Origin: Gemmatimonadota bacterium
Lineage (GTDB): Bacteria > Gemmatimonadota > Gemmatimonadetes > Palauibacterales > Palauibacteraceae
Direction: 5' to 3'
DNA: 64,000 bases
NCBI GenBank assembly: GCA_963666735.1
Contig: OY762926.1
Span: forward strand, 2,495,319-2,559,318
The translations under genes and the position numbers were made by a program. Positions 1-64,000 of the stretch are shown here, piece after piece (positions within the stretch are counted from its first letter, which is position 1; each line of letters begins with the position of its first letter). Below the pieces are notes generated by a model. The model had not been told where the DNA came from. It was given only the letters and a program-made list of their open reading frames with translations, and ran no database searches.

Positions 1-1
1 C

Positions 2-3000
2 GTGAGCCGGCTGCCCCTTTCATCGACGGAACGGATCGACCGCTCCCGGCCGCTCGGTTTCCGCTGGTGCGGACGCGCGCTGGAGGGGTTCGAGGGAGAT
101 ACCGTCGCATCGGCGCTCTGGGGGGCGGGGGTCCGCACCTTCGGCCGAAGCCTCGAGTATCACAGGCCCCGGGGGCTCTACGACCTGGAGGGAGAGGGGT
201 CGAGCCAACTCGTCTCGATCAACGGCGTTCCGAACCAGTCCGCCGGGACGACGCCGCTGCGCGAGGGGATGGAGGTCGGAGCCCAGAACGTGCGCGGCGA
301 TCCGCGGTTCGACGCCTTCGGTTTCCTGGACCGGCTGGACCGGTTCATGCCCGCGGGCTTCTACTACCGGCTCTTCCACCGGCCCGCCTGGGCCGCCCGG
401 TTCTTCCAGGAGCGGATGCGCGGGCTGGCCGGCCTGGGCGTGTTGCGGCTCGACGCACCGGACGGGGCGCGGGCCGGGGAGCGGGCCGGGGAGCGGGCCG
501 AGCGCTACCTGAACGCGGACGTGGCCGTGGTCGGCGGCGGCCCGGCCGGGATGTCTGCGGCGCTGGAGGCCGGGCGCCTCGGCCTCCGCGTATGCCTGTT
601 CGAGCGCCGGCCGTGGCTGGGGGGGCATCTCGACTGGCGCGTGCGGGACGGTCGTCCGCTCGCCGCGGAGGTATCCGCGCTGGCCGAAGAACTCGGACGC
701 ATGCCGTCCGTGCGCGTGTTCCGGCACGCACCGGTCACAGGGGTGTGGGGCGAGAACCTGCTGACGGGCTTCCAGCGCGGAGGGACAACCCACTGGGAGT
801 GTCGGGCACGAGCCATCGTGGTCGCGACGGGTTCCATCGAGCGGCCGCTCGTGTTCGAGCACAACGATCGTCCGGGCGTGATGCAGGTGGACACGGCGAT
901 CCGGCTCGCGCGGACGTACGGCGTCCGGCCGGGCGCGGCCGCCGCCTTCAGCGTAGGCGACGACCTCGGGCTCGAGGCGGCGGCGGACCTGGCCGCGGTC
1001 GGCGTGGATGTGCGCGTCGTCGCCGACGCCCGGCGCGACGGGCACGACCCGGACCTGATGGCCGCCCTGTCGTCCGCGAGGATCGACTTCCGGCCGGGGT
1101 GGGCGGCGAGTCGCGTGCGGGGGCGGAGCCGGGTGAGGGGCGTTGAACTGGCGGCCCGGGCGGGGAGCGGCACGGCGGGCGATTCGCTGCGCGTGGCGTG
1201 CGATCTGCTGGTGGCGACCGCGGGACGCCAACCGGACATCGGGGTCCTCTCGTGCGCCGGCGCGCGGTTCCGCCACGGCGAGCGCACCCGGACGTTCGAG
1301 CTCGAGCGCCTCCCGCCCGACGTGTTCGCCGCGGGCGGCGTCCTTCGACTCACCGATCTCGAGGCGCTCACATGTTCCGGGCGGATCGCGGGGCTCAAAG
1401 CCGCTGCGGCCTGCGGAGCGAGCGTCGGGGGGCCGCTGACCCGGGAGCGCGCGCGTCTGGACGACCTGCCGGGACCCGCGGAGGGCTCCTCGATCGTGCG
1501 CGGACCGGCCGCCGGCCGGGGCCTCGCCCCCGGCCGCAAGGCGTTCCTCGATCTCGACGAAGACGGCACGTGGAAGAACGCGGCCCAGAGCGCGGCGTAC
1601 GGCTTCGACGTGCCCGAACTCGCGAAGCGCTTCGGGAACTTCGGTCTCGGCCCGGGCCAGTACCGCGTGCCGGGCCAGAACCTCGCCATGGCGATGGCCG
1701 AGATCGCGGGGCGGCCGGTCGGCAGTTTCGCCGCCACCACGGTGCGCCCGCCGGTCATCCCCCCTTCCCTCGCGACGCTCGCGGGCCCGAACCACGACGT
1801 CCACAAACAGACCCCGCTGCACGAGGACCAGGCCTCGCGGGGCGCCGTGTTCCGCCGGGCGGGGCACTGGCTGAGGGCGCGCTACTTCAGTGCGGACCGG
1901 CAGTGTCTGGAGGAGATTCGCAACGTGCGCGAGAACGTCGGCCTCCTCGACAGTTCGCCGCTCGGGAAGTTCCGGATCTGGGGGCCCGACGCCCTGCGCG
2001 CGCTCCAGCGCGTCTATGTCTCCGACATGACGCGGGCCCGGCCCGGCCGGTGCACGTACTCGGCGATGTGCAACGACACGGGCAACATCATCGACGACGG
2101 CGTCGTCGTGCGGACGGGCGAGGACGAGTTCTACTTCACGACGAGTTCGAGCCGGGCGGGCGTCACCGTCGAGTGGCTCCGTTTCCACACGCGGTACGAC
2201 GGCTGGGACTACAACCTCGTGAACCTCACCGACGCCCTCGCCTCCATCAACGTGGCGGGGCCGAACGCGCGGCGGGTGCTGGGCAGGATCACGGACGCGG
2301 ATCTGTCGGACGAGGCGTTCCCCTACCTGGGGTGCCGCGAGATCGAGGTGGGAGACGGGGTCGCGGCGCGGTGTCTGCGCCTCGGGTTCGTGGGCGAGTT
2401 GTCCTATGAACTGCACGTCGGTGCGAGCTACGCCCGGTACGTGTGGGACCTCGTGTGGGAGGGCGGGGCGGAGTACGGCATCCGCCCGTTCGGGCTCGAA
2501 GCGCAGAACTGCCTGCGGTCCGAGAAGGGACACGTGATCATCGGGACGGAATCCGAGCAGCGCGTCACCCTCATCGACATCGGCATGGGCTGGCTCTGGG
2601 ACCGCGGGGATACGGCTTCCGGCAAGGTGGGGGCCGCGGCGCTGCGCCACTGCGAGGAACAGCCGGGGAGGTTGAAGCTCGTCGGACTGCGGGTCGACGA
2701 CCCCGCGGACCGCGACGCGGGGGCCACGGGCAATCGTGACGTGGCTCACCGGCCCGGGGACGGGGCGCTTGTCGTGGACGGGGACCGGATCGCCGGCTTC
2801 GTCTGCACGACGCGGCACAGCGAGACGCTGGGCTGGCAGTACGGACTCGCCCTCGTCGAGGACCGGCTCGCGGAGCGGGGCCGTTCGCTAGACCTGTACG
2901 AGTCGCTGGGCCGGCGGGCCGCGCGTTCGACCGCGACCGTGGTGCCTCCCCACTTCTACGATCCGAAAGGAACGCGCCTGCGGATCGCCCCCGGAGGGCG

Positions 3001-3682
3001 CCCGAATCGGTCGGGTGAGGCGCCATGGTCGGCGGCGCCCGCGGCCCATCGCCGGTCTCCGGTCCGCTTCGACGCCGCGCCCGCCCGCACCGAGCGCCGG
3101 GCCGGCTGGAACGTCGTGCTCGAATACAAACCGGACCGCGCCCCCGCCGACGCCCTGCGCCGGGCCTGCCTCATCGACCTCAGCCACCGCGCGCGCTGGG
3201 ACGTCCAGCATCGGGACATCGGGACCCTGCGGCCGTTCGGCCTCGACGTCCCGCCCAGGGCCGGAGACGTCGCGGTGCGGGACGGACTGATGATCAACCG
3301 GATGAACGGGACCCAGGCCTCGATCTGGCACGTCGGACCCGGCGCGGCCCCGGCCACGCCCGACGGGCCGCACTACACGGACACGACCGACGCGCACTGC
3401 TGGCTCGCCCTGCTCGGAGACTCCGTTCCGGAAGTGCTGGAGAGCGTCACCGATCTCGACCTCTTCGAACCGGGGCGCCCCCGGCCGGTCCTGACCCAGG
3501 GGCCGATCCTCCACGTCCCCTGCCAGATCGTCACCTGGCGTGAGCATCTCGTCCTCATCGCCTGCAGCCGGGGGTACGGACAGACCTTCGTCGAAGCGCT
3601 CCTCGAATCCGGGCGCCACGCGGGGCTGCGCCCGGCCGGCGAGCGCGTCTTCACCGATTGGATTCACGCGCTGGAGAGCTGA
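2..3682 (+). CDS. soxA: Sarcosine oxidase alpha subunit (NAD/FAD-binding N-terminus plus GcvT-like folate-binding domain) continuing in frame into a sarcosine oxidase gamma-subunit-like C-terminal ~200 aa; N-terminus at window edge (GTG at 2 plausible start)
   Basis: N-terminal EGFEGDTVASALWGAGV...EYHRPRG matches SoxA; central aminomethyltransferase-like block (GLLDSSPLGKFRIWGPDA...); tail after ...PPHFYDPKGTRLR resembles SoxG; single uninterrupted ORF. Confidence 0.75.
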   Translation: MSRLPLSSTERIDRSRPLGFRWCGRALEGFEGDTVASALWGAGVRTFGRSLEYHRPRGLYDLEGEGSSQLVSINGVPNQSAGTTPLREGMEVGAQNVRGDPRFDAFGFLDRLDRFMPAGFYYRLFHRPAWAARFFQERMRGLAGLGVLRLDAPDGARAGERAGERAERYLNADVAVVGGGPAGMSAALEAGRLGLRVCLFERRPWLGGHLDWRVRDGRPLAAEVSALAEELGRMPSVRVFRHAPVTGVWGENLLTGFQRGGTTHWECRARAIVVATGSIERPLVFEHNDRPGVMQVDTAIRLARTYGVRPGAAAAFSVGDDLGLEAAADLAAVGVDVRVVADARRDGHDPDLMAALSSARIDFRPGWAASRVRGRSRVRGVELAARAGSGTAGDSLRVACDLLVATAGRQPDIGVLSCAGARFRHGERTRTFELERLPPDVFAAGGVLRLTDLEALTCSGRIAGLKAAAACGASVGGPLTRERARLDDLPGPAEGSSIVRGPAAGRGLAPGRKAFLDLDEDGTWKNAAQSAAYGFDVPELAKRFGNFGLGPGQYRVPGQNLAMAMAEIAGRPVGSFAATTVRPPVIPPSLATLAGPNHDVHKQTPLHEDQASRGAVFRRAGHWLRARYFSADRQCLEEIRNVRENVGLLDSSPLGKFRIWGPDALRALQRVYVSDMTRARPGRCTYSAMCNDTGNIIDDGVVVRTGEDEFYFTTSSSRAGVTVEWLRFHTRYDGWDYNLVNLTDALASINVAGPNARRVLGRITDADLSDEAFPYLGCREIEVGDGVAARCLRLGFVGELSYELHVGASYARYVWDLVWEGGAEYGIRPFGLEAQNCLRSEKGHVIIGTESEQRVTLIDIGMGWLWDRGDTASGKVGAAALRHCEEQPGRLKLVGLRVDDPADRDAGATGNRDVAHRPGDGALVVDGDRIAGFVCTTRHSETLGWQYGLALVEDRLAERGRSLDLYESLGRRAARSTATVVPPHFYDPKGTRLRIAPGGRPNRSGEAPWSAAPAAHRRSPVRFDAAPARTERRAGWNVVLEYKPDRAPADALRRACLIDLSHRARWDVQHRDIGTLRPFGLDVPPRAGDVAVRDGLMINRMNGTQASIWHVGPGAAPATPDGPHYTDTTDAHCWLALLGDSVPEVLESVTDLDLFEPGRPRPVLTQGPILHVPCQIVTWREHLVLIACSRGYGQTFVEALLESGRHAGLRPAGERVFTDWIHALES

Positions 3683-3706
3683 GACGTTCCCGGACGACGG
3701 TTGTTT

Positions 3707-4978
3707 TCACTCGAATGACGCGCAACCAGACGTGAGAACCGGAGCGCCGCTGTCCGTTTCGGCGCGCAATCTCACGACGATCTCCACATCGAAAGCGTCC
3801 CTCGTGACGGCCAGCAGCCGACCTCCGCGATACGGAAGCCACGGGACGGCGTCCAAGGGTAGATCAGGCGTTGCCACCCCGAGGTGCCGCCCGCAGGGAT
3901 CGAAGATGTCCCATGCATCATCGTTCGGGTTGGAACTCCAGAGCCTCACCCACAACCACCCGTCGGGACCAGCCTTGATGTCTCGGATGAGTGGCTTGTG
4001 CGCCGGGAGCCCTGCGGCCGAGAAGGGTGACGATTCCGCGAGATCAGCACGTTCGCGTCCGGTCAGTGGGACTGGGACGCGGGGCAGCTTCACGGTCCGA
4101 ACGGTGTCGCCGCCGAGAGTGACGCGATGGAGAGCGTAGTCCGGGGCCCCCACTCGCCAAATCTCTCCGCCCGGATCGACGGTCCACGGCGTCTCTACGT
4201 GCATGGGCCGCGTCTGCATCACGTTGCCGCGTGCGCCGCCTCGGCTGACGGTTTGCCCGACCCGATACTCGACCCGGCCGAGGAGTAGCCTCCCCGCCGC
4301 CGAGACGGTGCCATCTTCCGACACCGCCAGCCTCTCGACCCAGGACTCGTGCACGAGCCGGGAAAACTCCCTCTCGACCAAGTCGAGACGGCGGCCATAG
4401 ATCCCCCCGAGGGTATCGGCGTGTGGAGTCCATGCAGCGTTGCCGGGCAACCGGTGCGCGACATCGCCTCCATTGCCCAGGGAGTCCACGAAGAACAGTG
4501 TGGGCGTGGCGCCAATCCAGAGCCGGTGCGGTTCCTGCCAGAGAAGGTTGAAGGGGAAAACGGATGCCGGGATTTGCCCTGGGCCGGGGCCGCGACGAGT
4601 GACGACGCGAAGGAAAGTCCCATCCGCGCCGAAGGAGCGAACCTCGCCCGCCGCGTAGTCGCCCACGTAGACGGATCCGGCTTGGTCAATGGCGAGCGAT
4701 CCCACGTTACCGAACACGTCGGGCCCAGTAGACACTATCGACCCGATCCTCAACTCCTCGACCAAGCGGAGGGGCAGCGCGCCACCCGGATCGGGGTTGC
4801 TCACGATGACGCGACCCGTCGGGAGCGTGTCCGGGAGCACGCCCCCCCGTCCCCCGTCCCCCGCGCACGCGACGAAGCCCGCAACTACAAGGAGGAAGAA
4901 GAGGGCTGGCCGCGCTAACGCGACCAGCCCCGGTGTTGAACGCTCAGCTACGTCCGTAAGGGTGGGTCGCGCTTGCAT
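3707..4978 (-). CDS. Secreted/lipoprotein 6-bladed beta-propeller (NHL/TolB-like) protein; paralog of 39568..40752 and of the partial gene at window end
   Basis: N-terminal hydrophobic segment with ...ACAGDGG, repeated ...DG..yv.D... beta-propeller-like motifs; similarity to other two copies in window. Confidence 0.45.
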   Translation of the reverse strand: MQARPTLTDVAERSTPGLVALARPALFFLLVVAGFVACAGDGGRGGVLPDTLPTGRVIVSNPDPGGALPLRLVEELRIGSIVSTGPDVFGNVGSLAIDQAGSVYVGDYAAGEVRSFGADGTFLRVVTRRGPGPGQIPASVFPFNLLWQEPHRLWIGATPTLFFVDSLGNGGDVAHRLPGNAAWTPHADTLGGIYGRRLDLVEREFSRLVHESWVERLAVSEDGTVSAAGRLLLGRVEYRVGQTVSRGGARGNVMQTRPMHVETPWTVDPGGEIWRVGAPDYALHRVTLGGDTVRTVKLPRVPVPLTGRERADLAESSPFSAAGLPAHKPLIRDIKAGPDGWLWVRLWSSNPNDDAWDIFDPCGRHLGVATPDLPLDAVPWLPYRGGRLLAVTRDAFDVEIVVRLRAETDSGAPVLTSGCASFE

Positions 4979-5406
4979 TCCTCATCCCATTCTCCGAACG
5001 CAATCTCCGTGAGCGATGTTTCGATCACTTCCTCGCCCCGACGCACTGTGATCTCCTGCGCCGCGCCGACCCGCGATTCCCGCCACGGCTTGGGCATCTC
5101 CCGAGCATCGCGCCCGTTGATCTCCAGCATCACATCTCCGTCCCGGAGACCCGCTTCATCCCCGGGCGAGCACGGACGAACCAAGACAATCACGGGATAG
5201 GGCCGCTCGGAAACAGGCGGGAAACTGATTTTTCCGTCCCGACCGATGAGGTCTTGGAGTCCGCCAGGGTAAGGATCGTAGGCTACACCTCGGAAAGGCT
5301 CCCAAGCCTCCGGGCGCGCGGGCTCCGGTCCCGCCACCTGGCCGCATACGACGACCGGCCGCGACAGCAGGACCGAAACCACTAATACGCACACGTACCG
5401 AGACAT
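4948..5406 (-). CDS. Secreted PDZ-domain protein
   Basis: Signal peptide MSRYVCVLVVSVLLS..., PDZ-like GSPGDEAGLRDGDVMLEINGRDA; start chosen at internal ATG (5406) with signal peptide. Confidence 0.45.
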   Translation of the reverse strand: MSRYVCVLVVSVLLSRPVVVCGQVAGPEPARPEAWEPFRGVAYDPYPGGLQDLIGRDGKISFPPVSERPYPVIVLVRPCSPGDEAGLRDGDVMLEINGRDAREMPKPWRESRVGAAQEITVRRGEEVIETSLTEIAFGEWDEECKRDPPLRT

Positions 5407-5447
5407 CGTCACGCCCTCGGTAACCCTCGGGAATCGCATCGGACTTC

Positions 5448-5693
5448 TTACCAGATATCGCATTCGATATCGATTGACGCTACATCGCCGTCTGAATTGC
5501 ACGTGAGGTAGAAGTTGCTCCGGTGCGGCCTCTCGCAGGCGGCGTTCAAGGCATCAAACCCCGCTTGGATGGCGTCGTCGCTGCATTGGTTAGCCGCCCC
5601 GTGCGCCGATTCCATGGGGAGACACACCCCCGAAACAGGCAAGGGGTTGGCAATCGATGTTAGGTTGGCCGCCCTTGCGGTACCGACACACAT
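5448..5693 (-). CDS. Small Cys-rich hypothetical secreted protein in lower-GC patch
   Basis: ORF only; signal-like MCVGTARAANLTS; no recognised domain. Confidence 0.2.
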   Translation of the reverse strand: MCVGTARAANLTSIANPLPVSGVCLPMESAHGAANQCSDDAIQAGFDALNAACERPHRSNFYLTCNSDGDVASIDIECDIW

Positions 5694-5897
5694 CGCCAAC
5701 AAGAATCGGAGACAGCGGGGAGAACAAATCGCGCCGTACACAACATGATACCATCTCGTAAGTTGAAGAAACAACAGCACCTTACGAAGGCGATACCGTA
5801 CCCCCTCGGGGTTCTTTAGCGCAAGCGGCCGAGTAGAAGACGGAGTAGAAGACCCTGGGGTCGCGAGCGAAGTTATTTCCGAGCTCGGCCCGAGGAC

Positions 5898-7025
5898 TCA
5901 GCCCGCGGCGGCGAGGGCCCGGTCCAGATCTTCCTTCAGGTCCTCGGCGTGCTCGAGGCCGACGGACATCCGGAGCAGGTTCTCCGGCGCACGGGTCGCC
6001 GCCCCCTCGATCGAGGCCCGGTGCTCGATGAGGGAGTGGGTGCCCCCGAGACTCGTCGCGCGGGCGATGATCTTCACCGCGGCGGCGACCGCGAAGGCCT
6101 CCTCCCGACCACCCGTCACATCGAACGACAGCATGCCGCCGAAGCCGGACATCTGACGCGCCGCGAGGCCGTGTCCCGGATCGTCCTCCAGACCCGGGTA
6201 GTGGACCCGCTCGACGCGCGGGTGGGCGTCGAGGAAGCGGGCAAGTTCCATGGCGTTGGCGCAGTGCATGGCCATGCGCGCGGCGAGGGATTCGAGTCCC
6301 CGTCTCGTGAGCCAGGCGTCGAAGGGCGACGGTACCAGGCCGCCATCCTTCTGGATCCCCCGCAGCGCTTCAAGCGTCTCGCCCCGCTCGCGCGCGATCA
6401 CCGCACCCCCGGTCACGTCGCTGTGGCCGCCGAAGTACTTGGTCGTGGAGTGCATGACGAGGTCCACCCCGAGCTCCAGCGGCCGCTGCAGAAGCGGCGT
6501 CGCCCACGTGTTGTCGCAGCACGAGATCGCCCGGCCCTCACGCGCGATGCCGGCGATCGCCTCGACGTCGGAGATGCGGATGAGCGGGTTCGACGGCGTC
6601 TCCATCCATACGAGGCGGGTGTTCGGCCTCATGGCGACCCGTACGGCGTCGAGGTCGGTCATATCGACGAAGCTCGCCTCGATCCCGCGCCGCGCGAACT
6701 GCTCCCGCAGGAGTACGCCGGTCCCGAAGTACGCGTCGTCCGCGGCGACGACGTGGTCCCCCGGCGCAAGGGAGAAGATGACGGAAAACGTCGCCGCCAT
6801 CCCGGAGGGGAAAGCGATGGCTTCCGGCCCGCCCTCCAGCGCGGCCAGCGCCGCCTCCAGCGCGGCCCGGTTCGGGTTCCCGCTGCGGGAGTAGTCGAAC
6901 CCCCCGGGGTACGACCCGTCCGCGCCGCGCTCGAAGGTGGTCGAGAGCGTGATCGGGGGCGCGATCGCCCGGCTCGTCCCGTCCGGATCCAAGCCCGTCT
7001 TCACCGCCAGCGTTTCAATTCGCAT
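5898..7025 (-). CDS. PLP-dependent Cys/Met metabolism enzyme (cystathionine gamma-synthase / beta-lyase family)
   Basis: HSTTKYFGGHSD lysine motif region, SGNPNR..., typical length 375 aa. Confidence 0.8.
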   Translation of the reverse strand: MRIETLAVKTGLDPDGTSRAIAPPITLSTTFERGADGSYPGGFDYSRSGNPNRAALEAALAALEGGPEAIAFPSGMAATFSVIFSLAPGDHVVAADDAYFGTGVLLREQFARRGIEASFVDMTDLDAVRVAMRPNTRLVWMETPSNPLIRISDVEAIAGIAREGRAISCCDNTWATPLLQRPLELGVDLVMHSTTKYFGGHSDVTGGAVIARERGETLEALRGIQKDGGLVPSPFDAWLTRRGLESLAARMAMHCANAMELARFLDAHPRVERVHYPGLEDDPGHGLAARQMSGFGGMLSFDVTGGREEAFAVAAAVKIIARATSLGGTHSLIEHRASIEGAATRAPENLLRMSVGLEHAEDLKEDLDRALAAAG

Positions 7026-7142
7026 GCCGTATACCTTTGGAGCCCTGGTATCGAATCAAGGGAACCCTCTTTCGAGATTCTGCTGAGGGAGTATAATTGG
7101 TCGTGTATCATTCGAGTGGAAATCTGAGGATCCCAGGAATCT

Positions 7143-8135
7143 TCAATATGTGAGGAGCAATCTATCTTTGACCACTTCCCCTTCAAGCGATTGGCCTTCC
7201 AACTGAAAGCGTCGCAGCATCGATCTACCGCAATTCACAGTTGCTTCACGCTCGAACAAACCTGAAGGAATCGGTACATCGCAGATCACATCCCCTGATC
7301 GTTTCGAGCCATCGATGCTAAGAGCAACCAGGACACCCCTTTCCTTGCAGCGATCGATTTCGACGAACAAACGCTTGAGATTGAACGTCTGCGCTCCATA
7401 TAGAATGGCTTGAGTACATGTGTACGGAGGGTCACAATATACAACGTCGCCCCTCTTAGCATCAGCCATCGTATCGGCGAAGTCACATACAGCAAAGGAA
7501 GCTCCCTGGAGCCTGGCTCGCCACTCATCCACACGCCGCGCAAAGGACTCCGGGGCAATAGGCTTATGCACACCGCATGGCGTACTCAAGTATCCGTCTT
7601 GGCGGAACCGGACGATTCCCCCGTAGCAAGCTCGCGAAATCATGAGGAGATCGGCTCCGTTGGGCCGGCGGTTATACGAGTCGCGTATCGCCGCATAGCC
7701 CATCTGCGGGGTTTGGGTGTGACGCATCATGCTGTTCCAGCGTCCGCTGTACCAAGTCTTGAGAAGCTCAGGGTCGCGAAGGAGGGTGTCCCAGATCTCA
7801 ACCAGAGGTTCTAAAACGTCAGATCCAACCGCGCGCCGTGGCGCCAGCGTTCCCATGACCGCTCCGCTACCGAGAAACGGCTCATAGTACGTCCCGTAGC
7901 CCCGAGGGAAATACCGCGCGATCTCATGGGCAAATCGTTGTTTGTTGCCAACCCATTTCAGGAGTTGCATCCGGAACGGCGGGACGCCGAACCCCAGCGC
8001 CGCATCCGACGTTGTATCCTCAAAATCCAGCTGTACCGGCAACCCTGCCCTCCCCTGTTGCTTTCGACCCGGTTTCCCTGCCTGAACGAACGGACGAAAC
8101 TTATCCGCTTTTGGGATATCCGCAACCCGGAGCAT
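7143..8135 (-). CDS. Dam-like (D12 class, gamma-type) N6-adenine DNA methyltransferase, R-M modification subunit; true start may be internal ATG at 7970
   Basis: LKWVGNKQRF...YYEPFLGSGAV (motif I) and C-terminal DPPY (motif IV); lower-GC island. Confidence 0.8.
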   Translation of the reverse strand: MLRVADIPKADKFRPFVQAGKPGRKQQGRAGLPVQLDFEDTTSDAALGFGVPPFRMQLLKWVGNKQRFAHEIARYFPRGYGTYYEPFLGSGAVMGTLAPRRAVGSDVLEPLVEIWDTLLRDPELLKTWYSGRWNSMMRHTQTPQMGYAAIRDSYNRRPNGADLLMISRACYGGIVRFRQDGYLSTPCGVHKPIAPESFARRVDEWRARLQGASFAVCDFADTMADAKRGDVVYCDPPYTCTQAILYGAQTFNLKRLFVEIDRCKERGVLVALSIDGSKRSGDVICDVPIPSGLFEREATVNCGRSMLRRFQLEGQSLEGEVVKDRLLLTY

Positions 8136-8183
8136 AGCATTCTTCCTACCCTCGGCAAGCCACCCACGGAACCCTTGAACAAC

Positions 8184-8438
8184 ATGCTAATCGGAGATCA
8201 GCCAGAAATCATCGTCAGATCCCTCCTGCGGACGATCCGCCTCGAGGCGGGTCTGACGCAAGCTGACGTGGCTCGGCAAATCGGGCGGCCCCAGAGCTTC
8301 GTCAGCAAGTATGAATCGGGCGAGCGACGTCTCACGCTGCATGAAGTTCGGTCCATCTGCATCGCGTGCCAAGTCGAGCTCGCCACGTTCGTTCAACGCT
8401 TCGAACGTCACCTCCACGGACCTTCTCATGCAACCTGA
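8184..8438 (+). CDS. Controller (C) protein, XRE-family HTH regulator of restriction-modification system
   Basis: 85 aa, HTH ...GLTQADVARQIGRPQSFVSKYESGERRLTL... (C-protein hallmark ESGER); divergent from MTase, overlaps next gene by 11 nt. Confidence 0.7.
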   Translation: MLIGDQPEIIVRSLLRTIRLEAGLTQADVARQIGRPQSFVSKYESGERRLTLHEVRSICIACQVELATFVQRFERHLHGPSHAT

Positions 8439-9279
8439 CCCGACGTTCCTTCGACAGCCTGGATCTTTCTGGGCAAATGTAAGAGCCATCAGCCAAGTGG
8501 CTGGCTATTCCGTGCGCGGAACCGGCTACGTATCCGCCCACGGACTGAGCGCCATGGTCCGTGCGGTGGAGCGTAAGGGCCTCCAAAGCACTCACCTACA
8601 AAGCGCCGACGGCCAGCCCACCGCCCTGGGGGCGAAGCTCACCAGCTATTTCCGGTTCCGAGCAAGAATGTTGAACGACTATGTTGAGCCTCGCCTAATG
8701 GATCTGGAGCGAGCACAGAACGTGTTCGGTGAATTACACGCTCGCTTGGCGCCCCGCTGCCCGATTCCGGCAAATAAGCAGAGGGGCGAAAAGGCCGGAC
8801 CAGCCTATTTCACGGGTATCATCAACATGCTCATTGAGCAGCATAGCCAAGGGTGTCCAGTAGATTACGACCCGCGCCAACTCACGACGGTTACACGAGA
8901 TGAGAAACCACTGCGAACACTGGCGCGACGTGTGGATGGAGCGTTTCCGGCGCCTTTGAACCCGATCGCCATTTGGGAAATCAAAGAATATTACTACACG
9001 ACGACGTTCGGAAGCCGTATTGCAGATGGCGTCTACGAGACCTTGTTGGACGGCATGGAGCTGTCAGAGTTGTTCACGAACGAGGACGTTCGGGTCGATC
9101 ACCTGCTAATGATCGATAGCCATCGTACATGGTGGAAATCGGGGCGGTCCTACCTCTGCCGTATCATCGACATGTTGCACATGGGTTTCGTCGATGAGGT
9201 GCTCTTCGGATATGAAGTCGTCGAGCGGCTCCCCGACGTTGTGGCAAACTGGGTCACCCGATATCGACAGCCCCACTAG
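8428..9279 (+). CDS. Putative Type II restriction endonuclease (partner of Dam-like MTase; GATC specificity plausible but unproven)
   Basis: 284 aa ORF immediately downstream/overlapping C gene in classical C-R arrangement; low GC; possible PD-(D/E)xK-like ...D...EIKEYYY; no recognisable other domain. Confidence 0.45.
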   Translation: MQPDPTFLRQPGSFWANVRAISQVAGYSVRGTGYVSAHGLSAMVRAVERKGLQSTHLQSADGQPTALGAKLTSYFRFRARMLNDYVEPRLMDLERAQNVFGELHARLAPRCPIPANKQRGEKAGPAYFTGIINMLIEQHSQGCPVDYDPRQLTTVTRDEKPLRTLARRVDGAFPAPLNPIAIWEIKEYYYTTTFGSRIADGVYETLLDGMELSELFTNEDVRVDHLLMIDSHRTWWKSGRSYLCRIIDMLHMGFVDEVLFGYEVVERLPDVVANWVTRYRQPH

Positions 9280-9306
9280 CGAGACAGTAGTAGCGATTCC
9301 GACGGA

Positions 9307-9801
9307 TCAGCTTCGCCGAGCCCGAAGAGACCCGCCGATGAGGACGCCGACGGGGCCGATGACGAGCATCGCGATGGGGTACCATGCCGGTCCGTAGGGA
9401 TCGCCGGAGGCGGAGAGGCCGGCGAGCGAGGCGAGGCTGAAGAAGACGAGAATCGCCGCCAGGACGCCGGCGTGGAGCCGTGGTGCGCGCGGCGCCGCCC
9501 AGGCCGCGAGGAAGCCGGCCAGGATGGTGACCGCGAGACGCACGCCCAGACTCGTGAAGATGAACGCGACGCCCGGCTCCGTGCCCGGTTCGACGCCGAA
9601 GAGCGACAGCAGGAGCCGGCCGGTGAGCACCGAGCCCAGCGTCAGCACGACGAAGCCCAGGATGACGGCCGCGACGCTGCGCAGGAGCGAGGCATCGTTC
9701 ATGCGCGACCACGTCTCGACCGCTTCGTCGAGGTCGGGACGGTGGCCAGGCGGAGGTCCCGCCGTAGAGGGTCCGGAAATCGAGGGTCCGGAAGGGGTCA
9801 T
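9307..9801 (-). CDS. Small integral membrane protein (4 predicted TM helices), translationally coupled (ATGA) to upstream hydrolase
   Basis: Hydrophobic segments; start ATG 9801 overlaps stop of 9798..11717. Confidence 0.4.
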   Translation of the reverse strand: MTPSGPSISGPSTAGPPPGHRPDLDEAVETWSRMNDASLLRSVAAVILGFVVLTLGSVLTGRLLLSLFGVEPGTEPGVAFIFTSLGVRLAVTILAGFLAAWAAPRAPRLHAGVLAAILVFFSLASLAGLSASGDPYGPAWYPIAMLVIGPVGVLIGGSLRARRS

Positions 9802-11717
9802 CGTGTCCCCTCCACAACGGGCAGGACGATGTGCGATGCCCGGTCGCCGGCGTGGTGGATCATGTTCTCCGCGACCTCCCATTCCGTCTCGTCATAGTTG
9901 TTGCCGCCCGTGTTCAGGTTGCGGTCGAAGCGGGGGAAGTTGGAACTCGAGACCTCGACCCGCACGCGGTGGCCGGGTGCGAACCAGTGCGCCACCGAAT
10001 GGAGGTCCACCCGGACCGGATAGACTTCGCCTTCCTCCATCATCGCGGGCGCCTCGTATCCGTCGCGGTAGCGCGCCCTCATGATGCCCTCGACGATGTT
10101 GATCGCCCGTCCATCGGGATGGACGTCGAGGAGCTTCACGGTGAAGTCGGTGTCTGCGGCGCTCGAACTCACGTAGAGCCGGGCCTCGAGCGGGCCCGCG
10201 ATCTCGAGGCCGTCGCCGGCGACCGGATCGCCGGTGTAGACGAGGACGTCCTCGCGTTCCTCGATGTCCGACTGGTCGAACGCCCCCGGCTGGTCGTCGG
10301 GGTTCCCGGTGCAGCAGACGGATCCGCCGCGGGAGGGGACGGGATCCCCCGGATCATAGACGAACCGGTCGGGAGGTTCGTCCGCGGGCGCTTCGGCGGA
10401 GAGGGCGCCGTCGCCGAGTCTCGTGTTCGCGTTCCCTCCGCTGCGAAGGTAGAGCCGGGTGGTCTCGACCCCGGGGGGCGGCCACGTTTCGGCGGCCGCC
10501 CACTCGTTCCGGCCCATCACGTAGTAGTGAACCTTCGGGATGTCGGTGATGCCGTTGTCCACGCCCTTCAGCCAGTAGTCGAACCAGGCGAGATAGAGCG
10601 AACGGTACGGCAGGCGGGCGTCGCCGAAGTCGACGTCCCCGACCACCGTGTGTTCCGTGGCGCGCTCGGACATGCAGTGGCTGGTGGGAGAGAGGATGAC
10701 GTACTGGTGCGCGCCGCCCCGGTCGCTCACCGCGTTGTCCCGCATCATCCGCCACTGCTGAAGCGTCTCGTTGGCGCCGAGGTCGTACCACGAGTTCACG
10801 TGGAGCGCCGGCGTGTCGAAGCGGTCGGCGTCGCTCAGGTATCCGAGTCCGTCCCACCATTCGTCGGCGAGCGGCGTGCTCAGGACCTCTTCCCAGTCCG
10901 TGTCGCGGTCGGGGGGGCCGTATTTTCGCATGAGGTCGATGGTGGGAAGCTCGCGGAGCGCGGCGAACATCTCGACCGGGGGCGGAGGCTCGCCTCCCGG
11001 GCGCTTCCGTCCGTTGCCGCGGAACCAGCCGAAGCTCGCGGAGAGCCCGAACGCGCCCCCCTCGAAGATGCCGAAGTAGCCGTACCGTCCGCCGGCCGAT
11101 CCGACCGACCCGCCGGCGGCCAGGGGGATGGCGGCGGCGTGCGCCGGGTGGCGCTGCGTCATGAGTTGCGTCTGGTTTTCTCCCAGGTAGGAACAGCCGA
11201 GGGTCCCCACCTTCCCGTTCGACCAGGGCCGGGTCGAAGCCCACTCGACGGCGTCGTAGCCGTCCTCCCGGTCCGCCGCGGAGAGGAGATAGTCCCCTTC
11301 CGACGCATGCTTGCCGCGCACGTCCTGGACGACGACGGCGTACCCCTGCCCCGCGAAGAACCGCGCCGGGGAGATCGCGCCGGCCCGATAGGTCGCCTTG
11401 TCGTACGGCAGCCGGATCATGACGACGGGAAGGCGGTCACCGCGGCCGGCGGGGTCGGCCGGCAGGTAGAGGTCCGTCGCGAGGCGAACCCCGTCCCGCA
11501 TGGGGACCATGAGGTCCGTTTCGACCCGCACCTCGAACTGCGCTTCCGGCATCGCATGGGGATCGGCCGGATCCGGCGCGAATCGATCAAGGGCGGAGGC
11601 GGCGTCCGGTCCGCTTCCGCCATCGGCGAGCCGGGCCGGGGGCGCGTCTCCAGCGCCGGCACAGGCGGTGAGCGCGGCCGCCAGGGCGATGACGATTCCC
11701 GGCCGAGATTTGTCCAT
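9798..11717 (-). CDS. CocE/NonD family hydrolase (S15 X-Pro dipeptidyl-peptidase-like), lipoprotein
   Basis: MVPMRDGVRLATDLYLP..., GCSYLG nucleophile elbow, C-terminal beta-sandwich; signal MDKSRPGIVIALAAALTACAG; start reassigned to ATG 11717. Confidence 0.75.
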   Translation of the reverse strand: MDKSRPGIVIALAAALTACAGAGDAPPARLADGGSGPDAASALDRFAPDPADPHAMPEAQFEVRVETDLMVPMRDGVRLATDLYLPADPAGRGDRLPVVMIRLPYDKATYRAGAISPARFFAGQGYAVVVQDVRGKHASEGDYLLSAADREDGYDAVEWASTRPWSNGKVGTLGCSYLGENQTQLMTQRHPAHAAAIPLAAGGSVGSAGGRYGYFGIFEGGAFGLSASFGWFRGNGRKRPGGEPPPPVEMFAALRELPTIDLMRKYGPPDRDTDWEEVLSTPLADEWWDGLGYLSDADRFDTPALHVNSWYDLGANETLQQWRMMRDNAVSDRGGAHQYVILSPTSHCMSERATEHTVVGDVDFGDARLPYRSLYLAWFDYWLKGVDNGITDIPKVHYYVMGRNEWAAAETWPPPGVETTRLYLRSGGNANTRLGDGALSAEAPADEPPDRFVYDPGDPVPSRGGSVCCTGNPDDQPGAFDQSDIEEREDVLVYTGDPVAGDGLEIAGPLEARLYVSSSAADTDFTVKLLDVHPDGRAINIVEGIMRARYRDGYEAPAMMEEGEVYPVRVDLHSVAHWFAPGHRVRVEVSSSNFPRFDRNLNTGGNNYDETEWEVAENMIHHAGDRASHIVLPVVEGTR

Positions 11718-11751
11718 CGGTTCCCACTCCCCAAGATTCACGCGTTCGAGA

Positions 11752-12125
11752 TGTTCTCGAAGATGACACCACGCCCAGCCACCGAGCGAGTGACGATGAC
11801 TTCCGCCGCGGTCGAGACGCTGGACCTGCAGACCATTCCCGGCGTCGGCCCCAGCATCGCGCGCGATCTGACGGAACTCGGCATCCGCCGGGTCCGGGAT
11901 CTCGAAGGCCGCGATCCGCACCGGCTCTACGAACAACTCTCCTCGCGGCGGGGCCAGCGCATGGACCCGTGTGTTCTATACGTCTTCCGCTGTGCCGTCT
12001 ACTACGCGGAGACCCATGCCGCGGAGGCCCACGCGGAGACGGGAGCGGCGGACCGCGAGCTGCTCAAGTGGTGGAATTGGAAGGGCCGGGTCCACGCCAA
12101 CGAGCGCTCGCGCGCACCCGCCTGA
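11752..12125 (+). CDS. Helix-hairpin-helix DNA-binding protein (pathogenicity-locus/Cdd1-like)
   Basis: LQTIPGVGPSIARDLTELGIRRVRDL HhH motif; real 3' portion of an otherwise antisense ORF. Confidence 0.4.
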
Positions 12126-12141
12126 CGGACGACCGACTGCC

Positions 12142-12483
12142 ATGGCTTCGGACCTCCACGAGCGCATCTGCAACGTCGTCGCCCGGATCCCGGCCGGTCG
12201 CGTCGCCACCTACGGACAGGTCGCCCAACTCGCCGGACTCGGCGGACAGGCCCGTCTTGTAGGTTACGCGCTCTACGCCTCGGACCGGCCGCTTCCGTGG
12301 CACCGCGTGATCAACGCGCGCGGCGAGATCAGCCCCCGCGGCGACTCCTACTCCGAGATGATCCAGTACCAGTTGCTGGCGAACGAAGGGGTGGAGTTCG
12401 ACAAGTGGGGACGCATCTCGCTCAAGCGCTTCCGCTGGAACGGGGAGATGCCGCCTCCCGCCAGCCCCTCGCCTCCCTCCTGA
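12142..12483 (+). CDS. MGMT-family DNA-binding protein (alkyltransferase-like / methylated-DNA-protein-cysteine methyltransferase DNA-binding domain)
   Basis: VARIPAGRVATYGQVAQLAG...WHRVINARG motif pattern. Confidence 0.6.
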   Translation: MASDLHERICNVVARIPAGRVATYGQVAQLAGLGGQARLVGYALYASDRPLPWHRVINARGEISPRGDSYSEMIQYQLLANEGVEFDKWGRISLKRFRWNGEMPPPASPSPPS

Positions 12484-12497
12484 CTCCGGAGCGTCGC

Positions 12498-14108
12498 ATG
12501 CGTCGTGACTTCCGCACCCGTACAGCAGCCCGTACAGGCCGTCCGCTGGCCGGCCTCCTCCTCGTCGCGCTGGCCGGCGGCGGCTTCGAAGCGCCGCTGG
12601 GCGCGCAGGACACCCGCGTCGAGACCGCCGCGGGGAACGTCGAGGGCGTCATGGTCGACGGCATCCGCTCCTACCGGGGGATTCCGTTCGCGGCGCCTCC
12701 CGTGGGGGACAGGCGCTGGAGGCCGCCGCAGCCGGTCGAAGCGTGGGGGCAGCGAACCCTGCGCGCGCACAGCTTCGGCCCGGAGTGCATGCAGGCCCCC
12801 TACGGCGCGGGCTCCTTCTTCGGAGGTCCCCCCGCCCCGACGGCGGAGGACTGCCTGTACCTGAACGTGTGGACCGGCGCCGCCGACGCCGCCGAGCGAC
12901 GGCCGGTCATGGTCTGGATCCACGGAGGCGCGCTCACGCGGGGGTCGGGCTCCACCGGCATCTACGACGGAACGGCACTGGCGGCGAAGGGCGCCGTCGC
13001 GGTCACGATCAACTACCGGCTCGGACCGTTCGGATACCTCGCGCATCCGCTCCTCTCGGCCGAGTCAGAACACGGATCTTCCGGCAACTACGGCGTTCTC
13101 GACCAGGTCGCCGCGCTGGAGTGGGTGCGCGACAACATCGCGGCCTTCGGCGGGGACCCGGACCGCGTGACGATTTTCGGCGAGTCGGCCGGGTCGTGGA
13201 GCGTGAACACGCTGATGGCGACGCCGCTGGCGGCGGGACTCTTCCACCGCGCCATCGGACAGAGCGGGGGGCGGTTCGGCCCCATGATGCGTCTCTCGGA
13301 GGCGCCGGAGGGCGGACGCTCGGCCGAAGAGACCGGGGCCGCGTTTCTCGGGGCGCTCGGGGCGGAGACCCCGGAGGATATGCGGAAGCTCTCGGCCGCA
13401 ACCGTGATGGCGGGGCTCGCCACGCCGGCCGGGCGCGGCTTCAGGACGGCGGAGAACGTGGACGGCTGGGTGTTGCCGACGGACGTGACGACGGCGTTCG
13501 CCGAGGGAACGCACAACAACGTTCCGGTGCTCGTCGGGTTCAACGCGGATGAGATGACCTCGCTCTCGTCGCCGAGAGCCGTGCCGGAGACGCTCGACGC
13601 GTGGCGCGAGTGGGTCGCCGGGCGCGTGGGCGACGATGCGGCGAGCTTCGACGCCGCCTACCCGGTGGGGGAGGAGGGCGAAATCTTCGACGCCTTCATG
13701 CGAAGCCGCGGCGACGCGCTGTTCGGCATCCAGATGCGGACATGGGCGCGGGCGTCGGAAGCCGCCGGCGCGGATGCCTGGCTCTACTACTTCACGCACG
13801 AGCCGCCCGGACCCGCGAAGAACTATCTCAAGTCGTACCACGCGGCCGAGATCGTGTACGCGTTCGGCAACGTCGATCCCGGCGAACGGGAGGCCGCGGA
13901 CCGTCGGTTGGCGCGTACGATGGCCTCCTACTGGGTCAACTTCGCCGCGAACGGCGACCCGAACGGTCCCGGACTGCCGCCGTGGCCGGCCTACACGCGC
14001 GACTCCGAGGCGCATCTCGTACTCGGGCCGACGGTCGAGGCGGGAAGCAGCCTGCGCGCGGTCCAACTGGACTTCTGGGATCGCCGACTCCGGGCCGGCA
14101 CGCCGTGA
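12498..14108 (+). CDS. Carboxylesterase type B (para-nitrobenzyl esterase-like), secreted
   Basis: IFGESAGSWS active-site serine motif, EDCLYLNVW, HGGAL; signal peptide; start at ATG 12498. Confidence 0.8.
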   Translation: MRRDFRTRTAARTGRPLAGLLLVALAGGGFEAPLGAQDTRVETAAGNVEGVMVDGIRSYRGIPFAAPPVGDRRWRPPQPVEAWGQRTLRAHSFGPECMQAPYGAGSFFGGPPAPTAEDCLYLNVWTGAADAAERRPVMVWIHGGALTRGSGSTGIYDGTALAAKGAVAVTINYRLGPFGYLAHPLLSAESEHGSSGNYGVLDQVAALEWVRDNIAAFGGDPDRVTIFGESAGSWSVNTLMATPLAAGLFHRAIGQSGGRFGPMMRLSEAPEGGRSAEETGAAFLGALGAETPEDMRKLSAATVMAGLATPAGRGFRTAENVDGWVLPTDVTTAFAEGTHNNVPVLVGFNADEMTSLSSPRAVPETLDAWREWVAGRVGDDAASFDAAYPVGEEGEIFDAFMRSRGDALFGIQMRTWARASEAAGADAWLYYFTHEPPGPAKNYLKSYHAAEIVYAFGNVDPGEREAADRRLARTMASYWVNFAANGDPNGPGLPPWPAYTRDSEAHLVLGPTVEAGSSLRAVQLDFWDRRLRAGTP

Positions 14109-14217
14109 AGGCGCCTCAGGCCGACGGGTCGTACCGATGACCGGACCGCTCTGCCGGCGGCTCGCCGCGATCCGCGCGGAGAAGGAAGGCGCGCGCCCGG
14201 CAGCCCTGACCGCGGTC

Positions 14218-14796
14218 ATGAGCGACGGCACGGAGGCACTGCGGAGTTCCGGCATCCTCGACGGGATTCCCGGGGTGGGCGACCGGGCGCCCTTGTTCGC
14301 ACGGCCGAGCGTGGCCGGCCCCACGGTCCGGTTGAAGACGCTCCTCAAGCGCGGATCCGTCGTGCTGAGCTTCTTCCGCGGCCGCTGGTGACCGTACTGC
14401 CGCGAAGGGCAGGTTGCTCTTCAGTCGGTTCTTCCAGAGATCGAGGCGAAAGGCGCCCGCCTCGTTACGCTCTCTCCGCAACTCGCGGAGTTCGCGCGCG
14501 GCTGGATCGAGGAGGACGGCATCGGGTTCGACGTCCTGCTCGACCTCGGATTGGGCGTGGCTCGTGACTACGGCCTGACGTTCAGGGTCGAGGGCGAACT
14601 GCGCGCGCTCTACCACGACAAGCTCGGCATCGACCTCGCCCGCTTCAACGGCGACGAGTCGTGGGAACTTCCGCTCACGTCCACCTTCGTCATCGACCGG
14701 GACGGAACGATCGCGTACGCCTCCGCCGACCCCGACTACACGGTGCGCGCCGAACCGGACGAGGTCGTCGCCGCGATCCCAACGTTCGACTCGTAG
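14218..14796 (+). CDS. AhpC/TSA (Prx-like) thiol-disulfide oxidoreductase with in-frame TGA (14389..14391) at catalytic Cys of FFRGRW-[TGA]-PYC: selenoprotein candidate or nonsense pseudogene; alternative start 14137
   Basis: GDRAPLF...VVLSFFRGRW*PYCREGQ... continuing in same frame to ...TFVIDRDGTIAYA...RAEPDEVVAAI; classical Sec/Cys position. Confidence 0.5.
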
Positions 14797-14923
14797 CGGC
14801 CTACGAGACCGGCCCCCCGTCGCCATCAGGCGGCCCCACGTCCTGTATGACATCATTGATTGCAACGACATCAGTCTGTACACTCAGACTGCGAGCGAAC
14901 TCCAGACCGGCGGTAGCAGAGAC

Positions 14924-15169
14924 GTGGCAAGCATCACAATTCGGAACCTGGGCGACGGAGTGAAGCGTCGGCTTCGGGTTAGAGCGGCGAAGAACGACCG
15001 TTCCATGGAGGAGGAAGCACGGGTGATTCTCCGGAAGGCGGTCGACCGGGAGGAGATGCCCGCGAAGGGCTTGGGAACGGCGATCCACGAGCTGTTCGCC
15101 CCTCTGGGTGGCGTGGAGCTTGAGATTCCTCCCCGCGAGCCGATGCGTGAACCGCCACGGTTCGACTGA
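14924..15169 (+). CDS. vapB: VapB/FitA-like ribbon-helix-helix antitoxin
   Basis: MASITIRNLGDGVKRRLRVRAAKNDRSMEEEARVIL. Confidence 0.7.
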   Translation: MASITIRNLGDGVKRRLRVRAAKNDRSMEEEARVILRKAVDREEMPAKGLGTAIHELFAPLGGVELEIPPREPMREPPRFD

Positions 15170-15178
15170 GTCACGCCG

Positions 15179-15601
15179 ATGTTCGTCCTCGACACGAATG
15201 TCGTCTCGGAGTTGATGCGCGGAGTCCCGCAGCCTGAAGTGCTTGCGTGGGTCGACGACCGTGCGAGGCGCGATTTGTTCGTCACCGCGATTACGGAAGC
15301 GGAAGTTCGAACCGGGATCGCCATTCTGCCGGCCGGCAGGCGCCGGCGGGACCTGGCGCATGTGGCGGATCGGTTCTTCGCGGACTTCTTCACAAACCGA
15401 GTGCTGCCGTTCGATGCTTCGGCGGCGAGAGCGTACGCGGTGATCACCGCCGGGCGACGGGCCGCGGGACGCCCGATCGGTCAACTCGACTGTCAGATCG
15501 CGGCCGTCACTCGTTGCCGAGGCGCAGCCCTGGCGACGCGAAACGTGAGGGATTTCGAGGGTACCGGGATCGATGTCCTGGATCCCTGGGCCGCAGTCTG
15601 A
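15179..15601 (+). CDS. vapC: VapC PIN-domain ribonuclease toxin
   Basis: MFVLDTNVVSEL... PIN acidic residues; 10 nt after antitoxin. Confidence 0.8.
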   Translation: MFVLDTNVVSELMRGVPQPEVLAWVDDRARRDLFVTAITEAEVRTGIAILPAGRRRRDLAHVADRFFADFFTNRVLPFDASAARAYAVITAGRRAAGRPIGQLDCQIAAVTRCRGAALATRNVRDFEGTGIDVLDPWAAV

Positions 15602-15659
15602 CAGCAACTTGCCCGGCATCCTGCGGGAGGTGCGGCTTCTCCATGGGCTCCGGGGGCGC

Positions 15660-17330
15660 ATGCGTGACGGGGTGCGGCTCTCGGCGGATGTCTATCTGCC
15701 CGCTTCCGGAGGCCCTTTCCCCGCCATCCTGACGCGGACGCCTTACGAGAGCGGCCGGGACGTATTCGTCGAGAACGGCGTGTGGTGGGCGGAGCGCGGG
15801 TACGCGTTCGTGGTGCAGGACTGTCGCGGGCGGTCCGAGTCCGAGGGCGTATTCCACGCGTATCTCCCCGAGATCGAGGACGGGTACGACACCCTGGAGT
15901 GGCTGGCCGGGCAGGCGTGGTGCGACGGGAAGATCGGAATGTGGGGGCGCAGCTACGGCGGCCTCACGCAGTGGCTGAGCGCGCCGCTCGGGAGCCCGCA
16001 CCTCACCTGCATGGCGCCGCATGTGATCTGCGACGACCACTTCGGGGACTGTCACTACCTCGGCGGCGCCTTCCAACTGCTTCTGTCGCTCGGCGCGGCC
16101 GTGATCTGGGAGACGAACCTCGCGACCGTGACAGGCCCGCAGGCCGCGCGCCTGTTTCAGAACCCGAAGTTCTGGGCCCACCTGCCCATCATCGAGATGG
16201 ACGAGCGCGCGATCGGGCGGAAGATCCCGTACTGGAGGGAATGGCTGGAACACCCGACGCGGGACGAGTACTGGCGTCGGCTCCGGGTCACGGATCGCTA
16301 CGACCGCGTCACGGCGCCGGTGTTTCAGCAGGGCGGCTGGTACGACGCGTATTCGGGTTCGCTGCTTCGAATGCACGAGGGGATGTCGGGCGCCGCGACC
16401 CCGCGCGCCCGCACGCAGAGCCGGAGCCTGCTCGGACCCTGGTCGCACGAGATCCCGGAGACGAGGACGGTCGGGGACCTCGACTTCGGACCCGGCGCCT
16501 GGGTGGACGTGCGGAAGGAGGAGCGGCGCTGGTTCGACTGGCAGCTTCGCGGCATGGACGACGGGATCGGTGAAGACCCGCCGTTGCGCTGGTTCACGAC
16601 GGGTGCCAACCGGTGGCGGGGCGGCGCGGGGTGGCCGCCGCCGGGGACGGAGGAAGTGCCTTGGTATCTGCACAGCGACGGGCGCGCGAACCGGGACGAC
16701 GACGCGCGCCTCGATCCGGAGCCGCCGGGGGACGAACCCCCCGACCGCTTCGAGTACGATCCGCGCGATCCGGCGCCCTCGCTCGGGGGCAATCTCTCTT
16801 CCCGGCTGATCACGACCCACGCCGAGACGCCGATGCGGGGCGGTCCCGTCGAGCAGGCGCCGATCGAGCGGCGGCCCGACGTGCTTGTCTATACGTCGCC
16901 GGCTCTGGAGGACGATCTCGAGGTCACGGGGCCGGTCGAGGTGGTGCTTTACGCCGAGTCGTCGGGGCCGGACACGGACTTCGTGGCGCGGGTGACGGAT
17001 GTCGATCCGGCGGGGGGATCATTCGTGCTGACGGAGGGGATCCTGCGCGCACGGTATCGCGGCGGGTTGAGCCGGACCGAACTGCTCGAGCCCGGCGAGG
17101 CGGCGGAGCTCCGGATCCGGCTCTACCCGATGAGCCATGTGTTCCGGGCCGGCCACCGGATCCGGCTTCAGGTCACGAGCAGTTGCTTCCCCCGCTTCAG
17201 TCGCAATCTCAACACCGGCGAAGACGTGGGGACCGGCACCCGCATGCGGACGGCCCGCAACACGGTGCTGCACTCGACGGCCTGTCCCTCGCACGTCCTG
17301 CTGCCGGTCCGCGCGGGCTCATCCGGCTGA
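15660..17330 (+). CDS. CocE/NonD family hydrolase (second paralog); alternative start 15573
   Basis: MRDGVRLSADVYLP, GRSYGG, C-terminal galactose-binding-like domain. Confidence 0.75.
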   Translation: MRDGVRLSADVYLPASGGPFPAILTRTPYESGRDVFVENGVWWAERGYAFVVQDCRGRSESEGVFHAYLPEIEDGYDTLEWLAGQAWCDGKIGMWGRSYGGLTQWLSAPLGSPHLTCMAPHVICDDHFGDCHYLGGAFQLLLSLGAAVIWETNLATVTGPQAARLFQNPKFWAHLPIIEMDERAIGRKIPYWREWLEHPTRDEYWRRLRVTDRYDRVTAPVFQQGGWYDAYSGSLLRMHEGMSGAATPRARTQSRSLLGPWSHEIPETRTVGDLDFGPGAWVDVRKEERRWFDWQLRGMDDGIGEDPPLRWFTTGANRWRGGAGWPPPGTEEVPWYLHSDGRANRDDDARLDPEPPGDEPPDRFEYDPRDPAPSLGGNLSSRLITTHAETPMRGGPVEQAPIERRPDVLVYTSPALEDDLEVTGPVEVVLYAESSGPDTDFVARVTDVDPAGGSFVLTEGILRARYRGGLSRTELLEPGEAAELRIRLYPMSHVFRAGHRIRLQVTSSCFPRFSRNLNTGEDVGTGTRMRTARNTVLHSTACPSHVLLPVRAGSSG

Positions 17331-18347
17331 ACTCGCCAGGTGCCGCGGTTCGGTCGCCGGGAGCGTCTCCCTCAGAGCGACCTCGTAGGCGGGCGAGTGG
17401 AGCAGAAACGCATCGTGTCCGGCCTCCGAGCGCAGGAGGCGAAGTCCCGCCGGCGCCCCGGCCCGGCGCGCCGTCTCCGTTATCAGCCAGGACGGGACGA
17501 GGGTGTCCTCCTCCCACCCGATGAACCACGCGGGCACCGCAAGATCTTCCGGCCTCAACTCGCACAGGTCGATGGACGCGGACAGGGTCAGATAGGTCTC
17601 GGCATCGAACCGTTCCGCGAACTCATCGCCGCGTTTCCGCAGAAAACGGTCGATGGCGTGGACCGGCGTCCCGTCCTCCCACTCCCAGTCGAACGGGAAG
17701 CGGGCATCGAGTCCCTCGGTCGACTTGTAGGTGGTGAACGCCAACGCCCGCGCCAGCGCCACACCCTCGCGACTCCGCCCCTGCCGGATCGCGAACTCCA
17801 CGACTCGTCGCTGCACGGAGCGCACGCCGGTCGCCTGCGCGTGGCCGCGGTGCGCGGCGCCGATCAGGACGACGCCGTCCGCGCGGGCGGGTCGGCGGCA
17901 ACCGAGAGCCAGCGCGACCATGCCGCCGTACGACGCGCCCAGGACACGGTGCACCCGCCGCGCGCCAAGGTGATCTAGCAGGGCGACGACGGCATTCGCC
18001 TGGTCGCCGGGAGTCACGTGCAACCGTCCCGGGGGTTCGACGGTGCCCGGCGACCCGAGGAAGTCGAACCCCAGCACCTGCCACCGGCCGGTGTCGATGG
18101 CCAGGCCCGGGCCCACGAGTTTTCGCCACCAGCCCGGCGAAGGGTCCAGTGCGTTGGCGCAGACGTGGCGGTTGGCGGAGATCCCGCCCGCGACGACGAG
18201 GAGAGGGGCATCCTCGGCGCCGGCGATCTCGTATCGCACCCGGAAACGCGCGTCGACGGCAGTGTCCAGTTCCGGTCTCCACGTAGCCGGCATCGGGACG
18301 CTGCCCCGTCGCCCCACCGGCAGCCCTTCTGGTAGCACGGCGTTCAA
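17319..18347 (-). CDS. metX: Homoserine O-acetyltransferase (alpha/beta hydrolase); likely true start ATG at 18293 (track start is TTG)
   Basis: GWW..LVGPGLAIDTGRW...NFLGSPGT and GASYGGMVALALG match MetX signatures. Confidence 0.7.
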   Translation of the reverse strand: MNAVLPEGLPVGRRGSVPMPATWRPELDTAVDARFRVRYEIAGAEDAPLLVVAGGISANRHVCANALDPSPGWWRKLVGPGLAIDTGRWQVLGFDFLGSPGTVEPPGRLHVTPGDQANAVVALLDHLGARRVHRVLGASYGGMVALALGCRRPARADGVVLIGAAHRGHAQATGVRSVQRRVVEFAIRQGRSREGVALARALAFTTYKSTEGLDARFPFDWEWEDGTPVHAIDRFLRKRGDEFAERFDAETYLTLSASIDLCELRPEDLAVPAWFIGWEEDTLVPSWLITETARRAGAPAGLRLLRSEAGHDAFLLHSPAYEVALRETLPATEPRHLASSAG

Positions 18348-18424
18348 CCTGTCTCTCCGTCGCGGGTCGCGTCTGTGGTTCGCGACGCCAACTCCGGAGC
18401 AGTCGACCGACCCGTGCGGGTGCG

Positions 18425-18549
18425 ACGCTCATCTCTCGGATCCCCGTTCGAGGGTCCGCAGGAGTTGGCACCGCTGGGCGTGCATGTGGGCATGCATGCC
18501 CCGGTTGCCCCGGCTTCAAAGGGCCCGTCCCTCAGCCGGTCTCGATGAG
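18425..18549 (-). ncRNA. SAM-I (S-box) riboswitch aptamer in 5' leader of metX
   Basis: Minus-strand reading CUCAUCGAGACCGGCUGAGGGACGGGCCCUUUGAAGCCGGGGCAACC...GGUGCCAACUCCUGCGGAC...GAGAUGAG matches S-box consensus incl. P1 pairing. Confidence 0.7.
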
Positions 18550-18683
18550 TAGCTGCCGAAGCTCGCGGCTCCGGCAACGGGCGTCAAGAAATGCTCGGCG
18601 CGCGCCGCCCCGGCCCCCGGCACGCGCCTCTCCGGCGAATAGTTGACGGGGGGCCCACGACCCGGTACCCTCTGCCCGCTAAC

Positions 18684-18800
18684 GCTCATCGAGACCGGTC
18701 GAGGGACAGGCCCGAAGACACCGGGGCAACCTGTGGAAGGTGGCTCTTCCACTGATGTGCCAACTCCTGCGACGGATGCAATCCGTTGGTAGATGAGTCG
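18684..18800 (+). ncRNA. SAM-I (S-box) riboswitch aptamer in 5' leader of aspartokinase-like/metY operon
   Basis: CUCAUCGAGACCGGUCGAGGGACAGGCCCGAAGACACCGGGGCAACC...GGUGCCAACUCCUGCGACGG...GAUGAG; P1 closes CUCAUC/GAUGAG. Confidence 0.75.
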
Positions 18801-18810
18801 CCCGCTGCGC

Positions 18811-18852
18811 TTCGTTGCGCGGCCGCTGTTTGTTCCCAGGGCGTCGCTTCTC
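18811..18852 (+). terminator. Candidate riboswitch expression-platform terminator hairpin (GCTGCGC-ttcgtt-GCGCGGC followed by tgtttgtt)
   Basis: 7-bp stem with one GU plus U-rich tract directly after aptamer. Confidence 0.3.
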
Positions 18853-18897
18853 CGGAGTCCGCTGAGTGTGCACCGAGACTCGGGGGGAGGCGTTTCA

Positions 18898-19671
18898 TTG
18901 CGCGAAGTTCACCGCGTTCACGTACTCAAGTTCGGTTCATCCGTGCTGGCGCGTCCGGCCGCATACCGGTCGGTGGCCGAGGAGATCCGGACCGAAGTCG
19001 CCGGGGGCGCGAAAGTCGTCGCGGTCGTGTCGGCGATGGGTGACACCACCGACGACCTGCTCGCCGCGGCGCGCGAACTCGCTCCGTCACTCCCCGACCA
19101 TCTCATGGGATCTCTCCTGGCGACGGGCGAAGAGGCGTCCGTCGCGCTTCTCCGTCTCGCGCTCGCGACGGCGCGCGTCCGTGCCCTCGACATGTCGTTC
19201 TGGCGCCTGCCGCTCCGCACCCGGGGCCCGCTCGGCGCCGCCGATCCCGTCGACGTGGACGTCCACCGGATCGAAACGGCCCTCGCGGCCCACGATGCGG
19301 TCGTTCTTCCCGGGTTCGTGGGCGTCGACGCGACGGGCGTCACGTCGCTGCTCGGCAGGGGGGGATCGGACCTCACGGCGATCTTCCTCGGGCATGCCCT
19401 GGGCGCCGCCGCGATCCGTCTCGTGAAGGATGTGGACGGCATCTTTCCGGCCGACCCGAAACGGTTCCCGGACATCGCGCCGCTGCGCAGGGCGACATGG
19501 AGCGAGGCGCGGCGGACGGCCGGCGGCGTCGTTCAGGATCGGGCCCTGCGTTTCGCCCAGCGCCACCGCATCCCGTTTCGCGTGGCGGCGCCCGGCGGCA
19601 CGGGCACGTGGGTCGGCCGGCACGATTCGACGAACACCGAATTCCGTCTCGCGGGCTGCGCGCGCGGCTGA
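18898..19671 (+). CDS. Amino-acid kinase family protein, aspartokinase-like but short (no ACT domains); start reassigned to TTG 18898 with GGGAGG SD
   Basis: VLKFGSSVLARP...VVAVVSAMGDTTDDLL N-terminal AAK motifs; track start 18793 lies inside riboswitch P1. Confidence 0.55.
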   Translation: MREVHRVHVLKFGSSVLARPAAYRSVAEEIRTEVAGGAKVVAVVSAMGDTTDDLLAAARELAPSLPDHLMGSLLATGEEASVALLRLALATARVRALDMSFWRLPLRTRGPLGAADPVDVDVHRIETALAAHDAVVLPGFVGVDATGVTSLLGRGGSDLTAIFLGHALGAAAIRLVKDVDGIFPADPKRFPDIAPLRRATWSEARRTAGGVVQDRALRFAQRHRIPFRVAAPGGTGTWVGRHDSTNTEFRLAGCARG

Positions 19672-19788
19672 TGAACACGAGTACCGGTCCGCGTTCCACG
19701 GCCGTTCCGCAGCGATGAGACGGTCGGCCGGAGGCGCGGACATTCACCGCCCGAGAGATCGGGCACCACCGGAGAGAAGACGGAGATC

Positions 19789-21084
19789 ATGAGAGACGAA
19801 ACTGTAGCGATCCACCTCGGATACGATTCCGAGCCCACGACGCACGCCGTCGCGGTGCCGCTGTACCAGACCGTGGCGTACGAGTTCGACGACGCGCAGC
19901 ACGGCGCGGACCTCTTCAACCTCGAGGTCGAGGGCAACATCTACTCCCGCATCATGAACCCCACGCAGGCCGTGCTGGAGGAGCGGCTTGCCCAGCTCGA
20001 ACGCGGCCTGGCGACGCTTGCGCTCTCCTCGGGCAGCGCGGCCGTCAACTATTCGATCCTCAACCTCGCCGCCTCCGGGGACAACATCGTCTCGGTGCCC
20101 CAGTTGTACGGCGGCACGTACACGCTCTTCGCCCACATGCTGCCGCAGCTGGGCATCGAAGTGCGCTTCGCCGACGGCGACGGCGCGGACGATCTGGCTA
20201 AGCTGATCGATGACCGGACGAAGGCCGTGTTCGTCGAAAGCATCGGGAACCCGGCGGGTAATATCGTGGACCTCGCGGCGGTGGCCGACGCGGCGCACGC
20301 CCACGGCGTCGCCACCATCGTGGACAACACGGTCGCCAGCCCGGCGCTCCTCAAGCCGATCGAACACGGGTTCGACATCGTGGTGCACTCGCTGACGAAG
20401 TACATCGGCGGGCACGGCAACTCGCTCGGCGGCGCGATCGTCGATTCCGGGAAATTCCCGTGGACGGAGCACGCGAGCCGCTACCCGCAGTTCACGACGC
20501 CGGAACCCAGCTACCACGGAGTCGTCTACACGGAGGCGCTGGGGCCGGCCGCGTACATCGGGCGGGCGCGCACGGTGCCGCTGCGCAACACGGGGTCGGC
20601 GATCTCGCCCTTCAACGCGTTCCAGATCATCCAGGGGATCCAGACGCTGAACCTCCGCGTCGAGCGCCACTCCGAGAACGCGCTCGCGGTGGCGAAGCAC
20701 CTGAAGGACCACCCGGCCGTGGAGTGGGTGAGCTACGCCGGACTGCCGGGCGATCCGTACCACGACCTGGCCCTCAAGTACCTGGGCGGCCGGGCCTCGG
20801 GGATCCTGACGTTCGGGGTGAAGGGCGGCTTCGAGGCGGGCGTGAAGTTCTACGACGCGCTCGAGCTGTTCAAGCGGCTCGTGAACATCGGGGATGCCAA
20901 GTCGCTGGCGTGCCATCCGGCGTCCACGACGCACCGGCAGCTCACCGAGGAAGAGCAGCTCAGCGTCGGCGTGCGTCCGGAGACCATCCGGCTCTCCGTA
21001 GGCATCGAGCACATCGATGACATCATCGAGGACCTCGACCGCGCGCTGGACGGGGCGTCGTCCGCCCGGCCGGCCGCGGCGTAA
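19789..21084 (+). CDS. metY: O-acetylhomoserine sulfhydrylase / aminocarboxypropyltransferase
   Basis: 431 aa, HSLTKYIGGHGNSLGGAIVDSGKFPW, strong full-length match. Confidence 0.9.
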   Translation: MRDETVAIHLGYDSEPTTHAVAVPLYQTVAYEFDDAQHGADLFNLEVEGNIYSRIMNPTQAVLEERLAQLERGLATLALSSGSAAVNYSILNLAASGDNIVSVPQLYGGTYTLFAHMLPQLGIEVRFADGDGADDLAKLIDDRTKAVFVESIGNPAGNIVDLAAVADAAHAHGVATIVDNTVASPALLKPIEHGFDIVVHSLTKYIGGHGNSLGGAIVDSGKFPWTEHASRYPQFTTPEPSYHGVVYTEALGPAAYIGRARTVPLRNTGSAISPFNAFQIIQGIQTLNLRVERHSENALAVAKHLKDHPAVEWVSYAGLPGDPYHDLALKYLGGRASGILTFGVKGGFEAGVKFYDALELFKRLVNIGDAKSLACHPASTTHRQLTEEEQLSVGVRPETIRLSVGIEHIDDIIEDLDRALDGASSARPAAA

Positions 21085-21106
21085 CCGGCCCGCCCGGACG
21101 CCCGCC

Positions 21107-21139
21107 ACCGGCCCTCCGCGGATCCACCTTTCCGCGGAG
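21107..21139 (+). terminator. Perfect 10-bp hairpin CCCTCCGCGG-atccaccttt-CCGCGGAGGG after metY
   Basis: Inverted repeat seen directly; no U-tract so rho-independence uncertain. Confidence 0.3.
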
Positions 21140-21199
21140 GGCTGAGCGGCAGGTCAATCCGGACGGCTGGCCGGCGGGTCAATCCGGCGGCAGCCGCCG

Positions 21200-22999
21200 T
21201 TGACGGTCGGCCGGGACGCCGGCTACGGTGGCGCTCGCCCGGCTCGGTTGCGGCCACCTCATACGGCGACCTCATCGCGGGAGCGTCTCCAGACCTTGAG
21301 CGCCCTGGATTGGCTGATCGTCCTCGGACTGAACGGTGCGATCATCGCCTACGGGCTGCGCCGCGCACGCGGCACCTCCACGAGCGGCGAGTGGTTCCTG
21401 AGTTCGCGCGCGCTGCCGTGGTGGGCCGTCGGCCTGTCCCTCTTCGCGACCAACATGGACAACTCGGAGTTCGTGTCGGCCACGGGGACGATCGCGAGCG
21501 AGGGCCTGCATTTCCTCTCCGCGCACACGTTCGGCGGACTCATCGGGGTCACGATCGCGACCTTCGTGATCGTCCCCGCCATGTATCGCGCGGGGCTGTA
21601 CACCAACTCCGAGTACCTCGAGCACCGCTTCGGTCCCGGGACCCGCGTGCTCGGCGCACTGATCCAGATCCAGTACCGGACCTCCGTGCTGGGACTCATG
21701 ATCTGGGCCGTCCACCTGACCCTGGTCGGGGTCGGCGGGCTGAGACCGGGACTGTCCTGGGCGCTGATCGTGTCGCTCGTCGTCCTGTCGGGCGTCTACA
21801 CGGCCGTTGGCGGGTTGCGGGCGGTCGTGGCGACGGACGTGCTGCAGAGCGTGCTCGTGATGGCGGGAGGTCTCGCGGTGTGCGTCGCCGTCTGGCAGGC
21901 CGCGGGCGGGTGGGACGCGATGGTCGCCCAACTGGAGGGCCTGGGGACGACGGCCGAGGGACTGGCGCCGGGACTCGCCGCCGCGGACCTGGCCCATGTG
22001 GGCGCCTTCCGGGGACGGGACGGGACCACGTCGCCGGCCGTGATCTTCATCGCGTGGATTCTCATCTCCTCCGGCTGGTGGACCGTGAGCCACACGTCCA
22101 CTCAGCGGATGATGGGGGCCCGCTCGCTGTGGGACATGAAGATGGCCGGGGTGCTCGGCGCGGGCGCGAGCCTCGTCATCCTGCTCTTCACGGACATGCT
22201 CGGACTCTTCGGGCGCGCACAGTTCCCGGATTTCGCCCGGCCCGACGAAATGTACCCGCACCTGATCTCCACCTATCTCGGGACCGGCGCCAAGGGGCTG
22301 GTCGTGGCCGGGGTCGTGAGCGCTGCGGTGAGCACCTTCGACTCGATGGGGTCGTCGATGTCGGCCGTCTTCACGCGCGACATCTACGCGCGCTTCATCT
22401 CGCGGGACCGCGACGACGCCCACTACCTCCGCGCGGGACGCATCGCGACCATCGCGATCCTGGTGCTGGGGTTCGCCTACCTGCCGCTGATCCTGCGGGC
22501 GCCGACGATGCTCGCCGCCTTCCGCTCGGTCACATCGGTGTTCGTCACGCCGCTCCTCATCGTCTACCTGGTCGGCGCCGTGACGCGTACGAACCGGCGA
22601 GTGGGAATCGCCGGCCTGGCGACGGGCGGACTGTACGGGGTCGTCGGTTTCGTGGACCGCGAGGTGGTCGACGTCTCCTGGCTGCCCTCCTGGCTGACCG
22701 GACAGTGGGAGGCGTTCGTGTGGGCGGTCGCGTTCACGGCAGCGGGCTGCGCCTTTGCGGCGCTACACCCGCGCTGGCGCAGGTCGGCCGGCGTGCTGGC
22801 GAGCGGCGGCGAAGCGGCGCCCCCCGGTGATGCGCCGCCTCCCGGCGCCGGCGACTGGCTGGCGAAGAGTTCCGGCGAACTCGGCCCGATCCGGCTCCAC
22901 CCCTTCAGAGAGCGCGTGCCGTTGCTGGCCAGCCCCGCGCTCTACACGGGAATCCTCCTGGCGATTTCAGCGTGGCTCGTCTTCGGCGTCTTCTGGTGA
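21200..22999 (+). CDS. Sodium:solute symporter family transporter; possible TTG start at 21296
   Basis: Multiple TM helices, SSF motifs (GEWFLSSRALPWWAVGLSLFATNM...). Confidence 0.7.
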   Translation: MTVGRDAGYGGARPARLRPPHTATSSRERLQTLSALDWLIVLGLNGAIIAYGLRRARGTSTSGEWFLSSRALPWWAVGLSLFATNMDNSEFVSATGTIASEGLHFLSAHTFGGLIGVTIATFVIVPAMYRAGLYTNSEYLEHRFGPGTRVLGALIQIQYRTSVLGLMIWAVHLTLVGVGGLRPGLSWALIVSLVVLSGVYTAVGGLRAVVATDVLQSVLVMAGGLAVCVAVWQAAGGWDAMVAQLEGLGTTAEGLAPGLAAADLAHVGAFRGRDGTTSPAVIFIAWILISSGWWTVSHTSTQRMMGARSLWDMKMAGVLGAGASLVILLFTDMLGLFGRAQFPDFARPDEMYPHLISTYLGTGAKGLVVAGVVSAAVSTFDSMGSSMSAVFTRDIYARFISRDRDDAHYLRAGRIATIAILVLGFAYLPLILRAPTMLAAFRSVTSVFVTPLLIVYLVGAVTRTNRRVGIAGLATGGLYGVVGFVDREVVDVSWLPSWLTGQWEAFVWAVAFTAAGCAFAALHPRWRRSAGVLASGGEAAPPGDAPPPGAGDWLAKSSGELGPIRLHPFRERVPLLASPALYTGILLAISAWLVFGVFW

Positions 23000-23131
23000 C
23001 CGCAGTCGTGGCGCGAGGGGTGACACTGGCGCGCCGCCCACCCGGACCACAGCCTTGGGCGACGCCGAAGTGAAGTCGGCGGCAGTCCGTGGCAGATCCG
23101 GCGCAATTCGGACCCGCACGCTGGGAGACCC

Positions 23132-23425
23132 ATGAATCAACGCGCAGCAGACCGCGACCACCTGGCGTACTGGCGCCGCAACCTCCGTTACCTGGGGGGC
23201 CTCCTCGCGATCTGGGCTCTGGTGTCCTTCGGCGCGGGCATCCTGTTCGCCGGCGCGCTCGACACGGTCAGGATCCCGGGCACGGGCTTCCCCCTCGGGT
23301 TCTGGTTCGCGCAGCAGGGCTCCATCTACGTCTTCGTCGTCCTCATCTTCGTCTACGTCTTCCTCATGAACCGGCTCGACCGGGAGTTCGACGTGGACGA
23401 GCGTGACGAGGAGGGCACGGCATGA
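23132..23425 (+). CDS. DUF4212 small membrane protein (putative solute:sodium symporter small subunit)
   Basis: 97 aa, two TM helices, ATGA-coupled to following SSF transporter as typical. Confidence 0.7.
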   Translation: MNQRAADRDHLAYWRRNLRYLGGLLAIWALVSFGAGILFAGALDTVRIPGTGFPLGFWFAQQGSIYVFVVLIFVYVFLMNRLDREFDVDERDEEGTA

Positions 23426-25143
23426 CGGTTCTCCAGTGGACGGCGACGCTCGTCGGGATTTCGTTCGCGCTCTACATCGGGATCGCGATCTGGTCGCGGG
23501 CCCATTCCACGAGCGAGTTCTACGTGGCCGGCAAGGGGGTCCATCCCCTGGCCAACGGGATGGCGACGGCGGCGGACTGGATGTCGGCCGCCTCCTTCAT
23601 CTCCATGGCCGGGATCATCTCCTTCCTGGGATACGACGGGTCGGTCTACCTGATGGGCTGGACCGGCGGATACGTGCTCCTGGCGCTGCTGCTCGCCCCG
23701 TATCTGCGGAAGTTCGGAGCCTTCACCGTCCCGGACTTCGTCGGCGACCGCTACTACTCGCAGACGGCCCGGGTCGTGGCCGTCATCTGCGCGATCTTCG
23801 TCTCCTTCACCTACGTGGCGGGCCAGATGCGCGGCGTGGGGATCGTGTTCAGCCGCTTCCTCGAGATCGATGTGATGTGGGGCGTGATCATCGGGATGGG
23901 GATCGTGTTCTTCTACGCGGTGCTCGGGGGGATGAAGGGGATCACCTACACGCAGGTCGCGCAGTACTGCGTGCTGATTTTCGCCTACACGGTGCCGGCG
24001 ATCTTCCTGTCGATGATGATCACGGGGATTCCGATTCCCCAGATCGGGTTCGGGGCGGCGGAGCAGGAGACCGGGACGTTCCTGCTCGACCGCCTGAACG
24101 GCCTGCACGAGGAACTGGGCTTCGCCGCCTACACGGCCGGGACGAAATCGACGCTCGACGTGCTGGCGATCACGGCCGCGCTCATGGTGGGGACGGCGGG
24201 GCTCCCGCACGTGATCATCCGCTTCTACACGGTGCCGCGGGTGCGCGACGCGCGGATCAGCGTGGGCTGGGCGCTCGTGTTCATCGCGCTCCTGTACACG
24301 GCGGCGCCGGCGGTGGCGGTGTTCGCGAGGACGAACCTGCTCAATACGGTGACGGACCAGCCGTACGCGGAGATGCCGGAGTGGTTCACGAAGTGGGAGG
24401 CGACGGGGTTGATCTCGTACGAGGACCACAACGCGGATGGGTTGATCCAGTACGTGGGGGCGGACGCGGTGGACGCCGCGGGCGCGCCCGTGCAGAACGA
24501 ACTCACGATTAACCGGGACATCATGGTGCTGGCGAACCCGGAGATCGCGCGCCTGCCGAACTGGGTGGTGGGACTGGTGGCGGCGGGCGGGCTGGCGGCG
24601 GCGCTCTCGACGGCGGCCGGACTCCTGCTCGTGCTCTCGGCGGCGATCAGCCACGACCTGCTCAAGCGCAACTGGCGACCGGACATCAGCGAGCGGGGCG
24701 AACTCATCGCAGCGCGGTTCAGCGCCGTGTTTGCCGTCCTCGCGGCGGGCTACCTGGGGATCAACCCGCCCGGCTTCGTGGCGGAGGTGGTCGCGTTCGC
24801 GTTCGGGCTCGCGGCGGCTTCGTTCTTCCCCGTCATCATCCTCGGCATCTTCTCGAAACGGCTCAACCGGGAGGGGGCGATCGCCGGCATGCTGTGCGGG
24901 ATCACGTTCACCGCCGCCTACATCGTCTACTTCAAGTTCGTGAACCCGGGCGCCAACGTGGCGGAGAACTGGTGGTTCGGGATCTCGCCGGAGGGGATCG
25001 GCGCGGTCGGCATGACGGTGAACTTCGTCGTCGCGACCGTCGTGTCGCGCTTCACGCCGCCGCCGCCGCCGGAGGCGCAGAGGCTGGTCGAGCGGATCCG
25101 GCTGCCGCGGGGGGCGGGCGAGGCGCACGAGATCAGCGGCTGA
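23422..25143 (+). CDS. Sodium:solute symporter, VC_2705/ActP-like subfamily
   Basis: 573 aa, strong SSF conservation (GKGVHPLANGMATAADWMSAASFISMAG...). Confidence 0.85.
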   Translation: MTVLQWTATLVGISFALYIGIAIWSRAHSTSEFYVAGKGVHPLANGMATAADWMSAASFISMAGIISFLGYDGSVYLMGWTGGYVLLALLLAPYLRKFGAFTVPDFVGDRYYSQTARVVAVICAIFVSFTYVAGQMRGVGIVFSRFLEIDVMWGVIIGMGIVFFYAVLGGMKGITYTQVAQYCVLIFAYTVPAIFLSMMITGIPIPQIGFGAAEQETGTFLLDRLNGLHEELGFAAYTAGTKSTLDVLAITAALMVGTAGLPHVIIRFYTVPRVRDARISVGWALVFIALLYTAAPAVAVFARTNLLNTVTDQPYAEMPEWFTKWEATGLISYEDHNADGLIQYVGADAVDAAGAPVQNELTINRDIMVLANPEIARLPNWVVGLVAAGGLAAALSTAAGLLLVLSAAISHDLLKRNWRPDISERGELIAARFSAVFAVLAAGYLGINPPGFVAEVVAFAFGLAAASFFPVIILGIFSKRLNREGAIAGMLCGITFTAAYIVYFKFVNPGANVAENWWFGISPEGIGAVGMTVNFVVATVVSRFTPPPPPEAQRLVERIRLPRGAGEAHEISG

Positions 25144-25147
25144 CGCG

Positions 25148-26008
25148 ATGCCGGGACGGGACGAGAGTCCGGGATTCGGGGGCCGCCTGCGGTCGCTGCC
25201 GACCCGGCACCGGACGTTCATCGAGCGCGCGTTGGCTGCGGTCCCCGGGGTCGACGGCGTCGTCGGTCTGGCGGCGGGCGGTTCGTTCATCGCGGCCGAG
25301 ATCGACGAGTTCTCGGACCTCGACCTCGTGCTGGCGGTGGAGCCGGAGGCCTGGCCCGAAATCCTCGACCGTCGGCAGGCGATCGCCGCCGAACTCGGTC
25401 CCTCGTTTCTCGCCGGCTTCACGGGGGAGCACGTCGGAGAGCCGCGCCTGCTCGTGTGCCTCTACGGCCCTCCGCTCCTGCACGTGGACCTCAAGTTCGT
25501 GTCGCTCGACGACGTGCACGAACGAGTCGAGGATCCGGTCATTCTGTGGGAACGCGACGGCCGGCTGAGCGCCGCTTTCGCCCGCGCGGAAGCCCGCTAC
25601 CCGGCCGCCGACCCGGCCTGGATCGAGGCGCGCTTCTGGATCTGGGCCCACTACATCGCGGACAAGATCGAGCGGGGAGAGATCTTCGAGGCGCTGGACG
25701 GACTGACGTTGCTGCGGGCGGCGGCGCTGGCGCCGCTGGCGTTCCTGCGGGCGGGCGCACACGCCACCGGGGTGCGGCGGGTCGAGGATCGGCTCCCCGC
25801 CTTCGCGACCGATCTACAGCGAACGGTTGGAGGTGTCGGCGCCGCCGCGTGTGCGGGCGCGCTCGAGGCCGCAGTCGAACTCTACACCGAGTTGCGGGCG
25901 GCCGACGACCAGGGGAGCGACGGCGCAATGAGCGACGTGGAGCGCGAGGTCCGCAACTATGTAGCGGGCCTGCGCGACCGGCTGCAGTTACGCGATCGAG
26001 ATGCGTAA
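25148..26008 (+). CDS. Nucleotidyltransferase-domain protein
   Basis: GGSFIAAEIDEFSDLDLVL NTase G[SG]...D.D motif. Confidence 0.5.
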   Translation: MPGRDESPGFGGRLRSLPTRHRTFIERALAAVPGVDGVVGLAAGGSFIAAEIDEFSDLDLVLAVEPEAWPEILDRRQAIAAELGPSFLAGFTGEHVGEPRLLVCLYGPPLLHVDLKFVSLDDVHERVEDPVILWERDGRLSAAFARAEARYPAADPAWIEARFWIWAHYIADKIERGEIFEALDGLTLLRAAALAPLAFLRAGAHATGVRRVEDRLPAFATDLQRTVGGVGAAACAGALEAAVELYTELRAADDQGSDGAMSDVEREVRNYVAGLRDRLQLRDRDA

Positions 26009-26034
26009 GGCGTCCGGTTCGTCTGGATCGAGCA

Positions 26035-26325
26035 TCAAGTGGGGGTCGGTATCCGCTCGACGTGGATACCGCCGGCCCTCCTCATCGCCTGGGCAAGGTC
26101 ATACGCCGACTGAAGGCGATACCAGGTCTCGGCTCCGCCTCCAAACGCCTTGTCCAAGCGGATCGCCATTTCGGGAGAGATGCCGGAACGGCCGTTGACG
26201 AGTGCGGAAAGCTGCTTTCGGCTGACACCCAGCCTCCGCGCCGCCTCCGTCACGGTGAGCCCCAGCGGCTCCAGACAATCGTGGCGCACGGAAAGGCCCG
26301 GATGCGGCGGGTCCTTCATCGACAT
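26035..26325 (-). CDS. higA: HigA-family HTH antitoxin (apparently orphaned)
   Basis: [71 protein letters not shown]. Confidence 0.7.
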
Positions 26326-26416
26326 GTCGCGAGCCTCCTAATTCCGGGGGGATCCGCCTCCGGTCTCCCCTCTCGAACGAACGTTTGAGGCCTCGGTGGC
26401 GAAAGCCATGAATCAT
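26326..26416 (-). pseudogene. HigB toxin N-terminal remnant (~30 codons) directly upstream of higA
   Basis: MIHGFRHRGLKRSFERGDRRRIPPE matches HigB N-terminus then frame runs into higA in another frame. Confidence 0.4.
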
Positions 26417-26552
26417 CGCATGAGAACTGTAACGTGTTACGGGACAGGTTTCACGTGCTTCATGGCCACCTGGCTCATCTCGTTGAGCGGCGACCGGCCC
26501 ACGTGGTATGATCGAAGGGAACCATCAACCTGCGATCAACAGGAGGCGGTCG

Positions 26553-27680
26553 GTGCGGAGCAGATGTGCGATGCGGAGCAGGCTTTCCGGGAGAGGTTAC
26601 GACAGGAGCGCCGTTCAGGCCGGGATCCTCGTGGCGGCGGGGATCTGTGCCGGGTGCGCTCCGGCGGACCCGGGGAGCGGCGGCGGGGCGGGCTCCGAGA
26701 TGGGCGGCCCGCCGCCGTCCGAAGCCGTCCACTTCGAGTTCACGGAGGTGGTGCCCGGCGTCTACCACGCGCGCGGCGCGAGCGATCTTGTCGTGGGGTC
26801 GAACGCCGGTGTGATCGTGAACGAAGCGGACGTGCTGCTCGTCGATTCCCACATCTCCCCCGCGGCGGCGAACGCGCTCGTCGAGAACCTGCGCTCGATC
26901 ACCGACAGGCCCGTGCGCTACGCCGCGAACACGCACTGGCACTTCGACCACGCGCACGGCAACCAGGTGTATCCGCCCGAGGTGGAGATCATCAGCCACG
27001 AGGCGACGCGGGCGGCGATCGCGGAGGGACGGTCGAACTCGGGCCGGTCGTACGAACTCTTCGTGGGGTCGATTCCCGGCCGGATCGCGCAGATGGAGGC
27101 GACGCTGGACACGCTGACCGACGAGGCCGCGCGCGCGGAACTCGAGGCCACGCTCGAAGGGCAGCGGACCTACTACGCGCAACTTCAGGAGGTCGTCCCG
27201 ACACCCCCCAACACGACGCTCTCGGAGCGGCTCACGCTCTACCGGGGCGGACGCGAGATCCAGTTCCACTTCTTCGGCCGCGCGCACACGGAAGGCGACG
27301 TCATCGTCTACCTGCCGAATGACCGCGTGATCATCACCGGGGACATGCTCACCGGCGGCCTTCCCTACATGGGCGACGGCTACGTGAACGAATGGATCGA
27401 GACGCTGGACCGGGTGAAGGCGCTCGACTTCGACTGGATCATCCCGGGCCACGGTGCGCCGTACCGCGAGCGCGAGCGGATCGACCACCTGCAGGCCTAC
27501 CTGCGGGACCTGTGGGACCAGTCCGTCGGGCTCCACGGCGAGGGCGTGAGCCCCGAGGACGCCGCGGGCCGCATCGATCTCACCGCGCACGCCGACAATT
27601 TCGACGGCATCAGCGGCCCCGGCGCCAATCCCGTCGCCGTGCTGCGGATCTTCGAGTTGCTCGACGGCACCACGAACTGA
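26553..27680 (+). CDS. MBL-fold metallo-hydrolase lipoprotein; start GTG 26553 with AGGAGG SD
   Basis: HWHFDHAHGN motif, signal/lipobox ...AAGICAGCA. Confidence 0.75.
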   Translation: MRSRCAMRSRLSGRGYDRSAVQAGILVAAGICAGCAPADPGSGGGAGSEMGGPPPSEAVHFEFTEVVPGVYHARGASDLVVGSNAGVIVNEADVLLVDSHISPAAANALVENLRSITDRPVRYAANTHWHFDHAHGNQVYPPEVEIISHEATRAAIAEGRSNSGRSYELFVGSIPGRIAQMEATLDTLTDEAARAELEATLEGQRTYYAQLQEVVPTPPNTTLSERLTLYRGGREIQFHFFGRAHTEGDVIVYLPNDRVIITGDMLTGGLPYMGDGYVNEWIETLDRVKALDFDWIIPGHGAPYRERERIDHLQAYLRDLWDQSVGLHGEGVSPEDAAGRIDLTAHADNFDGISGPGANPVAVLRIFELLDGTTN

Positions 27681-27691
27681 GAGGAGTCACG

Positions 27692-28831
27692 ATGTCCACC
27701 GATTCGAACCGGCGCGATTTTCTGAAGGTTACGGCTGCGGCGGGCGCCGCCCTCGGGTTCGGCGTCCCCGTCGGGGCGTGCTCGGGCCCCGCCGCCACGC
27801 CCCAGGCCTCGGGCAGCGGCGGCAGGCTGCTCATCCTGGGCGGGACCGGGTTCATCGGCCCCTACCAGGTGCGGTCGGCGGTCGCGCAGGGCCTGGAGGT
27901 GACGATCTTCAACCGCGGCAACCGCCCCGGGATGTTCGAGGGGGTGGAGGAACTCGTCGGGGACCGGAACGGGGACTTCGAGTCGCTGCGCGGCCGGACG
28001 TGGGACGTCGTCATCGACAACTCCACGGCCCGCCCCGACTGGGTGACGAGCATCGGGGAGTTTCTGCGCGACTCCGTCGAGTACTTCTACTACGTCTCGT
28101 CGCGCTCGGCGTACGCGAGCCACTCCACGGTGCCGATGACGGCCGAGGTCCCGTCGTACACCTACGAGACGGCCGGCGTGGATCGCGCGACCGCGGACAT
28201 CACGGATCTGCCCTACGGCCTCGCCAAGGCGGAGTCCGAGCGCGAGGCGATGCGGATCTTCCCCGACCGCTACGGGATCTTCCGCCCGGGCCTCATTATC
28301 GGACCCGACGACCCCACGGACCGGTTCACCTACTGGCCGGTGCGGATCCACCGAGGCGGCGAAGTACTCTCGCCCGGCGACGGGACCGACCCCGTGCAGA
28401 TCATCGACGTGCGCGACCTGGGCGACTTCATGGCGCTGTCCTCCGACATGGGACACACGGGCATCTTCAACCTCGTGGGCCCCGCGACGCCGCGGCCGAT
28501 GGCGGAACTCCTGTACGGGATCCGCGCCGTGACCGCCGCGGAGACGACGTTCACGTGGGTGCCGCGCGAGTTCCTGGCCGAGCGCGGCGTGCGCCCCTAC
28601 GCCGAGATGCCGGTGTGGCGGCCTCCGACGCCGGGATCGGAGGGGTTCGCGCGCTTCGACCTCTCCAACGAAGTGGCGCACGGGCTCACGTTCCGCTCGC
28701 TGGCCGACACGACGCAGGCGACGCTGGACTTCCACTTCTCCCGTACGCCCGAGCGGCAAGCGGAGATGCGGCCGGGACTCTCCGCGGAGCGGGAGGCGGA
28801 GATCCTGGGGGAGTGGCACGCAGCGCGGTGA
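27692..28831 (+). CDS. NAD-dependent epimerase/dehydratase (SDR) with Tat signal
   Basis: RRDFLKVTAAAGA twin-arginine; LILGGTGFIGP Rossmann motif; GAGGAG SD. Confidence 0.65.
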   Translation: MSTDSNRRDFLKVTAAAGAALGFGVPVGACSGPAATPQASGSGGRLLILGGTGFIGPYQVRSAVAQGLEVTIFNRGNRPGMFEGVEELVGDRNGDFESLRGRTWDVVIDNSTARPDWVTSIGEFLRDSVEYFYYVSSRSAYASHSTVPMTAEVPSYTYETAGVDRATADITDLPYGLAKAESEREAMRIFPDRYGIFRPGLIIGPDDPTDRFTYWPVRIHRGGEVLSPGDGTDPVQIIDVRDLGDFMALSSDMGHTGIFNLVGPATPRPMAELLYGIRAVTAAETTFTWVPREFLAERGVRPYAEMPVWRPPTPGSEGFARFDLSNEVAHGLTFRSLADTTQATLDFHFSRTPERQAEMRPGLSAEREAEILGEWHAAR

Positions 28832-28904
28832 CGGCCGGGTCGGCCGGGGCCGCCCTTGCTGGCCGTCGTGAAGGCGGCAACTGTGGTCAGCGAACCCATG
28901 CGGG

Positions 28905-30194
28905 ATGGCGCGGGGGACGGGGACGGAAGGCGAGTACGATACCGACGGAAACGGAGGCGAGGTGAACGACCGCGAAGAAGGTTCGGGACTCACGCGGCGA
29001 GCCCTGATCGCTGGAGCCGCCGCGGCGGCCGGGGGCGCAATCACGGCCGGCGCAACGCGCGGACTGGTGCAGGATGCGGCGGACCCGACGAAGGTTCCGG
29101 GCGCTCGACCCGTCGTGGTCGGATCCCGCTCTCCTCACGAGACGCCTGAGAAGCTCCTGTCCGGTTCCATGGGCGGTTCCTCGCGCACGCCACTCCAGGA
29201 CCTGCACGGGATCATGACGCCGGCGGACCTCCACTTCGAGCGGCATCATCACGGGATTCCCGAGATCGACCCAGCTCGTTATCGGCTGCTGATCCACGGG
29301 ATGGTGGACCGGCCCACGCTGTTCACGCTCGACGACCTGAAGCGGTTCCCGCAGGTCTCGAAGCTGCTCTTCATCGAGTGCTCGGGGAACGGCGGGGGCG
29401 CCTACTCCCCGGCGCCCAGCCCGGAGCACACGCCGCAGTCGGTCGACGGACTTCTGAGCACGAGCGAGTGGTCCGGGGTCGCGCTTTCCACCCTGTTCGA
29501 GGAGGTGGGGGCGCACGCGGACGCGACCTGGTTCCTGGCCGAGGGCTCCGACGCGGCGGTCATGGGCCGCAGCATCCCGATGGAGAAGGCGTGGGACGAC
29601 GCGATGATCGCCTACGCCCAGAACGGCGAGGCGATACGGCCCGAGCAGGGCTACCCCGCGCGGGTGTTCCTGCCCGGGTGGGAGGGCAACGCGAGCGTGA
29701 AATGGGTCCGGCGGATCGAGCTCTCCGACCGCCCTTCCATGTTCCGGGACGAGACCTCCAAGTACACCGATCCGCTGCCGGACGGGACGGCGCGGCAGTT
29801 CTCGTTCGTGATGGACGCGAAGTCGATCATCACCTACCCGACCTACCCGCAGCGGCTGTCGGAACCCGGGTTCGTGGAGATCTCCGGTTACGCCTGGACC
29901 GGCCGCGGCCTCATCGAGCGCGTCGAGGTAAGCACGGACGGCGGCGGCTCGTGGCACGACGCGGCGCTCCAGGAACCCGTGCTGCCCAAGTGTACGACGC
30001 GGTTCCGCCACGGCTGGGAGTGGGACGGCGGCCCGGCGCACCTGCTGAGCCGCGCAACCGACGAGACGGGCTACACGCAACCGGTCCGGCAGCAGGTCCT
30101 CGACGCGCGCGGGCCCGGCACGCGGTATCACTCCAACGCGATCCGCGGGTGGCGCGTGGCGAGCGACGGCTCCATCACCTTCGCGCCGGTATGA
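28905..30194 (+). CDS. Sulfite dehydrogenase/oxidase molybdopterin subunit (SorA-like), Tat-exported
   Basis: Tat motif TRRALIAGAAAAAG; Mo-cofactor domain (FIECSGNGG...), dimerisation domain. Confidence 0.8.
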   Translation: MARGTGTEGEYDTDGNGGEVNDREEGSGLTRRALIAGAAAAAGGAITAGATRGLVQDAADPTKVPGARPVVVGSRSPHETPEKLLSGSMGGSSRTPLQDLHGIMTPADLHFERHHHGIPEIDPARYRLLIHGMVDRPTLFTLDDLKRFPQVSKLLFIECSGNGGGAYSPAPSPEHTPQSVDGLLSTSEWSGVALSTLFEEVGAHADATWFLAEGSDAAVMGRSIPMEKAWDDAMIAYAQNGEAIRPEQGYPARVFLPGWEGNASVKWVRRIELSDRPSMFRDETSKYTDPLPDGTARQFSFVMDAKSIITYPTYPQRLSEPGFVEISGYAWTGRGLIERVEVSTDGGGSWHDAALQEPVLPKCTTRFRHGWEWDGGPAHLLSRATDETGYTQPVRQQVLDARGPGTRYHSNAIRGWRVASDGSITFAPV

Positions 30195-30868
30195 GCCGCG
30201 CCAGGGTGGTCTCGCGGCTGCTGGCGCTGGCGGCCCTTATGCCCGTGCTGGCGGCCTGCGGCTCGGATGAGGGCAGTCGGACGACCGAGTCCGGCGCCAG
30301 CGCCATGGCCGTAACCATCGCCTCCGGCGACGATCCGCAGGCCTCGCAGGCTTCGGGACGGGCCGGCGCGGCCCAGCCCGTGTACGGCTTCGGGACTCCC
30401 GCGACGGAATCGCAGATCGCGGCGTGGGACATCGACATCGGTCCCGACGGCGCGGGTCTGCCGCCCGGACGGGGCACGGTCGCGGAGGGCCTCGAAGTCT
30501 GGGAGCGGCACCGCTGCGTTCTCTGCCACGGACCCAGCGGGCGCGAAGGGCCGAACGACATCATCGCGGGCCGCATCCCGGGCGACGAGTTCCCGTTCGC
30601 GAACGACCGCACGCTGCGCTCGACGGTCGGCAACTACTGGCCCTACGCGACGACGCTGTTCGACTACACGCGCCGCGCCATGCCCTTCGACCTGCCGGGA
30701 ACGATGACGGACGAAGAGGTCTACGCGGTGGTCGGGGCCATGCTCTACTTCAACGACCTGCTGCCGGCGGATGCCGTCGTAGATTCGGCCACCGTCGTCG
30801 ACACCCACATGCCGGCCCGCAACCGCTTCGTCCCCGACAACCGAACCGGCGGCCCCGAGGTCCGCTGA
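30191..30868 (+). CDS. Cytochrome c subunit (SorB-like), ATGA-coupled to sorA
   Basis: CVLCHG heme-binding site; signal/lipobox LAACGS. Confidence 0.7.
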   Translation: MSRARVVSRLLALAALMPVLAACGSDEGSRTTESGASAMAVTIASGDDPQASQASGRAGAAQPVYGFGTPATESQIAAWDIDIGPDGAGLPPGRGTVAEGLEVWERHRCVLCHGPSGREGPNDIIAGRIPGDEFPFANDRTLRSTVGNYWPYATTLFDYTRRAMPFDLPGTMTDEEVYAVVGAMLYFNDLLPADAVVDSATVVDTHMPARNRFVPDNRTGGPEVR

Positions 30869-30877
30869 GAAGCGCGG

Positions 30878-31165
30878 CTACACGAGCTCGATTCTGAGCC
30901 GTCGGCCGAGCGCTTCGGCGGCCCCTATCAGCGTGGCGAGTTGTATCCGATCGTTGCCCGGATCCAGGATCCGGTCCAGCTGGCTGCGGCTCGTGTTCAT
31001 CTTCCTCGCCATCGCGTTTTTGCTCAAACGTTCCGTAGCCATGGCTTCCTTCAATTGCCACGCGATGACGCGCTTGACGGCCGCGGCCGTCGTCTCCTCC
31101 AGCGTTCCGTGTTCCCGGAGATAGTCCTCGAACGACGAACCGACGCGTCCTCTTTCTTCAACCAT
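30878..31165 (-). CDS. HTH (XRE-like) antitoxin
   Basis: 95 aa; ...LSKNAMARKMNTSRSQLDRIL...LATLIGAAEALGRRLRIELV. Confidence 0.65.
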   Translation of the reverse strand: MVEERGRVGSSFEDYLREHGTLEETTAAAVKRVIAWQLKEAMATERLSKNAMARKMNTSRSQLDRILDPGNDRIQLATLIGAAEALGRRLRIELV

Positions 31166-31508
31166 GAGCGATCCCCCTTGCCCGCTTTCGTGCGATGTCC
31201 ATATCGGACTTCGGCGTCTCCTTTGTCTTCTTCACGAATCCGTGCAGCAACACCAACCGATTGTCGTGGATCAGGAAGATCACGCGAGCGATCCGCCCGC
31301 CGCTGATCCGCGATCGAATCTCATGGAGACCCCGGCCAAGTGATCGGGTGAGCGGCATGCCAACCGGCCATCCGAATTCGACCGTGGCGATGTCAGTTCC
31401 GATGGTACGGCGGCTCTCGCTGTCGAGATCCAGAAGCCACTCCCGCACGGGTTCGTTGCCGCCAGCGGTGGCATAGAACGCGGCGGGGAGTCGCTTAGGC
31501 GCCGGCAT
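31158..31508 (-). CDS. RelE/ParE-family (HigB-2/Gp49-like) toxin
   Basis: 116 aa, ...EFGWPVGMPLTRSLGRGLHEIRSRISGGRIARVIF...; 8-nt overlap with antitoxin. Confidence 0.65.
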   Translation of the reverse strand: MPAPKRLPAAFYATAGGNEPVREWLLDLDSESRRTIGTDIATVEFGWPVGMPLTRSLGRGLHEIRSRISGGRIARVIFLIHDNRLVLLHGFVKKTKETPKSDMDIARKRARGIAHG

Positions 31509-31564
31509 GGTATCTTGCGGGATGCATGTACCTTATGTGGTACAGCGCGTCAAGTGGGTCTCAA

Positions 31565-32461
31565 CTACAGTTCTGTGGTGAGGTGGGCGCGGTATTCCTG
31601 GAGTTCCGCCTGTTCGTGGTCGGGCAGCGTGGGGTGCGTGAGATCGAGCGTGGCGAGTTGATCGCGCACCAGCTGGGCGACGAGTAGCCGCATCCAGGGC
31701 TTCGAGTCGGCGGGGATCGCGTACCACGGCGCCCACGGGCGGGCGGTCGCGTTGATCGCGTCCTCGTAGGCGGCCATGTACTCGTCCCAATGCCGCCGCT
31801 CCTCGATGTCCGCGCGGCTGAACTTCCAGTTCTTGTCGGGGCGATCGATGCGGCGCAGGAAGCGGCGCGCCTGCTCCTCCCTCGAGATGTTGAGCCAGAA
31901 CTTCAGGATCACGGTCCCGTTGCGGGCCAGGTGCGCCTCGTGATCCCGGATCGACTGGTAGCGCTCCTCGCAGCGTTCCATGATCGGGAGCCGGCGCGGC
32001 AGCTTCTGCCGCTCCAGGTAATCGGGGTGGACCCGCACGATGAGCACTTCCTCGTAGTAGCTGCGGTTGAAGATCCCGATCCGGCCCTTCTCCGGGAGCC
32101 GGCGCGTCGTGCGCCACAGGAAGTCGTGCCTCGCCTCTTCGTTGGACGGCGCCTCGAAGGCGTTGATCCGGAATCCCGCCGGGTTCACGCCCGTCATGAC
32201 CGCCCGCAGCGTCGAGTCCTTGCCGGCCGCGTCCATCGCCTGGAAGACGAGCAGCACCGCGTAGTGCCGGTGCGCGTGGAGACGCCGCTGGAGCCGCGAG
32301 ATCTCGCGGACCGTGCGTTTCAGTTCCTTCTTGATCGCGGCGTCGGACGGCGCGTCGGGCGGCGGCGCGGCAATCGCCCGGGCGATTTCGAAGTCGCCGT
32401 CGTAGCTGATCCGGAACGGACTCTCGGGCGGCGAGAAGTCGATCATGAGAGGTGCCTCCAC
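31565..32461 (-). CDS. ppk2: Polyphosphate kinase 2 family (PPK2)
   Basis: VLLVFQAMDAAGKDSTLR Walker A-like, full-length PPK2 similarity. Confidence 0.85.
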   Translation of the reverse strand: MEAPLMIDFSPPESPFRISYDGDFEIARAIAAPPPDAPSDAAIKKELKRTVREISRLQRRLHAHRHYAVLLVFQAMDAAGKDSTLRAVMTGVNPAGFRINAFEAPSNEEARHDFLWRTTRRLPEKGRIGIFNRSYYEEVLIVRVHPDYLERQKLPRRLPIMERCEERYQSIRDHEAHLARNGTVILKFWLNISREEQARRFLRRIDRPDKNWKFSRADIEERRHWDEYMAAYEDAINATARPWAPWYAIPADSKPWMRLLVAQLVRDQLATLDLTHPTLPDHEQAELQEYRAHLTTEL

Positions 32462-32471
32462 CCGGCGGGGC

Positions 32472-34106
32472 TCAGAATCTGGAGCTGCGCAGCCAGGTGT
32501 CGGCGCGGACCCAGTAGCGATCGAATTCCCGGCGCGCCTCCTGCGCCTGGGCCGGCTTCTCCTGCGCCTCGAGCGCCCGCATGAGGCCGAACCAGGCCCA
32601 GCCCTGATTGGGCAGATCTTCGAGCGCGTCGCGGTACACCCGCTCCGCCTCCGCTGGCCGGTCGTTTTCGAGCAGGATGGCGCCGAGCGTGTGACGGACC
32701 GGCATATGCCACGCCCGCGGCTCGGAGTAGATCAGTCCGTCTTCCTTCTCGATCCCGTGTCTCAGCGCCGTCTCGGCCTCGTCCGCCTTTCCCTCCGCGT
32801 TCAGGATCTCTCCGGCGAGGATCGAGCGCGGCAGCGCGACGACGTCCGAGAGCGGGCTGTAGCGGAAGGTGGCGGAGGGATCGGCGTCCTCAAGCACCCC
32901 GTCGATCTCCTCGAGATGGCCCCGCGCGACGTCGACGTGTCCCATGCGGAGGTAGGCCAGGCCGCGCGAGAAGCTCCACGCCACGAGCTCCATGGGCTCG
33001 TCCGATTTCGGGCCGCCCCCCGCCAGAATCTCGCTCCAGCGGCCGAACGCCGCGTAGGTGAGCGGGATGTAGGCCGCCCACGGGCCGCGGTGTCCCGCCA
33101 GATCCTTCGCCGCCTGGATCGCGACGGCGCTCTGCCCGTCCATCACGGCGGCGTTGAGCAGCATGTGCAGGTTGTGCGACGGATAGACGCCGGGAGGACC
33201 GCCGTGCTCCGCCTTCTGGTCCGCGTGCCACGCCTGCTGGTTGCCGCGCACCGCGTCGCCCCAGCGGCCGATGTTCATGTAGATGTGCGTCGGCATGTGG
33301 TGGATGTGGCTCACCGCGATCTGGCTGCCGAGGTGGTCCGAACACGCCTCGGCCAGACCCGGCTCCTGCGACGCCTCCACGAGGTGGATGTAGAGGTGAC
33401 AGGCGCCGGGGTGACGGATGTCGCGCGCCAGGACGGTTTCGAGGATGGGACGGATCTTCTTCACGTCGTCCGCCTTGAGATCGACATCGCCGCGGCGGGG
33501 CCGCAGCAGCATCCACGACTCGGCCTGCAGCGTGAGCACGTCCAGATCGTCCGGGAAGCGCGCCGCGACCTTGTCCATCTCGCGCGCGTACAGCGTGTCG
33601 AGCATACGGCGGCGGGAGCGTTCCGGGTCGGCCTCGAAGCGCACGTCGAAGGCGTCGATCAGCGCCTGCTCGACCTCGGTCGCCCTCGACCTGTGCTCCT
33701 TGGCCTTCTGCATGGCGGCGTGGGCCGAGCGTTCATTCCCGGGCGACATGCCGCCGTTCAGGTACGGGGCCAGCGACCACGCCTCGCCCCAGTAGCACGA
33801 GGCGCACTCCGGGTCCTCGGCCTGTGAGGCCCGGAACGACTCCTCGGCGATCGAGGTCCCGAAGGCGTACATGAAGAGGAGGCCCTCGTCGAAGTAGGCC
33901 TGCGCCTTCTCCGACTGCGTGGTGACCGGGCGCTTGTGCGGCCCCAGGTTCCCGTACAGCGGCGTCGAGTTGCCGTCGCCGTTGCCCGCCTGCGCGGCGC
34001 CCGCCATGGAGGCCCCCGCCATCTGCGGCGTACTACGCTGCCCGCTCGAACACCCGGCCACCAGCACCGCCAGGCCCACCGCCAACATCAGATTACATCG
34101 CCGCAT
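32472..34106 (-). CDS. TPR-repeat lipoprotein of unknown function; start ATG 34106 with GAGGAGG SD
   Basis: Lipobox LVAGCSS; alpha-helical repeats. Confidence 0.5.
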   Translation of the reverse strand: MRRCNLMLAVGLAVLVAGCSSGQRSTPQMAGASMAGAAQAGNGDGNSTPLYGNLGPHKRPVTTQSEKAQAYFDEGLLFMYAFGTSIAEESFRASQAEDPECASCYWGEAWSLAPYLNGGMSPGNERSAHAAMQKAKEHRSRATEVEQALIDAFDVRFEADPERSRRRMLDTLYAREMDKVAARFPDDLDVLTLQAESWMLLRPRRGDVDLKADDVKKIRPILETVLARDIRHPGACHLYIHLVEASQEPGLAEACSDHLGSQIAVSHIHHMPTHIYMNIGRWGDAVRGNQQAWHADQKAEHGGPPGVYPSHNLHMLLNAAVMDGQSAVAIQAAKDLAGHRGPWAAYIPLTYAAFGRWSEILAGGGPKSDEPMELVAWSFSRGLAYLRMGHVDVARGHLEEIDGVLEDADPSATFRYSPLSDVVALPRSILAGEILNAEGKADEAETALRHGIEKEDGLIYSEPRAWHMPVRHTLGAILLENDRPAEAERVYRDALEDLPNQGWAWFGLMRALEAQEKPAQAQEARREFDRYWVRADTWLRSSRF

Positions 34107-34143
34107 CGAGCTTCCTCCTCTTGTTCGCCGCCCGTGGCCGGAG

Positions 34144-35721
34144 TCAGACCCCGGGGCCCGCCGTACACACGTCCGGCGGGCAGTCGTCCTCGTATTCCCT
34201 GAAGTTCTCCTTGAAGAGCCGCGCCAGGTGCGCGGCCTTCTCATCGTACGCCGCCGCATCCGGCCAGGTTGCCCGCGGCCGCAGAATCTCGCTCGGCACT
34301 CCCGGCACTTCCGTCACGACGTGCACCCCGAATACCGGGTCCGGCTCCGTCGGGGCGCCGGCCAGCTCGCCCGCGTGGATGGCGTCGACCATCCGGCGCG
34401 TATGCGGCAGGTCGATCCGCGCACCGACACCGAACGGCCCCCCGCTCCAGCCCGTGTTCACGAGCCACACCTTCACGCCGTGCTCGCGCATTCGCTCGGC
34501 GAGCAGGCTCGCGTACTTCGCCGGGTGCCACACCAGGAAAGGCCCGCCGAAACAGGGCGAGAACGTGGCCACGGGATCCGTGACGCCGACCTCCGTGCCC
34601 GCGACCTTTGCCGTGTACCCGCTGATGAAGTGGTACATGGCCTGCTCGGGCGTCAACCGGCTCACCGGCGGCAGCACGCCGAACGCGTCCGCCGTCAGGA
34701 AGATCACGTCCGTCGGGTGGCCCGCCACGCACGGCACCTTCGCGTTCTCGATGAACTCGATCGGGTAGCTGCCGCGGGTGTTCTGTGTGATCGACGAGTC
34801 CGACCAGTCCACGCTCCCGTCGTCGCGCAACACGACGTTCTCAAGCACCGCTCCGTACCGCAGGGCCCGGTAGATGTCGGGCTCCTTCTCCTCGGAGAGG
34901 TCGATCGCCTTCGCGTAGCAGCCGCCCTCGATGTTGAAGATCCCGGAGTCGGTCCAGCAGTGCTCGTCGTCGCCGATCAACAGGCGGTGCGGATCCGCCG
35001 ACAGCGTCGTCTTCCCCGTCCCCGACAGACCGAAGAGGAGCGACGAGGCGCCGGTCTCCGGATCCGTCGTCGCCGAGCAGTGCATGGAGAGCACGTCCCG
35101 TTTCGGCATGAGGTAGTTCATGATCGTGAACACGCCCTTCTTCATCTCTCCCGCGTACTCCGTGCCCAGAATGCAGGCCTCGTTGTCGGCGAAGGAGAGA
35201 TCGACGCTCGTCGGCGAGGTGACGCCCTCCACCGACGGGTCCGCCGCCTCCTGGCCCGCGTTGTAGACGACGAAGTCGGGTTCGCCGAACTCCGCCAGTT
35301 CCCCGGGCGTGGGGCGGATGAGCATGTTGTGCATGAAGAGGGCGTGGTACGGGCGGTTGCAGATGATCCGGACGTTGAGGCGGTACTCCGGGTCCCAGCC
35401 CGCGAAGCCATCGATGACGTAGAGGAGATCCCGCGCGTTCAGGAAGGCACGCGCGCGGGCCCTGTTCCGCAGGAAGCTCTCGCGCTCGAGGGGGAAGTTG
35501 ACCGGACCCCACCAGACATCCCGCTCGGTCTCGGGATCGCGCACCACGTGCTTGTCGTTCGGCGAGCGGCCGGTCTTGGCGCCGGAAAAAGCCACGAGGG
35601 CTCCGTTCGCCGCCTTGATCGCGCCGGGTTCGCGTCCTCTCAGGGCATCGGCATAGAGCTCCTCCACGGAGGGATTCCGTTTGATGCGGGTGACGGTGAT
35701 GCCGTGCGCGGTGAGGTTCAT
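34144..35721 (-). CDS. pckA: Phosphoenolpyruvate carboxykinase (ATP)
   Basis: GLSGTGKTTLS kinase-1a, TGRSPNDK, full-length; start MNLTAHGI by comparison with known PckA N-termini. Confidence 0.9.
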   Translation of the reverse strand: MNLTAHGITVTRIKRNPSVEELYADALRGREPGAIKAANGALVAFSGAKTGRSPNDKHVVRDPETERDVWWGPVNFPLERESFLRNRARARAFLNARDLLYVIDGFAGWDPEYRLNVRIICNRPYHALFMHNMLIRPTPGELAEFGEPDFVVYNAGQEAADPSVEGVTSPTSVDLSFADNEACILGTEYAGEMKKGVFTIMNYLMPKRDVLSMHCSATTDPETGASSLLFGLSGTGKTTLSADPHRLLIGDDEHCWTDSGIFNIEGGCYAKAIDLSEEKEPDIYRALRYGAVLENVVLRDDGSVDWSDSSITQNTRGSYPIEFIENAKVPCVAGHPTDVIFLTADAFGVLPPVSRLTPEQAMYHFISGYTAKVAGTEVGVTDPVATFSPCFGGPFLVWHPAKYASLLAERMREHGVKVWLVNTGWSGGPFGVGARIDLPHTRRMVDAIHAGELAGAPTEPDPVFGVHVVTEVPGVPSEILRPRATWPDAAAYDEKAAHLARLFKENFREYEDDCPPDVCTAGPGV

Positions 35722-35905
35722 GGTGCCGATTTCGGCTGTTTTTGGGCTGCTGTGGTCGCCATATGTCATCGTCGCCATAATCAAGGGAGGGCCGACACCA
35801 CGGCGACGAGCCCACGAATCAAGGACGGGCTCCCAGCGCCGTACGGAATCGGCGCCGACCGTCCGATTCACGAGCAATCCGTCAAAATAAGCCTTCAGAC
35901 TTGAG

Positions 35906-36931
35906 ATGACTACCGAAACGGGGGAAATCCTCATGACCGGCCCGGCACGATCTTCGATCTCTCGCGGACTCGCCGTCGTCCTTTGCGGCGTGGCGGCTGC
36001 TGCAGCGGCTGCAGCGATTCCAGCGGCGGCGAACGCGGCTCAGGAGGCGGACGACCCGCCGTGGCGCTGGTCGGAGGAGCGCGTGTTCGAGGCCGTCAAC
36101 CGGGTGCGGGCGGGGCGCGACCTCAACCCGGACTCGTGGCCGGACGGCGGCCGCGTCGCCGTGCTGCTCTCCTTCGACGTGGACAACGAGACGGTCTGGC
36201 TGCGCAACGGCGACACCAACGTGGGGGGGCTCTCGCAGGGAGAGTACGGTTCGCGCGTCGCCCTCGGCCGCGTCGTGGACCTCCTCGACGAGTACGGGAT
36301 CGCGGCCTCCTTCTTCGGCCCCGCGCTCAGCTTCAGCCTCGCGCCGCACCAGATCGGGATGATCCAGGCCTCCGGGCGGCACGAGATCGGCGTCCACGGC
36401 TGGATCCACGAGCGCAACGCGACGCTCCCGCGCGAGGAGGAGGAACGTCTCCTGCGCATGGCCGTGGAGCGCATGACGGAACTCATGGGCGAACGCCCGG
36501 TCGGCTACCGCGCGCCGTCGTGGAACTTCAGCGACGCGACGCTCGACCTGCTGCTCGAGATGGACTTCCTGTACGACTCGTCCCTGATGGCGGACGACCG
36601 GCCGTACGAGATCAACGCGAACGGCGAGCCCACGGGCCTCGTCGAACTTCCGGTGGACTGGATCCTCGACGATGCTCCGCTCTTCAACCCCCTCGGCGAC
36701 CGCTACGCCAACCCGCGCGAGGTGCTTGAGGTGTACAAGGACGAGTTCGACGTGGCCTACGAGGAGGGGACGATGTTCCTCCTCACCATGCACCCGCACT
36801 ACATCGGGCACCGCTCGCGGATCGTCATCCTGCGCGAACTCATCGAGCACATGCGGTCGAAGCCGGGCGTGTGGTTCGGCACGCACCGCGACGCCGTCGA
36901 ATGGGTCCGAGCCCAAGCGTCGATGCCGTGA
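35906..36931 (+). CDS. Polysaccharide deacetylase (NodB-homology) family, secreted
   Basis: LSFDVDNET, HGWIHE motifs; signal peptide. Confidence 0.75.
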   Translation: MTTETGEILMTGPARSSISRGLAVVLCGVAAAAAAAAIPAAANAAQEADDPPWRWSEERVFEAVNRVRAGRDLNPDSWPDGGRVAVLLSFDVDNETVWLRNGDTNVGGLSQGEYGSRVALGRVVDLLDEYGIAASFFGPALSFSLAPHQIGMIQASGRHEIGVHGWIHERNATLPREEEERLLRMAVERMTELMGERPVGYRAPSWNFSDATLDLLLEMDFLYDSSLMADDRPYEINANGEPTGLVELPVDWILDDAPLFNPLGDRYANPREVLEVYKDEFDVAYEEGTMFLLTMHPHYIGHRSRIVILRELIEHMRSKPGVWFGTHRDAVEWVRAQASMP

Positions 36932-36964
36932 CATACCGGCGCCATGGGTATATGTTTTTATGTC

Positions 36965-37213
36965 ATGCGAACCACAATTCGGCTGGACGATGACCTCATG
37001 CGAGCGGTGAAGCGTCATGCGCTCGAGTCGGGAACGACCGTCACGGCCGTCATCTCGCAGTCGCTACGGGAGCGACTTCAACGGCACAGGAACCGGACTT
37101 CGAACCCGCCCACGCCGCTTTCTCTCGTAACCGCGGGGGAGGGCGGCCTGCTGCCCGGCGTCGACCTCGATGATTCCGCAGCCCTCATCGAACTCATGGA
37201 AGACGGCGTTTGA
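36965..37213 (+). CDS. vapB: VapB-like RHH antitoxin
   Basis: MRTTIRLDDDLMRAVKRHALESGTTVTAVISQSLRERL. Confidence 0.6.
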   Translation: MRTTIRLDDDLMRAVKRHALESGTTVTAVISQSLRERLQRHRNRTSNPPTPLSLVTAGEGGLLPGVDLDDSAALIELMEDGV

Positions 37214-37668
37214 TCCTTCCCGACGTCAACATCCTCATCTACGCCCATCGCCGCGATGCTCCGGACCATCGGCAATATCTCGAATGGCTGATCGCCGAGG
37301 TCGACTCCGATGCGGCGTTCGGGCTGAGCCCGCTGGTTCTCAGCGGATTCATCCGCGTGGTCACGCACCCGAAGGTCTTCAAGAGTCCGAGTATGCTGTC
37401 CGAGGCGACCGCGTTCGCGGAGCAACTTCGTGAGCGGCCCAACTGCATCGAGGTGACACCCGGCTCCCGCCATTGGGCCATCTTCCTGCGGTTGTGCCAT
37501 CAGGCCGGGACGAGGGGCAACCTGGTGCCGGACGCGTATCTGGCGGCGATGGCGATCGAGAGCGGATGCGAGTGGGTGACGACCGACCGCGATTTCAGTC
37601 GATTCGAGGGGCTGAAGTGGCGCCATCCGCTCCCAAGTCCGTTGTCGGTCATTGTTGCGCCGAAATGA
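37210..37668 (+). CDS. vapC: VapC PIN-domain toxin (ATGA-coupled)
   Basis: MILPDVNILIYAHRRD... Confidence 0.75.
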   Translation: MILPDVNILIYAHRRDAPDHRQYLEWLIAEVDSDAAFGLSPLVLSGFIRVVTHPKVFKSPSMLSEATAFAEQLRERPNCIEVTPGSRHWAIFLRLCHQAGTRGNLVPDAYLAAMAIESGCEWVTTDRDFSRFEGLKWRHPLPSPLSVIVAPK

Positions 37669-37833
37669 CCGACAAACCAGCTTGTCCGCCATGGGTGACC
37701 GGCAAACCCACACAGAATGCGAGGAGGAAGTCGTGGTGGCACGGATTCGACCCGGCCCCGGCGCCGCGGCGCGCGGCGTCGTCCCGGCGGCGGAACGAGT
37801 CTCGCCTCCGGCGCTCCCGCAAGGAGTCGGCTG

Positions 37834-38961
37834 ATGCCTCCGGTCCGCTACCACGCGGGTGCGTTTCCGCCGACATCGGAGGAATTTGACTGGCACGCGC
37901 TTCTGCCCCACCTCGGACCTGCGGCGGCTGCCGTCGCCCGATACGATGGCGTGCTCCAAGGCATTCCGAACTCGGGCGTCCTGCTGTCGCCGTTGTCGAC
38001 GCAGGAGGCCGTTCTCTCTTCGCGTATCGAGGGCACGCAGGCCACGATGACCGAGGTTCTGGAGCTCGAGGCCGGGGCCGAAGCTGAATCGCCGGAGCGC
38101 CGCGAGGACATCCACGAGATTCTGAACTACCGCCGGGCCATGTACGAGGCGGCGCGGATGCTGGAGACGCTTCCAATTTCCGGCCGCGTGATCCGCGGCG
38201 CCCACGCGGTGCTTCTGGACAGCGTGCGCGGAGCCGGAAGGTCGCCGGGGGAGTATCGCCGGGCGTCCAACTGGATCGGTCCCCCGGGGTGCGGCATCGA
38301 GGAGGCCCGCTTCGTGCCGCCCGCCGCCCACGAGATCCCGGACGCCATGGGCCGGTGGGAACGGTACGCCAACGAGGGTGCGGACGGGGTGCCGGACCGC
38401 TTGGTGCAGCTGGCCGTCCTCCATGCCGAGTTCGAGGCGCTGCATCCGTTTCTGGACGGCAACGGCCGGGTGGGGCGCATGCTCGTCCCCCTTCTGCTCT
38501 GGCAATGGAGAATGATCGAGCGCCCGCATCTCTACATCAGCGGATTTCTGGAGGCGCACCGGAACGACTACTACGACGCCCTGCTCTCCGTGTCGCGCGG
38601 CCGCGACTGGACGACATGGACCCTCTTCTTCCTGAGGGCCGTGCGTGCCCAGGCGGAGGAGAACCTGGCCAAGGCGAAGGGGATTCTGCAGCTGTACGAC
38701 GACCTGAAGAACCGAGTCCCCAAGATGACCCGGTCGCAATACGCGACGCTGGCGGTGAACTGGATGTTCGGGCGACCGATCTTCTCAAGCACCGATTTCG
38801 TGAAGAAGTCGGGCATTCCCGAGTCCACGGCGCGTCGCTTTCTCACGGTGCTGCGAGAGAACGACGTGATTGGGGAGCTCCTCCCGCCCGCCGGGCGGAG
38901 GGCCGCGCTGTGGGTCTTCCCCAGTCTGCTCAATTTGGCAGAGGGGCGGAAGGCGTTCTGA
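37834..38961 (+). CDS. fic: Fic family protein (AMPylase/filamentation), with Fic_N and C-terminal winged helix
   Basis: HPFLDGNGRVGR core motif; AAGGAG SD 7 nt upstream. Confidence 0.8.
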   Translation: MPPVRYHAGAFPPTSEEFDWHALLPHLGPAAAAVARYDGVLQGIPNSGVLLSPLSTQEAVLSSRIEGTQATMTEVLELEAGAEAESPERREDIHEILNYRRAMYEAARMLETLPISGRVIRGAHAVLLDSVRGAGRSPGEYRRASNWIGPPGCGIEEARFVPPAAHEIPDAMGRWERYANEGADGVPDRLVQLAVLHAEFEALHPFLDGNGRVGRMLVPLLLWQWRMIERPHLYISGFLEAHRNDYYDALLSVSRGRDWTTWTLFFLRAVRAQAEENLAKAKGILQLYDDLKNRVPKMTRSQYATLAVNWMFGRPIFSSTDFVKKSGIPESTARRFLTVLRENDVIGELLPPAGRRAALWVFPSLLNLAEGRKAF

Positions 38962-39098
38962 AGCGGAGCTGCGGGATCGCGGAGGCCACCGCGTTGTCGG
39001 TCACATGTGAGCAGCAAAACCGGTTGTTGCCCATCTAAGGCCAGAAGTGATCGACAAGATCGGGATCAGCCGGCGGCGATCTGAGGGCTCTGCTTCGG

Positions 39099-39312
39099 TC
39101 ATCCGGGACCGGCATCGAGCAGGTCGAGGATGAAGGCGAACTCGAAGGCGAGTTCCTCGTACTCCCGGTCCCGGCCGGAGCCGCCGCCGTGGCCCGCGTC
39201 CATGTGCGTCTTGAGGAGCAGGCGGTTCTCGTCCGTCTTCGTCGCGCGCAGCTTCGCGACCTTCATCTTCCCGTCCTCGTACCACGCCCGGCCCAGTTCC
39301 TGTCCGCACCGG
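39099..39312 (-). pseudogene. Degenerate partial duplicate of oligopeptidase B 3' end (two non-contiguous pieces joined: ~96% identical to 40971..41116 and 41506..41551)
   Basis: Direct nucleotide comparison within window. Confidence 0.6.
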
Positions 39313-39324
39313 CCTCGGGCCGCC

Positions 39325-39480
39325 AACCCGCCCACGCCGCTTTCTCTCGTAACCACAGCGGAGGGCGGCCTGCTGCCCGGCGTCGACCTCGATGATTCCG
39401 CAGCCCTCATCGGATCCGTGGAAGACAGCGTTTTGATCCCTCCCGACGGCAACGTCTTGGTCTACGCCCCACCATCAAGA
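39325..39480 (+). pseudogene. Partial duplicate (~90% id) of vapB 3' end / vapC 5' start (cf. 37096..37252)
   Basis: Direct nucleotide comparison within window. Confidence 0.55.
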
Positions 39481-39567
39481 CAATCGAGAACGTATTCGTA
39501 TCGGCCCAAGACAGCCAATCCAATCGTTACCGTGTCAGATGCACTCGGCGTCCAGCAAGATCTATCC

Positions 39568-40752
39568 TCAACCTGGGGCAATTTCGATCCGGTATTTTAT
39601 TATGCGTGGCAAGTCGAACATGGAGGCCTCAAGAAGCCATACGTAGTCGGGCGTCGCCAGTAAGGGACGCTGGTAATCGGCGAGGGTGACTCTAGCCAAG
39701 GCACCCTCACTCTGCGTCGCAAGGACCCAGTTCGCCTCTCGAGACGCCGACCGTTCACGCCCGATCCAGATTGCGCCCGCTGATCCTTGGATCAAATCGT
39801 TGAGCGGTGGATAGTATCGTGGAACATAGATTGCCTCTCGCAATTGACGTGCTATTTCCTGCGTTGGCCTAGCCGCCTGTCCACGACTTCCGGGTCGCGT
39901 TGAATTCTGGCGACCCAACTCATCCACCACACTGTCCACGGCCGCAGCCGTCAAACGCATCGGCCGGTAACGCAGCGCCACGCTGGTGTCGCGTCGGCCA
40001 TCAAAGTGATACCGCTCCACCACAATAAGTGCTTCGTCGTCCGCTTCGACAACTGCCCGCGCCGCCAGCGCGTAACGTTCCGTTCCTCCGAACGCCACTG
40101 GGGCTCGTTCGCTGAACGGTTGCTGCAATCTCGCGACGCCGCCAGTGCGCCCAGAGGGGCGCAACAGCATGTGTTCGTGCCACACTTCGCTCGCGACTAG
40201 TGAATCCAGCAGTCCTTCGTTCGCATGCCATCGCCACCATAGCACCCGACCCCGCCCACTCGGATCGCCTGACACGCCATTCAGAGGCAGCGGAGATCCG
40301 ACGATGGAACCATCCGGTGCCAATCTCAGACGTTGACCAGTGGCCCGCCCCGGAACGTCCGGAGTGACCGTTTCCAAGAGAGCACCATCTGGTAAGAACC
40401 GCGTCACGCGACCAAGTAAGGGGTCCGAAGTCCAGACTGTGTCGCCGTGGGCACCTAGGCCGTCAAGCCACCGAAATTCCCCCGGCCCATCACCCGCCCG
40501 TCCAATCTCCCTTCCGTACGACCCATCCCTGTCGAATACGAGCACTTCCGTTTGTCCCCCCAACAGTACTGTTCCATCCGACAGTTCCCAGAGATACGAC
40601 GGTCGCCTGCTGAGCGGAGCGTTCAAGACGTCTATCGCCGCGACTTCGACGAGCCTGGCCGAGGGCAATTCCTCTTCGTGCGGTATGGCCTGACCGAGAA
40701 CCGGAGCAGCCCATACGCTCAGCGGAGCCAAGCGTGCCAGCCGGATGCACAT
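39568..40752 (-). CDS. Secreted beta-propeller (NHL-like) protein, paralog of 3707..4978, in lower-GC patch
   Basis: Signal peptide MCIRLARLAPLSVWAAPVLG; family resemblance; upstream part of the 39568..41526 track ORF is out-of-frame overlap with ptrB. Confidence 0.5.
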   Translation of the reverse strand: MCIRLARLAPLSVWAAPVLGQAIPHEEELPSARLVEVAAIDVLNAPLSRRPSYLWELSDGTVLLGGQTEVLVFDRDGSYGREIGRAGDGPGEFRWLDGLGAHGDTVWTSDPLLGRVTRFLPDGALLETVTPDVPGRATGQRLRLAPDGSIVGSPLPLNGVSGDPSGRGRVLWWRWHANEGLLDSLVASEVWHEHMLLRPSGRTGGVARLQQPFSERAPVAFGGTERYALAARAVVEADDEALIVVERYHFDGRRDTSVALRYRPMRLTAAAVDSVVDELGRQNSTRPGSRGQAARPTQEIARQLREAIYVPRYYPPLNDLIQGSAGAIWIGRERSASREANWVLATQSEGALARVTLADYQRPLLATPDYVWLLEASMFDLPRIIKYRIEIAPG

Positions 40753-40949
40753 CCGCAGCCTACAAGCGGTAGGCCGAATCACAGCGAAATCTGCGCAGTC
40801 AACGCTCGGACCCGCCTCGCCGCCTCGACGTCGTAACGCCGCGTCGCTTCGTCCAACAGCTCGATCACGGGTAAGTGACTCCAACGTCTCTGGTTGATCG
40901 CGCTCACTCCGGGTTGGCAGAGTAAGATGGAGCGGTCGACCTATCAAGT

Positions 40950-43130
40950 TTAGCGCGGCGCAGTCTCCTCCAGCAGGTCGAGGATGAAGGCGAACTCGAA
41001 AGCGAGTTCCTCGTACTCCCGGTCCCGGCCGGAGCCCCCGCCGTGGCCGGCATCCATGTGCGTCTTGAGGAGCAGGCGGTTCTCGTCCGTCTTCGTCGCG
41101 CGCAGCTTCGCGACCCACTTCGCCGGCTCCCAGTACTGGACCTGCGAGTCGTGGAGACCCGTCGTGACCAGCAGGTTGGGGTAGTCCTTCGCCTCCACCT
41201 GGTCGTAGGGGGAGTAGGAGAGCATGTAGCGGTAGGACTCGAGTTCGCTCGGGTTGCCCCATTCGTCCCATTCGAACGTCGTGAGCGGAATCGACTCGTC
41301 CAGCATCGTCGTCACGACATCGACGAACGGGACGTGCGCGACCACCCCCCGGAACAGTTCCGGCCGCATGTTCACGACCGCGCCCATGAGCAATCCCCCG
41401 GCGCTTCCGCCGCGCGCGAAGAGCTTCTCCGGGCTGGTGTAGCCCTGCGCGACGAGGAAGTCCGCCACGTCCACGTAGTCGGTGAAGGTGTTCTTCTTGT
41501 TGAACATCTTCCCGTCCTCGTACCACGCCCGGCCCAGTTCCTGTCCGCCGCGGATATGGGCGATCGCGTACACGAACCCGCGGTCGAGGAGGCTGAGGCG
41601 GGTGGAGGAGAAGGTGGGCTCCATGCTCGCCCCGTATGAGCCGTAGGCGTAGAGGAGGAGCGGGTTGTCGCCGTCCTTCTCGAGACCGCGCCGGTAGACG
41701 ACGGACACGGGGACTTCCACGGCGCCGTCGCGGGCGGGGGCGTGCAGCCGTTCCACCACGTAATCCCCCCGGTCGTAGCCGCCCAGGACCTCGTCCTCCT
41801 TGAGCAGCGTACGCTCGCGCGTGGACATGTCGTAGTCGTAGACCGAGCGCGGCGCGGAGAGCGAAGTGTACCCGTAGCGCAGGATGTTCGTGTCCAGTTC
41901 GGGGTTGGCGGACAGCGAGGCCAGGTAGGCCGGCTCGTCAAAGGCGATCTCGTGCTCTTCCCCTTCCCACTCGCGGACGCGCAGGCGGGTGAGCCCTCCC
42001 TCGCGCTCCGAGAGCACGAGGTAATCCCGGAACAACTCGAACCCCTGCAGGAACACGTCGCTCCGGTGCGGGACGACGGTCTCCCACTGGTCCGTCGCCG
42101 TCCTCTCGACGGGGGTCCGCATGAGCTTGAAGTTCTCGGCCCCGCCGAGGTTGGTGCGGATGTAGAAGTGGTCCCCGAGGTGATCGAAGCGGTGCTCGTG
42201 CCCGCGCTCGCGCGGGAGGAAGAGGGTGAACTCGCCCTCGGGATCGCTAGCATCGAGGAACCGGTGTTCGTCCGCCAGCGTGTGGGAGGAGGAGATGACG
42301 ATGTACCGCTTCGACTTCGTCTTGCGGACGCGGGAACTGAACTCCTCGTCGTCCTCCTGATAGACGAGCACGTCGTCCGCCGGATCGGCGCCCACGCGGT
42401 GCCGGTAGATCTGGTACGAGCGCAGGGTGCCGGAGTCCCGCCGCGCATAGAAGAGCGTCCGGTTGTCCTCGGCCCACACCATGTTGCCGGAGGCGCCCTC
42501 GATGGACTCCGGGTAGTCCTCTCCCGTGTCGAGATTCCGGATGCGGATGGTGTAGATGCGGCGCCCGCGCGTGTCCTCGGCCCACGCCATCAGGTCGCCG
42601 GCAGTGCTCACCGCGGGAAAGGCGGAGTAGTAATCGTGTCCTTCGGAGTGCGCGTTGACGTCGAGGATGACCTGCTCGGTCGCGTCGAGCGATCCGCGCT
42701 TCCGGGCGTAGATCGGATAGTCCCGGCCGTCCTCGGTGCGGCGGTAGTAGAAGAAGTCGCCCTCCCTCACGGGCACGGAGAGGTCGCTCTGCTTGATCCG
42801 GCCCTTGATCTCCTCGAACAGCTCCGCCTGGAGACCCCCGGTGTGCGCCATTAGCGCATCGGTGTAGGCGTTCTCCTCCTCCAGATACTCGATGACGGCC
42901 GGGTTGTCGCGCTGGTTCAGCCAGTAGTAATTGTCGATGCGGGTGTGCCCGTGCGTCTCCAACTGTTCCGGGATCACGCGTGCGACGGGGGGCGCGACCC
43001 CGGCGTCGGCCGGGGACTCCGGGGCGGGGTCGGCACCCTCCCCGGTGCAGCCGGCGGCCTGGACGCTCACGGCGAGCAACGCCGCGACGAGGGGGAAACG
43101 GTCACGGCATGCTGCCTTCGCTCGCGGCAT
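40950..43130 (-). CDS. ptrB: Oligopeptidase B (S9A prolyl oligopeptidase family), lipoprotein
   Basis: Full-length; GGSAGGLLMG serine elbow; beta-propeller + catalytic domain. Confidence 0.9.
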   Translation of the reverse strand: MPRAKAACRDRFPLVAALLAVSVQAAGCTGEGADPAPESPADAGVAPPVARVIPEQLETHGHTRIDNYYWLNQRDNPAVIEYLEEENAYTDALMAHTGGLQAELFEEIKGRIKQSDLSVPVREGDFFYYRRTEDGRDYPIYARKRGSLDATEQVILDVNAHSEGHDYYSAFPAVSTAGDLMAWAEDTRGRRIYTIRIRNLDTGEDYPESIEGASGNMVWAEDNRTLFYARRDSGTLRSYQIYRHRVGADPADDVLVYQEDDEEFSSRVRKTKSKRYIVISSSHTLADEHRFLDASDPEGEFTLFLPRERGHEHRFDHLGDHFYIRTNLGGAENFKLMRTPVERTATDQWETVVPHRSDVFLQGFELFRDYLVLSEREGGLTRLRVREWEGEEHEIAFDEPAYLASLSANPELDTNILRYGYTSLSAPRSVYDYDMSTRERTLLKEDEVLGGYDRGDYVVERLHAPARDGAVEVPVSVVYRRGLEKDGDNPLLLYAYGSYGASMEPTFSSTRLSLLDRGFVYAIAHIRGGQELGRAWYEDGKMFNKKNTFTDYVDVADFLVAQGYTSPEKLFARGGSAGGLLMGAVVNMRPELFRGVVAHVPFVDVVTTMLDESIPLTTFEWDEWGNPSELESYRYMLSYSPYDQVEAKDYPNLLVTTGLHDSQVQYWEPAKWVAKLRATKTDENRLLLKTHMDAGHGGGSGRDREYEELAFEFAFILDLLEETAPR

Positions 43131-43158
43131 CGACGACTCCTTCGTGATTCAGTGCTTC

Positions 43159-43623
43159 TCAACAGCCTTGGGTCTCCATGATTCCGGCCGGCGTCTCCGA
43201 CCTCGTTCGGAAGGGGTTGATCACGCGGAGGCCGCCGAAGTCATGTCCGTGCTGCAGGTCCTCGGTCAGGAGGATAGAGCACTCGCACGATTGGGCGGCG
43301 GCGACGATGAGCGCGTCCCACCAGGATATGGAGTGGCGATCCTGCAGCAACCAGGCGCGTTCCAAAACCCGTGTGTCGGTCGCCACCGGCCGCCACGCCG
43401 TGAGATCGCGAACGATTTCACGAACCTCGGGAGGGTTGAACGCGAGACGCCCCTTCCGGGTGAGGGTCACGTAGAGTTCCTGAAGAACCTGAAAGCTCAG
43501 GCGCCCGGTGCGCGAGCGCGCAAGGAAAGCGATCCATTCCGCGGCGCAAGCCTGCTTCGTGAGATCGCTCTCATCATGCCGGTAGACGAAGATGTTCGTG
43601 TCAACGAAGACCTGAGCGATCAT
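43159..43623 (-). CDS. vapC: VapC PIN-domain toxin
   Basis: MIAQVFVDTNIFVY... Confidence 0.75.
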   Translation of the reverse strand: MIAQVFVDTNIFVYRHDESDLTKQACAAEWIAFLARSRTGRLSFQVLQELYVTLTRKGRLAFNPPEVREIVRDLTAWRPVATDTRVLERAWLLQDRHSISWWDALIVAAAQSCECSILLTEDLQHGHDFGGLRVINPFRTRSETPAGIMETQGC

Positions 43624-43849
43624 ATAACTCCTCTCGAGTGGGCCTCCGGCCTTCGGGCCAGTCGATCTTGCGAGGCTTCCGAGCGAGGTAACGCTTCATC
43701 GCGACCTCGTAGTCGTCCTCTCGGCGCCGCGTCCGTTCCAGTAGCTCGCAGATCCATCTCGAGACGCTCCGGTCGTCCTCGGCCGCCTTGACCCGTAGCC
43801 ACCGGGCGACATCTTCGGGCAGTGTGATGGTGATGTTCTTCACGTCCAC
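43601..43849 (-). CDS. RHH/CopG-like antitoxin
   Basis: MDVKNITITLPEDVARWLRVKAAEDDRSVSRWICELL. Confidence 0.6.
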   Translation of the reverse strand: MDVKNITITLPEDVARWLRVKAAEDDRSVSRWICELLERTRRREDDYEVAMKRYLARKPRKIDWPEGRRPTREELYDRSGLR

Positions 43850-43880
43850 TTCTCCTCAAGCGAAACACAGCACGATTATC

Positions 43881-44984
43881 GTGAAACACGAAAACCGTGT
43901 CAAGAAAGCCGGAACGCTGGTCGCGCTGGGGTTGGCGCTCGCGACGGGGTTCGCGTGCTCTCCGCCGCCGGTCGCGGATCGCGGAGCTGAGGCGGTCTAT
44001 CCGGGCGCGTCGTGGGAGCGGATCGCGGATCCGGCGGCCGCGGGGTTCTCGGCCCCGGCGCTGGAGGCGATCCATCCGTACGTGGACGGGATCAACACGT
44101 CGGCCGTGATGGCCGTCGCCGGCGGACGCGTCCTGTTCGAGCACGGACCCGTGGACTCGCTGAGCTACCTCGCCTCGGTCCGGAAGAGCATCCTCGCCAT
44201 GCTGTACGGGAACTACGTGGCGGACGGGACGATCGACCTCGAACTCACCCTCGAGGAGTTGGGCATGGACGATGTCCAGGGTCTCCTCCCGATCGAGAAG
44301 CGCGCTCGGATCCTCGATCTCGTCACCGCGCGCTCCGGCGTCTATCACCCGGCTTCGAACGCGGGGGACAACCTCGCGGATGCGCCGCCCCGGGGCTCAC
44401 AGGAACCCGGCACGTACTACCTGTACAGCAACTGGGACTTCAACGCGGCCGGCACCGTCTTCGAGCAACTCACGGGCCGCAACATCTACGACGCGCTGGA
44501 GACCGATCTCGCCCTGCCGCTGGGCTTCGAGGACTGGGACCGGTCGATCCACGGAAAAACGGGGGACGCGACCCGGTCGCGCAACCTCGCCTATCACATC
44601 ACACTCTCCACGCGGGACATGGCCCGGATCGGCCACCTCATGCTGTTGGGTGGTATATGGGGGGAGGAACGGGTGCTGCCGCAGGGGTGGGCCGAGCGCA
44701 TCGCGAGCGTCGTCACGCCCTCGGAGGAGATGAATCCGGAGGGCCTGCGCGGGGGCGAGTTCGGCTACGGCTACATGTGGTGGGTGTGGGATGGTCCCGC
44801 GGTGCCGGAGGGATTCGAGGGGGCGTACAGCGGCCGGGGCGCCTACGGCCAGTTCATCACCGTCATCCCGTCGCTCGACATGGCCGTCGCCCACAAGACC
44901 GTGCCGGACGCCCAGACGCCGTGGGATGACTACATGGGCATCCTCACTCGCCTCGTCGCCGCGCACTGCGGCACTGATTGCTGA
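43881..44984 (+). CDS. Serine hydrolase, beta-lactamase-related (class C-like) lipoprotein; GTG start 43881
   Basis: SVRKS (S-x-x-K), lipobox LATGFACS. Confidence 0.7.
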   Translation: MKHENRVKKAGTLVALGLALATGFACSPPPVADRGAEAVYPGASWERIADPAAAGFSAPALEAIHPYVDGINTSAVMAVAGGRVLFEHGPVDSLSYLASVRKSILAMLYGNYVADGTIDLELTLEELGMDDVQGLLPIEKRARILDLVTARSGVYHPASNAGDNLADAPPRGSQEPGTYYLYSNWDFNAAGTVFEQLTGRNIYDALETDLALPLGFEDWDRSIHGKTGDATRSRNLAYHITLSTRDMARIGHLMLLGGIWGEERVLPQGWAERIASVVTPSEEMNPEGLRGGEFGYGYMWWVWDGPAVPEGFEGAYSGRGAYGQFITVIPSLDMAVAHKTVPDAQTPWDDYMGILTRLVAAHCGTDC

Positions 44985-44988
44985 GGAC

Positions 44989-46188
44989 TCAGGCGGTCCA
45001 TTCCACCCACACGGTTTGGGGCTTCCGGAACTCGTAGCCATAGGGGGGCGCGGGGCGGTCCGGGTCAAGGCGGAGCCCGGGGCAGCGGGCCCAGAGCGTT
45101 TCGAGCACGACGCGGGTCTCGAGGCGGGCGAGGGGGGCGCCGAGGCAGAAGTGGCGGCCCACCGCGAATGAGAGGTGGTCTCCGGCGTTCGGGCGCGTCA
45201 CGTCGAAGCGGCCGGGGTCCTCGAAGTGACCGGGGTCCCGGTTCGCGGCACCGAGCATGCAGTGGACGACCTCCCCTTCGGCGATGCGCACGTCACGGAT
45301 CTCGGTGTCGCGCGTGGCGTGGCGGGCTGCGGACTGGACGGCGGGTTCCCAGCGCAGCGTCTCCTCTATCGCCAGATCGAGGGCGGCAGGGCTGGCCCGT
45401 GCAGTCTCGATCTGCTCCGGGTGGGACAACAGGGCCCACACGGCATTCGCGATCATCGACTCGGTGGTCTCGATCCCGCCGAAGAGGATGATGAGCGCGT
45501 TGGAGCGGATCTCCTCCGCCGTGAGCGGGTCGACATGGTCGCACACCAGGTCGGAGAGGAGGCTGCCATCCGGATCCCGCTCGAGTTCGTCGAGGATCGG
45601 TTCGAGCGCCCGGCCGAACGCGTCGGCCGCACCTTTCCCGGCTGCGCGCAACTCCGGGTCGCCCGCGAAGTTCGCCAGGGCGCGGGCGAAGTGCTCGTAC
45701 CACTCGTTCACGCGCTCCGTCTCGGCCGGGGGGATGCCGAGCACCGAGAGGACCGAATGGAGCGCGACCGGCCGCGCCACGCCCGTCCGCACCTCGCCCG
45801 TGCGCCCACCCTCCGATCTCAGCGTCGCCACCCGCCGCTCGACCTCCGCGACCAGGGGTGCCAGCGACGCCGTCCTCAGGCGGGAAGCGTGGAACGGCGG
45901 CAGACACGTCCGCTTGTAGCGAATCCGCGCCGGACCCTCCGTCGTCATCATGTGGACGCCGAACATGTCGCGGATCGTGGACGGCGCATCCGTCGTGAAC
46001 AGGTCGGGATCGCGGAGCACGGCGACCATGTCGTTGCGCCGGGTGAGGAACCAGCGCTCGATCTCCGGCACCCAGGTGACGGGCTCCGCCTTCCGCAGTT
46101 CGGCGAAGATCGGGTAGGGATCGACCGCCAGGTCCGCGAGACGGACCCGCGCCCCGAGCGGGAACCGATCGACCCGCGGCTCGCTCAC
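44989..46188 (-). CDS. Cytochrome P450
   Basis: FAVGRHFCLGAPLA heme-ligand loop; EETLRW; GGIETT. Confidence 0.85.
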   Translation of the reverse strand: MSEPRVDRFPLGARVRLADLAVDPYPIFAELRKAEPVTWVPEIERWFLTRRNDMVAVLRDPDLFTTDAPSTIRDMFGVHMMTTEGPARIRYKRTCLPPFHASRLRTASLAPLVAEVERRVATLRSEGGRTGEVRTGVARPVALHSVLSVLGIPPAETERVNEWYEHFARALANFAGDPELRAAGKGAADAFGRALEPILDELERDPDGSLLSDLVCDHVDPLTAEEIRSNALIILFGGIETTESMIANAVWALLSHPEQIETARASPAALDLAIEETLRWEPAVQSAARHATRDTEIRDVRIAEGEVVHCMLGAANRDPGHFEDPGRFDVTRPNAGDHLSFAVGRHFCLGAPLARLETRVVLETLWARCPGLRLDPDRPAPPYGYEFRKPQTVWVEWTA

Positions 46189-46222
46189 GCGCCGGTTCGG
46201 CTCGCAGTCGCCCCGCCGGCCA

Positions 46223-46858
46223 TCAGAGGCCCGACCACATCAGCACGGCGAAGCCGATGAAGAGCGCGTAGACGCCGGCTACCCCGGCCACAATCCAGCG
46301 GCCCCGCCCCCGGTAGGTCCGGAAGAGGAAGACGGAGACGGCCAGCACGAGGACGACCTCGCCGACCGCCGCGTACCCTCCGTAGTGGTCCGGATCCCAG
46401 TACGACACGGGGCTGGTGAACCGCCAGTCGCTGAAGGGGAAGAAGTGGCGGTGCGCGTCCTCGCGGTGCAGGGGGAGGTCGCCCAGCGCGTGGAGGATCA
46501 TGCTCGCGACGAACAGGGCGGGTGCCGTGCGCAATCCGCGTCGCAGGCCGGTCGTTACGCCCGACTCAAGGCCGGGGGCGGCAGAGGCTTCCCGCCGGCC
46601 GAAGAGCACCATCAGGCCGAGCACGAGCGCCAGCAGCGGAATCGAACTCGGGATGTCGAACACGACCTGCCAGCCGGGGTCGAAGTAGCGCTCCGACCAG
46701 ATCCGTCCCTCCGACACGCCGCGCACGAGCCGTTCCCAGAGGTAGAAGACGAGCATCGGGGCGTCCGGGGCGACGGCCCCGAGCGCGACCGGCAGCGCGT
46801 TGCGCTCCGACCGGCCCAGCACGATCAGGCTGAACGCCGCGTGCGCCGGCGTCGTCAC
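46223..46858 (-). CDS. Membrane-bound metal-dependent hydrolase-like protein (YdjM/DUF457-like)
   Basis: MTTPAHAAFSLIV...APDAP N-terminal pattern, multiple TM helices. Confidence 0.4.
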   Translation of the reverse strand: MTTPAHAAFSLIVLGRSERNALPVALGAVAPDAPMLVFYLWERLVRGVSEGRIWSERYFDPGWQVVFDIPSSIPLLALVLGLMVLFGRREASAAPGLESGVTTGLRRGLRTAPALFVASMILHALGDLPLHREDAHRHFFPFSDWRFTSPVSYWDPDHYGGYAAVGEVVLVLAVSVFLFRTYRGRGRWIVAGVAGVYALFIGFAVLMWSGL

Positions 46859-46910
46859 GCGTCCGTCCGCGGCGAGGGCCCGCGCCGCCGGGACAGTGCA
46901 GAGACCTCCG

Positions 46911-47465
46911 TCAGACGCCCGCTCCGCGCTTGAGCCGCTGCAGGTGCTGCCGCCGGAACTTCGCCACCTTGGGCGCCACGACGGCCTGGCAGTACGGCTG
47001 GGTCGGGTTCCGATTCAGGTAGTCGTCGTGGTACGCCTCGGCCGGGTGGAACGTCTCCAGCGGAGCGACCTCCGTCACGATCGGCCCCAGCCAGATCCCG
47101 GCGGCGGTGATCTCCGCGATCTTCCGCCCGGCCGCTTCCTTCTGTGCCTCGCTCTCGTGGAAGATCGCCGAGCGGTACTGCGTCCCGACATCCGCGCCCT
47201 GCCGGTTGAGCGTCGTGGGATCGTGGATCGTGAAGAAGACATCCAGCAGATCGTCGAATGTCACTCTGTCCGGATCGAAGCTGACCCGCACCACCTCCGC
47301 GTGCCCGGTGCGCCCCGTGCACACCTGTTGGTACGTCGGGTTCTCGGCATGCCCCCCCGCGTAACCCGACTTCACGCCGTGCACGCCTTCCAGAAGCTGA
47401 TACACGGCCTCGAGGCACCAGAAGCACCCCCCGGCCAGCGTCGCCGTTTCTCTTCGATTATTCAT
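46911..47465 (-). CDS. msrA: Peptide-methionine (S)-S-oxide reductase
   Basis: GCFWC active site, full-length. Confidence 0.9.
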   Translation of the reverse strand: MNNRRETATLAGGCFWCLEAVYQLLEGVHGVKSGYAGGHAENPTYQQVCTGRTGHAEVVRVSFDPDRVTFDDLLDVFFTIHDPTTLNRQGADVGTQYRSAIFHESEAQKEAAGRKIAEITAAGIWLGPIVTEVAPLETFHPAEAYHDDYLNRNPTQPYCQAVVAPKVAKFRRQHLQRLKRGAGV

Positions 47466-48216
47466 GGTTTTCCTCTTCAGAAGGCAGTTCCGGGCTTGCG
47501 GATCTGTACGCCTGTTTGGGGTGGGTGGGATTGTCCGGATAGCGCCGCACGAGCCGCCCCGCTTCCACCATCGGCGTCAGGTGGCGACCGCTCAGATTAC
47601 GCTGGGAGAAGTTCAGGAATCGCGCGATCTCTCCCGATGTCGTCCACTCCCGGGCCTCGCAGATCGCTTCGATGACCGCACGTAACCGTTCTTTCCGAGG
47701 CCGCGGTCCCAAGCCATCGACCGCGCGCTGTACGTCCGCGGGCAGCTCCCCTCGATCGGCACGCAGCTCCCCTCGATCCGCAGGTAGCTCCCCCCGATCC
47801 ACAGGCAGCTCCCCCCGATCCACGGCGAGGTCACGGACCACCGGCGTAAGCGTGTAGAAGCTATCCGCGCCACGCCCCTGCAACGTGAGGAGTTCCCGGT
47901 CGCGAAGGCCGCGCAGCAGATGGCTGGCGCGCAGTGTGTCGAGTCCGGTGACGGAACGCAGCGCGGCATTATCTACGCGGCCACGCCTGTGGGCGATGAG
48001 AAGCGCACGGAATTCCTGACGACTCAGGTCGGCGTTCCCCAGGCTGGCCACGAACTGGCGAAATGCGGCCACGTATTCGGCCGCCTGCCGCCGCATCTCA
48101 CGACGATCCCGCGAACGCTTCTCGCCGGGCGGACCCTCCAACATGGACTTGCGGTCGAAGTGCTGGCCTTCGACCTGCGTCAGGAACGGCGTGACGTCGA
48201 ACTTCGGGTTCGCCAA
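47458..48216 (-). CDS. DNA-binding protein with AlbA_2-like N-terminal fragment and C-terminal winged-helix, containing in-frame heptapeptide tandem repeats
   Basis: ...FDVTPFLTQVEGQHFDRKS...; (DRGELPA)x4; C-terminal wHTH-like. Confidence 0.4.
   Translation of the reverse strand: MANPKFDVTPFLTQVEGQHFDRKSMLEGPPGEKRSRDRREMRRQAAEYVAAFRQFVASLGNADLSRQEFRALLIAHRRGRVDNAALRSVTGLDTLRASHLLRGLRDRELLTLQGRGADSFYTLTPVVRDLAVDRGELPVDRGELPADRGELRADRGELPADVQRAVDGLGPRPRKERLRAVIEAICEAREWTTSGEIARFLNFSQRNLSGRHLTPMVEAGRLVRRYPDNPTHPKQAYRSASPELPSEEENHE
47741..47824. repeat. 4 tandem copies of a 21-nt unit (cagctcccctcgatccgcagg-like) inside CDS, encoding DRGELP(A/V) heptads
   Basis: Seen directly in sequence. Confidence 0.7.
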
Positions 48217-48217
48217 G

Positions 48218-49876
48218 CTAACTCCCGTTGTCGGTGGCCGTGGTTGTGGCGCGCTTCTGTTCTTCGACCATCTCGGCCACGTCGGCGAGCAGTTGCTTCG
48301 CGTCGTACACGATGCCGTCCTTGATCGTGTAGAGGATGCCGCCGACGGTTTCCACCTCGCCCGTCTCGTCGTTGAGGCGCCGCGCCCCGGTGCCGTACAG
48401 GACCTTCAGGTTCCGGATCGGGTTCTCGTCCACGATCACGAGATCCGCCAGCAGGCCGCGGCGCACGACCCCGAACTCGATGGGGCGGCCCGTCGGCTTG
48501 AACAGCGTCTCGGCCGCGTGCATGGTCGCGGCGCGGATCACCTCCAGCGGATGGAACCCGGCGTGCTGCAGGAGTTCCATCTCCTGGATCGTGGAGAAGC
48601 CCATGAGGTTGTAGATGTAGCCGGCATCCGAACTCGCCGTGACGCGGCCGCCCATGTTCTTGTAGTCGTTGAGCAGGTCGTGCCACACCTCGAGGAAATC
48701 GCGCCACGCCACCTCCTCCCACGTCGTCCAGTCGAAGTAGTAGGAGCCATGGTCCTCGCGGTTCGCCTCGTAGAACTCCCACAGCGTGGGCAGCGTGTAG
48801 GTCTCGTGCCACGGCGCGTACATCTGGTCGTCGACATCCCAACTCGCCTGGTAGGCGGTCATCGTGGGGTCGAGGGTGACGTCGTACGAGAGCATTTCCT
48901 CCAGGAAAGCGTTCCACTCGGGGCTGCCGCGCTCGTGGATCAGGTTCCACTGCCTGGGGACCTGGCCGAAGCGGTGCTGCTCGTCGTTGTAGTTCATCTC
49001 CGGGGGCCACGGTTGGACGTCGTGGTCCTTGTACAGCGCCTCGAACAGTCCGTAGAAGTGCGTGACGGTGCCGAGGCCGAGGCGCGCCGCGTCGAGCGCG
49101 TTCATCTGCGCGACACCCATCTGGCCGAGGTGGGCCGTGCTGCCGAGGCCAAGTTGGGCGGCCTCGTCGAGCAGCGCCTCCATGATCTCGGGGCGGAACG
49201 AGTTGAGCTTGAGCCCGTCGCCGCCTGATTCCTTCACGTACCGGACCCAGTCGCGCGCGTCCTCCGGGGTGTCGATCCGGCGACCGCCCCATCCCTCGCC
49301 GCCGGCGCCGGTGAAGGGATAGACCCACATGCGCGGGGCCACGATCTCGTTCGCCGCGCTGCGCGCCTTCTCCGCGACCGCCCAGTCGTGCGGGCCGAAG
49401 CCGACCCCGCGCCCGGTCGTGATCCCGTGCGACATCCAGAGCTTGTACGTGTACTCGGCCTCGGGCGCCTTGGGGACGCCACCGGTGTGCAGGTGGAGGT
49501 CGACGAAACCCGGCAGGACATACATGCCCGTCGCGTCGATCTCGTGCACGATCGCGTCCGGGTTGCCCTCGACCGTGAGGCCGGGGCGGCGCGCCTCGTC
49601 GATCGGGCGCTGCGGAACGCCCACGCCGACCACGTCGACGATGCGGTTCCCCTCGATGACGATGTCCATCGGGCCGATGGGGGGCGCGCCGGTGCCGTCG
49701 ATCACGGTGGCGCCGCGGATGATGAGGCGGTCGTACGGTCCCTCGCCTTCGTCCGGGCCCCGGTCCGGAGCCCCGATCATCTGCGTCGGCTGCGCGGCCG
49801 GGGCCGCTGTGGCGAGAAGGATCAGCGCCGCGGAGGCGGCCGGAATGCTTCGGATGGCGTGGCCGATTGTTTTCAC
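48218..49876 (-). CDS. Amidohydrolase family protein (Amidohydro_3-like), secreted
   Basis: Signal peptide; VDLHLH metal-binding start; length 552 aa. Confidence 0.7.
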   Translation of the reverse strand: MKTIGHAIRSIPAASAALILLATAAPAAQPTQMIGAPDRGPDEGEGPYDRLIIRGATVIDGTGAPPIGPMDIVIEGNRIVDVVGVGVPQRPIDEARRPGLTVEGNPDAIVHEIDATGMYVLPGFVDLHLHTGGVPKAPEAEYTYKLWMSHGITTGRGVGFGPHDWAVAEKARSAANEIVAPRMWVYPFTGAGGEGWGGRRIDTPEDARDWVRYVKESGGDGLKLNSFRPEIMEALLDEAAQLGLGSTAHLGQMGVAQMNALDAARLGLGTVTHFYGLFEALYKDHDVQPWPPEMNYNDEQHRFGQVPRQWNLIHERGSPEWNAFLEEMLSYDVTLDPTMTAYQASWDVDDQMYAPWHETYTLPTLWEFYEANREDHGSYYFDWTTWEEVAWRDFLEVWHDLLNDYKNMGGRVTASSDAGYIYNLMGFSTIQEMELLQHAGFHPLEVIRAATMHAAETLFKPTGRPIEFGVVRRGLLADLVIVDENPIRNLKVLYGTGARRLNDETGEVETVGGILYTIKDGIVYDAKQLLADVAEMVEEQKRATTTATDNGS

Positions 49877-49958
49877 GCGTCGTTCTCCATCGATGGTGCA
49901 GGGGCGGGCGGCCGAAAGGACCGCTGGCAGCCTGCTGCGTTTGGGCGGCCACGGACTG

Positions 49959-51227
49959 CTACGGTCCGAGGGCCGCGACGGGGATTACGGCGACACCGTC
50001 CGCACGTTCGTATGCATAGCCATCGTGGACGATAACGCAGAGGGCTGCCGGTTCTCCACACCGGTCCGTATCCACCCGCTGCGCGAACTTGAGCAGGATC
50101 TTGGCGGCGTCGTCGATCCGGTGCGTACCCAGCTTGACTTCGAAGGCGGCCCAACGGCCGGGTCCCCCGTCGACGATGACGTCCACCTCCAAACCTGTGT
50201 TGTCTCGATAGTGGTACACGTGCGCATCCATGGCTTGGGCGTAGACGCGCAGATCCCGCACGACCAGCGACTCGAACAACAGCCCAAACCACGCGATATC
50301 ACTCATTAGATGACGGGCGTCCGCACGGAGCGCCGCGGTGGCCACCGATGGGTCCGCGAAGTGCCGCTTGGGCGTGGACCGCAGCCGTGAGCGCGAGCGG
50401 AGATGGGGTCCCCAGGGAGGCTGCGGCTCGATAAGCATGAGGCGTTGCAGTGTCGCCAAGTAGGTGTGCGCCGTCCCTTCGCTCAGCGGCGGCCCCGGCC
50501 CGCCGACGTCCGCCGCCAACGTCGAGATGGATGCGGTCGTCGATACGTTGCGCGCGTACGACTGCAGCAGCCGGCTCACGCGCTCCGGGTTATGCCGCGT
50601 TCCGTCCAAGTTAGGGACGTCGGTCCGGCAGACCTCTTCGATGTAGTCCCGGTTCGCCCGCAGAGCCGCGCGTGGCGACTTTCCAAGGTTGGCGGGCCAG
50701 CCGCCGAAACAGACGAGGTCGGCGAGCGCCCTCGCGCCCAGTCGAGCCTCCGAACCCGGTACGCGTTCGCCGCCCAGGACGGCCCGGAGCGACACGGATC
50801 CGGTGGACCGGCCCAGTTCGAACAAGGACATGGGCCGTAGGCGAAGTCGGCTGACGCGGCCCGCGCCGGAATGACGCGTGATGTCATCCGACGGCACGGC
50901 GGAGCCCGTGAGGATGAACTGCCCCGCCGCCTGGCGGTCGTCCACCGCGCGCCTCATGTGATTCCAAAGTCCGGGCTCCAGCTGCCACTCGTCCAGGAGG
51001 CGAGGTGCCGGGCCCGCCAGTAGCTCGGCCGGATCCAGCCTGGCGAGCCGGCGGGCCGTCTCGTCCACATCAAGGAGTACCTGGCTGCGCGCGAGGCGCT
51101 GCGCCGTCCACGTCTTGCCGGAGGCGCGCGGTCCTTCGATGAGAACGGTGCCCGCCGCCGCGAGGCGTTCCTCCAGCTCCGCGTCCGCGACCCGCGGGCG
51201 GTAGCCCTGTGTAGATGCCATCGTCAC
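49959..51227 (-). CDS. AAA-domain ATPase with DUF4143-like C-terminal region
   Basis: GPRASGKTW Walker A; typical 420-aa architecture. Confidence 0.7.
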   Translation of the reverse strand: MTMASTQGYRPRVADAELEERLAAAGTVLIEGPRASGKTWTAQRLARSQVLLDVDETARRLARLDPAELLAGPAPRLLDEWQLEPGLWNHMRRAVDDRQAAGQFILTGSAVPSDDITRHSGAGRVSRLRLRPMSLFELGRSTGSVSLRAVLGGERVPGSEARLGARALADLVCFGGWPANLGKSPRAALRANRDYIEEVCRTDVPNLDGTRHNPERVSRLLQSYARNVSTTASISTLAADVGGPGPPLSEGTAHTYLATLQRLMLIEPQPPWGPHLRSRSRLRSTPKRHFADPSVATAALRADARHLMSDIAWFGLLFESLVVRDLRVYAQAMDAHVYHYRDNTGLEVDVIVDGGPGRWAAFEVKLGTHRIDDAAKILLKFAQRVDTDRCGEPAALCVIVHDGYAYERADGVAVIPVAALGP

Positions 51228-51470
51228 ACTCGACCCGGTTGTGCGGCTGGCTGTTGAAACCGCTGCCGACCTTCAGGTTACGTTGGAGCACTCGGATTCG
51301 CAACGCGTTTGTGAGTTGTATCGCAACGCTGTCACAATCTGATTTGCGGCAGTTTTGTACATGGTTTTGCAACAATAACGCAATCTGTTTTGCAATATTC
51401 CTGTGATCGGAATAACAGATCTGTGGGTTTGCAAGCGGTTGTAAGCGCGGCGTGGGTGGAGCTTTCGGCT
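51228..51470. promoter_or_regulatory. Low-GC (~45%) intergenic region upstream of AAA ATPase with 5+ copies of (T)TTGCAA / TCGCAACGC motifs; candidate operator array/promoter
   Basis: Repeats visible: gattcgcaacgcg, tatcgcaacgctg, ttttgcaacaat, ttttgcaatatt, gtttgcaagcgg. Confidence 0.3.
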
Positions 51471-52922
51471 CTAACCGTCGAGATGGTACAGGCGGCGGTT
51501 GTTCTCGTGCAGGATCATGCGCGCCGCCGCCACGGCCTCGTCACGGTTCAGGATCCCTGCGTCAACGTAGATCCCGAGCGCCTGCGCGAGGAACCGCCGA
51601 CCCCACTTGGCGGCGAGCCAGTAGAACTCCGGCAGGTGGTAGGCGTCGCTCCCGAACAGGATCTTGGAGAGGGGGACGACCTCCATCACCTCGAGGAACA
51701 TGCGCAGCATGCCGTGGTGGATGAGGGGCGCGGCGAGCGACAGCTCGAAGTGGCAGTTCGCGTACAGGTGGGTCAGCCACGCGGCGCGCCCGATCAGCGG
51801 GTAGCCGGCGTGGATGAGGATGACCTGCGGCATGCGCATCACGCCGCCGCGCTCGAAGCGGACCATCTCCTCCATGAGGAACGGGTCCTGGTGGCGCATG
51901 ATCCCGCGCGGGGCTTCGCCATCGCCGGCGTGGAACTGCATCGGCATGTCCCGCTCCAGGCACGCCTCGAGCGCGAGGGAGTGGAGGTAGAGCAGCGCCT
52001 CGCTCTGCATCTGCCAGTAGTCGTCGCGGTCCCGGGCGTCGGCCGCCGGGACCTCGCCGCGCGCGCGGCTGGCCCGGAACGCGTCCCACGAGCGGCGGGC
52101 CGCGGCCCGGTCGAAGTGCGGCTTGAGGAGCCCGAGGCGCGGGAGCAGGTACGACTTCATCCCATACGAGGGGGCGCCGAGGTTGCCGCTCCCGTCGAGT
52201 CCGCTCTCGATCTCGGCCATCATCCGCGTCTCGATCTCGTCGAGACTCAGATCCTCGCTCATGGGTGCCCGCAGGATCGTGTCCACGCGCAGGATATGGC
52301 GGCCGCGGGTGGGGAGGATCGCGTCCTTGAAGCGGGCCACGCCGCCCTGGTCCATCCCTTCCCGGTAGCCCATGTCGAGCATCGCGTTCTCGATGTTCGC
52401 GTCGGCGAACATGGCGCGGAGATAGCTCGCGTAGTCCCGCCCGCGCTCGTTACGGGCCTCGATCACCGCCTCGAAGGTCGGGTCGCAGTCGAGGAAGGCG
52501 GCGAGTTCCTTCACGAGATAGCGGAGGAAGACCGTCTCCCCCGCCTGTTCGAGGACGCGGGCCCGCGTGTTCGAGACATCGAATTCCGCGTCGAGCGCGC
52601 TCCGCTCCGCCGCGTCGCCCGCCCGCCAGCGCTGGTAAACGCCGGCCGGAAAATAGCGGTCCATGGGGAAGGCGGAGAGCGCGAGCCGCTCGATGAACTC
52701 GCCGGCATCCGTCTCCGCGTCGTCGAACGTGAGCGGGTGACAGTGCGTGTCGTCGACCGGGATCTCGCGCAGTTCGTCGAGGAGCGCGCGGGCCGTCGGG
52801 TCCAGGCCCTCGCTCCCCGCACGGGCGGAAGCGAATCCGGCGCCACCGCCGACACAGGCCGCGAGCAGCGCACTGCCCCCGCCGACGCCGGCCAGATTCA
52901 GAAACTCCCTGCGATCCGGCAT
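51471..52922 (-). CDS. Amidohydrolase (Amidohydro_2 TIM-barrel) with Tat signal
   Basis: RREFLNLAGVGGGSALLAA twin-arginine; metal-dependent hydrolase pattern. Confidence 0.65.
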   Translation of the reverse strand: MPDRREFLNLAGVGGGSALLAACVGGGAGFASARAGSEGLDPTARALLDELREIPVDDTHCHPLTFDDAETDAGEFIERLALSAFPMDRYFPAGVYQRWRAGDAAERSALDAEFDVSNTRARVLEQAGETVFLRYLVKELAAFLDCDPTFEAVIEARNERGRDYASYLRAMFADANIENAMLDMGYREGMDQGGVARFKDAILPTRGRHILRVDTILRAPMSEDLSLDEIETRMMAEIESGLDGSGNLGAPSYGMKSYLLPRLGLLKPHFDRAAARRSWDAFRASRARGEVPAADARDRDDYWQMQSEALLYLHSLALEACLERDMPMQFHAGDGEAPRGIMRHQDPFLMEEMVRFERGGVMRMPQVILIHAGYPLIGRAAWLTHLYANCHFELSLAAPLIHHGMLRMFLEVMEVVPLSKILFGSDAYHLPEFYWLAAKWGRRFLAQALGIYVDAGILNRDEAVAAARMILHENNRRLYHLDG

Positions 52923-52975
52923 AATCGCGCCCCTTTCGCGGCGCTACGCGCTCGGCCCGGCCGGCCGCACCGCCG

Positions 52976-54238
52976 TCAGTGGCGGACCTCCGTGTCTACC
53001 CCCTCCTCCCCTTCCGAGCGGGCGATGATCGCGGCGCCGCACGAGTCGCTGAACACGTTGACCGCGGTGCGGTACATGTCGAGCGGCCGGTCGATGGCGA
53101 GCATCGCGCCCACGATCGTGATCGCCTCCGGGTTGTCGCCGAGGCCGATCGCGTTGAGGACGATGAAGATCACGACCACGCCGGCCGACGGCACCGCGGC
53201 CGCCCCGATCGAGGCGAGGAGCGCCGTGAGGACGACGATCGCCTGCTGCCCGATGCTGAGGTCGACGCCGAGCACCTGCGCGATGAAGAGGGCGCCGGCG
53301 CACTCGAAGATCGCCGTGCCGTCCATGTTCACGGTGGCGCCCATCGGGAGCACGAACGAGGAGACCTTGTTCGAGACGCCGACCTTCTCGCGCAACGTCT
53401 TGATCGTGACCGGGAGCGTCGCGCCCGACGAGCTCGTCGAGAACGCGGTGAGGAGCGGCTCGCGCAGGTTCGCGAAGTGGACCAGCGGCTTGATGCGGCC
53501 CAGCACGATCAAGAGGAGCGGCATCGTGATGAAGAGGTGGATCGTGAGCCCCGACCCGATCGTCGCGAAGTACTTCGCGAGCGCGGCGAAGCGGTCGAAT
53601 CCGGTCTCCCCCACCATGCGCGTGATGAGCGCGAAGACGCCGATGGGGAGGAACTTTATGATCCCCGACGTGAGCGCCATCATCGCCTGGAAGAAGGCGT
53701 TGAAGATGTCGGTGACCACGACGCGGGGCTTCTCCGGCAGCCCGGTGATCGCCGCGCCGAAGACGATGCAGAAGAAGATGACCGCCAGCATGTCGCCCGC
53801 GGAGGCGGCGGCGAAGAAGTTGCTCGGGACGATGTCGAGGATGAGGTCCACCGGAGAATCCGGCGTGCTGAGTTCGGGCACTTCCTGTTGGGCCGCCGCG
53901 CCCATGTCCGCGTTTCGGCCCGGGCGGATGAGGTTCACCATCAGGAGCCCGGTCAGCGCCGCCAGCATGCTCGACAGCACGTAGTAGCCCATCGTCTTGC
54001 TGAACAGGCGGCCGATGGCCCTTCCCCCGCCCACCGACGCGACCCCGGACACGATCGACGTGAGCACGAGCGGCACGATGATCATCCGGAGCAGCTTCAT
54101 GAACAGCTCGCCGATCCAGCCGATCGCGTTGGCCGCGGGCAGCCCGAAAGCCCAGCCCGTGATGAGCCCCAGGGCCATGGCGGCCAGCACCTGCCAGTGA
54201 AGGCGTCGGTACCAGGGGAGCGTGGGATCGTATTCCAT
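52976..54238 (-). CDS. Dicarboxylate/amino acid:cation symporter (GltP/DctA family); start ATG 54238 with GGAG SD
   Basis: Strong DAACS conservation through 8 TM/HP regions. Confidence 0.85.
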   Translation of the reverse strand: MEYDPTLPWYRRLHWQVLAAMALGLITGWAFGLPAANAIGWIGELFMKLLRMIIVPLVLTSIVSGVASVGGGRAIGRLFSKTMGYYVLSSMLAALTGLLMVNLIRPGRNADMGAAAQQEVPELSTPDSPVDLILDIVPSNFFAAASAGDMLAVIFFCIVFGAAITGLPEKPRVVVTDIFNAFFQAMMALTSGIIKFLPIGVFALITRMVGETGFDRFAALAKYFATIGSGLTIHLFITMPLLLIVLGRIKPLVHFANLREPLLTAFSTSSSGATLPVTIKTLREKVGVSNKVSSFVLPMGATVNMDGTAIFECAGALFIAQVLGVDLSIGQQAIVVLTALLASIGAAAVPSAGVVVIFIVLNAIGLGDNPEAITIVGAMLAIDRPLDMYRTAVNVFSDSCGAAIIARSEGEEGVDTEVRH

Positions 54239-54525
54239 TGGCGTCTCCGGTGCGGCGCCGTCGGGCGGCGCATGTCCAGCGTCTCGGGGCGGCCGGATAC
54301 CGAGGCGGTCCAACCGCTGTTCGAACGATCGATCCAACGGGGGTTGATCGTGGTGTCCAGACGGCAAACGGGCAATGGGCGTCACTTCCCCGCCCGCGTT
54401 GAGCGCCTTACGGGCCCCGGCGCCTCGGCACTTTCGGTAGCTCGCGAACTCCCGGGACGCGACTCTAGCTTCACCCGAGCCCGAAACGCCCCGCGCGACG
54501 CGGGCGGCGCCGCCCCGGAGATGCC

Positions 54526-55398
54526 ATGCCCAGAATCATGCTTGCGGACAACCTCGACGCGCTCCGGCGCCTGGCCGATGGCCACGCGGATCTCATCTAC
54601 ATCGATCCGCCGTTCAACACCGGCCGGACGCAGCAGATGACGCGGGTTCGGACGCGTCGCGTCTCACCGGGTGAAGGCGGAGACCGGACGGGCTTCCAAG
54701 GGGCGCGCTACGAGACGACCGCTTGGGGCACGCGCCGCTTTGCGGACCGGTTCGACGACTACCTCGAGTTCCTCGGCCCCCGGCTCGTCGAGGCATACCG
54801 CGTTCTCGCTCCGCACGGGTCTTTCTACCTCCACGTCGACTACCGGGAGGTGCACCACTGCCGCGTCTTCCTGGACGACCTGTTCGGGCCGGAAAACCTC
54901 CTGAACGAGATCATCTGGGCGTACGACTACGGCGCGCGGCCGAAGACGCGGTGGCCGGCGAAGCACGACAACATCCTGTTCTACGTGAAGGACCGGACCA
55001 ACTACGTCTTCAATGTGGATGAGATCGAGCGCATCCCCTACATGGCGCCGGGGCTCGTCGGGCCCGAGAAGGCCGCGCGCGGCAAGCTGCCCACGGACAC
55101 CTGGTGGCACACGATCGTCCCCACGAGAGGCGCCGAGAGGACGGGCTATCCGACCCAGAAACCGCTCGGCATCCTGCGCCGCATCATCACGGCTTCCTCG
55201 AATCCCGGCGACCTCGTGCTCGACTTCTTCGCGGGCAGCGGCACCACCGGCATGGCCGCCCACGAACTGGGGCGAGACTTCATCCTCGTCGACGATAACC
55301 CCGAGGCACTCGAAGTGATGGCGAAACGGTTCGAATCCATGCGCGGCGTCCGCTGGGAGGGCTTCGACCCGCCCAAGATCTTGGAATCACATGCATAG
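54526..55398 (+). CDS. Beta-class DNA methyltransferase (N6-adenine or N4-cytosine), orphan or partner of adjacent unknown genes
   Basis: DPPF (motif IV) near N-terminus followed later by FFAGSGTTG (motif I). Confidence 0.8.
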   Translation: MPRIMLADNLDALRRLADGHADLIYIDPPFNTGRTQQMTRVRTRRVSPGEGGDRTGFQGARYETTAWGTRRFADRFDDYLEFLGPRLVEAYRVLAPHGSFYLHVDYREVHHCRVFLDDLFGPENLLNEIIWAYDYGARPKTRWPAKHDNILFYVKDRTNYVFNVDEIERIPYMAPGLVGPEKAARGKLPTDTWWHTIVPTRGAERTGYPTQKPLGILRRIITASSNPGDLVLDFFAGSGTTGMAAHELGRDFILVDDNPEALEVMAKRFESMRGVRWEGFDPPKILESHA

Positions 55399-55590
55399 CA
55401 TCGACTTGCGTGCGCGCCACGGCCCGATTCCGTGTTGTCTTCGCCTCCTCGGGAAACCCTCGTCCGGCTCCACGAGTCGCATGCAACGGCGGACCGGCAA
55501 CGGTGGCCCGGGCGGGTTGCTCGCTACACGAACAACCTCCATTCTGCTCGACGTTCGTCGATTCCTGGCCTGGGGTGAGGGGAGGAGGGA

Positions 55591-56124
55591 GTGGGGGAAA
55601 AGGTCCTTGATCTGGGCGACCTGGGCGACGGAACCATGGTCGGGCTGAGCCCGGAAGTTGGAAGCTCCTTGGCCCAAGCGGGTGCCGTGTGCCTGGAATC
55701 GCAGTCTCACGTGCCGGGGGTTGACCTAGCGGTCACGGGCAGGATCGTGGGCACGCATCCCCTGCACTGGGAACCTCCGGATGATCAGGCACGCCTTTCC
55801 TGGGGCAACGAGATCGACGCGACCGAGGACGGCGCGGCGGGGATCGCCCTTCTGTTGGCCCGTCGGTTGATGAACCTTGTCGTGATGAGCCGATCTCGGC
55901 ACGGCACCGGCTTCGACTACTGGCTGGGCGGGGACACCGCCGAACCCCCGATCCAAGGTGCGGTCCGTCTGGAGGTGTCCGGTGTTCGCAGTGGACCGTC
56001 CGCCGTTGTGGCGCGGCGATTGAAGCAGAAGCTGGACCAGATGCAACGTGGTGACCCGACGTTCGCGGGCTATGCGATCGTGATCGAATTCGGACGACCA
56101 ACGACCGCCGTGGCAACACCATGA
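55591..56124 (+). CDS. Hypothetical protein, no recognisable domain; GTG start with GGAGGAGGGA SD
   Basis: ORF + strong RBS + ATGA coupling to next gene. Confidence 0.4.
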   Translation: MGEKVLDLGDLGDGTMVGLSPEVGSSLAQAGAVCLESQSHVPGVDLAVTGRIVGTHPLHWEPPDDQARLSWGNEIDATEDGAAGIALLLARRLMNLVVMSRSRHGTGFDYWLGGDTAEPPIQGAVRLEVSGVRSGPSAVVARRLKQKLDQMQRGDPTFAGYAIVIEFGRPTTAVATP

Positions 56125-57218
56125 ACGAGTCGCGCACCGCTCACGATCGGGCGATGGACCTTGCGTTTCTTGCGGATCGATCCAAGGCGGCAGGCAACTT
56201 GGAGGAAGCCGGCCGGCTCTATGCGCAAGCCTTGGAGCGCGAGTTGGCGGCGCTGCGCGCCCTCCGAGACCCGGCCCCCGTTACGTTCGCGGTCATGCAT
56301 CGGAGCGCCGCTTGGCTAGCTCTGGAATGCGATGACGTCCGGCTCGCCGAGAAGCTCGCGTCCGCCGGACTTGCAGGAGACCCGCCTCCCGAGATTGCTG
56401 ACGAACTGCGCGAAGTCTGGGAACAGGCCAATTTCCACCGGCACCTCTATGCACGAGGGGTTGTCCTCTCGGATAACGAGATTCAGATGACCCTTTCGGG
56501 CCCCGGAGTGGGCTTGGGCATTACCGAATGGACGGGATATCGCACCCGCGTGGACCACACGTTGCGCATGATCACCCGCATCACCGAAAGAAGAGCGGAG
56601 CGGCCGTTCAGGTACGGGAAACCTCCCGGAGTCGAGATCCAAAAGCACCTGAGTCCGCATGTCTCCCTAGCGAAGGCGGCGAGCTACTCGGTGTCCATCC
56701 GACTAGGGGCTGACCAACTGCGCTTTCCCGGGCTGGACCTGCCTGAGATGCCGGACGTGATTCACGACTTCTTGACGATCGTCGAGAAAGTGAACGGCGC
56801 CGGCGACGATCAGCTTGAAGAGACGATCCCGGACGCCTCCTATCGTCGAAACGCCCTCGCCCTTGCCAAGAAGATCGCTCCCGACGGTAAGAGCATCAGA
56901 CAGGTCGGATTCGCGGCTGCGGGGGTTGAAGGGCGTCGCACGATTGGATTCACTCGCACGAGGAAGGAGGTCCGGCCACCCGCCATCGACCGCACACAGG
57001 AGGAGGAGGAGGTTGAGATCCACGGTACCCTGCTGTTTGCGGATGCTCGGAGTAGCAGCAACGAGATCAGGATCGTTGCTGACGACGGTGATCACAAAGT
57101 AAAGGTTCCACCTGAAATGATGGACGATATCGTTCGTCCGTTGTGGAATGCGGCGGTTTCGGTTCGAGGCGTGCGGCGCGGCAAGTCTGTCACTTTGACA
57201 GAAATCGACCCCTCATGA
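56121..57218 (+). CDS. Hypothetical protein (helical/TPR-like N-half, beta-rich C-half), translationally coupled to preceding gene
   Basis: ORF, coupling, lower GC than flanks. Confidence 0.4.
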   Translation: MNESRTAHDRAMDLAFLADRSKAAGNLEEAGRLYAQALERELAALRALRDPAPVTFAVMHRSAAWLALECDDVRLAEKLASAGLAGDPPPEIADELREVWEQANFHRHLYARGVVLSDNEIQMTLSGPGVGLGITEWTGYRTRVDHTLRMITRITERRAERPFRYGKPPGVEIQKHLSPHVSLAKAASYSVSIRLGADQLRFPGLDLPEMPDVIHDFLTIVEKVNGAGDDQLEETIPDASYRRNALALAKKIAPDGKSIRQVGFAAAGVEGRRTIGFTRTRKEVRPPAIDRTQEEEEVEIHGTLLFADARSSSNEIRIVADDGDHKVKVPPEMMDDIVRPLWNAAVSVRGVRRGKSVTLTEIDPS

Positions 57219-57312
57219 GGCGCCGCTGTGACGTGAACGACGTCATCGAGGGACTCGGCACCCAACGGCGGCGACGGGTGGAGGAGCCGCTGCTGAACTC
57301 ATCGCGGAGGAA

Positions 57313-57537
57313 ATGACGCTGCGCGAGCTGCGCAAGGCCCGGCGGCTCACCCAAGTCAGCCTGGCACGCCAACTCGGCATAGGCCAGGAAGGCATATCGC
57401 GGCTGGAAAAGCGTAGTGACCTGCTCCTCTCGACTCTGCGCAGGACCGTTGAGGCCATGGGAGGTAGGCTCTCGCTGGTCGCGAGGTTCCCCGACCGGCC
57501 GCCCGTCGAGTTGTCCGGCATCGCCGATCCGGAATAG
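57313..57537 (+). CDS. XRE-family HTH protein (antitoxin/regulator-like)
   Basis: MTLRELRKARRLTQVSLARQLGIGQEGISRLEKR. Confidence 0.55.
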   Translation: MTLRELRKARRLTQVSLARQLGIGQEGISRLEKRSDLLLSTLRRTVEAMGGRLSLVARFPDRPPVELSGIADPE

Positions 57538-57763
57538 AAACCCCGATTCCCAGTCCTTCGAGTCCGCCGGGCGCGCGGCGGCGCGACTTGGCGGGCCAAG
57601 GCCCGCGGTCTGCCGCGGCAAGCCGGAAGCGTAACGCTAGGGCCGGTTGTGCCGCCTCTCGCGTCTCAACATGTTTGCCCATGTCCATCAAGAATCATCC
57701 CGCATAACCGATGGATTCATCCAAACCGCCACGGTCCATCGTCCGGTCGGAGTGGGGGACGCG

Positions 57764-60172
57764 GTGAGGCGTTTGTCGCGTCTTCGCTCGGCCGAGCTCG
57801 CGACTCTCGGACTTGTCACCGTCCTCGTTCCGGGCTGCGGGAGCGAGGAGACGGCTGGACCGCCACCCCCTTCGCCGGAACCCCCGCGACCGGCCTCCAT
57901 CTCGGTCACTCCGGCCACAGTCACGCTGACTGCCCTGCGAGACACAGTTTGGCTGGTGGTGGAGGTGCGCGACCAGCGCGGCCGTCCGTTGGAGGGCGCG
58001 GCGGTGGCTTGGGCGAGCGGCGATCCGGCGGTGGCGTCCGTCGAGGGTTCCGGGCTGGTGACGGCCGTGGGCAACGGGACCGCTTCGGTGTCGGCGACTT
58101 CCGGGGCGTTGTCGGCTATGGCGTCGCTGACCGTGACGCAGGAAGCGAGCCGGGTGGCGGTCACGCCAACGGCGGCCACGCTGGTCGCCGGCGACACGCT
58201 GCGACTGTCAGCGGAGGCGTTCGACGCGAACGGGCACGCGATGCCGGGAGCGGCGTTCGCGTGGAGCACAGACAACGCGGCGGTCGCGACCGTCGATTCC
58301 ACTGGTTTGGTGCGCGGGGTGGCCGAGGGGACGGCAATGATCGCGGCGTCGGCGGGGAGCGCGGAGGACACGGCCGATATCGTCGTGGAAACGGATCCCA
58401 ACCGTGCCGCCTTGGTGGCGCTCTACGAAGCGACCGACGGGCCGAACTGGGTGAAGAACGAGAACTGGCTCACCGATCGCCCGCTCAACGAATGGTACGG
58501 CGTTGCGACCGATGAACTGGGCCGAGTCGTTGGCTTGCACCTGGCGGACAACCGGCTGGCTGGCCCGATCCCGCAACTGCTTGGGCATCTCGAACACCTG
58601 ACTTATTTGGCCTTCTGGGACAACAAACTCACCGGCTCGATCCCCGTCGAAATGGGGAAACTCACTCGCTTGCAGTGGCTGTACATGCGCGGGAACAGAC
58701 TGGCGGGGCCTTTGCCGCCGGAGCTAGGAGGTCTCACCAATCTCATAGACATGCGCTTGGACGGGAACGTTCTCAGCGGTCCGATCCCGGCAGAGTTCGG
58801 CGAGCTCGCCAACCTGACGTTCCTTGACCTTGGCGGGAACGCTCTTTCGGGGTCCGTGCCGTCCGAGTTGGGCGACCTGACCGGCTTGGCGCAACTTCAT
58901 CTCGGCTGGAACGCCCTATCGGGCGCGATCCCATCGGAACTCGGAAACCTCGCCAGCTTGACACACCTGGTGCTCGCTTCGAACGACCTCTCGGGTCCGA
59001 TTCCCGAGAGTTTTCTGGAGCTCACCGCGCTTGAGACCTTCAACTTTCTTGGGAACCCGAACCTGTGCGCTCCGGGCACAACCGGTTTCGTGACTTGGCT
59101 GGAGGGCATGGGCGAGACGTCCGGGCCGTATTGCAACGCTTCGGACATGGGCGTGCTGGAGCGCCTGTACGAAACTGCGGGGGGATCGGATTGGACGAAT
59201 TCCAATGGTTGGATCGAGACGCCCGCGCTCGAAGAATGGTACGGCGTTTCGGCGAACTCGCTTGGACAAGTCGTGACGCTCGATCTTACGAGCAACAATC
59301 TCGTGGGTGATTTGCCGGCCGACCTGGGTGCGCTGACCGAGTTGACCGCAATGCGGATCGGCGGCAACGCGCTGTCCGGTCGGCTGCCGGTTTCCCTGGC
59401 CGGTCTCCCGCCCCTTGACGAGTTGCACTACGCCGATACCGGGCTGTGTATACCCGGCGAGCTTCGTTCGTGGCTCGGCGGCATTCCGTCGCACGAGGGT
59501 ACGGGCGGGGAGTGCGATCCCGTGACGGTCCGTGCGGTGTATGCGCTTCCTTCCGATCGGGAGTATCTCACCAGGTACCGCGACGGGATCAGCAACGCAC
59601 TGCGGCAACTACAAACGTGGTACGGGGAACAACTCGGAGGACCAACCTTCCGGCTCTACGATACGATCCCGGACCGTTGCGACATGCCCCGGGAGCACGA
59701 TTACTACCGGCACGGCGGGTGGCCGAGGGTATGGAACGAAGTGCTGGCCGCGGTTCAGCGATGCGCCGACGTGAAGTATAACTCCGCGGAGCATGTCTGG
59801 CTGGTGTTCGCGGACGTCGACGAACGTCCCGGAGAGTGCGACGATCCCGGTGTTGTGAAGGGGCTGGGACGAGGTGGCGGCGGGATCGCGATGGTGAGTT
59901 GGTGGGACTTGGAGGGGTTGAGCGATCCGAACTTCGAACTCTGTCCCTACGGCGTTCTAGGGATGGGAAAATGGATAGGCGGCGTCGGCCATGAACTAGG
60001 CCATGCCTTCGGGCTTCCGCACCCACTGGGCTGCGAGGAGCGCCGCGAGGACTGCGCTGAGGGGACCCGCAAGTGGGACGCGCTTATGTGGTACGGATTC
60101 CATTATTGGCCGGACACCTACCTACTGGAGCCCGAGAAGGAGTACCTGCGCACAACGCCAGCCTTCCGTTAG
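57764..60172 (+). CDS. Multidomain lipoprotein: 2x Big_2 Ig-like, two plant-type LRR modules each with LRRNT-like cap, C-terminal metzincin-like Zn-protease domain; GTG start 57764
   Basis: Lipobox LVPGCGS; 24-aa LxxLxLxxNxLSGxIPxxLGxL repeats; HELGHAFGLPH (HExxHxxGxxH). Confidence 0.65.
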   Translation: MRRLSRLRSAELATLGLVTVLVPGCGSEETAGPPPPSPEPPRPASISVTPATVTLTALRDTVWLVVEVRDQRGRPLEGAAVAWASGDPAVASVEGSGLVTAVGNGTASVSATSGALSAMASLTVTQEASRVAVTPTAATLVAGDTLRLSAEAFDANGHAMPGAAFAWSTDNAAVATVDSTGLVRGVAEGTAMIAASAGSAEDTADIVVETDPNRAALVALYEATDGPNWVKNENWLTDRPLNEWYGVATDELGRVVGLHLADNRLAGPIPQLLGHLEHLTYLAFWDNKLTGSIPVEMGKLTRLQWLYMRGNRLAGPLPPELGGLTNLIDMRLDGNVLSGPIPAEFGELANLTFLDLGGNALSGSVPSELGDLTGLAQLHLGWNALSGAIPSELGNLASLTHLVLASNDLSGPIPESFLELTALETFNFLGNPNLCAPGTTGFVTWLEGMGETSGPYCNASDMGVLERLYETAGGSDWTNSNGWIETPALEEWYGVSANSLGQVVTLDLTSNNLVGDLPADLGALTELTAMRIGGNALSGRLPVSLAGLPPLDELHYADTGLCIPGELRSWLGGIPSHEGTGGECDPVTVRAVYALPSDREYLTRYRDGISNALRQLQTWYGEQLGGPTFRLYDTIPDRCDMPREHDYYRHGGWPRVWNEVLAAVQRCADVKYNSAEHVWLVFADVDERPGECDDPGVVKGLGRGGGGIAMVSWWDLEGLSDPNFELCPYGVLGMGKWIGGVGHELGHAFGLPHPLGCEERREDCAEGTRKWDALMWYGFHYWPDTYLLEPEKEYLRTTPAFR

Positions 60173-60314
60173 TGCACGCAGAGGCCCGTCAACTTCGCTT
60201 GCCCGGTAACAGTCGTCGTGGCGAGACGTAATCCCTGACGCCGAGGCATGGATACCTCAGGATAAGGAATGACATCCACGCCCGCTGAAGGTCACGGGGG
60301 TACTGAACGAGTCG

Positions 60315-60677
60315 TTAGGGATCGCGGTGGACGGTGTAGGGGGAGAAGGCGGGGAGGCAGACAGCGACGTACTCGGCCCCGTCGGGGCCCGGCGTGCTGT
60401 AGCGGACCCATTCGCCCGCGCGGGTCACGACCGCCTGGCCGGCCTTCACGTCGATCACGCCGCCCTCGTGCTCGACGCGCAGGGTGCCCCGCAACACGAC
60501 GGTGATCTCCTCGAACTCGGGGCGCTGACCCGGTTCGACCCACCCGGACGGCGCCGTCATGCGCGCCACGCTGACACGGTCGTGCCCCGTCCGGACACGA
60601 CCGGCGTATTCCTCGATGCGCTTGGGCTGGTTCCCGGCCGCCTCGATGACGGCCGGGGCTTCGATCAATGTCGGCAT
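60315..60677 (-). CDS. Cupin-domain protein
   Basis: Small beta-barrel pattern ...ITVVLRGTLRVEHEGGVIDVKAGQAVV... Confidence 0.5.
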   Translation of the reverse strand: MPTLIEAPAVIEAAGNQPKRIEEYAGRVRTGHDRVSVARMTAPSGWVEPGQRPEFEEITVVLRGTLRVEHEGGVIDVKAGQAVVTRAGEWVRYSTPGPDGAEYVAVCLPAFSPYTVHRDP

Positions 60678-60713
60678 GTCCCGGACCCGGGCCGGGCGTT
60701 CTCCCCGTTGTTC

Positions 60714-62753
60714 CTACATCCCCGCGCCCGCGAGGGCCCGGACCGCGTCGGCCAGCATGCCGACCTTCGCGACGTCTCCGGCCCCGCCGGCGTCTCCGGA
60801 CACGTCGTCGGCCAGCGAACGCAGCGCGCCGGCGCGCCCCGAGCCCGACATCCCCTCGGCTGCGGCGAGTTCGGCCCGGATCGCGCCGATCCTGGCGGCG
60901 GAGAGCCCTCCGTGCCGCTCCAACTGGTCCAGGTAGGCCCTCGCGAGCGCGAACGTCGCGGGCCATTCGAAGATGGGCTGACCCTGGGAATTGAGGTGCG
61001 TGAGCTGGACGGAGTTGGCCGCATCGATCTCGTTCTGCGTGAGCGCCTCGCTCGGGACCAGTTCGAGGATGTCGAGGCCGCGCGCGATCTCCGAGTTCAC
61101 GATGACGCCGTTGTACCAGTAGACGGACCAGCTGCCGCCCATCTGCATGCGGTCGGGGTTCACCGGACCGCGGTCGAAGTAGGCGATTTCCGCCGGGTTC
61201 GCCGGATCGGTCCAGTCGATGAGCGAGACTCCCCCCTGGTACCAGCCCTGAATCATGATGTCGCGGCCGGGGACCGGGATCAGCGATCCGTTGTGGGCCA
61301 CGCAGTTCTCCTCGGGCGTCTGCGGCGCGGGCAGCTTGAAGTAGCTTCGGAATTCCATCTCCGTGCCCTCGATGGTGAAGATCGCGTTCGCGCCCCACTC
61401 CATCGGGTCCGAGGCCCGGCACTTCGGCGCGCCGCCGCCACCCCACTCGTCCGTGAACAGGATCGCGGTGCCGTCGTTGTTGAAGGTGGCCGAATGCCAG
61501 TAGGAGAAGTTGGAGTCGGACACGGCGGAGAGCCTGCGGGGATTCTCCGGATCGGAAATGTCGAGAAGCATGCCGTAGCCCTCGCACGCTCCACCGGCGA
61601 GGCCGATGGCCGGATACACGGTGATGTCGTGGCACTGCGTCGGGCCGGGCTCGGGGCCGTCCCCCTCCTCGCCCTGCTGTCCCGTCATCTGCGCCACGAT
61701 CGAAGGCAGCGCTTCCCGCAGCGTCGCGCTGTCGGCGGCGGTGGGCGCGCCTTCGCCGCCGCGCTGGGCCACGATCTGTCCGAGCATCTGCTGCGCGGCC
61801 TGCTCCGGCAGCACCATCTCCTGCCCCATCATCTCGATGATGAAGGCGCCGCGCTCGCGGGCCGCCTCGATCGCCGCAATGTCGTCGGGCGCCAGACCGT
61901 GCGTCGGGGGCGCCACCAGGTCCTCGAAGATGCGGGGCGAACTCACGACCGCGGCGCTCGCCGGATCCGCCAGCGGCACGCGGATCACTTCGATGCGGAA
62001 GAGGGCGGTGTTCGGGTCCTCATCCGGCGGCGCGCCCGAGCAACCCGCGAGTTCCTCCTCCGGGCGCACCGGCGCGGAGCCGGACACATAGATGTAGACG
62101 TTCTCCTCATCCCCGGGGTGTTCCAGCAGCGTGTGCGTGTGCGAACCGCGGCAGGTCTGGACGTTCGCGACGTATGCCGGCGCCGTGATGTCCGAGATGT
62201 CGAAAATGCGGATCCCGCGCAGCCGGTCGTGGCTCACGGCCTCCTCGACGCCCTGGTCACCGCAATCCAGCCGCCCGCCGAACCCCTCGCCTGAGACGAA
62301 CAGCAGGTTCTCGTACACGGAGACGTCGCTCTGGGAAGCGGGACAGACGTACGTGATGACGGTCTGCGGATTGGCGGGATCGGAGATGTCCCAGATCTGA
62401 ATCCCGTCGTAGTTCCCCTGGATCGCGTACGGGCCGGAGAAGGCGAGGTCGGAGTTCGTCTTGCCCACGAACGGGTCCGGCGGCGGCGTGGCGGACAGGA
62501 GGTCGAGGTTCCAGATCGCCTCGCCCGCGTCGAACATGCCGGAAGCGAGCCCGACGCGCGGGTCCGGCGTGGGCGGATCGACCTGCAGCCCCGTGGGCGC
62601 GGCGGCGGGGGCCGCGGGAGCGGTGGCCATGCCGGTCTGCGTCGACTGGTATGCACAGCCCGCGAAGCTTACCGCGGCGATCGCGCCGGCGAGCAGCGTC
62701 GCGAGGCGAGCGGTGAATCGCGTGTCGTCTCGTTCGTTCGTTACAGCGGACAT
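60714..62753 (-). CDS. LVIVD-repeat beta-propeller lipoprotein; start ATG 62753 with AAGGA SD
   Basis: Lipobox FAGCA; repeated G.IWDISDPANP / GIRIFDISD / LLDISDPENP / LIDWTDPANP. Confidence 0.6.
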   Translation of the reverse strand: MSAVTNERDDTRFTARLATLLAGAIAAVSFAGCAYQSTQTGMATAPAAPAAAPTGLQVDPPTPDPRVGLASGMFDAGEAIWNLDLLSATPPPDPFVGKTNSDLAFSGPYAIQGNYDGIQIWDISDPANPQTVITYVCPASQSDVSVYENLLFVSGEGFGGRLDCGDQGVEEAVSHDRLRGIRIFDISDITAPAYVANVQTCRGSHTHTLLEHPGDEENVYIYVSGSAPVRPEEELAGCSGAPPDEDPNTALFRIEVIRVPLADPASAAVVSSPRIFEDLVAPPTHGLAPDDIAAIEAARERGAFIIEMMGQEMVLPEQAAQQMLGQIVAQRGGEGAPTAADSATLREALPSIVAQMTGQQGEEGDGPEPGPTQCHDITVYPAIGLAGGACEGYGMLLDISDPENPRRLSAVSDSNFSYWHSATFNNDGTAILFTDEWGGGGAPKCRASDPMEWGANAIFTIEGTEMEFRSYFKLPAPQTPEENCVAHNGSLIPVPGRDIMIQGWYQGGVSLIDWTDPANPAEIAYFDRGPVNPDRMQMGGSWSVYWYNGVIVNSEIARGLDILELVPSEALTQNEIDAANSVQLTHLNSQGQPIFEWPATFALARAYLDQLERHGGLSAARIGAIRAELAAAEGMSGSGRAGALRSLADDVSGDAGGAGDVAKVGMLADAVRALAGAGM

Positions 62754-62786
62754 GTCGGATCCTTCGATTGGGGTGAGCTTCACGAA

Positions 62787-63445
62787 TCAGCCGCCCGTCT
62801 CCGGCGCGGCGAGCGCCTCGAGCATCAGCTCCATGCGGGCGATTTCCGTGGCCTGATCGACGTGGATGTCGGAGGCCAGCTTGAAGACGAAGTCATCCTG
62901 CGCGGCGCCGTCGGTCGCGAACAATTCCCGCACCATCGTGACGGCGCCCTTGTGGTGCCGGATCATGTATTCGAGGAAGAGCCGGTCGAAGTCGGCCCCG
63001 CGCGCGGCCTCGAGTTCCGCGAGTTGCTCCGGGGTCAGCATCCCGGCCATGAGCATGGCCCCGTCGCCGTGGCCCCGCATGTCTCCGGTCTCGGGCACGG
63101 GCAGCCCGCGGTCGGAGAGCCAGCGGCTCATGACGGCGATTTCATCGGTCTGCGCGTTGATGATCCTCGCACACAGCGTCCGGATCGAGGGACTCGCGTC
63201 GGCGTCCGGAGCGAAGCCCGCATGACCAGAGCCTGCGCGTGATGCGGGATCATGTGCGTCATGAAGCGGATGTCCGCCTCGTGCGCGCCCTCGAGGGCCG
63301 CTTCGGCGCGCGCCCGGTAGATCGCCTCGAGTTCGGCCACGCGCGCCGCGTTCGGGCGAGCCGGCGACTCGGATGGACGGCCGCCGGACCCCGCACTGGC
63401 ACACGCCTGTGCGACCGCCAGTAGGCCGAAGAGTGCAACGCGCAT
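62787..63445 (-). pseudogene. DUF305-family protein disrupted by a frameshift near 63195..63215 (N-part in one frame, C-part in another)
   Basis: N-terminal ...MIPHHAQALVM then frame change to ...GFAPDADASPSIRTLCARIINAQTDEIAVMSRWL...; both halves match DUF305 pattern (HH motifs). Confidence 0.55.
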
Positions 63446-63654
63446 GGCGCGCGTGGCGTGCGTTGTGTGGTGGGTCCTCATACTTCGCCGCGTGGTTACG
63501 TCCGTTACCGAGGGGTGTCCAGCTTGAAATCTGCCGAACAGGCATACCGAATCAGGCTTACGAATACAATCCTGAACGGTTTCGCAACCGGCTGCCGCGA
63601 GGGATCGGCAGCGGGGTGGCGGTCCGGCGAGGGCGGTGGCTGTGGCCCCGGCTA

Positions 63655-64000
63655 CGGGCCGAGATTGTAGCGGTAGAGCCTGACCTCTTCCTCGTCCAGG
63701 GCATCGCGCAGGAGGAGCACGAAGCGGTCGGCATCGACGGCCAGTACGCTCGCTTCCGCGGGAAGGTCGATCTGTCCGCTCAATTCCCCGTCGGGGCCGA
63801 TGACGAGCCAGCGTCGCATCTCCGCGCCGAAGCGCGTCGCGAGTCCGATCCAGACGATCTCATCGGGACCCAGGACGGCCGAATAGAAGGCCGGGTGTGT
63901 CTCGCGCCGGGAGGCATTCTCGACGAATTTCAGGTACCAGTCCGGGGCGTCCGGACCTCTGCGTTCGAGGCGATCCGCTCTCCATGTCCGGACTTCCTCG
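63655..64000 (-). CDS. 3' part of a beta-propeller paralog (C-terminus only; gene continues beyond window)
   Basis: Manual translation gives open frame ...WIGLATRFGAEMRRWLVIGPDGELSGQIDLPAEASVLAVDADRFVLLLRDALDEEEVRLYRYNLGP* resembling C-termini of 3707..4978 and 39568..40752. Confidence 0.35.

Follow-up and report, generated by a model that had tools for sequence, protein, structure and literature searches.

The segment at 39099-39469 of the window (the whole 64,000-nt stretch analysed here, from the metagenome-assembled genome of a marine Gemmatimonadota bacterium assigned to Candidatus Palauibacter) probably (roughly 78%) marks where two alternative haplotypes of a single hypervariable islet meet, one of them imported by recombination. 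The islet is flanked by convergent genes, for a polysaccharide deacetylase on the left and an oligopeptidase-B-like peptidase (ptrB) on the right, and its architecture is given in Table 1.

Table 1. Features of the islet and its borders, in window coordinates
Feature	Position	Strand	Evidence or remark
Polysaccharide deacetylase gene	35906-36931	+	Pfam Polysacc_deac_1; conserved left islet border
vapB, RHH antitoxin	36965-37213	+	Pfam RHH_1 and VapB_antitoxin
vapC, PIN toxin	37210-37668	+	Pfam PIN; NCBIfam TIGR00028
fic, 375 aa, intact	37834-38961	+	Pfam Fic_N and Fic
Native fic-ptrB intergenic DNA	38962-39098	.	Collinear with L001 (96.6%); L090 nearly identical
Displaced original ptrB 3' end	39099-39261	-	Stop codon, tail ...LLDAGPG*, last ~49 codons
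2-nt filler TT at internal deletion	39262-39263	.	
ptrB internal piece, equivalent to 41505-41548	39264-39307	-	44/44; far end of displaced copy
vapB' 3' half (from ~codon 48) and 37-nt vapC' 5' stub	39308-39469	+	Read as left end of imported haplotype
Filler, 51% GC	39470-39567	.	98 nt
propeller1, probable DUF5128 / NHL-like six-bladed beta-propeller gene	39568-40752	-	Pfam DUF5128, homologs, model, composition
Spacer travelling with propeller1	40753-40949	.	~90% identical to L081
ptrB 3' end, probably imported, tail ...LLEETAPR*	40950-41436	-	Tail as in L002, L004, L081
Resident ptrB part (S9 oligopeptidase-B-like)	41437-43130	-	Pfam Peptidase_S9_N and Peptidase_S9; 726 aa in all

Genes and gene fragments of the islet

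The islet opens with an RHH antitoxin gene upstream of and overlapping a PIN toxin gene (36965-37668), the arrangement of a type II VapBC toxin-antitoxin pair. The overlap of 4 nt (TTGA) is read directly in the sequence; an alternative vapB start lies at 36944, and the VapB of the relative L082 begins at the equivalent MRTT. VapC scores 146.7 bits against TIGR00028 (cutoff 73.6), and identical sequences are on record for it and for the 375-aa Fic protein. The fic gene has a ribosome-binding site (AAGGAG, 37821-37826), and its translation contains the core motif HxFx(D/E)GNGRxxR as HPFLDGNGRVGR; with Fic_N (90.6 bits) and Fic (58.1 bits) both exceeding the cutoff, the gene falls among the Fic/DOC AMPylases. 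At 158 bits, it did not attain the NCBIfam SoFic equivalog threshold of 550 bits, indicating a family member and not a SoFic ortholog. An exact-sequence look-up of PtrB gave no match, probably owing to the choice of start codon.

Between fic and propeller1 lie fragments of ptrB and of vapBC, which should be annotated as pseudogene remnants. In a self-BLAST of 39000-39620 against the window, 39115-39261 matches 40969-41115 at 142/147 positions (96.6%, E = 3e-66), 39264-39307 matches 41505-41548 over its full length (44/44, 100%, E = 2e-17), and 39325-39469 matches 37103-37246, the vapB-3'/vapC-5' junction, at 130/145 (89.7%, one inserted T, E = 2e-50); a repeat search also returned all three pairs. 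The self-alignment called for by the first-pass annotation thus reproduces all three of its repeats, with coordinates right within 2-10 nt and identities of ~96% for the first ptrB piece and ~90% for the junction; the second ptrB piece, also put at ~96%, is a real repeat and is identical. The displaced ptrB copy lacks 389 nt (the equivalent of 41116-41504), a net loss of 387 nt that is in frame, and a minus-strand ORF of 117 aa (39099-39452) reads ...WYEDGKM-K-VAKLRATK... across it and retains a Peptidase_S9 match. The vapB'/vapC' fragment carries a +1 T frameshift and ~10 private changes. Similarity to the VapB protein extends, diverged, back to ~39307, so that the 17 nt between 39307 and 39325, which the first-pass annotation left unassigned, are probably derived from vapB. 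The illegitimate joint at 39307/39308 connects ptrB nt ~598 to vapB codon ~48 and shows a 2-nt (GC) microhomology; because the vapB linker is diverged there, its exact position is uncertain within 39307-39324.

The AT-richer filler of ~90 bp described earlier corresponds to the 98 nt at 39470-39567. It is shared with the contig L081 only near the propeller gene, at 39559-39567 by BLAST and for ~20 further nt, to ~39540, by MAFFT; no homolog was found for the rest. We rejected a diversity-generating retroelement, as the changes within the two repeat pairs are not adenine-specific: they affect all four bases, and most are transitions. A Pfam search found no reverse transcriptase domain in the ORFs neighbouring the repeats. 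A scan of metagenomic contigs with the 22-nt joint TTCCTGTCCGCACCGGCCTCGG hit three contigs, with ~23 nt matched in each, which is chance and uninformative.

The propeller1 gene is compositionally foreign, as had been proposed, with a GC3 of 0.61 versus 0.85-0.92 in neighbouring housekeeping genes; its overall GC content was measured as 60.8%, not ~55%. A Pfam search at E <= 0.01 reported DUF5128 alone (23.6 versus a cutoff of 22.9, over a single 27-residue stretch), and therefore no NHL-repeat profile; PF17170 is present in all propeller1 homologs. In a fold search with a structure model of moderate confidence (pLDDT 69.7, pTM 0.70), the best PDB matches were the Brat/TRIM NHL domains and BF0058, with E ~2e-9 and target-normalised TM of 0.56-0.65. 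Homologs with 95% and 87% identity are found downstream of ptrB in L081 and L082, respectively. The term "paralog" used earlier does not hold within the window, where tblastn detected none; there is, nevertheless, a distant relative, propeller2, at the same locus in other strains.

Parental haplotypes and allele origins

Relatives differ in what lies between the deacetylase gene and ptrB, and five arrangements are found among them. The two genes directly adjoin each other in L002, L003, L004 and the outgroups L010 and L014; the other states are vapBC without fic, vapBC-fic-ptrB, vapBC-propeller2-ptrB, and vapB-vapC'stub-propeller1-ptrB. Simpler states (empty, vapBC only, vapBC with a fic remnant, vapBC with propeller2) occur in nine related species, and in L001 fic is mostly deleted. 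The presence of vapBC without fic in four species contradicts the earlier view of vapBC-fic as one cassette, and the many strains with vapBC-fic-ptrB free of any scar contradict the proposal that its insertion produced the scars.

Both parental haplotypes exist separately in nature. The unfused resident type, in which 138 nt separate fic from an intact ptrB of 725 aa, is found in L090 and L094-L101; L090 is 98.2-98.4% identical to the window over both flanks. The donor type, vapB-vapC'stub-propeller1-ptrB, is found in L082 and L083; in L081, the ptrB tail, spacer and propeller1 are collinear with window 41130-39559 at 91.3%. The donor is seen solely as short contigs at 83-91% identity, and a near-identical one is not among the genomes compared. 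The vapB/vapC fragment belongs to the incoming haplotype, with vapC already truncated beside the propeller gene as in L082/L083, and was not copied from the resident vapBC, contrary to what had been supposed.

The 3' end of ptrB is a mosaic, and the origins of its two alleles are established. The tail of the displaced remnant is that of L001 and L090; the remnant differs from the intact L090 ptrB at 1/191 nt, and its allele states (G,G,G,C,G) are those of all unfused fic haplotypes. The intact copy has C,A,C,G,A, states that L081 shares in part, and all five differences between the copies lie on its side. Against L090 it shows 13 mismatches in 40969-41436 and then none up to 41736; a sliding-window comparison with L001 alone had put the breakpoint at ~41100, and comparison with the closer L090 shifted it to 41436-41548. 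The resident part of ptrB is nearest to L001 and L090 along its whole length. Divergence in the donor-type tract (13/468 nt versus L090) does not significantly exceed that of the patchy background, and the tract's probable foreign origin rests on the tail and a few linked sites. The ptrB fragment, which the first-pass annotation took for a duplicated flank, is thus the original 3' end, displaced by a propeller module with its own ptrB 3' end. The vapB/vapC fragment is the older of the two: it differs from its nearest relative at 15/145 nt, versus 1/191 for the remnant (Fisher p = 2e-5), indicating that the fragments have different histories.

Microhomology-mediated tandem duplication joints occur in bacterial genomes, and the direct repeats that they leave are open to later deletion and gene conversion. 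Our initial model was such a duplication within one genome, from vapB codon ~48 to ptrB nt ~598, followed by reciprocal deletions and decay, with no DNA from another strain. The joint from within ptrB to within vapB, with parental orientations kept and 2 nt of microhomology, is the end-to-start joint that this would leave. We dropped it when the ptrB tails (DAGPG versus EETAPR) proved to be different alleles, and now consider it improbable. The two 3' ends differ in C-terminal tail and downstream DNA, each identical to a different lineage; the one-sided allele differences and the far greater divergence of the vapB/vapC fragment also speak against it, as does the finding of both parental haplotypes apart from each other, and the closest genomes (L090, L094-L096) lack propeller1 as a source of the second unit. 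Termini, alleles and fragment ages all differ, and the units are alleles of the locus from two strains, not copies of one sequence.

The same mosaic occurs in a second strain and is therefore not an assembly artefact. L088, a contig assembled independently by SPAdes from the short reads of another sample, aligns collinearly with 37159-39872 of the window over both joints (16 mismatches, no gaps) and carries an extra IS insertion. A chimera, in which an assembler or chimeric read wrongly joined two co-existing strain haplotypes, is brought to mind by the metagenomic origin of the window and by the co-occurrence of both parental haplotypes in related samples (the unfused L096 and the fused L088 are consecutive ENA analyses). 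We regard it as the least probable account: a different assembler recovered both joints base for base despite the 16 differences and the IS, the 2 nt shared at the joints are too few for assembler bridging, and the vapB/vapC fragment has private substitutions and a frameshift. The remnant in L088 has the intact-copy states at 4/5 sites, which requires an extra gene conversion in L088 or the window strain, or a slightly different history.

Conservation in two strains, together with the in-frame deletion and Peptidase_S9 match of ORF 39099-39452 (-), could also suggest that the mosaic is retained for function, as a 117-aa PtrB C-terminal peptide or, with no strong terminator between it and the neighbouring genes, as antisense RNA (propeller1 read-through against vapB-vapC, or fic read-through against the ptrB 3' end). 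We give this hardly any credence. The strains are almost identical, so their conservation is uninformative, and an in-frame deletion, a one-in-three chance, is unremarkable; the vapB/vapC part, with its frameshift, decays in a neutral-looking manner. Rfam gave no match to 36800-41200 at E <= 1, and a promoter/terminator scan picked up no more than chance would give, a single promoter-like site upstream of vapB and a single hairpin at 39241-39260. Similar remnants in L090, and the deletions in L097-L101, have the appearance of simple decay. The L097-L101 deletion ends at 37112, which raised the idea of a fragile site in vapB common to both events; it was rejected, as the joints differ and the proximity is coincidence.

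Probable import by homologous exchange and illegitimate joining

Haplotype import would have started from a resident genome with the order deacetylase-vapB-vapC-fic-ptrB, which received a segment of ~2.1 kb, spanning vapB codon ~48 to ptrB nt ~470-598, from a strain with deacetylase-vapB-vapC'stub-propeller1-spacer-ptrB. At one end, homologous exchange inside ptrB, between 41436 and 41548, would have given the intact gene its present donor 3' end and C-terminal tail. At the other, illegitimate joining to resident ptrB nt ~598, with the 2-nt microhomology and no filler, would have stranded the resident ~600-nt ptrB 3' end beside fic as a pseudogene; we infer that the 389-nt deletion trimmed it later. 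The direction of import is established: the window resembles L090 at 98% over both flanks and most of ptrB, foreign sequence being confined to 39308 to ~41436, so that the reverse, a propeller haplotype receiving fic, was rejected.

A single homologous anchor (tract end 41436-41548) and a joint sharing only GC are the marks of homology-facilitated illegitimate recombination. A linear two-ended replacement does not fit, because resident ptrB nt 1-598 was kept as well as replaced, and is thus duplicated; a circular intermediate, a sister copy or a template switch is needed. For the molecular route we infer either single-crossover (Campbell-type) integration of a circularised fragment, whose topology the locus has, or a replicative template switch to donor DNA with return via ptrB homology. 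The products would be identical and the two cannot be told apart from sequence; neither would need an integrase. The first-pass annotation was correct in reading the fragments as traces left by illegitimate recombination in a variable, acquired region, and its cassette insertion was partly right; vapBC and fic are not the cause of the scars.

The process is recurrent but not site-specific: L090 holds its own 176-nt ptrB 3' remnant, with a breakpoint different from that in the window, and the distal joint of propeller1 is not alike in L081, L082 and the window. This bears on a further alternative, namely that an integrase inserted a small mobile element into the ptrB 3' end and left the scars as att-site duplications. 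The outcome is formally like that in E. coli icd, where insertion of e14 or phage 21 leaves the icdC C-terminal fragment as a pseudogene (Hill et al. 1989, as described in PMC13626634). In both, the inserted DNA supplies a substitute 3' end of a housekeeping gene while the original survives displaced on its far side, the copies form direct repeats with few, mostly silent differences, and recombination between them would restore a chimeric intact gene. Unlike e14, the insert has no prophage: it is ~1.7 kb of sister-strain chromosomal DNA, with homologous exchange and one illegitimate joint as its probable means of entry, and 39308-40949 contains a propeller gene and pseudogene fragments and no integrase, excisionase or transposase ORF or domain. 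The earlier statement that no integrase or transposase lies near the fragments in the window holds, and in L090 and L094, at 97-98% identity to the window, the gene tables list no integrase, excisionase or transposase gene within ~7 kb either side. The duplicated segment is ~600 nt, not a short att core, and both the distal propeller1 joint and the breakpoint vary, the latter lying at nt 176 in L090 and at nt ~598 in the window. We hold an integrase to be very improbable.

Known displacement systems and significance

Haplotype import has a counterpart in Rhs C-terminal displacement and Vibrio cholerae T6SS effector-immunity module displacement, which have been explained by homology-facilitated illegitimate recombination (PMC5361080, citing de Vries & Wackernagel 2002 and Meier & Wackernagel 2003). 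There, as here, a conserved gene anchors one end by homology and an illegitimate joint closes the other, displaced older modules or their 3' fragments pile up as orphans, and recurrence at one locus yields stacked arrays. In the window, by contrast, a peptidase gene with no relation to the cargo provides the anchor through its 3' end, and the cargo is a propeller gene with toxin-antitoxin debris, not toxin tips. In addition, the illegitimate joint lies inside the anchor past the crossover, so that the anchor is duplicated and no resident DNA is deleted.

This is ordinary genome evolution and reveals no new kind of system. It is a base-resolution case of mobile-element-free reshuffling of a toxin-antitoxin/Fic/propeller islet in an uncultured marine, sponge-associated bacterium, unusually well documented in that both parental haplotypes and the pre-insertion state were recovered from nature. 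As such, it can serve annotators as a worked example and bears on work on strain-level recombination in metagenome-assembled genomes. A more speculative extension, which we think unlikely, is that the ptrB 3' end is a recurrent integrase-free docking site at which Palauibacter strains stack and swap cargo (toxin-antitoxin, Fic, NHL-like propellers). Each acquisition would then leave a direct anchor repeat through which RecA could reversibly excise the newest module, giving a primitive cassette switch at the population level; the conversion tract over four sites in L088 and a second stacking event, at another breakpoint, in L090 could be traces of its activity.

Structure of the ptrB-vapBC mosaic

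All three of the repeats claimed by the first-pass annotation were recovered, each pair in direct orientation, by a repeat search and by self-BLAST of region 39000-39620 against the full 64 kb. Two derive from ptrB: 39115-39261 matches 40969-41115 (142/147 identical, E = 3e-66) and 39264-39307 matches 41505-41548 (44/44, E = 2e-17). The third, 39325-39469, matches 37103-37246 in vapBC (130/145, with one inserted T, E = 2e-50). The gap between the two ptrB pieces is 2 nt (TT); taken together, they correspond to ptrB with an in-frame 389-nt internal deletion, flanked by the imperfect repeats CACTTCGCCG and CATCTTCCCG with the 2 nt as filler. The remnant ORF at 39099-39452 (-), which translates as ...GQELGRAWYEDGKM-K-VAKLRATK...ILDLLDAGPG*, is 117 aa long after a net loss of 387 nt and still scores a Peptidase_S9 match (E = 4e-7); it retains the GH from around the catalytic histidine. 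Its in-frame state is probably a coincidence. Diverged vapB similarity extends to about 39307 (mosaic HRPRAANPPTPLS versus VapB HRNRTSNPPTPLS), and therefore the ptrB piece directly abuts vapB-derived sequence, with only GC in common.

Genes of the islet and its borders
Feature	Position	Strand	Basis
Polysaccharide deacetylase	35906-36931	+	domain search
vapB, RHH antitoxin	36965-37213	+	domain search
vapC, PIN toxin	37210-37668	+	TIGR00028 above cutoff
Fic_N+Fic protein, motif HPFLDGNGRVGR	37834-38961	+	translation, domain search
propeller1, DUF5128 six-bladed propeller	39568-40752	-	domain search, structure model, fold search
PtrB, S9 oligopeptidase-B-like	40950-43130	-	profile searches
Second PIN/RHH pair	43159-43849	-	domain search

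The mosaic is real: L088, a 3.1-kb SPAdes contig from a different ENA sample, is collinear with window positions 37159-39872, spanning both joints with 16 mismatches and 0 gaps. The mismatches form clusters: vapC holds nine, positions 37744-37758 three and the 147-nt remnant four. At the four remnant sites L088 has the states of the intact copy (P = 0.009 for such clustering), a pattern indicating that, in either the window's strain or the L088 strain, gene conversion probably took place between the ptrB copies. The nine vapC differences fall within 97 nt (37470-37566), suggestive of a short tract of recombination in the toxin gene, and all 1128 nt of fic match. L088 also carries an IS630-like element within propeller1, at CTAG 39869-39872 (L088:2715-3114), of which there is no copy in the window; its transposase begins MKRYLVELEAGEREALGAITRKG..., and the NCBIfam IS630 match is weak. 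Given this insertion, propeller1 is dispensable in the L088 strain.

Propeller1 itself is compositionally foreign, with 60.8% GC and a GC3 of 0.61; the genes for PtrB, the deacetylase and PEP carboxykinase (PEPCK) have GC3 values of 0.85-0.92. The first-pass annotation had noted a lower GC in propeller1 but overestimated its AT-richness. The top fold matches of the structure model (pLDDT 69.7) are NHL domains. Upstream of propeller1, a short frame at 40779-40907 (-), ending ...RRYDV(E/G)AAR(R/Q)VRA(L/V)TAQISL*, is kept in the window and in a related contig (L082:~600-745), although the spacer is otherwise different; the frame could be a small leader ORF or what is left of a gene.

States of the locus among relatives

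A genome scan with PtrB assigned the window to Candidatus Palauibacter; the Palauibacterales (Gemmatimonadota) are the marine/sponge PAUC43f group (PMC10469786). The interval between the deacetylase gene and ptrB is empty in three relatives (L002, L003, L004), where the two genes are convergent and 2-70 nt apart, and also in the outgroups L010 and L014; the empty state is therefore ancestral. Other relatives carry vapBC only (L005, L007, L008, L018), vapBC and a fic 3' remnant (L001), or vapBC and propeller2, a propeller gene other than propeller1 (L006). Among strain-level contigs, L094-L096 have vapBC-fic-ptrB without the scar, L097-L101 have the same order with vapBC partly deleted, and L090 reads vapBC-propeller2-ptrB'-debris-fic-ptrB. 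Within this single hypervariable islet, then, vapBC, fic and the propellers each form a separate module.

Two deletions break vapBC in several fic-bearing strains (L097, L098, L100, L101; window equivalents 36933-37111 and 37361/37536-37630): the first spans the stretch between the deacetylase stop and vapB nt 37112, the second lies within vapC. In parts of the population, this toxin-antitoxin pair is undergoing decay. The second RHH/PIN pair, directly upstream of ptrB, is also variably present: its RHH gene was found in L001, L003, L005, L006 (twice) and L007, and its PIN gene only in L003 among the genome-scan relatives (tblastn) and in the gene tables of L090, L094 and L096. Variability thus extends to both sides of ptrB.

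The closest homologs of propeller1 (P0001, 95% identical; P0002, 87%) both lie just downstream of ptrB. Contig L081 is collinear with window positions 41130-39559 (91.3%), comprising a ptrB 3' end with the EETAPR tail, the spacer and propeller1, beyond which lies propeller2 in convergent orientation. Propeller2 (L081:1538-2662, L006:12269-13399; 374-376 aa, 62% GC) is a distant relative of propeller1 (36% identity over 88 aa, E = 6e-8) and an alternative occupant of the same islet. In L082 and L083, the order is ptrB 3' end, spacer, propeller1, vapC 5' stub, full vapB, deacetylase gene; these contigs represent the donor-type haplotype that the scar predicts, in which vapC is truncated against propeller1 beforehand. 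Strains of the L081 and L082 types come from sequencing runs SRR33343654 and SRR26493821/2. More distant, 3.9-Mb genomes with a 55%-identical propeller (L084-L087) have the order ptrB-RHH-PIN-propeller followed by genes for a KAP NTPase and a BrxL-like ATPase; since they share this arrangement, the tie of the propeller family to the spot downstream of ptrB is old. In these genomes the spot is a defence islet. The ptrB of L085 was called in three pieces, reflecting frameshifts or assembly errors.

Resident and imported ptrB sequence

Remnant and intact ptrB differ at five sites in the 147-nt piece, and in every case it is the intact gene that has changed; at these sites the remnant has the allele states of L001, L090, L094-L098 and L006. 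Beyond this piece the remnant has the tail ...LLDAGPG*, followed by DNA that is collinear with L001 and L090, and the intact gene ends in ...LLEETAPR*, a tail identical in L002, L004 and L081. L090 is 98.2-98.4% identical to the window in both flanks and differs from the remnant at 1 position in 191 nt; against intact ptrB it shows 13 mismatches in 40969-41436, then 0 until 41736. Since the two flanks and the greater part of ptrB resemble L090, the foreign DNA spans 39308 to about 41436 and the resident genome had the vapBC-fic-ptrB arrangement. The earlier reading of vapBC-fic as an acquired cassette whose insertion duplicated flanking fragments was partly right as to the kind of event, but it misidentified the incoming DNA and the fragments.

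The 145-nt vapB/C fragment carries a frameshift and about 10 private changes, a divergence that contrasts significantly with that of the ptrB remnant (Fisher p = 2e-5). This fits a fragment that was decaying already in the donor haplotype and was then joined to a recently made ptrB remnant.

A separate 176-nt remnant of the ptrB 3' end occurs in L090, flanked by propeller2 and by the debris that precedes fic; it is 96% identical to the intact ptrB of that contig, and thus the same kind of haplotype stacking arose independently at another breakpoint. This breakpoint and the differing distal joints of propeller1 argue against a site-specific recombinase. In L090:4935-5797, the remnant is followed by ~690 nt of debris, a vapC 3' remnant and fic; read by eye, the debris contains two C-termini, one methylase-like (…FGEYRTRRYVLEAFDQL…) and one IstB-like. 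Recombination between vapC copies could have turned such an L090-like state into that of the window.

Possible routes to the mosaic and its parallels

The product reads fic, resident ptrB (1-598), joint, donor segment and remaining resident ptrB, the donor segment consisting of vapB', the vapC' stub, filler, propeller1, spacer and ptrB from nt 1 to about 470-598. To arrive at it takes a single illegitimate joint plus a single homologous exchange, and the anchor is duplicated. Linear two-ended replacement is unable to yield such a product. We infer one of two molecular routes, circle or strand switch: single-crossover integration of a circularised fragment, or a nascent strand that left ptrB at nt 598 for donor DNA and came back via ptrB homology. 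The 389-nt deletion would represent trimming, later than or concurrent with joining.

As a genome rearrangement the mosaic is of a known kind, in an example that is well resolved. In form it is closest to e14 in icd, with its icdC fragment (PMC13626634), and in inferred process to the displacement of Rhs C-termini and of T6SS effector-immunity genes by homology-facilitated illegitimate recombination (PMC5361080). It differs from these cases in that it lacks an integrase, its anchor is an unrelated housekeeping gene, and that anchor is duplicated rather than deleted.

Follow-up and report, generated by a model that had tools for sequence, protein, structure and literature searches.

An overlapping gene pair encoding a predicted PD-(D/E)xK nuclease and a TPR/OB partner beside a DNA methyltransferase: a candidate mobile conflict cassette in Gemmatimonadota

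When a DNA methyltransferase gene is followed on the same strand by two coupled genes of no assignable family and a short XRE HTH gene, do the four form one module, and what might the two coupled genes do? The question is raised by a locus within a 64,000-nucleotide stretch of a Gemmatimonadota genome (Palauibacteraceae), here called the window. A preliminary description of the locus had suggested a restriction-like, abortive-infection or toxin cassette in which the HTH protein could be regulator or antitoxin. Our analysis favours, with modest confidence, a smaller unit. The two coupled genes, orf177 and orf365, would constitute an autonomous, mobile nuclease-regulator conflict cassette of an undescribed family, with the methyltransferase and the XRE gene as bystanders. 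We infer for this pair a role in phage defence or one resembling that of a toxin-antitoxin system.

The 177-aa and 365-aa reading frames lie on the same strand where they had been placed, joined by an ATGA overlap, and the strong ribosome-binding site reported before the GTG start of orf177 is a Shine-Dalgarno-like sequence.

55580-55590, + strand: Shine-Dalgarno-like GGGAGGAGGGA, read from the sequence, abutting the GTG start of orf177
55591-56124, + strand: orf177, a PD-(D/E)xK (restriction-endonuclease-like) fold protein, predicted nuclease effector
56121-56124, + strand: ATGA stop/start overlap coupling orf177 and orf365, read from the sequence
56121-57218, + strand: orf365, starting inside the ATGA overlap with the orf177 stop

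The two genes are conserved together, as expected of the unit proposed in the preliminary description. Homologues number 423 for orf177 (best E 1e-112) and 196 for orf365 (best E 1e-238), and the orf177 family forms at least 2,399 clusters when grouped at 50% identity. By hmmsearch, an orf177 homologue lies directly upstream of an orf365 homologue on the same strand at about 76 of 78 non-redundant loci from independent genomes, and a -4 overlap recurs in 62 of the 82 homologous junctions. The GTG start is retained in sister genomes L089 and L094. Comparison with sister genomes gives dN/dS of 0.2-0.4, with methyltransferase, orf177 and orf365 all under purifying selection; the value for orf177 against L008 was left out as invalid because of a start-codon offset. 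Both orf177 and orf365 are real genes and not chance reading frames of a GC-rich genome. Neither could be assigned to a family at the outset, and scans of both against Pfam, NCBIfam and PADLOC returned zero matches, with no PADLOC-DB v2 system (Hachiman, Shedu, Gabija and the PDC candidates included) matching at E<=0.1. The families are undescribed, being unnamed and without a model in Pfam, NCBIfam or PADLOC, and literature searches on DUF7680 and on TPR plus nuclease two-gene systems turned up no account of the pair.

The structural model of orf177 is confident and has the PD-(D/E)xK nuclease fold, with the alpha-beta-beta-beta-alpha-beta core of that superfamily and with Holliday-junction resolvases among its best structural matches. 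A profile search against PDB sequences gave nothing credible (one chance-level match, E 0.82). The putative active site comprises the following residues.

55825-55827, + strand: putative active-site E79 of orf177
55915-55917, + strand: putative active-site D109 of orf177
55972-55980, + strand: putative active-site E128-x-S130 of orf177
56029-56031, + strand: putative active-site K147 of orf177
No coordinates given, + strand: putative active-site residue Q150 of orf177

This E/D/E-x-S/K/Q set is near-invariant across 147 diverged representatives sharing <=50% identity, with D109 and E128 invariant. The motif reads E-x-S, with an invariant serine in place of the (D/E)xK lysine, which counts against a nuclease cassette; catalysis would need the invariant K147 of the next helix, which could substitute for the lysine. 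An extra N-terminal subdomain, a helix plus beta-hairpin, carries invariant Cys34 and His40. Of the minimal PD-(D/E)xK nucleases, the closest are archaeal Hjc, a resolvase (1GEF), and HmaA in its NOV_C nickase domain. From these orf177 differs in lacking any sequence-level relation by the Pfam, NCBIfam and PADLOC scans, in the invariant serine and the invariant Lys/Gln on the next helix, in its additional subdomain and in always being accompanied by a TPR protein.

The partner, orf365, divides into three parts.

56121-56450, + strand: orf365 residues 1-110, TPR-like helical domain, probable orf177-binding module
56478-56960, + strand: orf365 residues ~120-280, alpha/beta middle domain (AF2 secondary structure, conservation)
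57006-57218, + strand: orf365 residues ~296-365, OB-like five-stranded beta-barrel, stop codon included (AF2, Foldseek)

The N-terminus has a helical-repeat TPR fold and is the sole region of the orf365 profile to match PDB sequences. For residues 112-365, neither the profile against PDB sequences nor the members taken singly against Pfam gave anything credible at E<=10; the middle domain, marked by conserved SGPxVGxG, ERxxxxPFRxRG and APDG motifs, has no relative in PDB or Pfam even at that level. The C-terminal barrel has the b1-b2-b3-helix-b4-b5 topology of an OB fold in the AF2 model and carries an invariant MMDDIVRPxW helix. Foldseek matches it to CusF and SilF (probability 1.0, target TM 0.63-0.66), to eIF5A and to a PolD chain, taken as matched in its OB domain; the CusF, SilF and eIF5A matches combine probabilities of 0.96-1.0 with weak E-values of 0.008-0.05 and express likeness at the level of fold only. 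PD-(D/E)xK, TPR and OB had been among the folds suggested for structure prediction, and all three are present. HTH, RHH or AbrB domains, through which a type II antitoxin would autoregulate, were not found in orf365, and the missing DNA-binding HTH counts against a toxin-antitoxin-like cassette.

Several arrangements bear on the role of the TPR domain. Partners reduced to the TPR domain, 110-127 aa long, are found in three lineages, one such pair being RefSeq-annotated on the conjugative plasmid pANACY.01, and orf177-TPR fusion proteins are also found. On three phage contigs, stand-alone TPR-domain homologues without the nuclease lie by capsid, RecE/RecT or helicase genes; phage TPR-only homologues are located at L183 5000-5350, L184 7989-8333 and L185 1247-1606. 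The short partners, the fusions and the phage copies together indicate that orf365 probably binds the nuclease through its TPR domain, and by itself this domain can serve as orf177 partner. The phage homologues, three or four cases in all, would fit an anti-defence or antitoxin mimic.

The pair is widely spread. Its carriers belong to at least ten phyla, for the most part uncultured (the pair is present in Gemmatimonadota, Rhodothermales, Acidobacteriota, Chloroflexota, Latescibacterota, Nitrospirota, Planctomycetota, Bacteroidota and others), and its distribution is very patchy: across 185,579 species, each represented by a single genome, at least 135 stretches matched. DNA identity of 71-75% to genomes of other orders and phyla begins and ends exactly with the pair, at 55603-57218. 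The lower-GC islet described earlier is modest in total GC (orf177 0.65, orf365 0.61, window 0.676) and clear in GC3, at 0.74 and 0.70 against 0.87-0.93 in the methyltransferase and its three upstream neighbours. Pseudogenised copies occur at L012, L080 and L095. A conjugative plasmid carries the pair, as do viral contigs; on plasmids the family is rare, and isolate phage genomes gave no match to it. On these sequence comparisons the pair is horizontally mobile, and two adjacent, co-translated, mobile and patchily distributed genes are what a type II toxin-antitoxin system would present. No flanking direct or inverted repeats hint at an integration site of the pair, an Rfam scan of 53.8-58.2 kb returned nothing, and at the locus no sigma-70-like promoter and only weak terminator-like hairpins were found. 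Absence from isolate phages, rarity on plasmids and the few phage TPR-only cases count against the cassette.

The surroundings of the pair vary. At no fewer than nine loci (L001, L009, L010, L011, L027, L032, L037, L052 and L057) it is flanked by DUF499, DUF1156 and SNF2 genes inside Hma/BREX-related operons of two subtypes, at varying positions and in orders that include SNF2-pair-DUF1156 and DUF499-DUF7680-pair-DUF1156-SNF2. Such operons are documented as hotspots where defence genes and auxiliary nucleases insert (PMC11232893, PMC12839542). DUF499, DUF1156 and SNF2 genes are all absent from the window, which does not belong to this group. Type I restriction-modification (RM) genes lie <=2 genes downstream of the pair at five loci. 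Metabolic genes without a defence neighbour surround it at the majority of loci, above all in Dehalococcoidia, which counts against a defence cassette. The idea that homologues might co-occur within defence islands is upheld for their co-occurrence and for repeated positions in or by defence systems; most copies lie alone among metabolic genes. A conserved third gene was considered and rejected, no cluster of ORFs within 6 kb recurring in more than 7 of ~77 loci; neighbour counts are approximate, since heuristic gene calling went wrong on some shadow ORFs at GC-rich loci.

What, then, of the methyltransferase?

54526-55398, + strand: beta-class N6/N4 DNA methyltransferase (PF01555 and PADLOC matches, motif order, GC3)

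The identification made in the preliminary description is sound. The protein matches PF01555 N6_N4_Mtase (E 1.7e-46, Pfam scan) and PADLOC MTase_II PDLC03300 (E 4e-136), and DPPF followed by FFAGSGTTG is the beta-class motif order; with catalytic and SAM-binding motifs both there, it is an active-looking enzyme by sequence. An RM-like three-gene system could accordingly be envisaged, in which the methyltransferase marks self DNA, orf177 restricts and orf365 is the specificity or regulatory subunit or, in generalised form, in which the pair serves methylation-based systems as a plug-in nuclease effector. We consider this rather unlikely. In its favour, all intact members of the closest clade of the window pair (>=70% identity) adjoin a DNA methyltransferase, of different families (N6_N4 in four Palauibacter-type genomes; DUF1156 in L009, L010, L011, L052 and L095), and the purifying selection noted above extends to methyltransferase and pair alike. 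Pfam detects no nuclease domain in the operon's SNF2 helicase at L009 and L057, where the pair could therefore supply the nuclease. Moreover, a small PD-ExK restriction endonuclease, A6, occupies the position of orf177 directly 3' of the methyltransferase in 10 of 62 relatives. A6 is however a different protein that is missing from the window, and hhalign relates orf177 to it at a probability of 0.3%; orf177 as the cognate endonuclease of this methyltransferase family was rejected. The family is widespread and for the most part orphan, and none of the 80 nearest methyltransferase relatives (56-79% identity) carries orf177 or orf365. Methyltransferase homologues accompany the pair in the four Palauibacter-type genomes only, at one syntenic site, and a methyltransferase of any kind is near only ~1/5 of pair loci. 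Within the window the methyltransferase lies outside the cross-phylum DNA similarity block, has a host-gene-like GC3 of 0.87 against the 0.70-0.74 of the pair, and is separated from orf177 by 192 nt containing a weak terminator-like hairpin. The co-inheritance of endonuclease and methyltransferase that characterises type II RM is not found. Membership of the methyltransferase in the module, as first proposed, is not supported, and by these sequence comparisons it is a bystander next to orf177 and orf365 and not a conserved partner.

A role outside conflict may also be considered, in which a small Hjc-like structure-specific nuclease and an OB/TPR DNA-binding partner act in DNA repair or recombination and the defence neighbours are coincidental. 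The Holliday-junction resolvases among the structural matches, the OB-like domain of orf365, the ordinary metabolic neighbourhoods at most loci and a uvrA gene adjoining the pair at one locus are all consistent with such a factor. Its very patchy distribution, cross-phylum transfer at 70-75% DNA identity and pseudogenised copies are not, nor are its embedding within BREX-related operons and its occurrence on a conjugative plasmid and viral contigs with TPR-only copies in phages, and we judge a repair function unlikely.

The last candidate member lies downstream.

57216-57537, + strand: decaying XRE/HTH_37-type gene (alignment with L008, L089 and L094)
57216-57317, + strand: 5' remnant of the XRE gene, its ATG overlapping the orf365 stop, cut off by the frameshift
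57313-57537, + strand: 74-aa HTH ORF, the 3' part of the longer XRE gene, with its own GGAGGA and ATG

Pfam matches to HTH_3, HTH_31 and HTH_37 confirm the HTH assignment, although the short gene first described is only the 3' part of a longer one, split in the window by a 1-nt deletion near 57284. A role for its product as antitoxin of the cassette, or as its transcriptional regulator, is largely refuted and very improbable: the gene lies on the same strand 94 nt 3' of orf365, the ATG of the ancestral full-length gene overlapped the orf365 stop, and the HTH_37 match is joined by sub-threshold similarity to Y4mF/HipB-type antitoxin models, but the frameshift, three different internal deletions in L008, L089 and L094 that each remove the HTH region and leave the selected pair intact, and the absence of an adjoining XRE homologue from all other pair loci mean that it is not a required antitoxin or regulator. 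Despite the HTH domain, it is not preceded by a RelE or HigB gene as a HigA/XRE antitoxin would be. From the alignments the XRE gene is a decaying bystander and not a conserved part of the cassette.

For the nuclease-regulator pair that we favour, a mechanism may be proposed. Made in fixed proportion, the two proteins would assemble into a complex by way of the orf365 TPR domain, which would keep the orf177 nuclease inactive as in a toxin-first toxin-antitoxin pair. In the long form, the middle and OB domains may act as a sensor, probably of nucleic acid or a phage product. Infection or DNA insult would then release or activate orf177 to cut nucleic acid, and this cutting would restrict the invader or abort the infection. 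As in the toxin-first type II systems higBA and mqsRA, the enzyme gene comes first and a small helical partner overlaps its stop, the short forms measuring 175 + 115 aa; in addition the pair is mobile, a conjugative plasmid carries it, and partner-only copies occur in phages. Classical antitoxins carry a DNA-binding HTH, whereas the partner here has no DNA-binding domain for autoregulation and in its long form adds 250 residues of further domains.

Other systems share parts of this design. In Hachiman, the PD-(D/E)xK nuclease HamA is restrained by its partner HamB; orf365, built of TPR, middle and OB domains, is not a helicase, and the pair, without a PADLOC Hachiman match, is not a member. 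Two-gene effector and TPR-protein defence systems such as BcTir/BcTpr, and TPR-sensor Avs proteins, likewise combine a TPR module with an effector enzyme against phages, a resemblance in design only, as the effector of the pair is PD-(D/E)xK and not TIR and no STAND ATPase is present. The auxiliary or backup nucleases of Hma/DUF499-centred BREX-related systems offer a parallel at those loci where the pair is embedded in such operons; the window lacks their genes, and most copies lie outside such systems. Among the embedded effectors described for such systems (PMC12839542, PMC11232893), stand-alone PD-(D/E)xK genes form the commonest class; the main text of that survey contains no mention of TPR, and the sections consulted describe no such pair.

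A broader reading, which we consider unlikely, treats the pair as a portable nuclease-and-sensor effector that can be plugged into methylation-based immunity. The pair would cut on behalf of DUF499/DUF1156/SNF2 (BREX-related) operons with a nuclease-less helicase, would have been re-paired in Palauibacter with an unrelated beta-class methyltransferase, and would be countered by phages with stand-alone TPR copies. If true, an effector module would be swapped between different modification systems, and a new defence family would be matched by phage anti-defence. The pair is directly testable because cultured carriers exist, namely Herpetosiphon aurantiacus DSM 785 for the long form (CP000875.1, about 1,602,882-1,604,542, minus strand) and Anabaena cylindrica PCC 7122, on plasmid pANACY.01, for the short form (WP_015217606 and WP_015217607). 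More generally, a methyltransferase beside unknown genes is insufficient ground for calling an RM-like module. If the autonomous pair is indeed a defence or toxin-antitoxin cassette, it would add a new nuclease-based system, explain unannotated genes within Hma/BREX-related operons and make the phage TPR-only homologues a candidate counter-measure.

Two adjacent genes of the window, orf177 and orf365, form what we rate as an undescribed nuclease-regulator cassette. They lie between a beta-class N6/N4 DNA methyltransferase (MTase) gene and an XRE-type helix-turn-helix (HTH) gene, and the ORF listing and direct reading agree with the preliminary description on all four genes, the ATGA overlap included, and on the GTG start of orf177.

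54526-55398, forward strand: MTase, 290 aa (ORF listing and direct reading)
55591-56124, forward strand: orf177, 177 aa, GTG start immediately after GGGAGGAGGGA
56121-57218, forward strand: orf365, 365 aa, ATG inside the ATGA overlap with the orf177 stop
57313-57537, forward strand: XRE-type HTH gene, 74 aa (ORF listing and direct reading)

As noted earlier, neither central protein could be assigned to a family, both having zero matches to Pfam, NCBIfam and PADLOC. The lower GC attributed to the region is clear at third codon positions (the MTase has a GC3 of 0.87 and its three upstream neighbours reach 0.81-0.93, but orf177 has 0.74 and orf365 0.70), whereas total GC of the pair is only slightly below the window mean. 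Further low-GC stretches at 7001-9000 (0.55-0.58) and 39001-41000 (0.61), against a mean of 0.68, may be additional acquired islets. Gene gains and losses relative to three sister Palauibacter-type genomes (L008, L089 and L094) mark the 49.9-60.2 kb stretch as an indel-rich variable region. An AAA_14/DUF4143 ATPase gene (49959-51227, reverse strand), which hits PDC-S01, a candidate defence family of PADLOC, at 6.5e-70, lies some 3.3 kb from the MTase on its upstream side; it is missing from the syntenic region of L008 and thus represents a separate indel. The gene for an 841-aa protein that combines Big_2 and leucine-rich repeats and may carry a metallopeptidase motif at its C-terminus (57647-60172, forward strand) is missing in all three sisters, where a cupin gene lies directly next.

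Homologues in a 90%-clustered protein collection number 196 for orf365 and 423 for orf177, all 'hypothetical' and without a Pfam domain, and 1.84 billion representatives, scanned in full with an HMM, yield 2,399 orf177-family clusters at E<=1e-3. The coupling first read in the window extends well beyond it. Of 80 genome loci with orf365 relatives, 78 are non-redundant, and about 76 of these have an orf177 homologue as the next gene upstream in the same orientation. Among 82 stop/start junctions, 62 have an overlap of exactly -4, most others being -8 to -17. Hosts include Gemmatimonadota, Rhodothermales, Acidobacteriota, many Dehalococcoidia, Latescibacterota, Nitrospirota, Planctomycetota and Thermodesulfobacteriota, with two cultured species, Herpetosiphon aurantiacus DSM 785 and Rhodocytophaga aerolata. 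Longimicrobiales, Rhodothermales and Bryobacterales genomes resemble the window at 71-75% DNA similarity from 55603-55606 to 57208-57218, a block that is the pair alone. Degraded copies, which count towards a conflict role, occur in three loci (L012, L080 and L095). One Dehalococcoidia genome (L068) has three orf365 paralogues (8746-9837, 9983-11074 and 15039-16127), two of them in tandem without orf177 and one in a complete pair 4 kb downstream, with an N6_N4 MTase relative about 8 kb upstream.

The PD-(D/E)xK and OB folds that the preliminary description had named as ones to look for both emerge from AlphaFold2 and Foldseek. The orf177 model (56-sequence alignment, pLDDT 92.7) has a predicted topology of a helix and hairpin followed by alpha-beta-beta-beta-alpha-beta, which places E79 (helix 1), D109 (strand 2) and E128-x-S130 (strand 3) at the expected catalytic positions. 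K147 and Q150 sit on the helix following the E128-x-S130 strand, so that the lysine of the canonical motif is out of its usual place. Conservation across 147 representatives at <=50% identity (D109 and R143 in 147, E128 and S130 in 146, H40 in 144, K147 in 143, Q150 in 142 and E79 in 139) nevertheless argues for an active enzyme. In the orf365 model (pLDDT 86.9), an N-terminal TPR domain precedes a conserved alpha/beta domain at about residues 120-280, for which no relatives were detectable, and a beta1-2-3-helix-beta4-5 barrel at about 296-365, which we read as OB-like because Foldseek pairs it with CusF, SilF, eIF5A and a PolD chain.

What stays constant in the partner is its TPR domain. In several lineages, Armatimonadota among them, orf177 is followed by a gene for just 110-121 aa, covering orf365 profile positions 1-107 (E 1e-34 to 8e-42). 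A short pair of this kind, also with a 4-nt overlap (WP_015217606 and WP_015217607, both annotated as hypothetical proteins; NC_019772.1, 80261-81183, locus L187), sits on the conjugative plasmid pANACY.01 of Anabaena cylindrica PCC 7122, and orf177-TPR fusions are found in the database proteins P0314 and P0385. These observations make the TPR domain the probable orf177-binding module. The Herpetosiphon aurantiacus DSM 785 chromosome carries the long form (CP000875.1, about 1,602,882-1,604,542, locus L066); in this strain and Anabaena PCC 7122 the genes have no annotation beyond 'hypothetical protein', or none at all. The orf365 N-terminus weakly matches VPS4 MIT domains (E 0.008-0.1), and in one Dehalococcoidia genome (L003/L029, 3941-7128) the pair follows Peptidase_M48 and PspAB genes with PspA/PspAA genes nearby; both are probably coincidental.

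We lean towards a mechanism in which a nuclease is held in check by its partner. Translational coupling would supply orf177 and orf365 in a fixed ratio, the TPR domain would bind and restrain orf177, and in the long form the middle and OB domains would sense nucleic acid or a phage cue; upon release or activation the PD-(D/E)xK enzyme would cut DNA or RNA, and the outcome would be restriction or an aborted infection. The short form would work simply as a toxin-antitoxin-like pair. Full pairs occur on five IMG/VR contigs, and three phage contigs carry stand-alone TPR-domain homologues without orf177, 40-51% identical and ending exactly at the domain boundary, beside a virion structural gene, RecE/RecT genes or a phage helicase:

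L183, 5000-5350: phage TPR-only homologue
L184, 7989-8333: phage TPR-only homologue
L185, 1247-1606: phage TPR-only homologue

These very few proteins may mimic a neutralising partner and are candidate anti-defence factors.

A restriction-modification-like partnership of the pair with the MTase is unlikely. It is kept as a rival for a possible functional link to methylation in the window's closest clade, whose intact members all adjoin a DNA MTase of one kind or another (N6_N4 in the Palauibacter group, DUF1156 elsewhere). The MTase itself is beta-class, since DPPF comes ahead of FFAGSGTTG. It is hit by PF01555 (E 1.7e-46) and by a PADLOC type II MTase model (4e-136), and belongs to a very widespread family. 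Its membership of the module, as first proposed, does not hold: none of its best 80 metagenomic relatives (56-79% identity) carries an orf177 or orf365 homologue, and MTase homologues adjoin the pair only in the window, L008, L089 and L094, at an identical site between an SDF transporter and a cupin gene. This adjacency is a single evolutionary event. Directly downstream of 10 of the 62 relatives with enough downstream sequence lies a distinct small protein of about 195 aa (a D...E-V-K motif, in full DS.AD...E-V-K-F-S; no Pfam model), fused to the MTase in three of these 10 metagenome loci, which is probably the family's own restriction endonuclease (immediately downstream in L099, L105, L114, L116, L119, L123, L149, L153 and L167). 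It is missing from the window and is unrelated to orf177 (hhalign probability 0.3%). The MTase, with its host-like GC3, therefore fits best as a resident orphan member of a type II MTase family, and the pair has ended up beside it.

That the pair is instead a non-conflict repair factor appears quite unlikely, although the neighbourhoods speak on both sides. When every ORF up to 6 kb from the pair was clustered across about 77 loci, no neighbour family turned up in more than seven, and the two genes closest to the pair on either side proved highly mixed when scanned with Pfam and PADLOC. Many loci have metabolic genes alone, most Dehalococcoidia loci have no defence neighbours and isolate phages have no copy of the pair, the latter two counting against a conflict role; of the two points that the preliminary description had raised for checking, co-occurrence of the genes is upheld, and placement beside defence genes holds for some loci. 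The commonest neighbours are SNF2 helicases (PADLOC HmaA/DrmD-like), DUF1156 methylases, DUF499 ATPases and type I restriction-modification subunits, the last within two genes downstream in five loci and also present in L093. In favour of a conflict role, a DUF1156 methylase and an SNF2 helicase carrying a NOV_C nuclease domain flank or adjoin the pair in L001, L027, L032 and L037. In L009, L010 (= L088), L011 and L052 the pair lies within a tightly overlapping operon of high identity across Longimicrobiales, Rhodothermales and Bryobacterales MAGs, and in L057 just upstream of DUF499:

L009, 5743-18026; L088, 5845-11487; L011; L057: DUF499-DUF7680-orf177-orf365-DUF1156(-SNF2) operon

All these loci carry Hma or 'DUF499-centred BREX-related' systems. 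HmaA has experimentally demonstrated anti-phage activity and the hma region is a documented hotspot for inserted defence genes (PMC11232893). Embedded stand-alone PD-(D/E)xK genes are regarded as auxiliary or backup effectors in the main text of a 2026 survey, which describes no nuclease and TPR-protein pair and does not mention TPR (PMC12839542). Pfam detects no nuclease domain in the SNF2 helicases of L009 and L057, and this operon may be a BREX-related subtype where the pair provides the nuclease; DUF7680 has no mention in the searchable literature.

Regulation by the XRE gene, the remaining proposal, is very improbable. Alignment of the four related genomes gives an ancestral gene of about 107 aa whose ATG overlapped the orf365 stop (57216). 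In the window a 1-nt deletion near 57284 splits the 5' part from the HTH ORF, which retains its own GGAGGA and ATG, and the HTH region is gone in the sisters, each by a different internal deletion:

Window, 57216-57537; L008, about 11118-11306; L089, 11098-11304; L094, 9098-9286: damaged XRE/HTH_37 gene

This damage is parallel pseudogenisation. No XRE homologue lies beside the pair in the other loci, and since the gene decays independently of a pair under purifying selection (dN/dS among the four genomes 0.20 for orf365 and 0.22-0.40 for orf177), it is not the antitoxin or an essential regulator of the pair.

The restrained-nuclease reading shares its design with several known systems. At the level of fold, orf177 resembles other minimal PD-(D/E)xK nucleases such as Hjc and the NOV_C domain of HmaA. 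Hachiman likewise restrains a nuclease by a partner, and toxin-first toxin-antitoxin pairs and effector-plus-TPR systems are similar in design. However, the Hachiman partner is a helicase and toxin-antitoxin pairs have a DNA-binding antitoxin, whereas orf365 is neither, no component model matches the pair, and core genes of Hma/BREX-related systems are missing from the window; the pair therefore belongs to none of them. Its family is large, unnamed and testable in cultured strains, and may be opposed by a phage counter-measure.

Follow-up and report, generated by a model that had tools for sequence, protein, structure and literature searches.

The gene at 57764-60172 (+) of the window (the whole stretch of 64,000 nucleotides, or 64 kb, that was analysed) is an unusual domain combination made from known parts. 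Its product joins an N-terminus of lipoprotein type, two Ig-like domains and two capped blocks of plant-type leucine-rich repeats (LRRs) to a C-terminal protease domain. The only characterized relatives of this domain, and members of its clade, are OgpA and AMUC_1438, two enzymes of Akkermansia that cleave O-glycosylated (mucin-type) proteins. The first-pass annotation of this DNA had proposed a probable lipoprotein in which Big_2 domains and two blocks of plant-type LRRs, both capped, precede a metzincin domain at the C-terminus, and this architecture is upheld by Pfam and by the sequence itself. The more specific family assignments fared unevenly in the Pfam scan: LRR_8 was recovered, LRRNT_2 gave no match, and the matches to the M10/M12 peptidases stayed below threshold.

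Gene and domain organization

The gene is contained in ORF 57647-60172 (+) of the program-made list of open reading frames, on which the gene model is based, and comprises 802 codons and a stop, with GTG as the start. A Shine-Dalgarno-like sequence (ggagtggggga) lies upstream of this GTG, and the N-terminal pattern V/M-RR..LRSA.LATLGL.TVL..GC is kept in the syntenic orthologues L001 and L003. Along the 802 residues, the signal peptide and a Pro-rich linker lead into two Big_2 domains, after which come two capped LRR blocks, of seven and two repeats, and finally the metzincin domain. The full-length structure model is confident apart from residues 1-39 (pLDDT 91.4, pTM 0.70). A look-up of the exact protein sequence returned no record. 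The gene is preceded by a type II methyltransferase gene and two unknown ORFs, and is followed on the opposite strand by genes for a cupin, an LVIVD/choice-of-anchor-B protein and a DUF305 protein; no operon partner was found within the window and no promoter or terminator signal at the gene rose above background.

The signal peptide (MRRLSRLRSAELATLGLVTVLVPGC; 57764-57838 (+)) ends in a lipobox-like LVPGC with Cys25, which carries a Pro at position -2, non-canonical when compared to the lipobox [LVI][ASTVI][GAS]C. The orthologue L001 has a canonical LITGC at the equivalent place, and LSAAC, FLGC or AGAC lipoboxes occur in several stand-alone members of the OgpA-like family. Judged from these signals, the protein is probably exported and lipid-anchored on the cell surface. 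The signal peptide is followed by a Pro-rich tether (GSEETAGPPPPSPEPPRPA; 57839-57895 (+)), and the full-length model shows residues 1-39 as disordered (pLDDT below 50). Ig-like domain 1 (aa 45-125; 57896-58138 (+)) was recognized by the Pfam models Big_2, Big-like and Big_1 and is all-beta in the model (strands 45-124); Ig-like domain 2 (aa 128-209; 58145-58390 (+)) holds the best Pfam Big_2 stretch (aa 130-205), with modelled strands at 130-209. With 70.5 bits over two stretches, against a cut-off of 22.8, membership of Big_2 (PF02368) is clear.

The leucine-rich repeats

The LRR region is matched by the Pfam models LRR_1 (E 1.4e-23), LRR_8 (E 9.3e-22) and LRR_14 (E 1.6e-17). Block 1 opens with an N-cap that was delimited on sequence (DPNRAALVALYEATDGPNW...NWLTDRPLNEWYGV; aa 210-254; 58391-58525 (+)) and that contains a modelled helix at 212-223; alignments to plant receptor kinases reach into this cap, and in isolation it gives a weak LRR_10 match (E 0.048). 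The repeats proper, which are delimited by Pfam, sequence and model alike, occupy aa 255-422 (58526-59029 (+)). Six consecutive repeats with the plant consensus had been noted earlier; the 24-residue consensus fits, but the count is seven. Directly after the seven comes a cap repeat, LETFNFLGNPNLC, and the sequence of the C-cap (LETFNFLGNPNLC435...C457; aa 423-457; 59030-59134 (+)) contains two Cys, and the same cap, with both Cys, is found again in the paralogues P0114 and P0161. The second capped block that had been described is indeed present and consists of an N-cap (aa 458-502; 59135-59269 (+); helix 459-471 in the model), two repeats (aa 503-550; 59270-59413 (+)) and a C-cap (LDELHYADTGLC562...IPSHEGTGGEC584; 59414-59515 (+)), each delimited on sequence, with the C-cap forming a module boundary. 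The repeat quoted in the first-pass annotation, LTFLDLGGNALSGSVPSELGDLTG, is located at aa 351, and of the cap motifs both NWLTDRPLNEWYGV and GWIETPALEEWYGV were found in the protein.

The consensus over the nine repeats, LxxLxLxxNxLSGxIPxELGxLTx, equals that of the plant-specific LRR class, to which the repeat length of 24 residues also assigns them. In the predicted model every repeat has the order strand, strand, short helix according to DSSP (e.g. strands 281-283 and 288-291, helix 295-299), and the extra beta-strand that characterizes the variable part of plant-specific repeats is present. The closest solved structures are the ectodomains of plant receptor kinases, both by sequence (MIK2, 2e-133; GSO1; FLS2) and by fold. 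The caps, in contrast, are not LRRNT_2 as had been suggested: PF08263 gave no match to the whole protein at E<=1 or, at E<=10, to the caps taken in isolation, both N-caps are free of Cys and so lack the Cys pair, and only the segment W.GV....V.L.L is shared with plant N-caps. The repeats are old and diverged; their mean protein identity is 44% and a tandem-repeat search at the DNA level found none. A literature search on plant-type LRRs in bacteria yielded no directly relevant work.

The catalytic domain

The C-terminal domain (aa 585-802; 59516-60169 (+)) is a complete metzincin. The zinc motif HELGHAFGLPH, which had been read as the HExxHxxGxxH motif of metzincins near the C-terminus, was confirmed at aa 743-753 (59990-60022 (+)) and is the sole such motif across the window; its H, E, H, G and H do not vary among 38 family members. 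The predicted zinc ligands are H743, H747 and H753, with E744 as general base, and M775 is predicted to form the Met-turn (ALMWY; 60080-60094 (+)), the Met being kept in at least 90% of the family and aligning to M231 of OgpA. The extended zinc motif, the Met-turn and the metzincin fold place the domain in clan MA(M). The protein ends 27 residues past the Met-turn and lacks the C-terminal extension of ~90 aa that roughly half of the family members in the alignment possess. An hmmalign alignment identifies K736-W737 (59969-59974 (+)) as the equivalents of K198-W199 in OgpA, and W737 (W154 of the domain), located six residues ahead of the first zinc His, is invariant in the family.

A total of 78 close homologues of the catalytic domain was recovered, nearly all of them unannotated, and at E<=1e-30 the family comprises at least 620 clusters at 50% identity. 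The family profile matched residues 16-240 of the OgpA chain with an E-value of 2e-19 and AMUC_1438 with 1e-16 (in two stretches), whereas other metzincins scored 2e-3 or weaker with the same profile. The same two proteins have the closest fold among solved structures, as in a Foldseek search they came out on top (OgpA 2.4e-9, AMUC_1438 4e-7) and were followed by a gap of four log units. The earlier description of the domain as M10/M12-like is thus replaced by membership of the OgpA/AMUC_1438 clade: Reprolysin_3 reached 14-16 bits against a cut-off of 22.4. Membership of M10/M12 or of M66 (StcE) was considered and rejected, the matches being sub-threshold and limited to ~18-50 residues at the zinc motif, and for M66 neither the Pfam gathering score nor fold similarity supported the assignment. 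No Pfam or NCBIfam model covers the domain; the best NCBIfam match was archaemetzincin, with 13.7 bits against a cut-off of 145.

The scaffold family and the origin of the fusion

The Big_2-LRR scaffold has at least 3,626 relatives at E<=1e-30 in a database of 5.8 billion proteins, and all named ones belong to Gemmatimonadota/Palauibacter. The plant-type LRRs behind the 'eukaryote-like' label that was attached to this gene are not an oddity of this gene; they form part of a large native expansion in Gemmatimonadota/Palauibacter. Many of the scaffold relatives carry a C-terminal M66-like protease instead (22-30 bits against a cut-off of 20.6), for which phmmer found no solved relative, and in many paralogues of the lineage the Big_2 and LRR part occurs without a recognizable protease. 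That the protease of the paralogues belongs to the same family as that of the window protein was considered and rejected, as hhalign aligned 41 columns only, around the zinc motif.

The fusion of LRRs to an OgpA-like domain was found only in the window gene and its orthologues. All catalytic residues are intact in the window protein, P0079 (a syntenic orthologue) and P0001, whereas in the close syntenic orthologue L003/P0080 Big_2 and LRRs are kept and a deletion of ~333 nt with a frameshift has removed the zinc site, from which it follows that the protease may be dispensable. OgpA-like domains also occur as small stand-alone lipoproteins, one of which is named Candidatus Palauibacter (P0019). 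The OgpA-like domain of the window protein begins exactly at the module boundary, which is suggestive of a domain swap. Probably, as far as can be judged from sequence, the gene arose from a paralogue of the Big_2-LRR-(M66-like protease) type, the distal part of which gave way to an OgpA-like domain at this boundary.

Proposed function and alternatives

We favour, with some confidence, the view that the protein is a modular surface zinc endopeptidase. Based on the domain types, the Sec/lipoprotein signal, Cys25 and the Pro-rich tether would fix the protein to the envelope, and the two Big_2 domains would serve as a stalk. The two capped LRR solenoids (7 + 2 repeats) could then offer a surface to which a protein or glycoprotein ligand binds. 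The catalytic domain, which follows the last LRR cap directly, with no linker and no pro-peptide, could cleave an extracellular (glyco)protein that the LRR module had captured or oriented. By analogy with OgpA and AMUC_1438 the cut site might lie next to an O-glycosylated Ser/Thr. That an OgpA-like domain sits in one polypeptide with a large protein-binding module suggests a defined macromolecular target. The first-pass annotation had conjectured a factor for host or prey interaction, or an adhesin-protease, which is reasonable as a hypothesis. A wider and rather doubtful reading holds that Palauibacterales possess a lineage-specific surface family in which a targeting scaffold of plant-type LRRs and Big_2 domains is paired with mucinase-type metalloproteases that can be exchanged (OgpA-like here, M66/StcE-like in paralogues) and that would recognize and cut O-glycosylated host or prey glycoproteins, for example those of sponge or coral mucus or matrix, or of algal cell walls.

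The protein could instead be a general, glycan-independent surface endopeptidase that scavenges protein as nutrient, with LRR and Ig-like domains that only extend the enzyme or loosely bind particulates, which we consider possible though not probable. Such a role would fit the spread of the catalytic family, which among the matches listed includes soil actinomycetes, Planctomycetes, Latescibacterota and other groups, with many free-living bacteria of soil and sediment, and its domain partners, which are generic surface modules and not carbohydrate-binding modules. Likewise, there was no glycan-utilization neighbourhood at the family loci, in that no recurrent genes for glycoside hydrolases, sulfatases or SusC/D were seen around 30 distant loci (104 crude ORFs scanned), and Palauibacterales have been described as chemoorganotrophs with amino-acid auxotrophies (PMC10469786). 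In the profile alignment the glycan contacts of OgpA (its G' subsite) are kept at two out of six positions (K736/W737) and not at the other four (Y116->H650, F166->G700, N235->F779, Y236->H780), although the latter belong to loops that cannot be aligned reliably by sequence. Against nutrient scavenging stand the invariance within the family of the Trp at the position of OgpA W199, the nine-repeat, double-capped LRR module, which would be elaborate for an unspecific protease, and the strict requirement for an O-glycan in both characterized relatives (PMC7518263, PMC9513282). A glycan dependence of the window enzyme itself is weakly supported: the unconserved contacts, the spread and domain partners of the family, the neighbourhoods of its loci and the missing C-terminal beta-sandwich of OgpA all speak against it.

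It is unlikely, in our view, that the protein serves mainly in adhesion or host interaction (as an 'eukaryote-like repeat' protein) for a bacterium associated with sponges, corals or sediment, with LRR binding as its function and an accessory or decaying protease. The loss of the zinc site from a scaffold that is otherwise retained (L003), and the abundance within the lineage of protease-less Big_2-LRR paralogues, would agree with such a role, as would the enrichment of LRR proteins in sponge-associated MAGs (PMC8163846) and the sponge and coral hosts hinted at by some Palauibacter species names. The deletion in L003 could, however, be strain-specific decay or an assembly error, and the catalytic domain is 79-92% identical between strains with all catalytic residues intact in the window protein, P0079 and P0001, which argues for purifying selection. 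Finally, a recent horizontal acquisition of the LRR region from a plant or alga, as might be read from the identity of the repeat consensus to that of the plant-specific class and from the plant receptor kinases among the best solved-structure matches, is highly improbable. Plant LRR ectodomains are abundant in the PDB, whereas the best database matches are thousands of Gemmatimonadota paralogues with 36-56% identity across the whole Big_2 and LRR part. In addition, the plant Cys pair is absent from the caps, LRRNT_2 does not match them, the local GC (0.64) lies inside the range found elsewhere across the window, and plant-type LRRs already occur in bacterial effectors (partial NCBIfam matches to XopAE, XopAC and XopL).

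Implications

To our knowledge, a gut mucin specialist is the only known source of O-glycopeptidases of the OgpA/AMUC_1438 type, which serve as reagents in glycoproteomics. The window gene offers a concrete construct with which environmental relatives of these enzymes can be tested. In case the enzyme is glycan-dependent it may bring new specificities for the analysis of O-glycoproteins, and in case it is not, it marks a limit of function transfer within the family. If the reading of a scaffold with interchangeable mucinases were true, the protein would be the first LRR-targeted O-glycopeptidase and a first functional handle on the large environmental OgpA/AMUC_1438 branch. More generally, the 'eukaryote-like' LRR proteins that are counted in the genomes of sponge and marine symbionts can be enzyme-delivery scaffolds and not just adhesins or mimics.

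Comparison with known systems

Related in overall organization are the Palauibacter/Gemmatimonadales Big_2-LRR proteins (some annotated as 'M66 family metalloprotease'; e.g. P0198, P0161 and P0114), which share the lipoprotein-like N-terminus, the Big_2 domains and the capped LRRs, with 47-56% identity over aa 1-585 of the window protein. The boundary SHEGTGxEC is common to the window protein, P0114 and P0161, but the paralogues are longer (1,000-1,400 aa) and continue after it with a third LRR block, and their protease matches Pfam M66 partially (profile positions 175-245 of 306).

Plant LRR receptor kinases and PGIP resemble the window protein in their 24-residue LxxLxLxxNxLSGxIPxxLGxLxx repeats and in the second beta-strand per repeat (as modelled), and they are the top matches. 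The Cys pair of their N-cap is absent from the window protein which, unlike the plant receptor kinases, has neither a transmembrane helix nor a kinase domain and stands in the context of a bacterial lipoprotein. The type III effectors XopL, XopAE and XopAC of Xanthomonas likewise are bacterial proteins with plant-type LRRs, and the NCBIfam matches to them are partial and confined to the LRR region (E 5.6e-19 to 4e-7), with scores far under the family cut-offs (68 bits against 600, the others being similar). These effectors are injected and cytoplasmic, and carry E3-ligase or AMPylase domains, whereas the window protein is predicted to be a Sec-exported lipoprotein with a protease.

With regard to catalysis, the closest systems are OgpA and AMUC_1438, which have been described as the founders of a peptidase family that is very large and diverse and unclassified (PMC7518263; PMC9513282), also in MEROPS (PMC9513282). 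The activity by which this O-glycopeptidase family is defined is cleavage on the N-terminal side of a glycosylated Ser/Thr, in strict dependence on the O-glycan. OgpA (Amuc_1119 of Akkermansia muciniphila; PDB 6Z2D/6Z2O/6Z2P; PMC7518263) has a metzincin domain without pro-peptide as well, and is identical in the histidines of HExxHxxxxxH (H205/H209/H215), the catalytic Glu (E206), the Met-turn and the K-W pair, K198 and W199 being glycan-contacting residues (PMC7518263). The identity to the window domain, however, is only about 20%, and the C-terminal beta-sandwich that walls the substrate groove of OgpA is missing; unlike in OgpA, the catalytic domain is C-terminal after Big_2 and LRR modules, and the organism is an environmental or marine, Palauibacter-like member of the Gemmatimonadota instead of a gut mucin specialist. 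In AMUC_1438 (specific for the Tn antigen; PDB 8DEK/8DF2; PMC9513282) an aromatic residue similarly precedes the first zinc His by six positions (Y217 compared to W737), and this Tyr is the equivalent of W199 in OgpA (PMC9513282). AMUC_1438 is likewise modular and has a binding module apart from the catalytic one, but there the targeting module is a C-terminal CBM51-like NPCBM, whereas in the window protein it is an N-terminal plant-type LRR.

Gene start and domain architecture

The gene (window positions 57764-60172, + strand) lies within a listed ORF spanning 57647-60172 (+). The start chosen in the first-pass annotation, a GTG at 57764, is directly preceded by the purine-rich stretch ggagtggggga, and translation from it yields 802 amino acids beginning with MRRLSRLRSAELATLGLVTVLVPGC. 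The N-terminus is conserved in two syntenic orthologs, one of which carries the canonical lipobox LITGC, and we infer that Cys25 is lipidated and the protein surface-exposed. No promoter or terminator signals above background were found at the gene. The GC content of the window is high (0.61-0.74). At 56001-60000 it is somewhat below that of the flanks (0.638-0.644 versus 0.67-0.69), but as similar values occur at 38-44 kb this was not counted as evidence of transfer. The highest GC skew of the window (0.099) was found at 58001-60000.

The first-pass annotation proposed a lipoprotein that combines Big_2 domains, plant-receptor-type LRRs and a metzincin protease, and this order was confirmed, far beyond chance, by the Pfam domains, the repeat layout and the zinc motif HELGHAFGLPH at residues 743-753 (59990-60022), the only such motif within the window. 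Two Big_2 domains (70.5 bits, cut-off 22.8) are accompanied by strong matches to LRR_1 (1.4e-23), LRR_8 (9.3e-22) and LRR_14 (1.6e-17). The first LRR block consists of an N-cap (residues 210-254, ...NWLTDRPLNEWYGV), seven consecutive 24-residue repeats (255-422) and a C-cap repeat with two cysteines (LETFNFLGNPNLC435...C457); the repeat run and its plant consensus thus stand, although six repeats had been counted. The second capped block, likewise noted earlier, is present between residue 458 and GGEC584 and follows the same plan, with an N-cap (458-502), two repeats (503-550) and a C-cap (LDELHYADTGLC562...GGEC584).

The consensus over the nine repeats, LxxLxLxxNxLSGxIPxELGxLTx, is the same as the plant-specific LRR consensus. 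Among all PDB sequences the ectodomains of plant receptor kinases came out on top (MIK2, 2e-133; GSO1, FLS2, PEPR1, ERL1, HAESA), and the alignments with HAESA, HSL1, PGIP2 and HPCA1 reached back into the W.GV cap segment. AF2 modeled the full-length protein confidently (pLDDT 91.4, pTM 0.70; disorder confined to residues 1-39), with a strand-strand-short helix arrangement in each LRR, the second strand per repeat being a structural hallmark of plant-type LRRs. In a Foldseek search with this model, the top matches were again LRR receptor kinases of plants, the two-solenoid TMK proteins among them. The caps had been likened to LRRNT_2, but this model matched neither the protein in Pfam nor the isolated caps at E<=10, and the Cys pair is absent from the N-caps, which are a cysteine-less bacterial version. 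Plant-type LRRs have precedents in bacteria: over the LRR region, NCBIfam gave partial matches, far below threshold, to the effectors XopAE, XopAC and XopL of Xanthomonas.

Identity of the protease domain

No Pfam or NCBIfam model covers the protease domain, and the earlier M10/M12-like assignment could not be maintained, as the M66, reprolysin-like, PF12044 and M10 models match below threshold and at the zinc motif only. The isolated domain (residues 584-802) recovered 78 homologs at E<=1e-3, nearly all of them 'hypothetical' and without Pfam domain (one from Candidatus Palauibacter) and many 240-330 residues long with signal peptides or lipoboxes. Within 38 aligned homologs the H, E, H, G and H of the zinc motif, the Trp six residues upstream and the Asp of the first strand (VYxxPxDR) are invariant, and the Met of ALMW nearly so.

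Run against solved structures, the family profile aligned along the entire domain with two O-glycopeptidases of Akkermansia muciniphila, OgpA (6Z2O/6Z2D/6Z2P; chain residues 16-240, E 2e-19) and AMUC_1438 (8DEK/8DF2; E 1e-16), all remaining metzincins scoring 2e-3 or weaker. When the domain was modeled with AF2 (pLDDT 96.5, pTM 0.92), Foldseek returned OgpA (2.4e-9) and AMUC_1438 (4e-7), with fragilysin and the adamalysins at 2e-3 or weaker. Sequence profile and fold agree, and an OgpA/AMUC_1438-like metzincin is well supported. OgpA cuts N-terminal to O-glycosylated Ser/Thr and was proposed to found a new peptidase family (PMC7518263). AMUC_1438 needs the Tn antigen, and the pair is described as the first to be characterized within a very large, sequence-diverse clade of mainly environmental bacteria, which has no MEROPS family (PMC9513282). 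The size is backed by our exhaustive profile search, which yielded 620 clusters (50% identity) at E<=1e-30 and 1,359 at E<=1e-10. Among the matches listed, members of the family were located in Actinomycetes, Planctomycetes, Latescibacterota, Poribacteria, Verrucomicrobia, Bacteroidota and Gemmatimonadota.

Relatives, origin and genomic context

Of 8,000 candidates scored in the full-length search, at least 3,626 proteins reached E<=1e-30, the best 120 being mostly Big_2 and LRR proteins of 1,000-1,400 residues. The architecture had been called eukaryote-like, but every named relative is from Gemmatimonadota (Gemmatimonadales, Candidatus Palauibacter spp.), and the Big_2-LRR scaffold is a native, lineage-specific expansion of this phylum. 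Palauibacterales inhabit marine sediments, sponges, corals and saline soils (PMC10469786), the names of several Palauibacter species allude to sponge or coral hosts, and sponge-associated MAGs are enriched in repeat proteins, including LRR proteins (PMC8163846).

Identity to the protein is 56% in the paralog P0114 and 47% in the paralog P0161, in both cases across exactly its first ~585 residues, and all three share the end-of-module motif ...SHEGTGxEC. Beyond it the paralogs run on into a third LRR block and an M66-like domain, whereas here a different protease starts directly after the EC. On this sequence pattern, the gene is best read as the probable product of a swap of the C-terminal protease at the module boundary. 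M66 (PF10462) is listed for 23 of the 120 best relatives, one of which is named 'M66 family metalloprotease'; on rescanning, the match in the paralogs was barely over the cut-off (22-30 versus 20.6 bits) and extended over no more than profile positions 175-245 of 306. Membership of the paralogs' protease in the family studied here was rejected, as hhalign aligned 41 columns only, at the zinc site. For the C-terminal domain (~450 residues) of the Palauibacter proteins P0161, P0114 and a third paralog, P0198, annotated as 'M66 family metalloprotease', phmmer found no solved relative; the domain may represent a distinct, uncharacterized zinc protease family.

The ortholog P0079 (79% identical) is intact and lies in a syntenic locus, with the methyltransferase upstream and the cupin, LVIVD and DUF305 genes downstream; P0001 is a fragment (91-92% identical). 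A third ortholog, P0080, comes from a contig of 3.9 Mb whose gene order matches that of the window (L003:6001-8004 against 57764-60172, 87-93% DNA identity). It lacks exactly one LRR unit (72 nt), indicating LRR copy-number variation, and a ~333-nt deletion with frameshift has removed residues ~664-775, zinc-binding motif and Met-turn included, which points either to a strain that has lost the protease or to an error of assembly.

Upstream in the window, 54526-55398 encodes a type II DNA methyltransferase (PADLOC MTase_II, E 4e-136); between it and the gene lie two overlapping ORFs (55591-56124 (+), 177 aa; 56121-57218 (+), 365 aa) without Pfam, NCBIfam or PADLOC match. The two ORFs occur in the syntenic locus L003 but not in L001, whose gene order is otherwise the same, which gives them the look of a cassette inserted beside the methyltransferase. 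A 422-residue AAA_14/DUF4143 ATPase (49959-51227, -) is a full-length match to the PADLOC candidate defense family PDC-S01 (E 6.5e-70). The opposite-strand block downstream, kept in both orthologous loci, encodes a small cupin (60315-60677, -), a 689-residue LVIVD-repeat/choice-of-anchor-B-like protein (60714-62783, -; 72.5 bits against TIGR04312, whose cut-off is 100) and a DUF305/DUF4142 protein (62787-63545, -). No link between this block and the protease is evident, nor an operon partner around the gene in the window.

Predicted function

When OgpA and the domain were both aligned to the family HMM, H205/E206/H209/H215/M231 of OgpA corresponded to H743/E744/H747/H753/M775, leaving the metzincin active site intact, and the glycan-contacting K198/W199 to K736/W737. 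The position of W737 is held in AMUC_1438 by Y217, which is implicated in GalNAc recognition (PMC9513282). Y116, F166, N235 and Y236 of OgpA stand opposite H650, G700, F779 and H780. Unlike OgpA, the protein has no C-terminal beta-sandwich; its second LRR block abuts the catalytic domain without linker, and a pro-peptide is absent. In 50 multidomain family members the partners are generic surface modules (CarboxypepD_reg, Big_2, fn3, BACON, Por_Secre_tail, FG-GAP) and no classical carbohydrate-binding modules; another ten members, in which the catalytic domain is C-terminal, have Big_2, fn3 or Ig partners, never LRRs. No glycan-utilization genes recur around 30 family loci. Taken together, clade membership and predicted catalytic competence are well supported. 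About half of the aligned catalytic-domain homologs (e.g. P0018, P0021, P0025 and P0054, the last named Victivallales) carry a conserved C-terminal extension of ~90 residues (...GGxFxxxxxxxxxWxExK...RLPxxGG...SxDxGKxWxxLY; family alignment columns ~505-625), for which no Pfam match is listed and which could be a counterpart to the beta-sandwich of OgpA.

A dependence on glycans, as in OgpA and AMUC_1438, is a reasonable extrapolation that we hold tentatively: K736/W737 are consistent with it, and the four positions aligned to other residues and the generic partner domains would suit a scavenging protease indifferent to glycans, itself a rather unlikely reading. An adhesin whose protease is accessory or in decay would fit the deletion in P0080, but is improbable next to the complete active site and the intact P0079. 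A recent transfer of the LRRs from plants, suggested by their consensus and fold, is very improbable given the native paralog family. In the reading we prefer, the Big_2 domains would form a stalk and the LRR solenoids would catch a ligand, protein or glycoprotein, and offer it to the protease, which may cleave beside O-glycosylated Ser/Thr. All parts of the protein are of known kinds; among ~230 family members inspected, only this gene and its close orthologs were found to join an OgpA-clade metzincin with plant-type LRRs.
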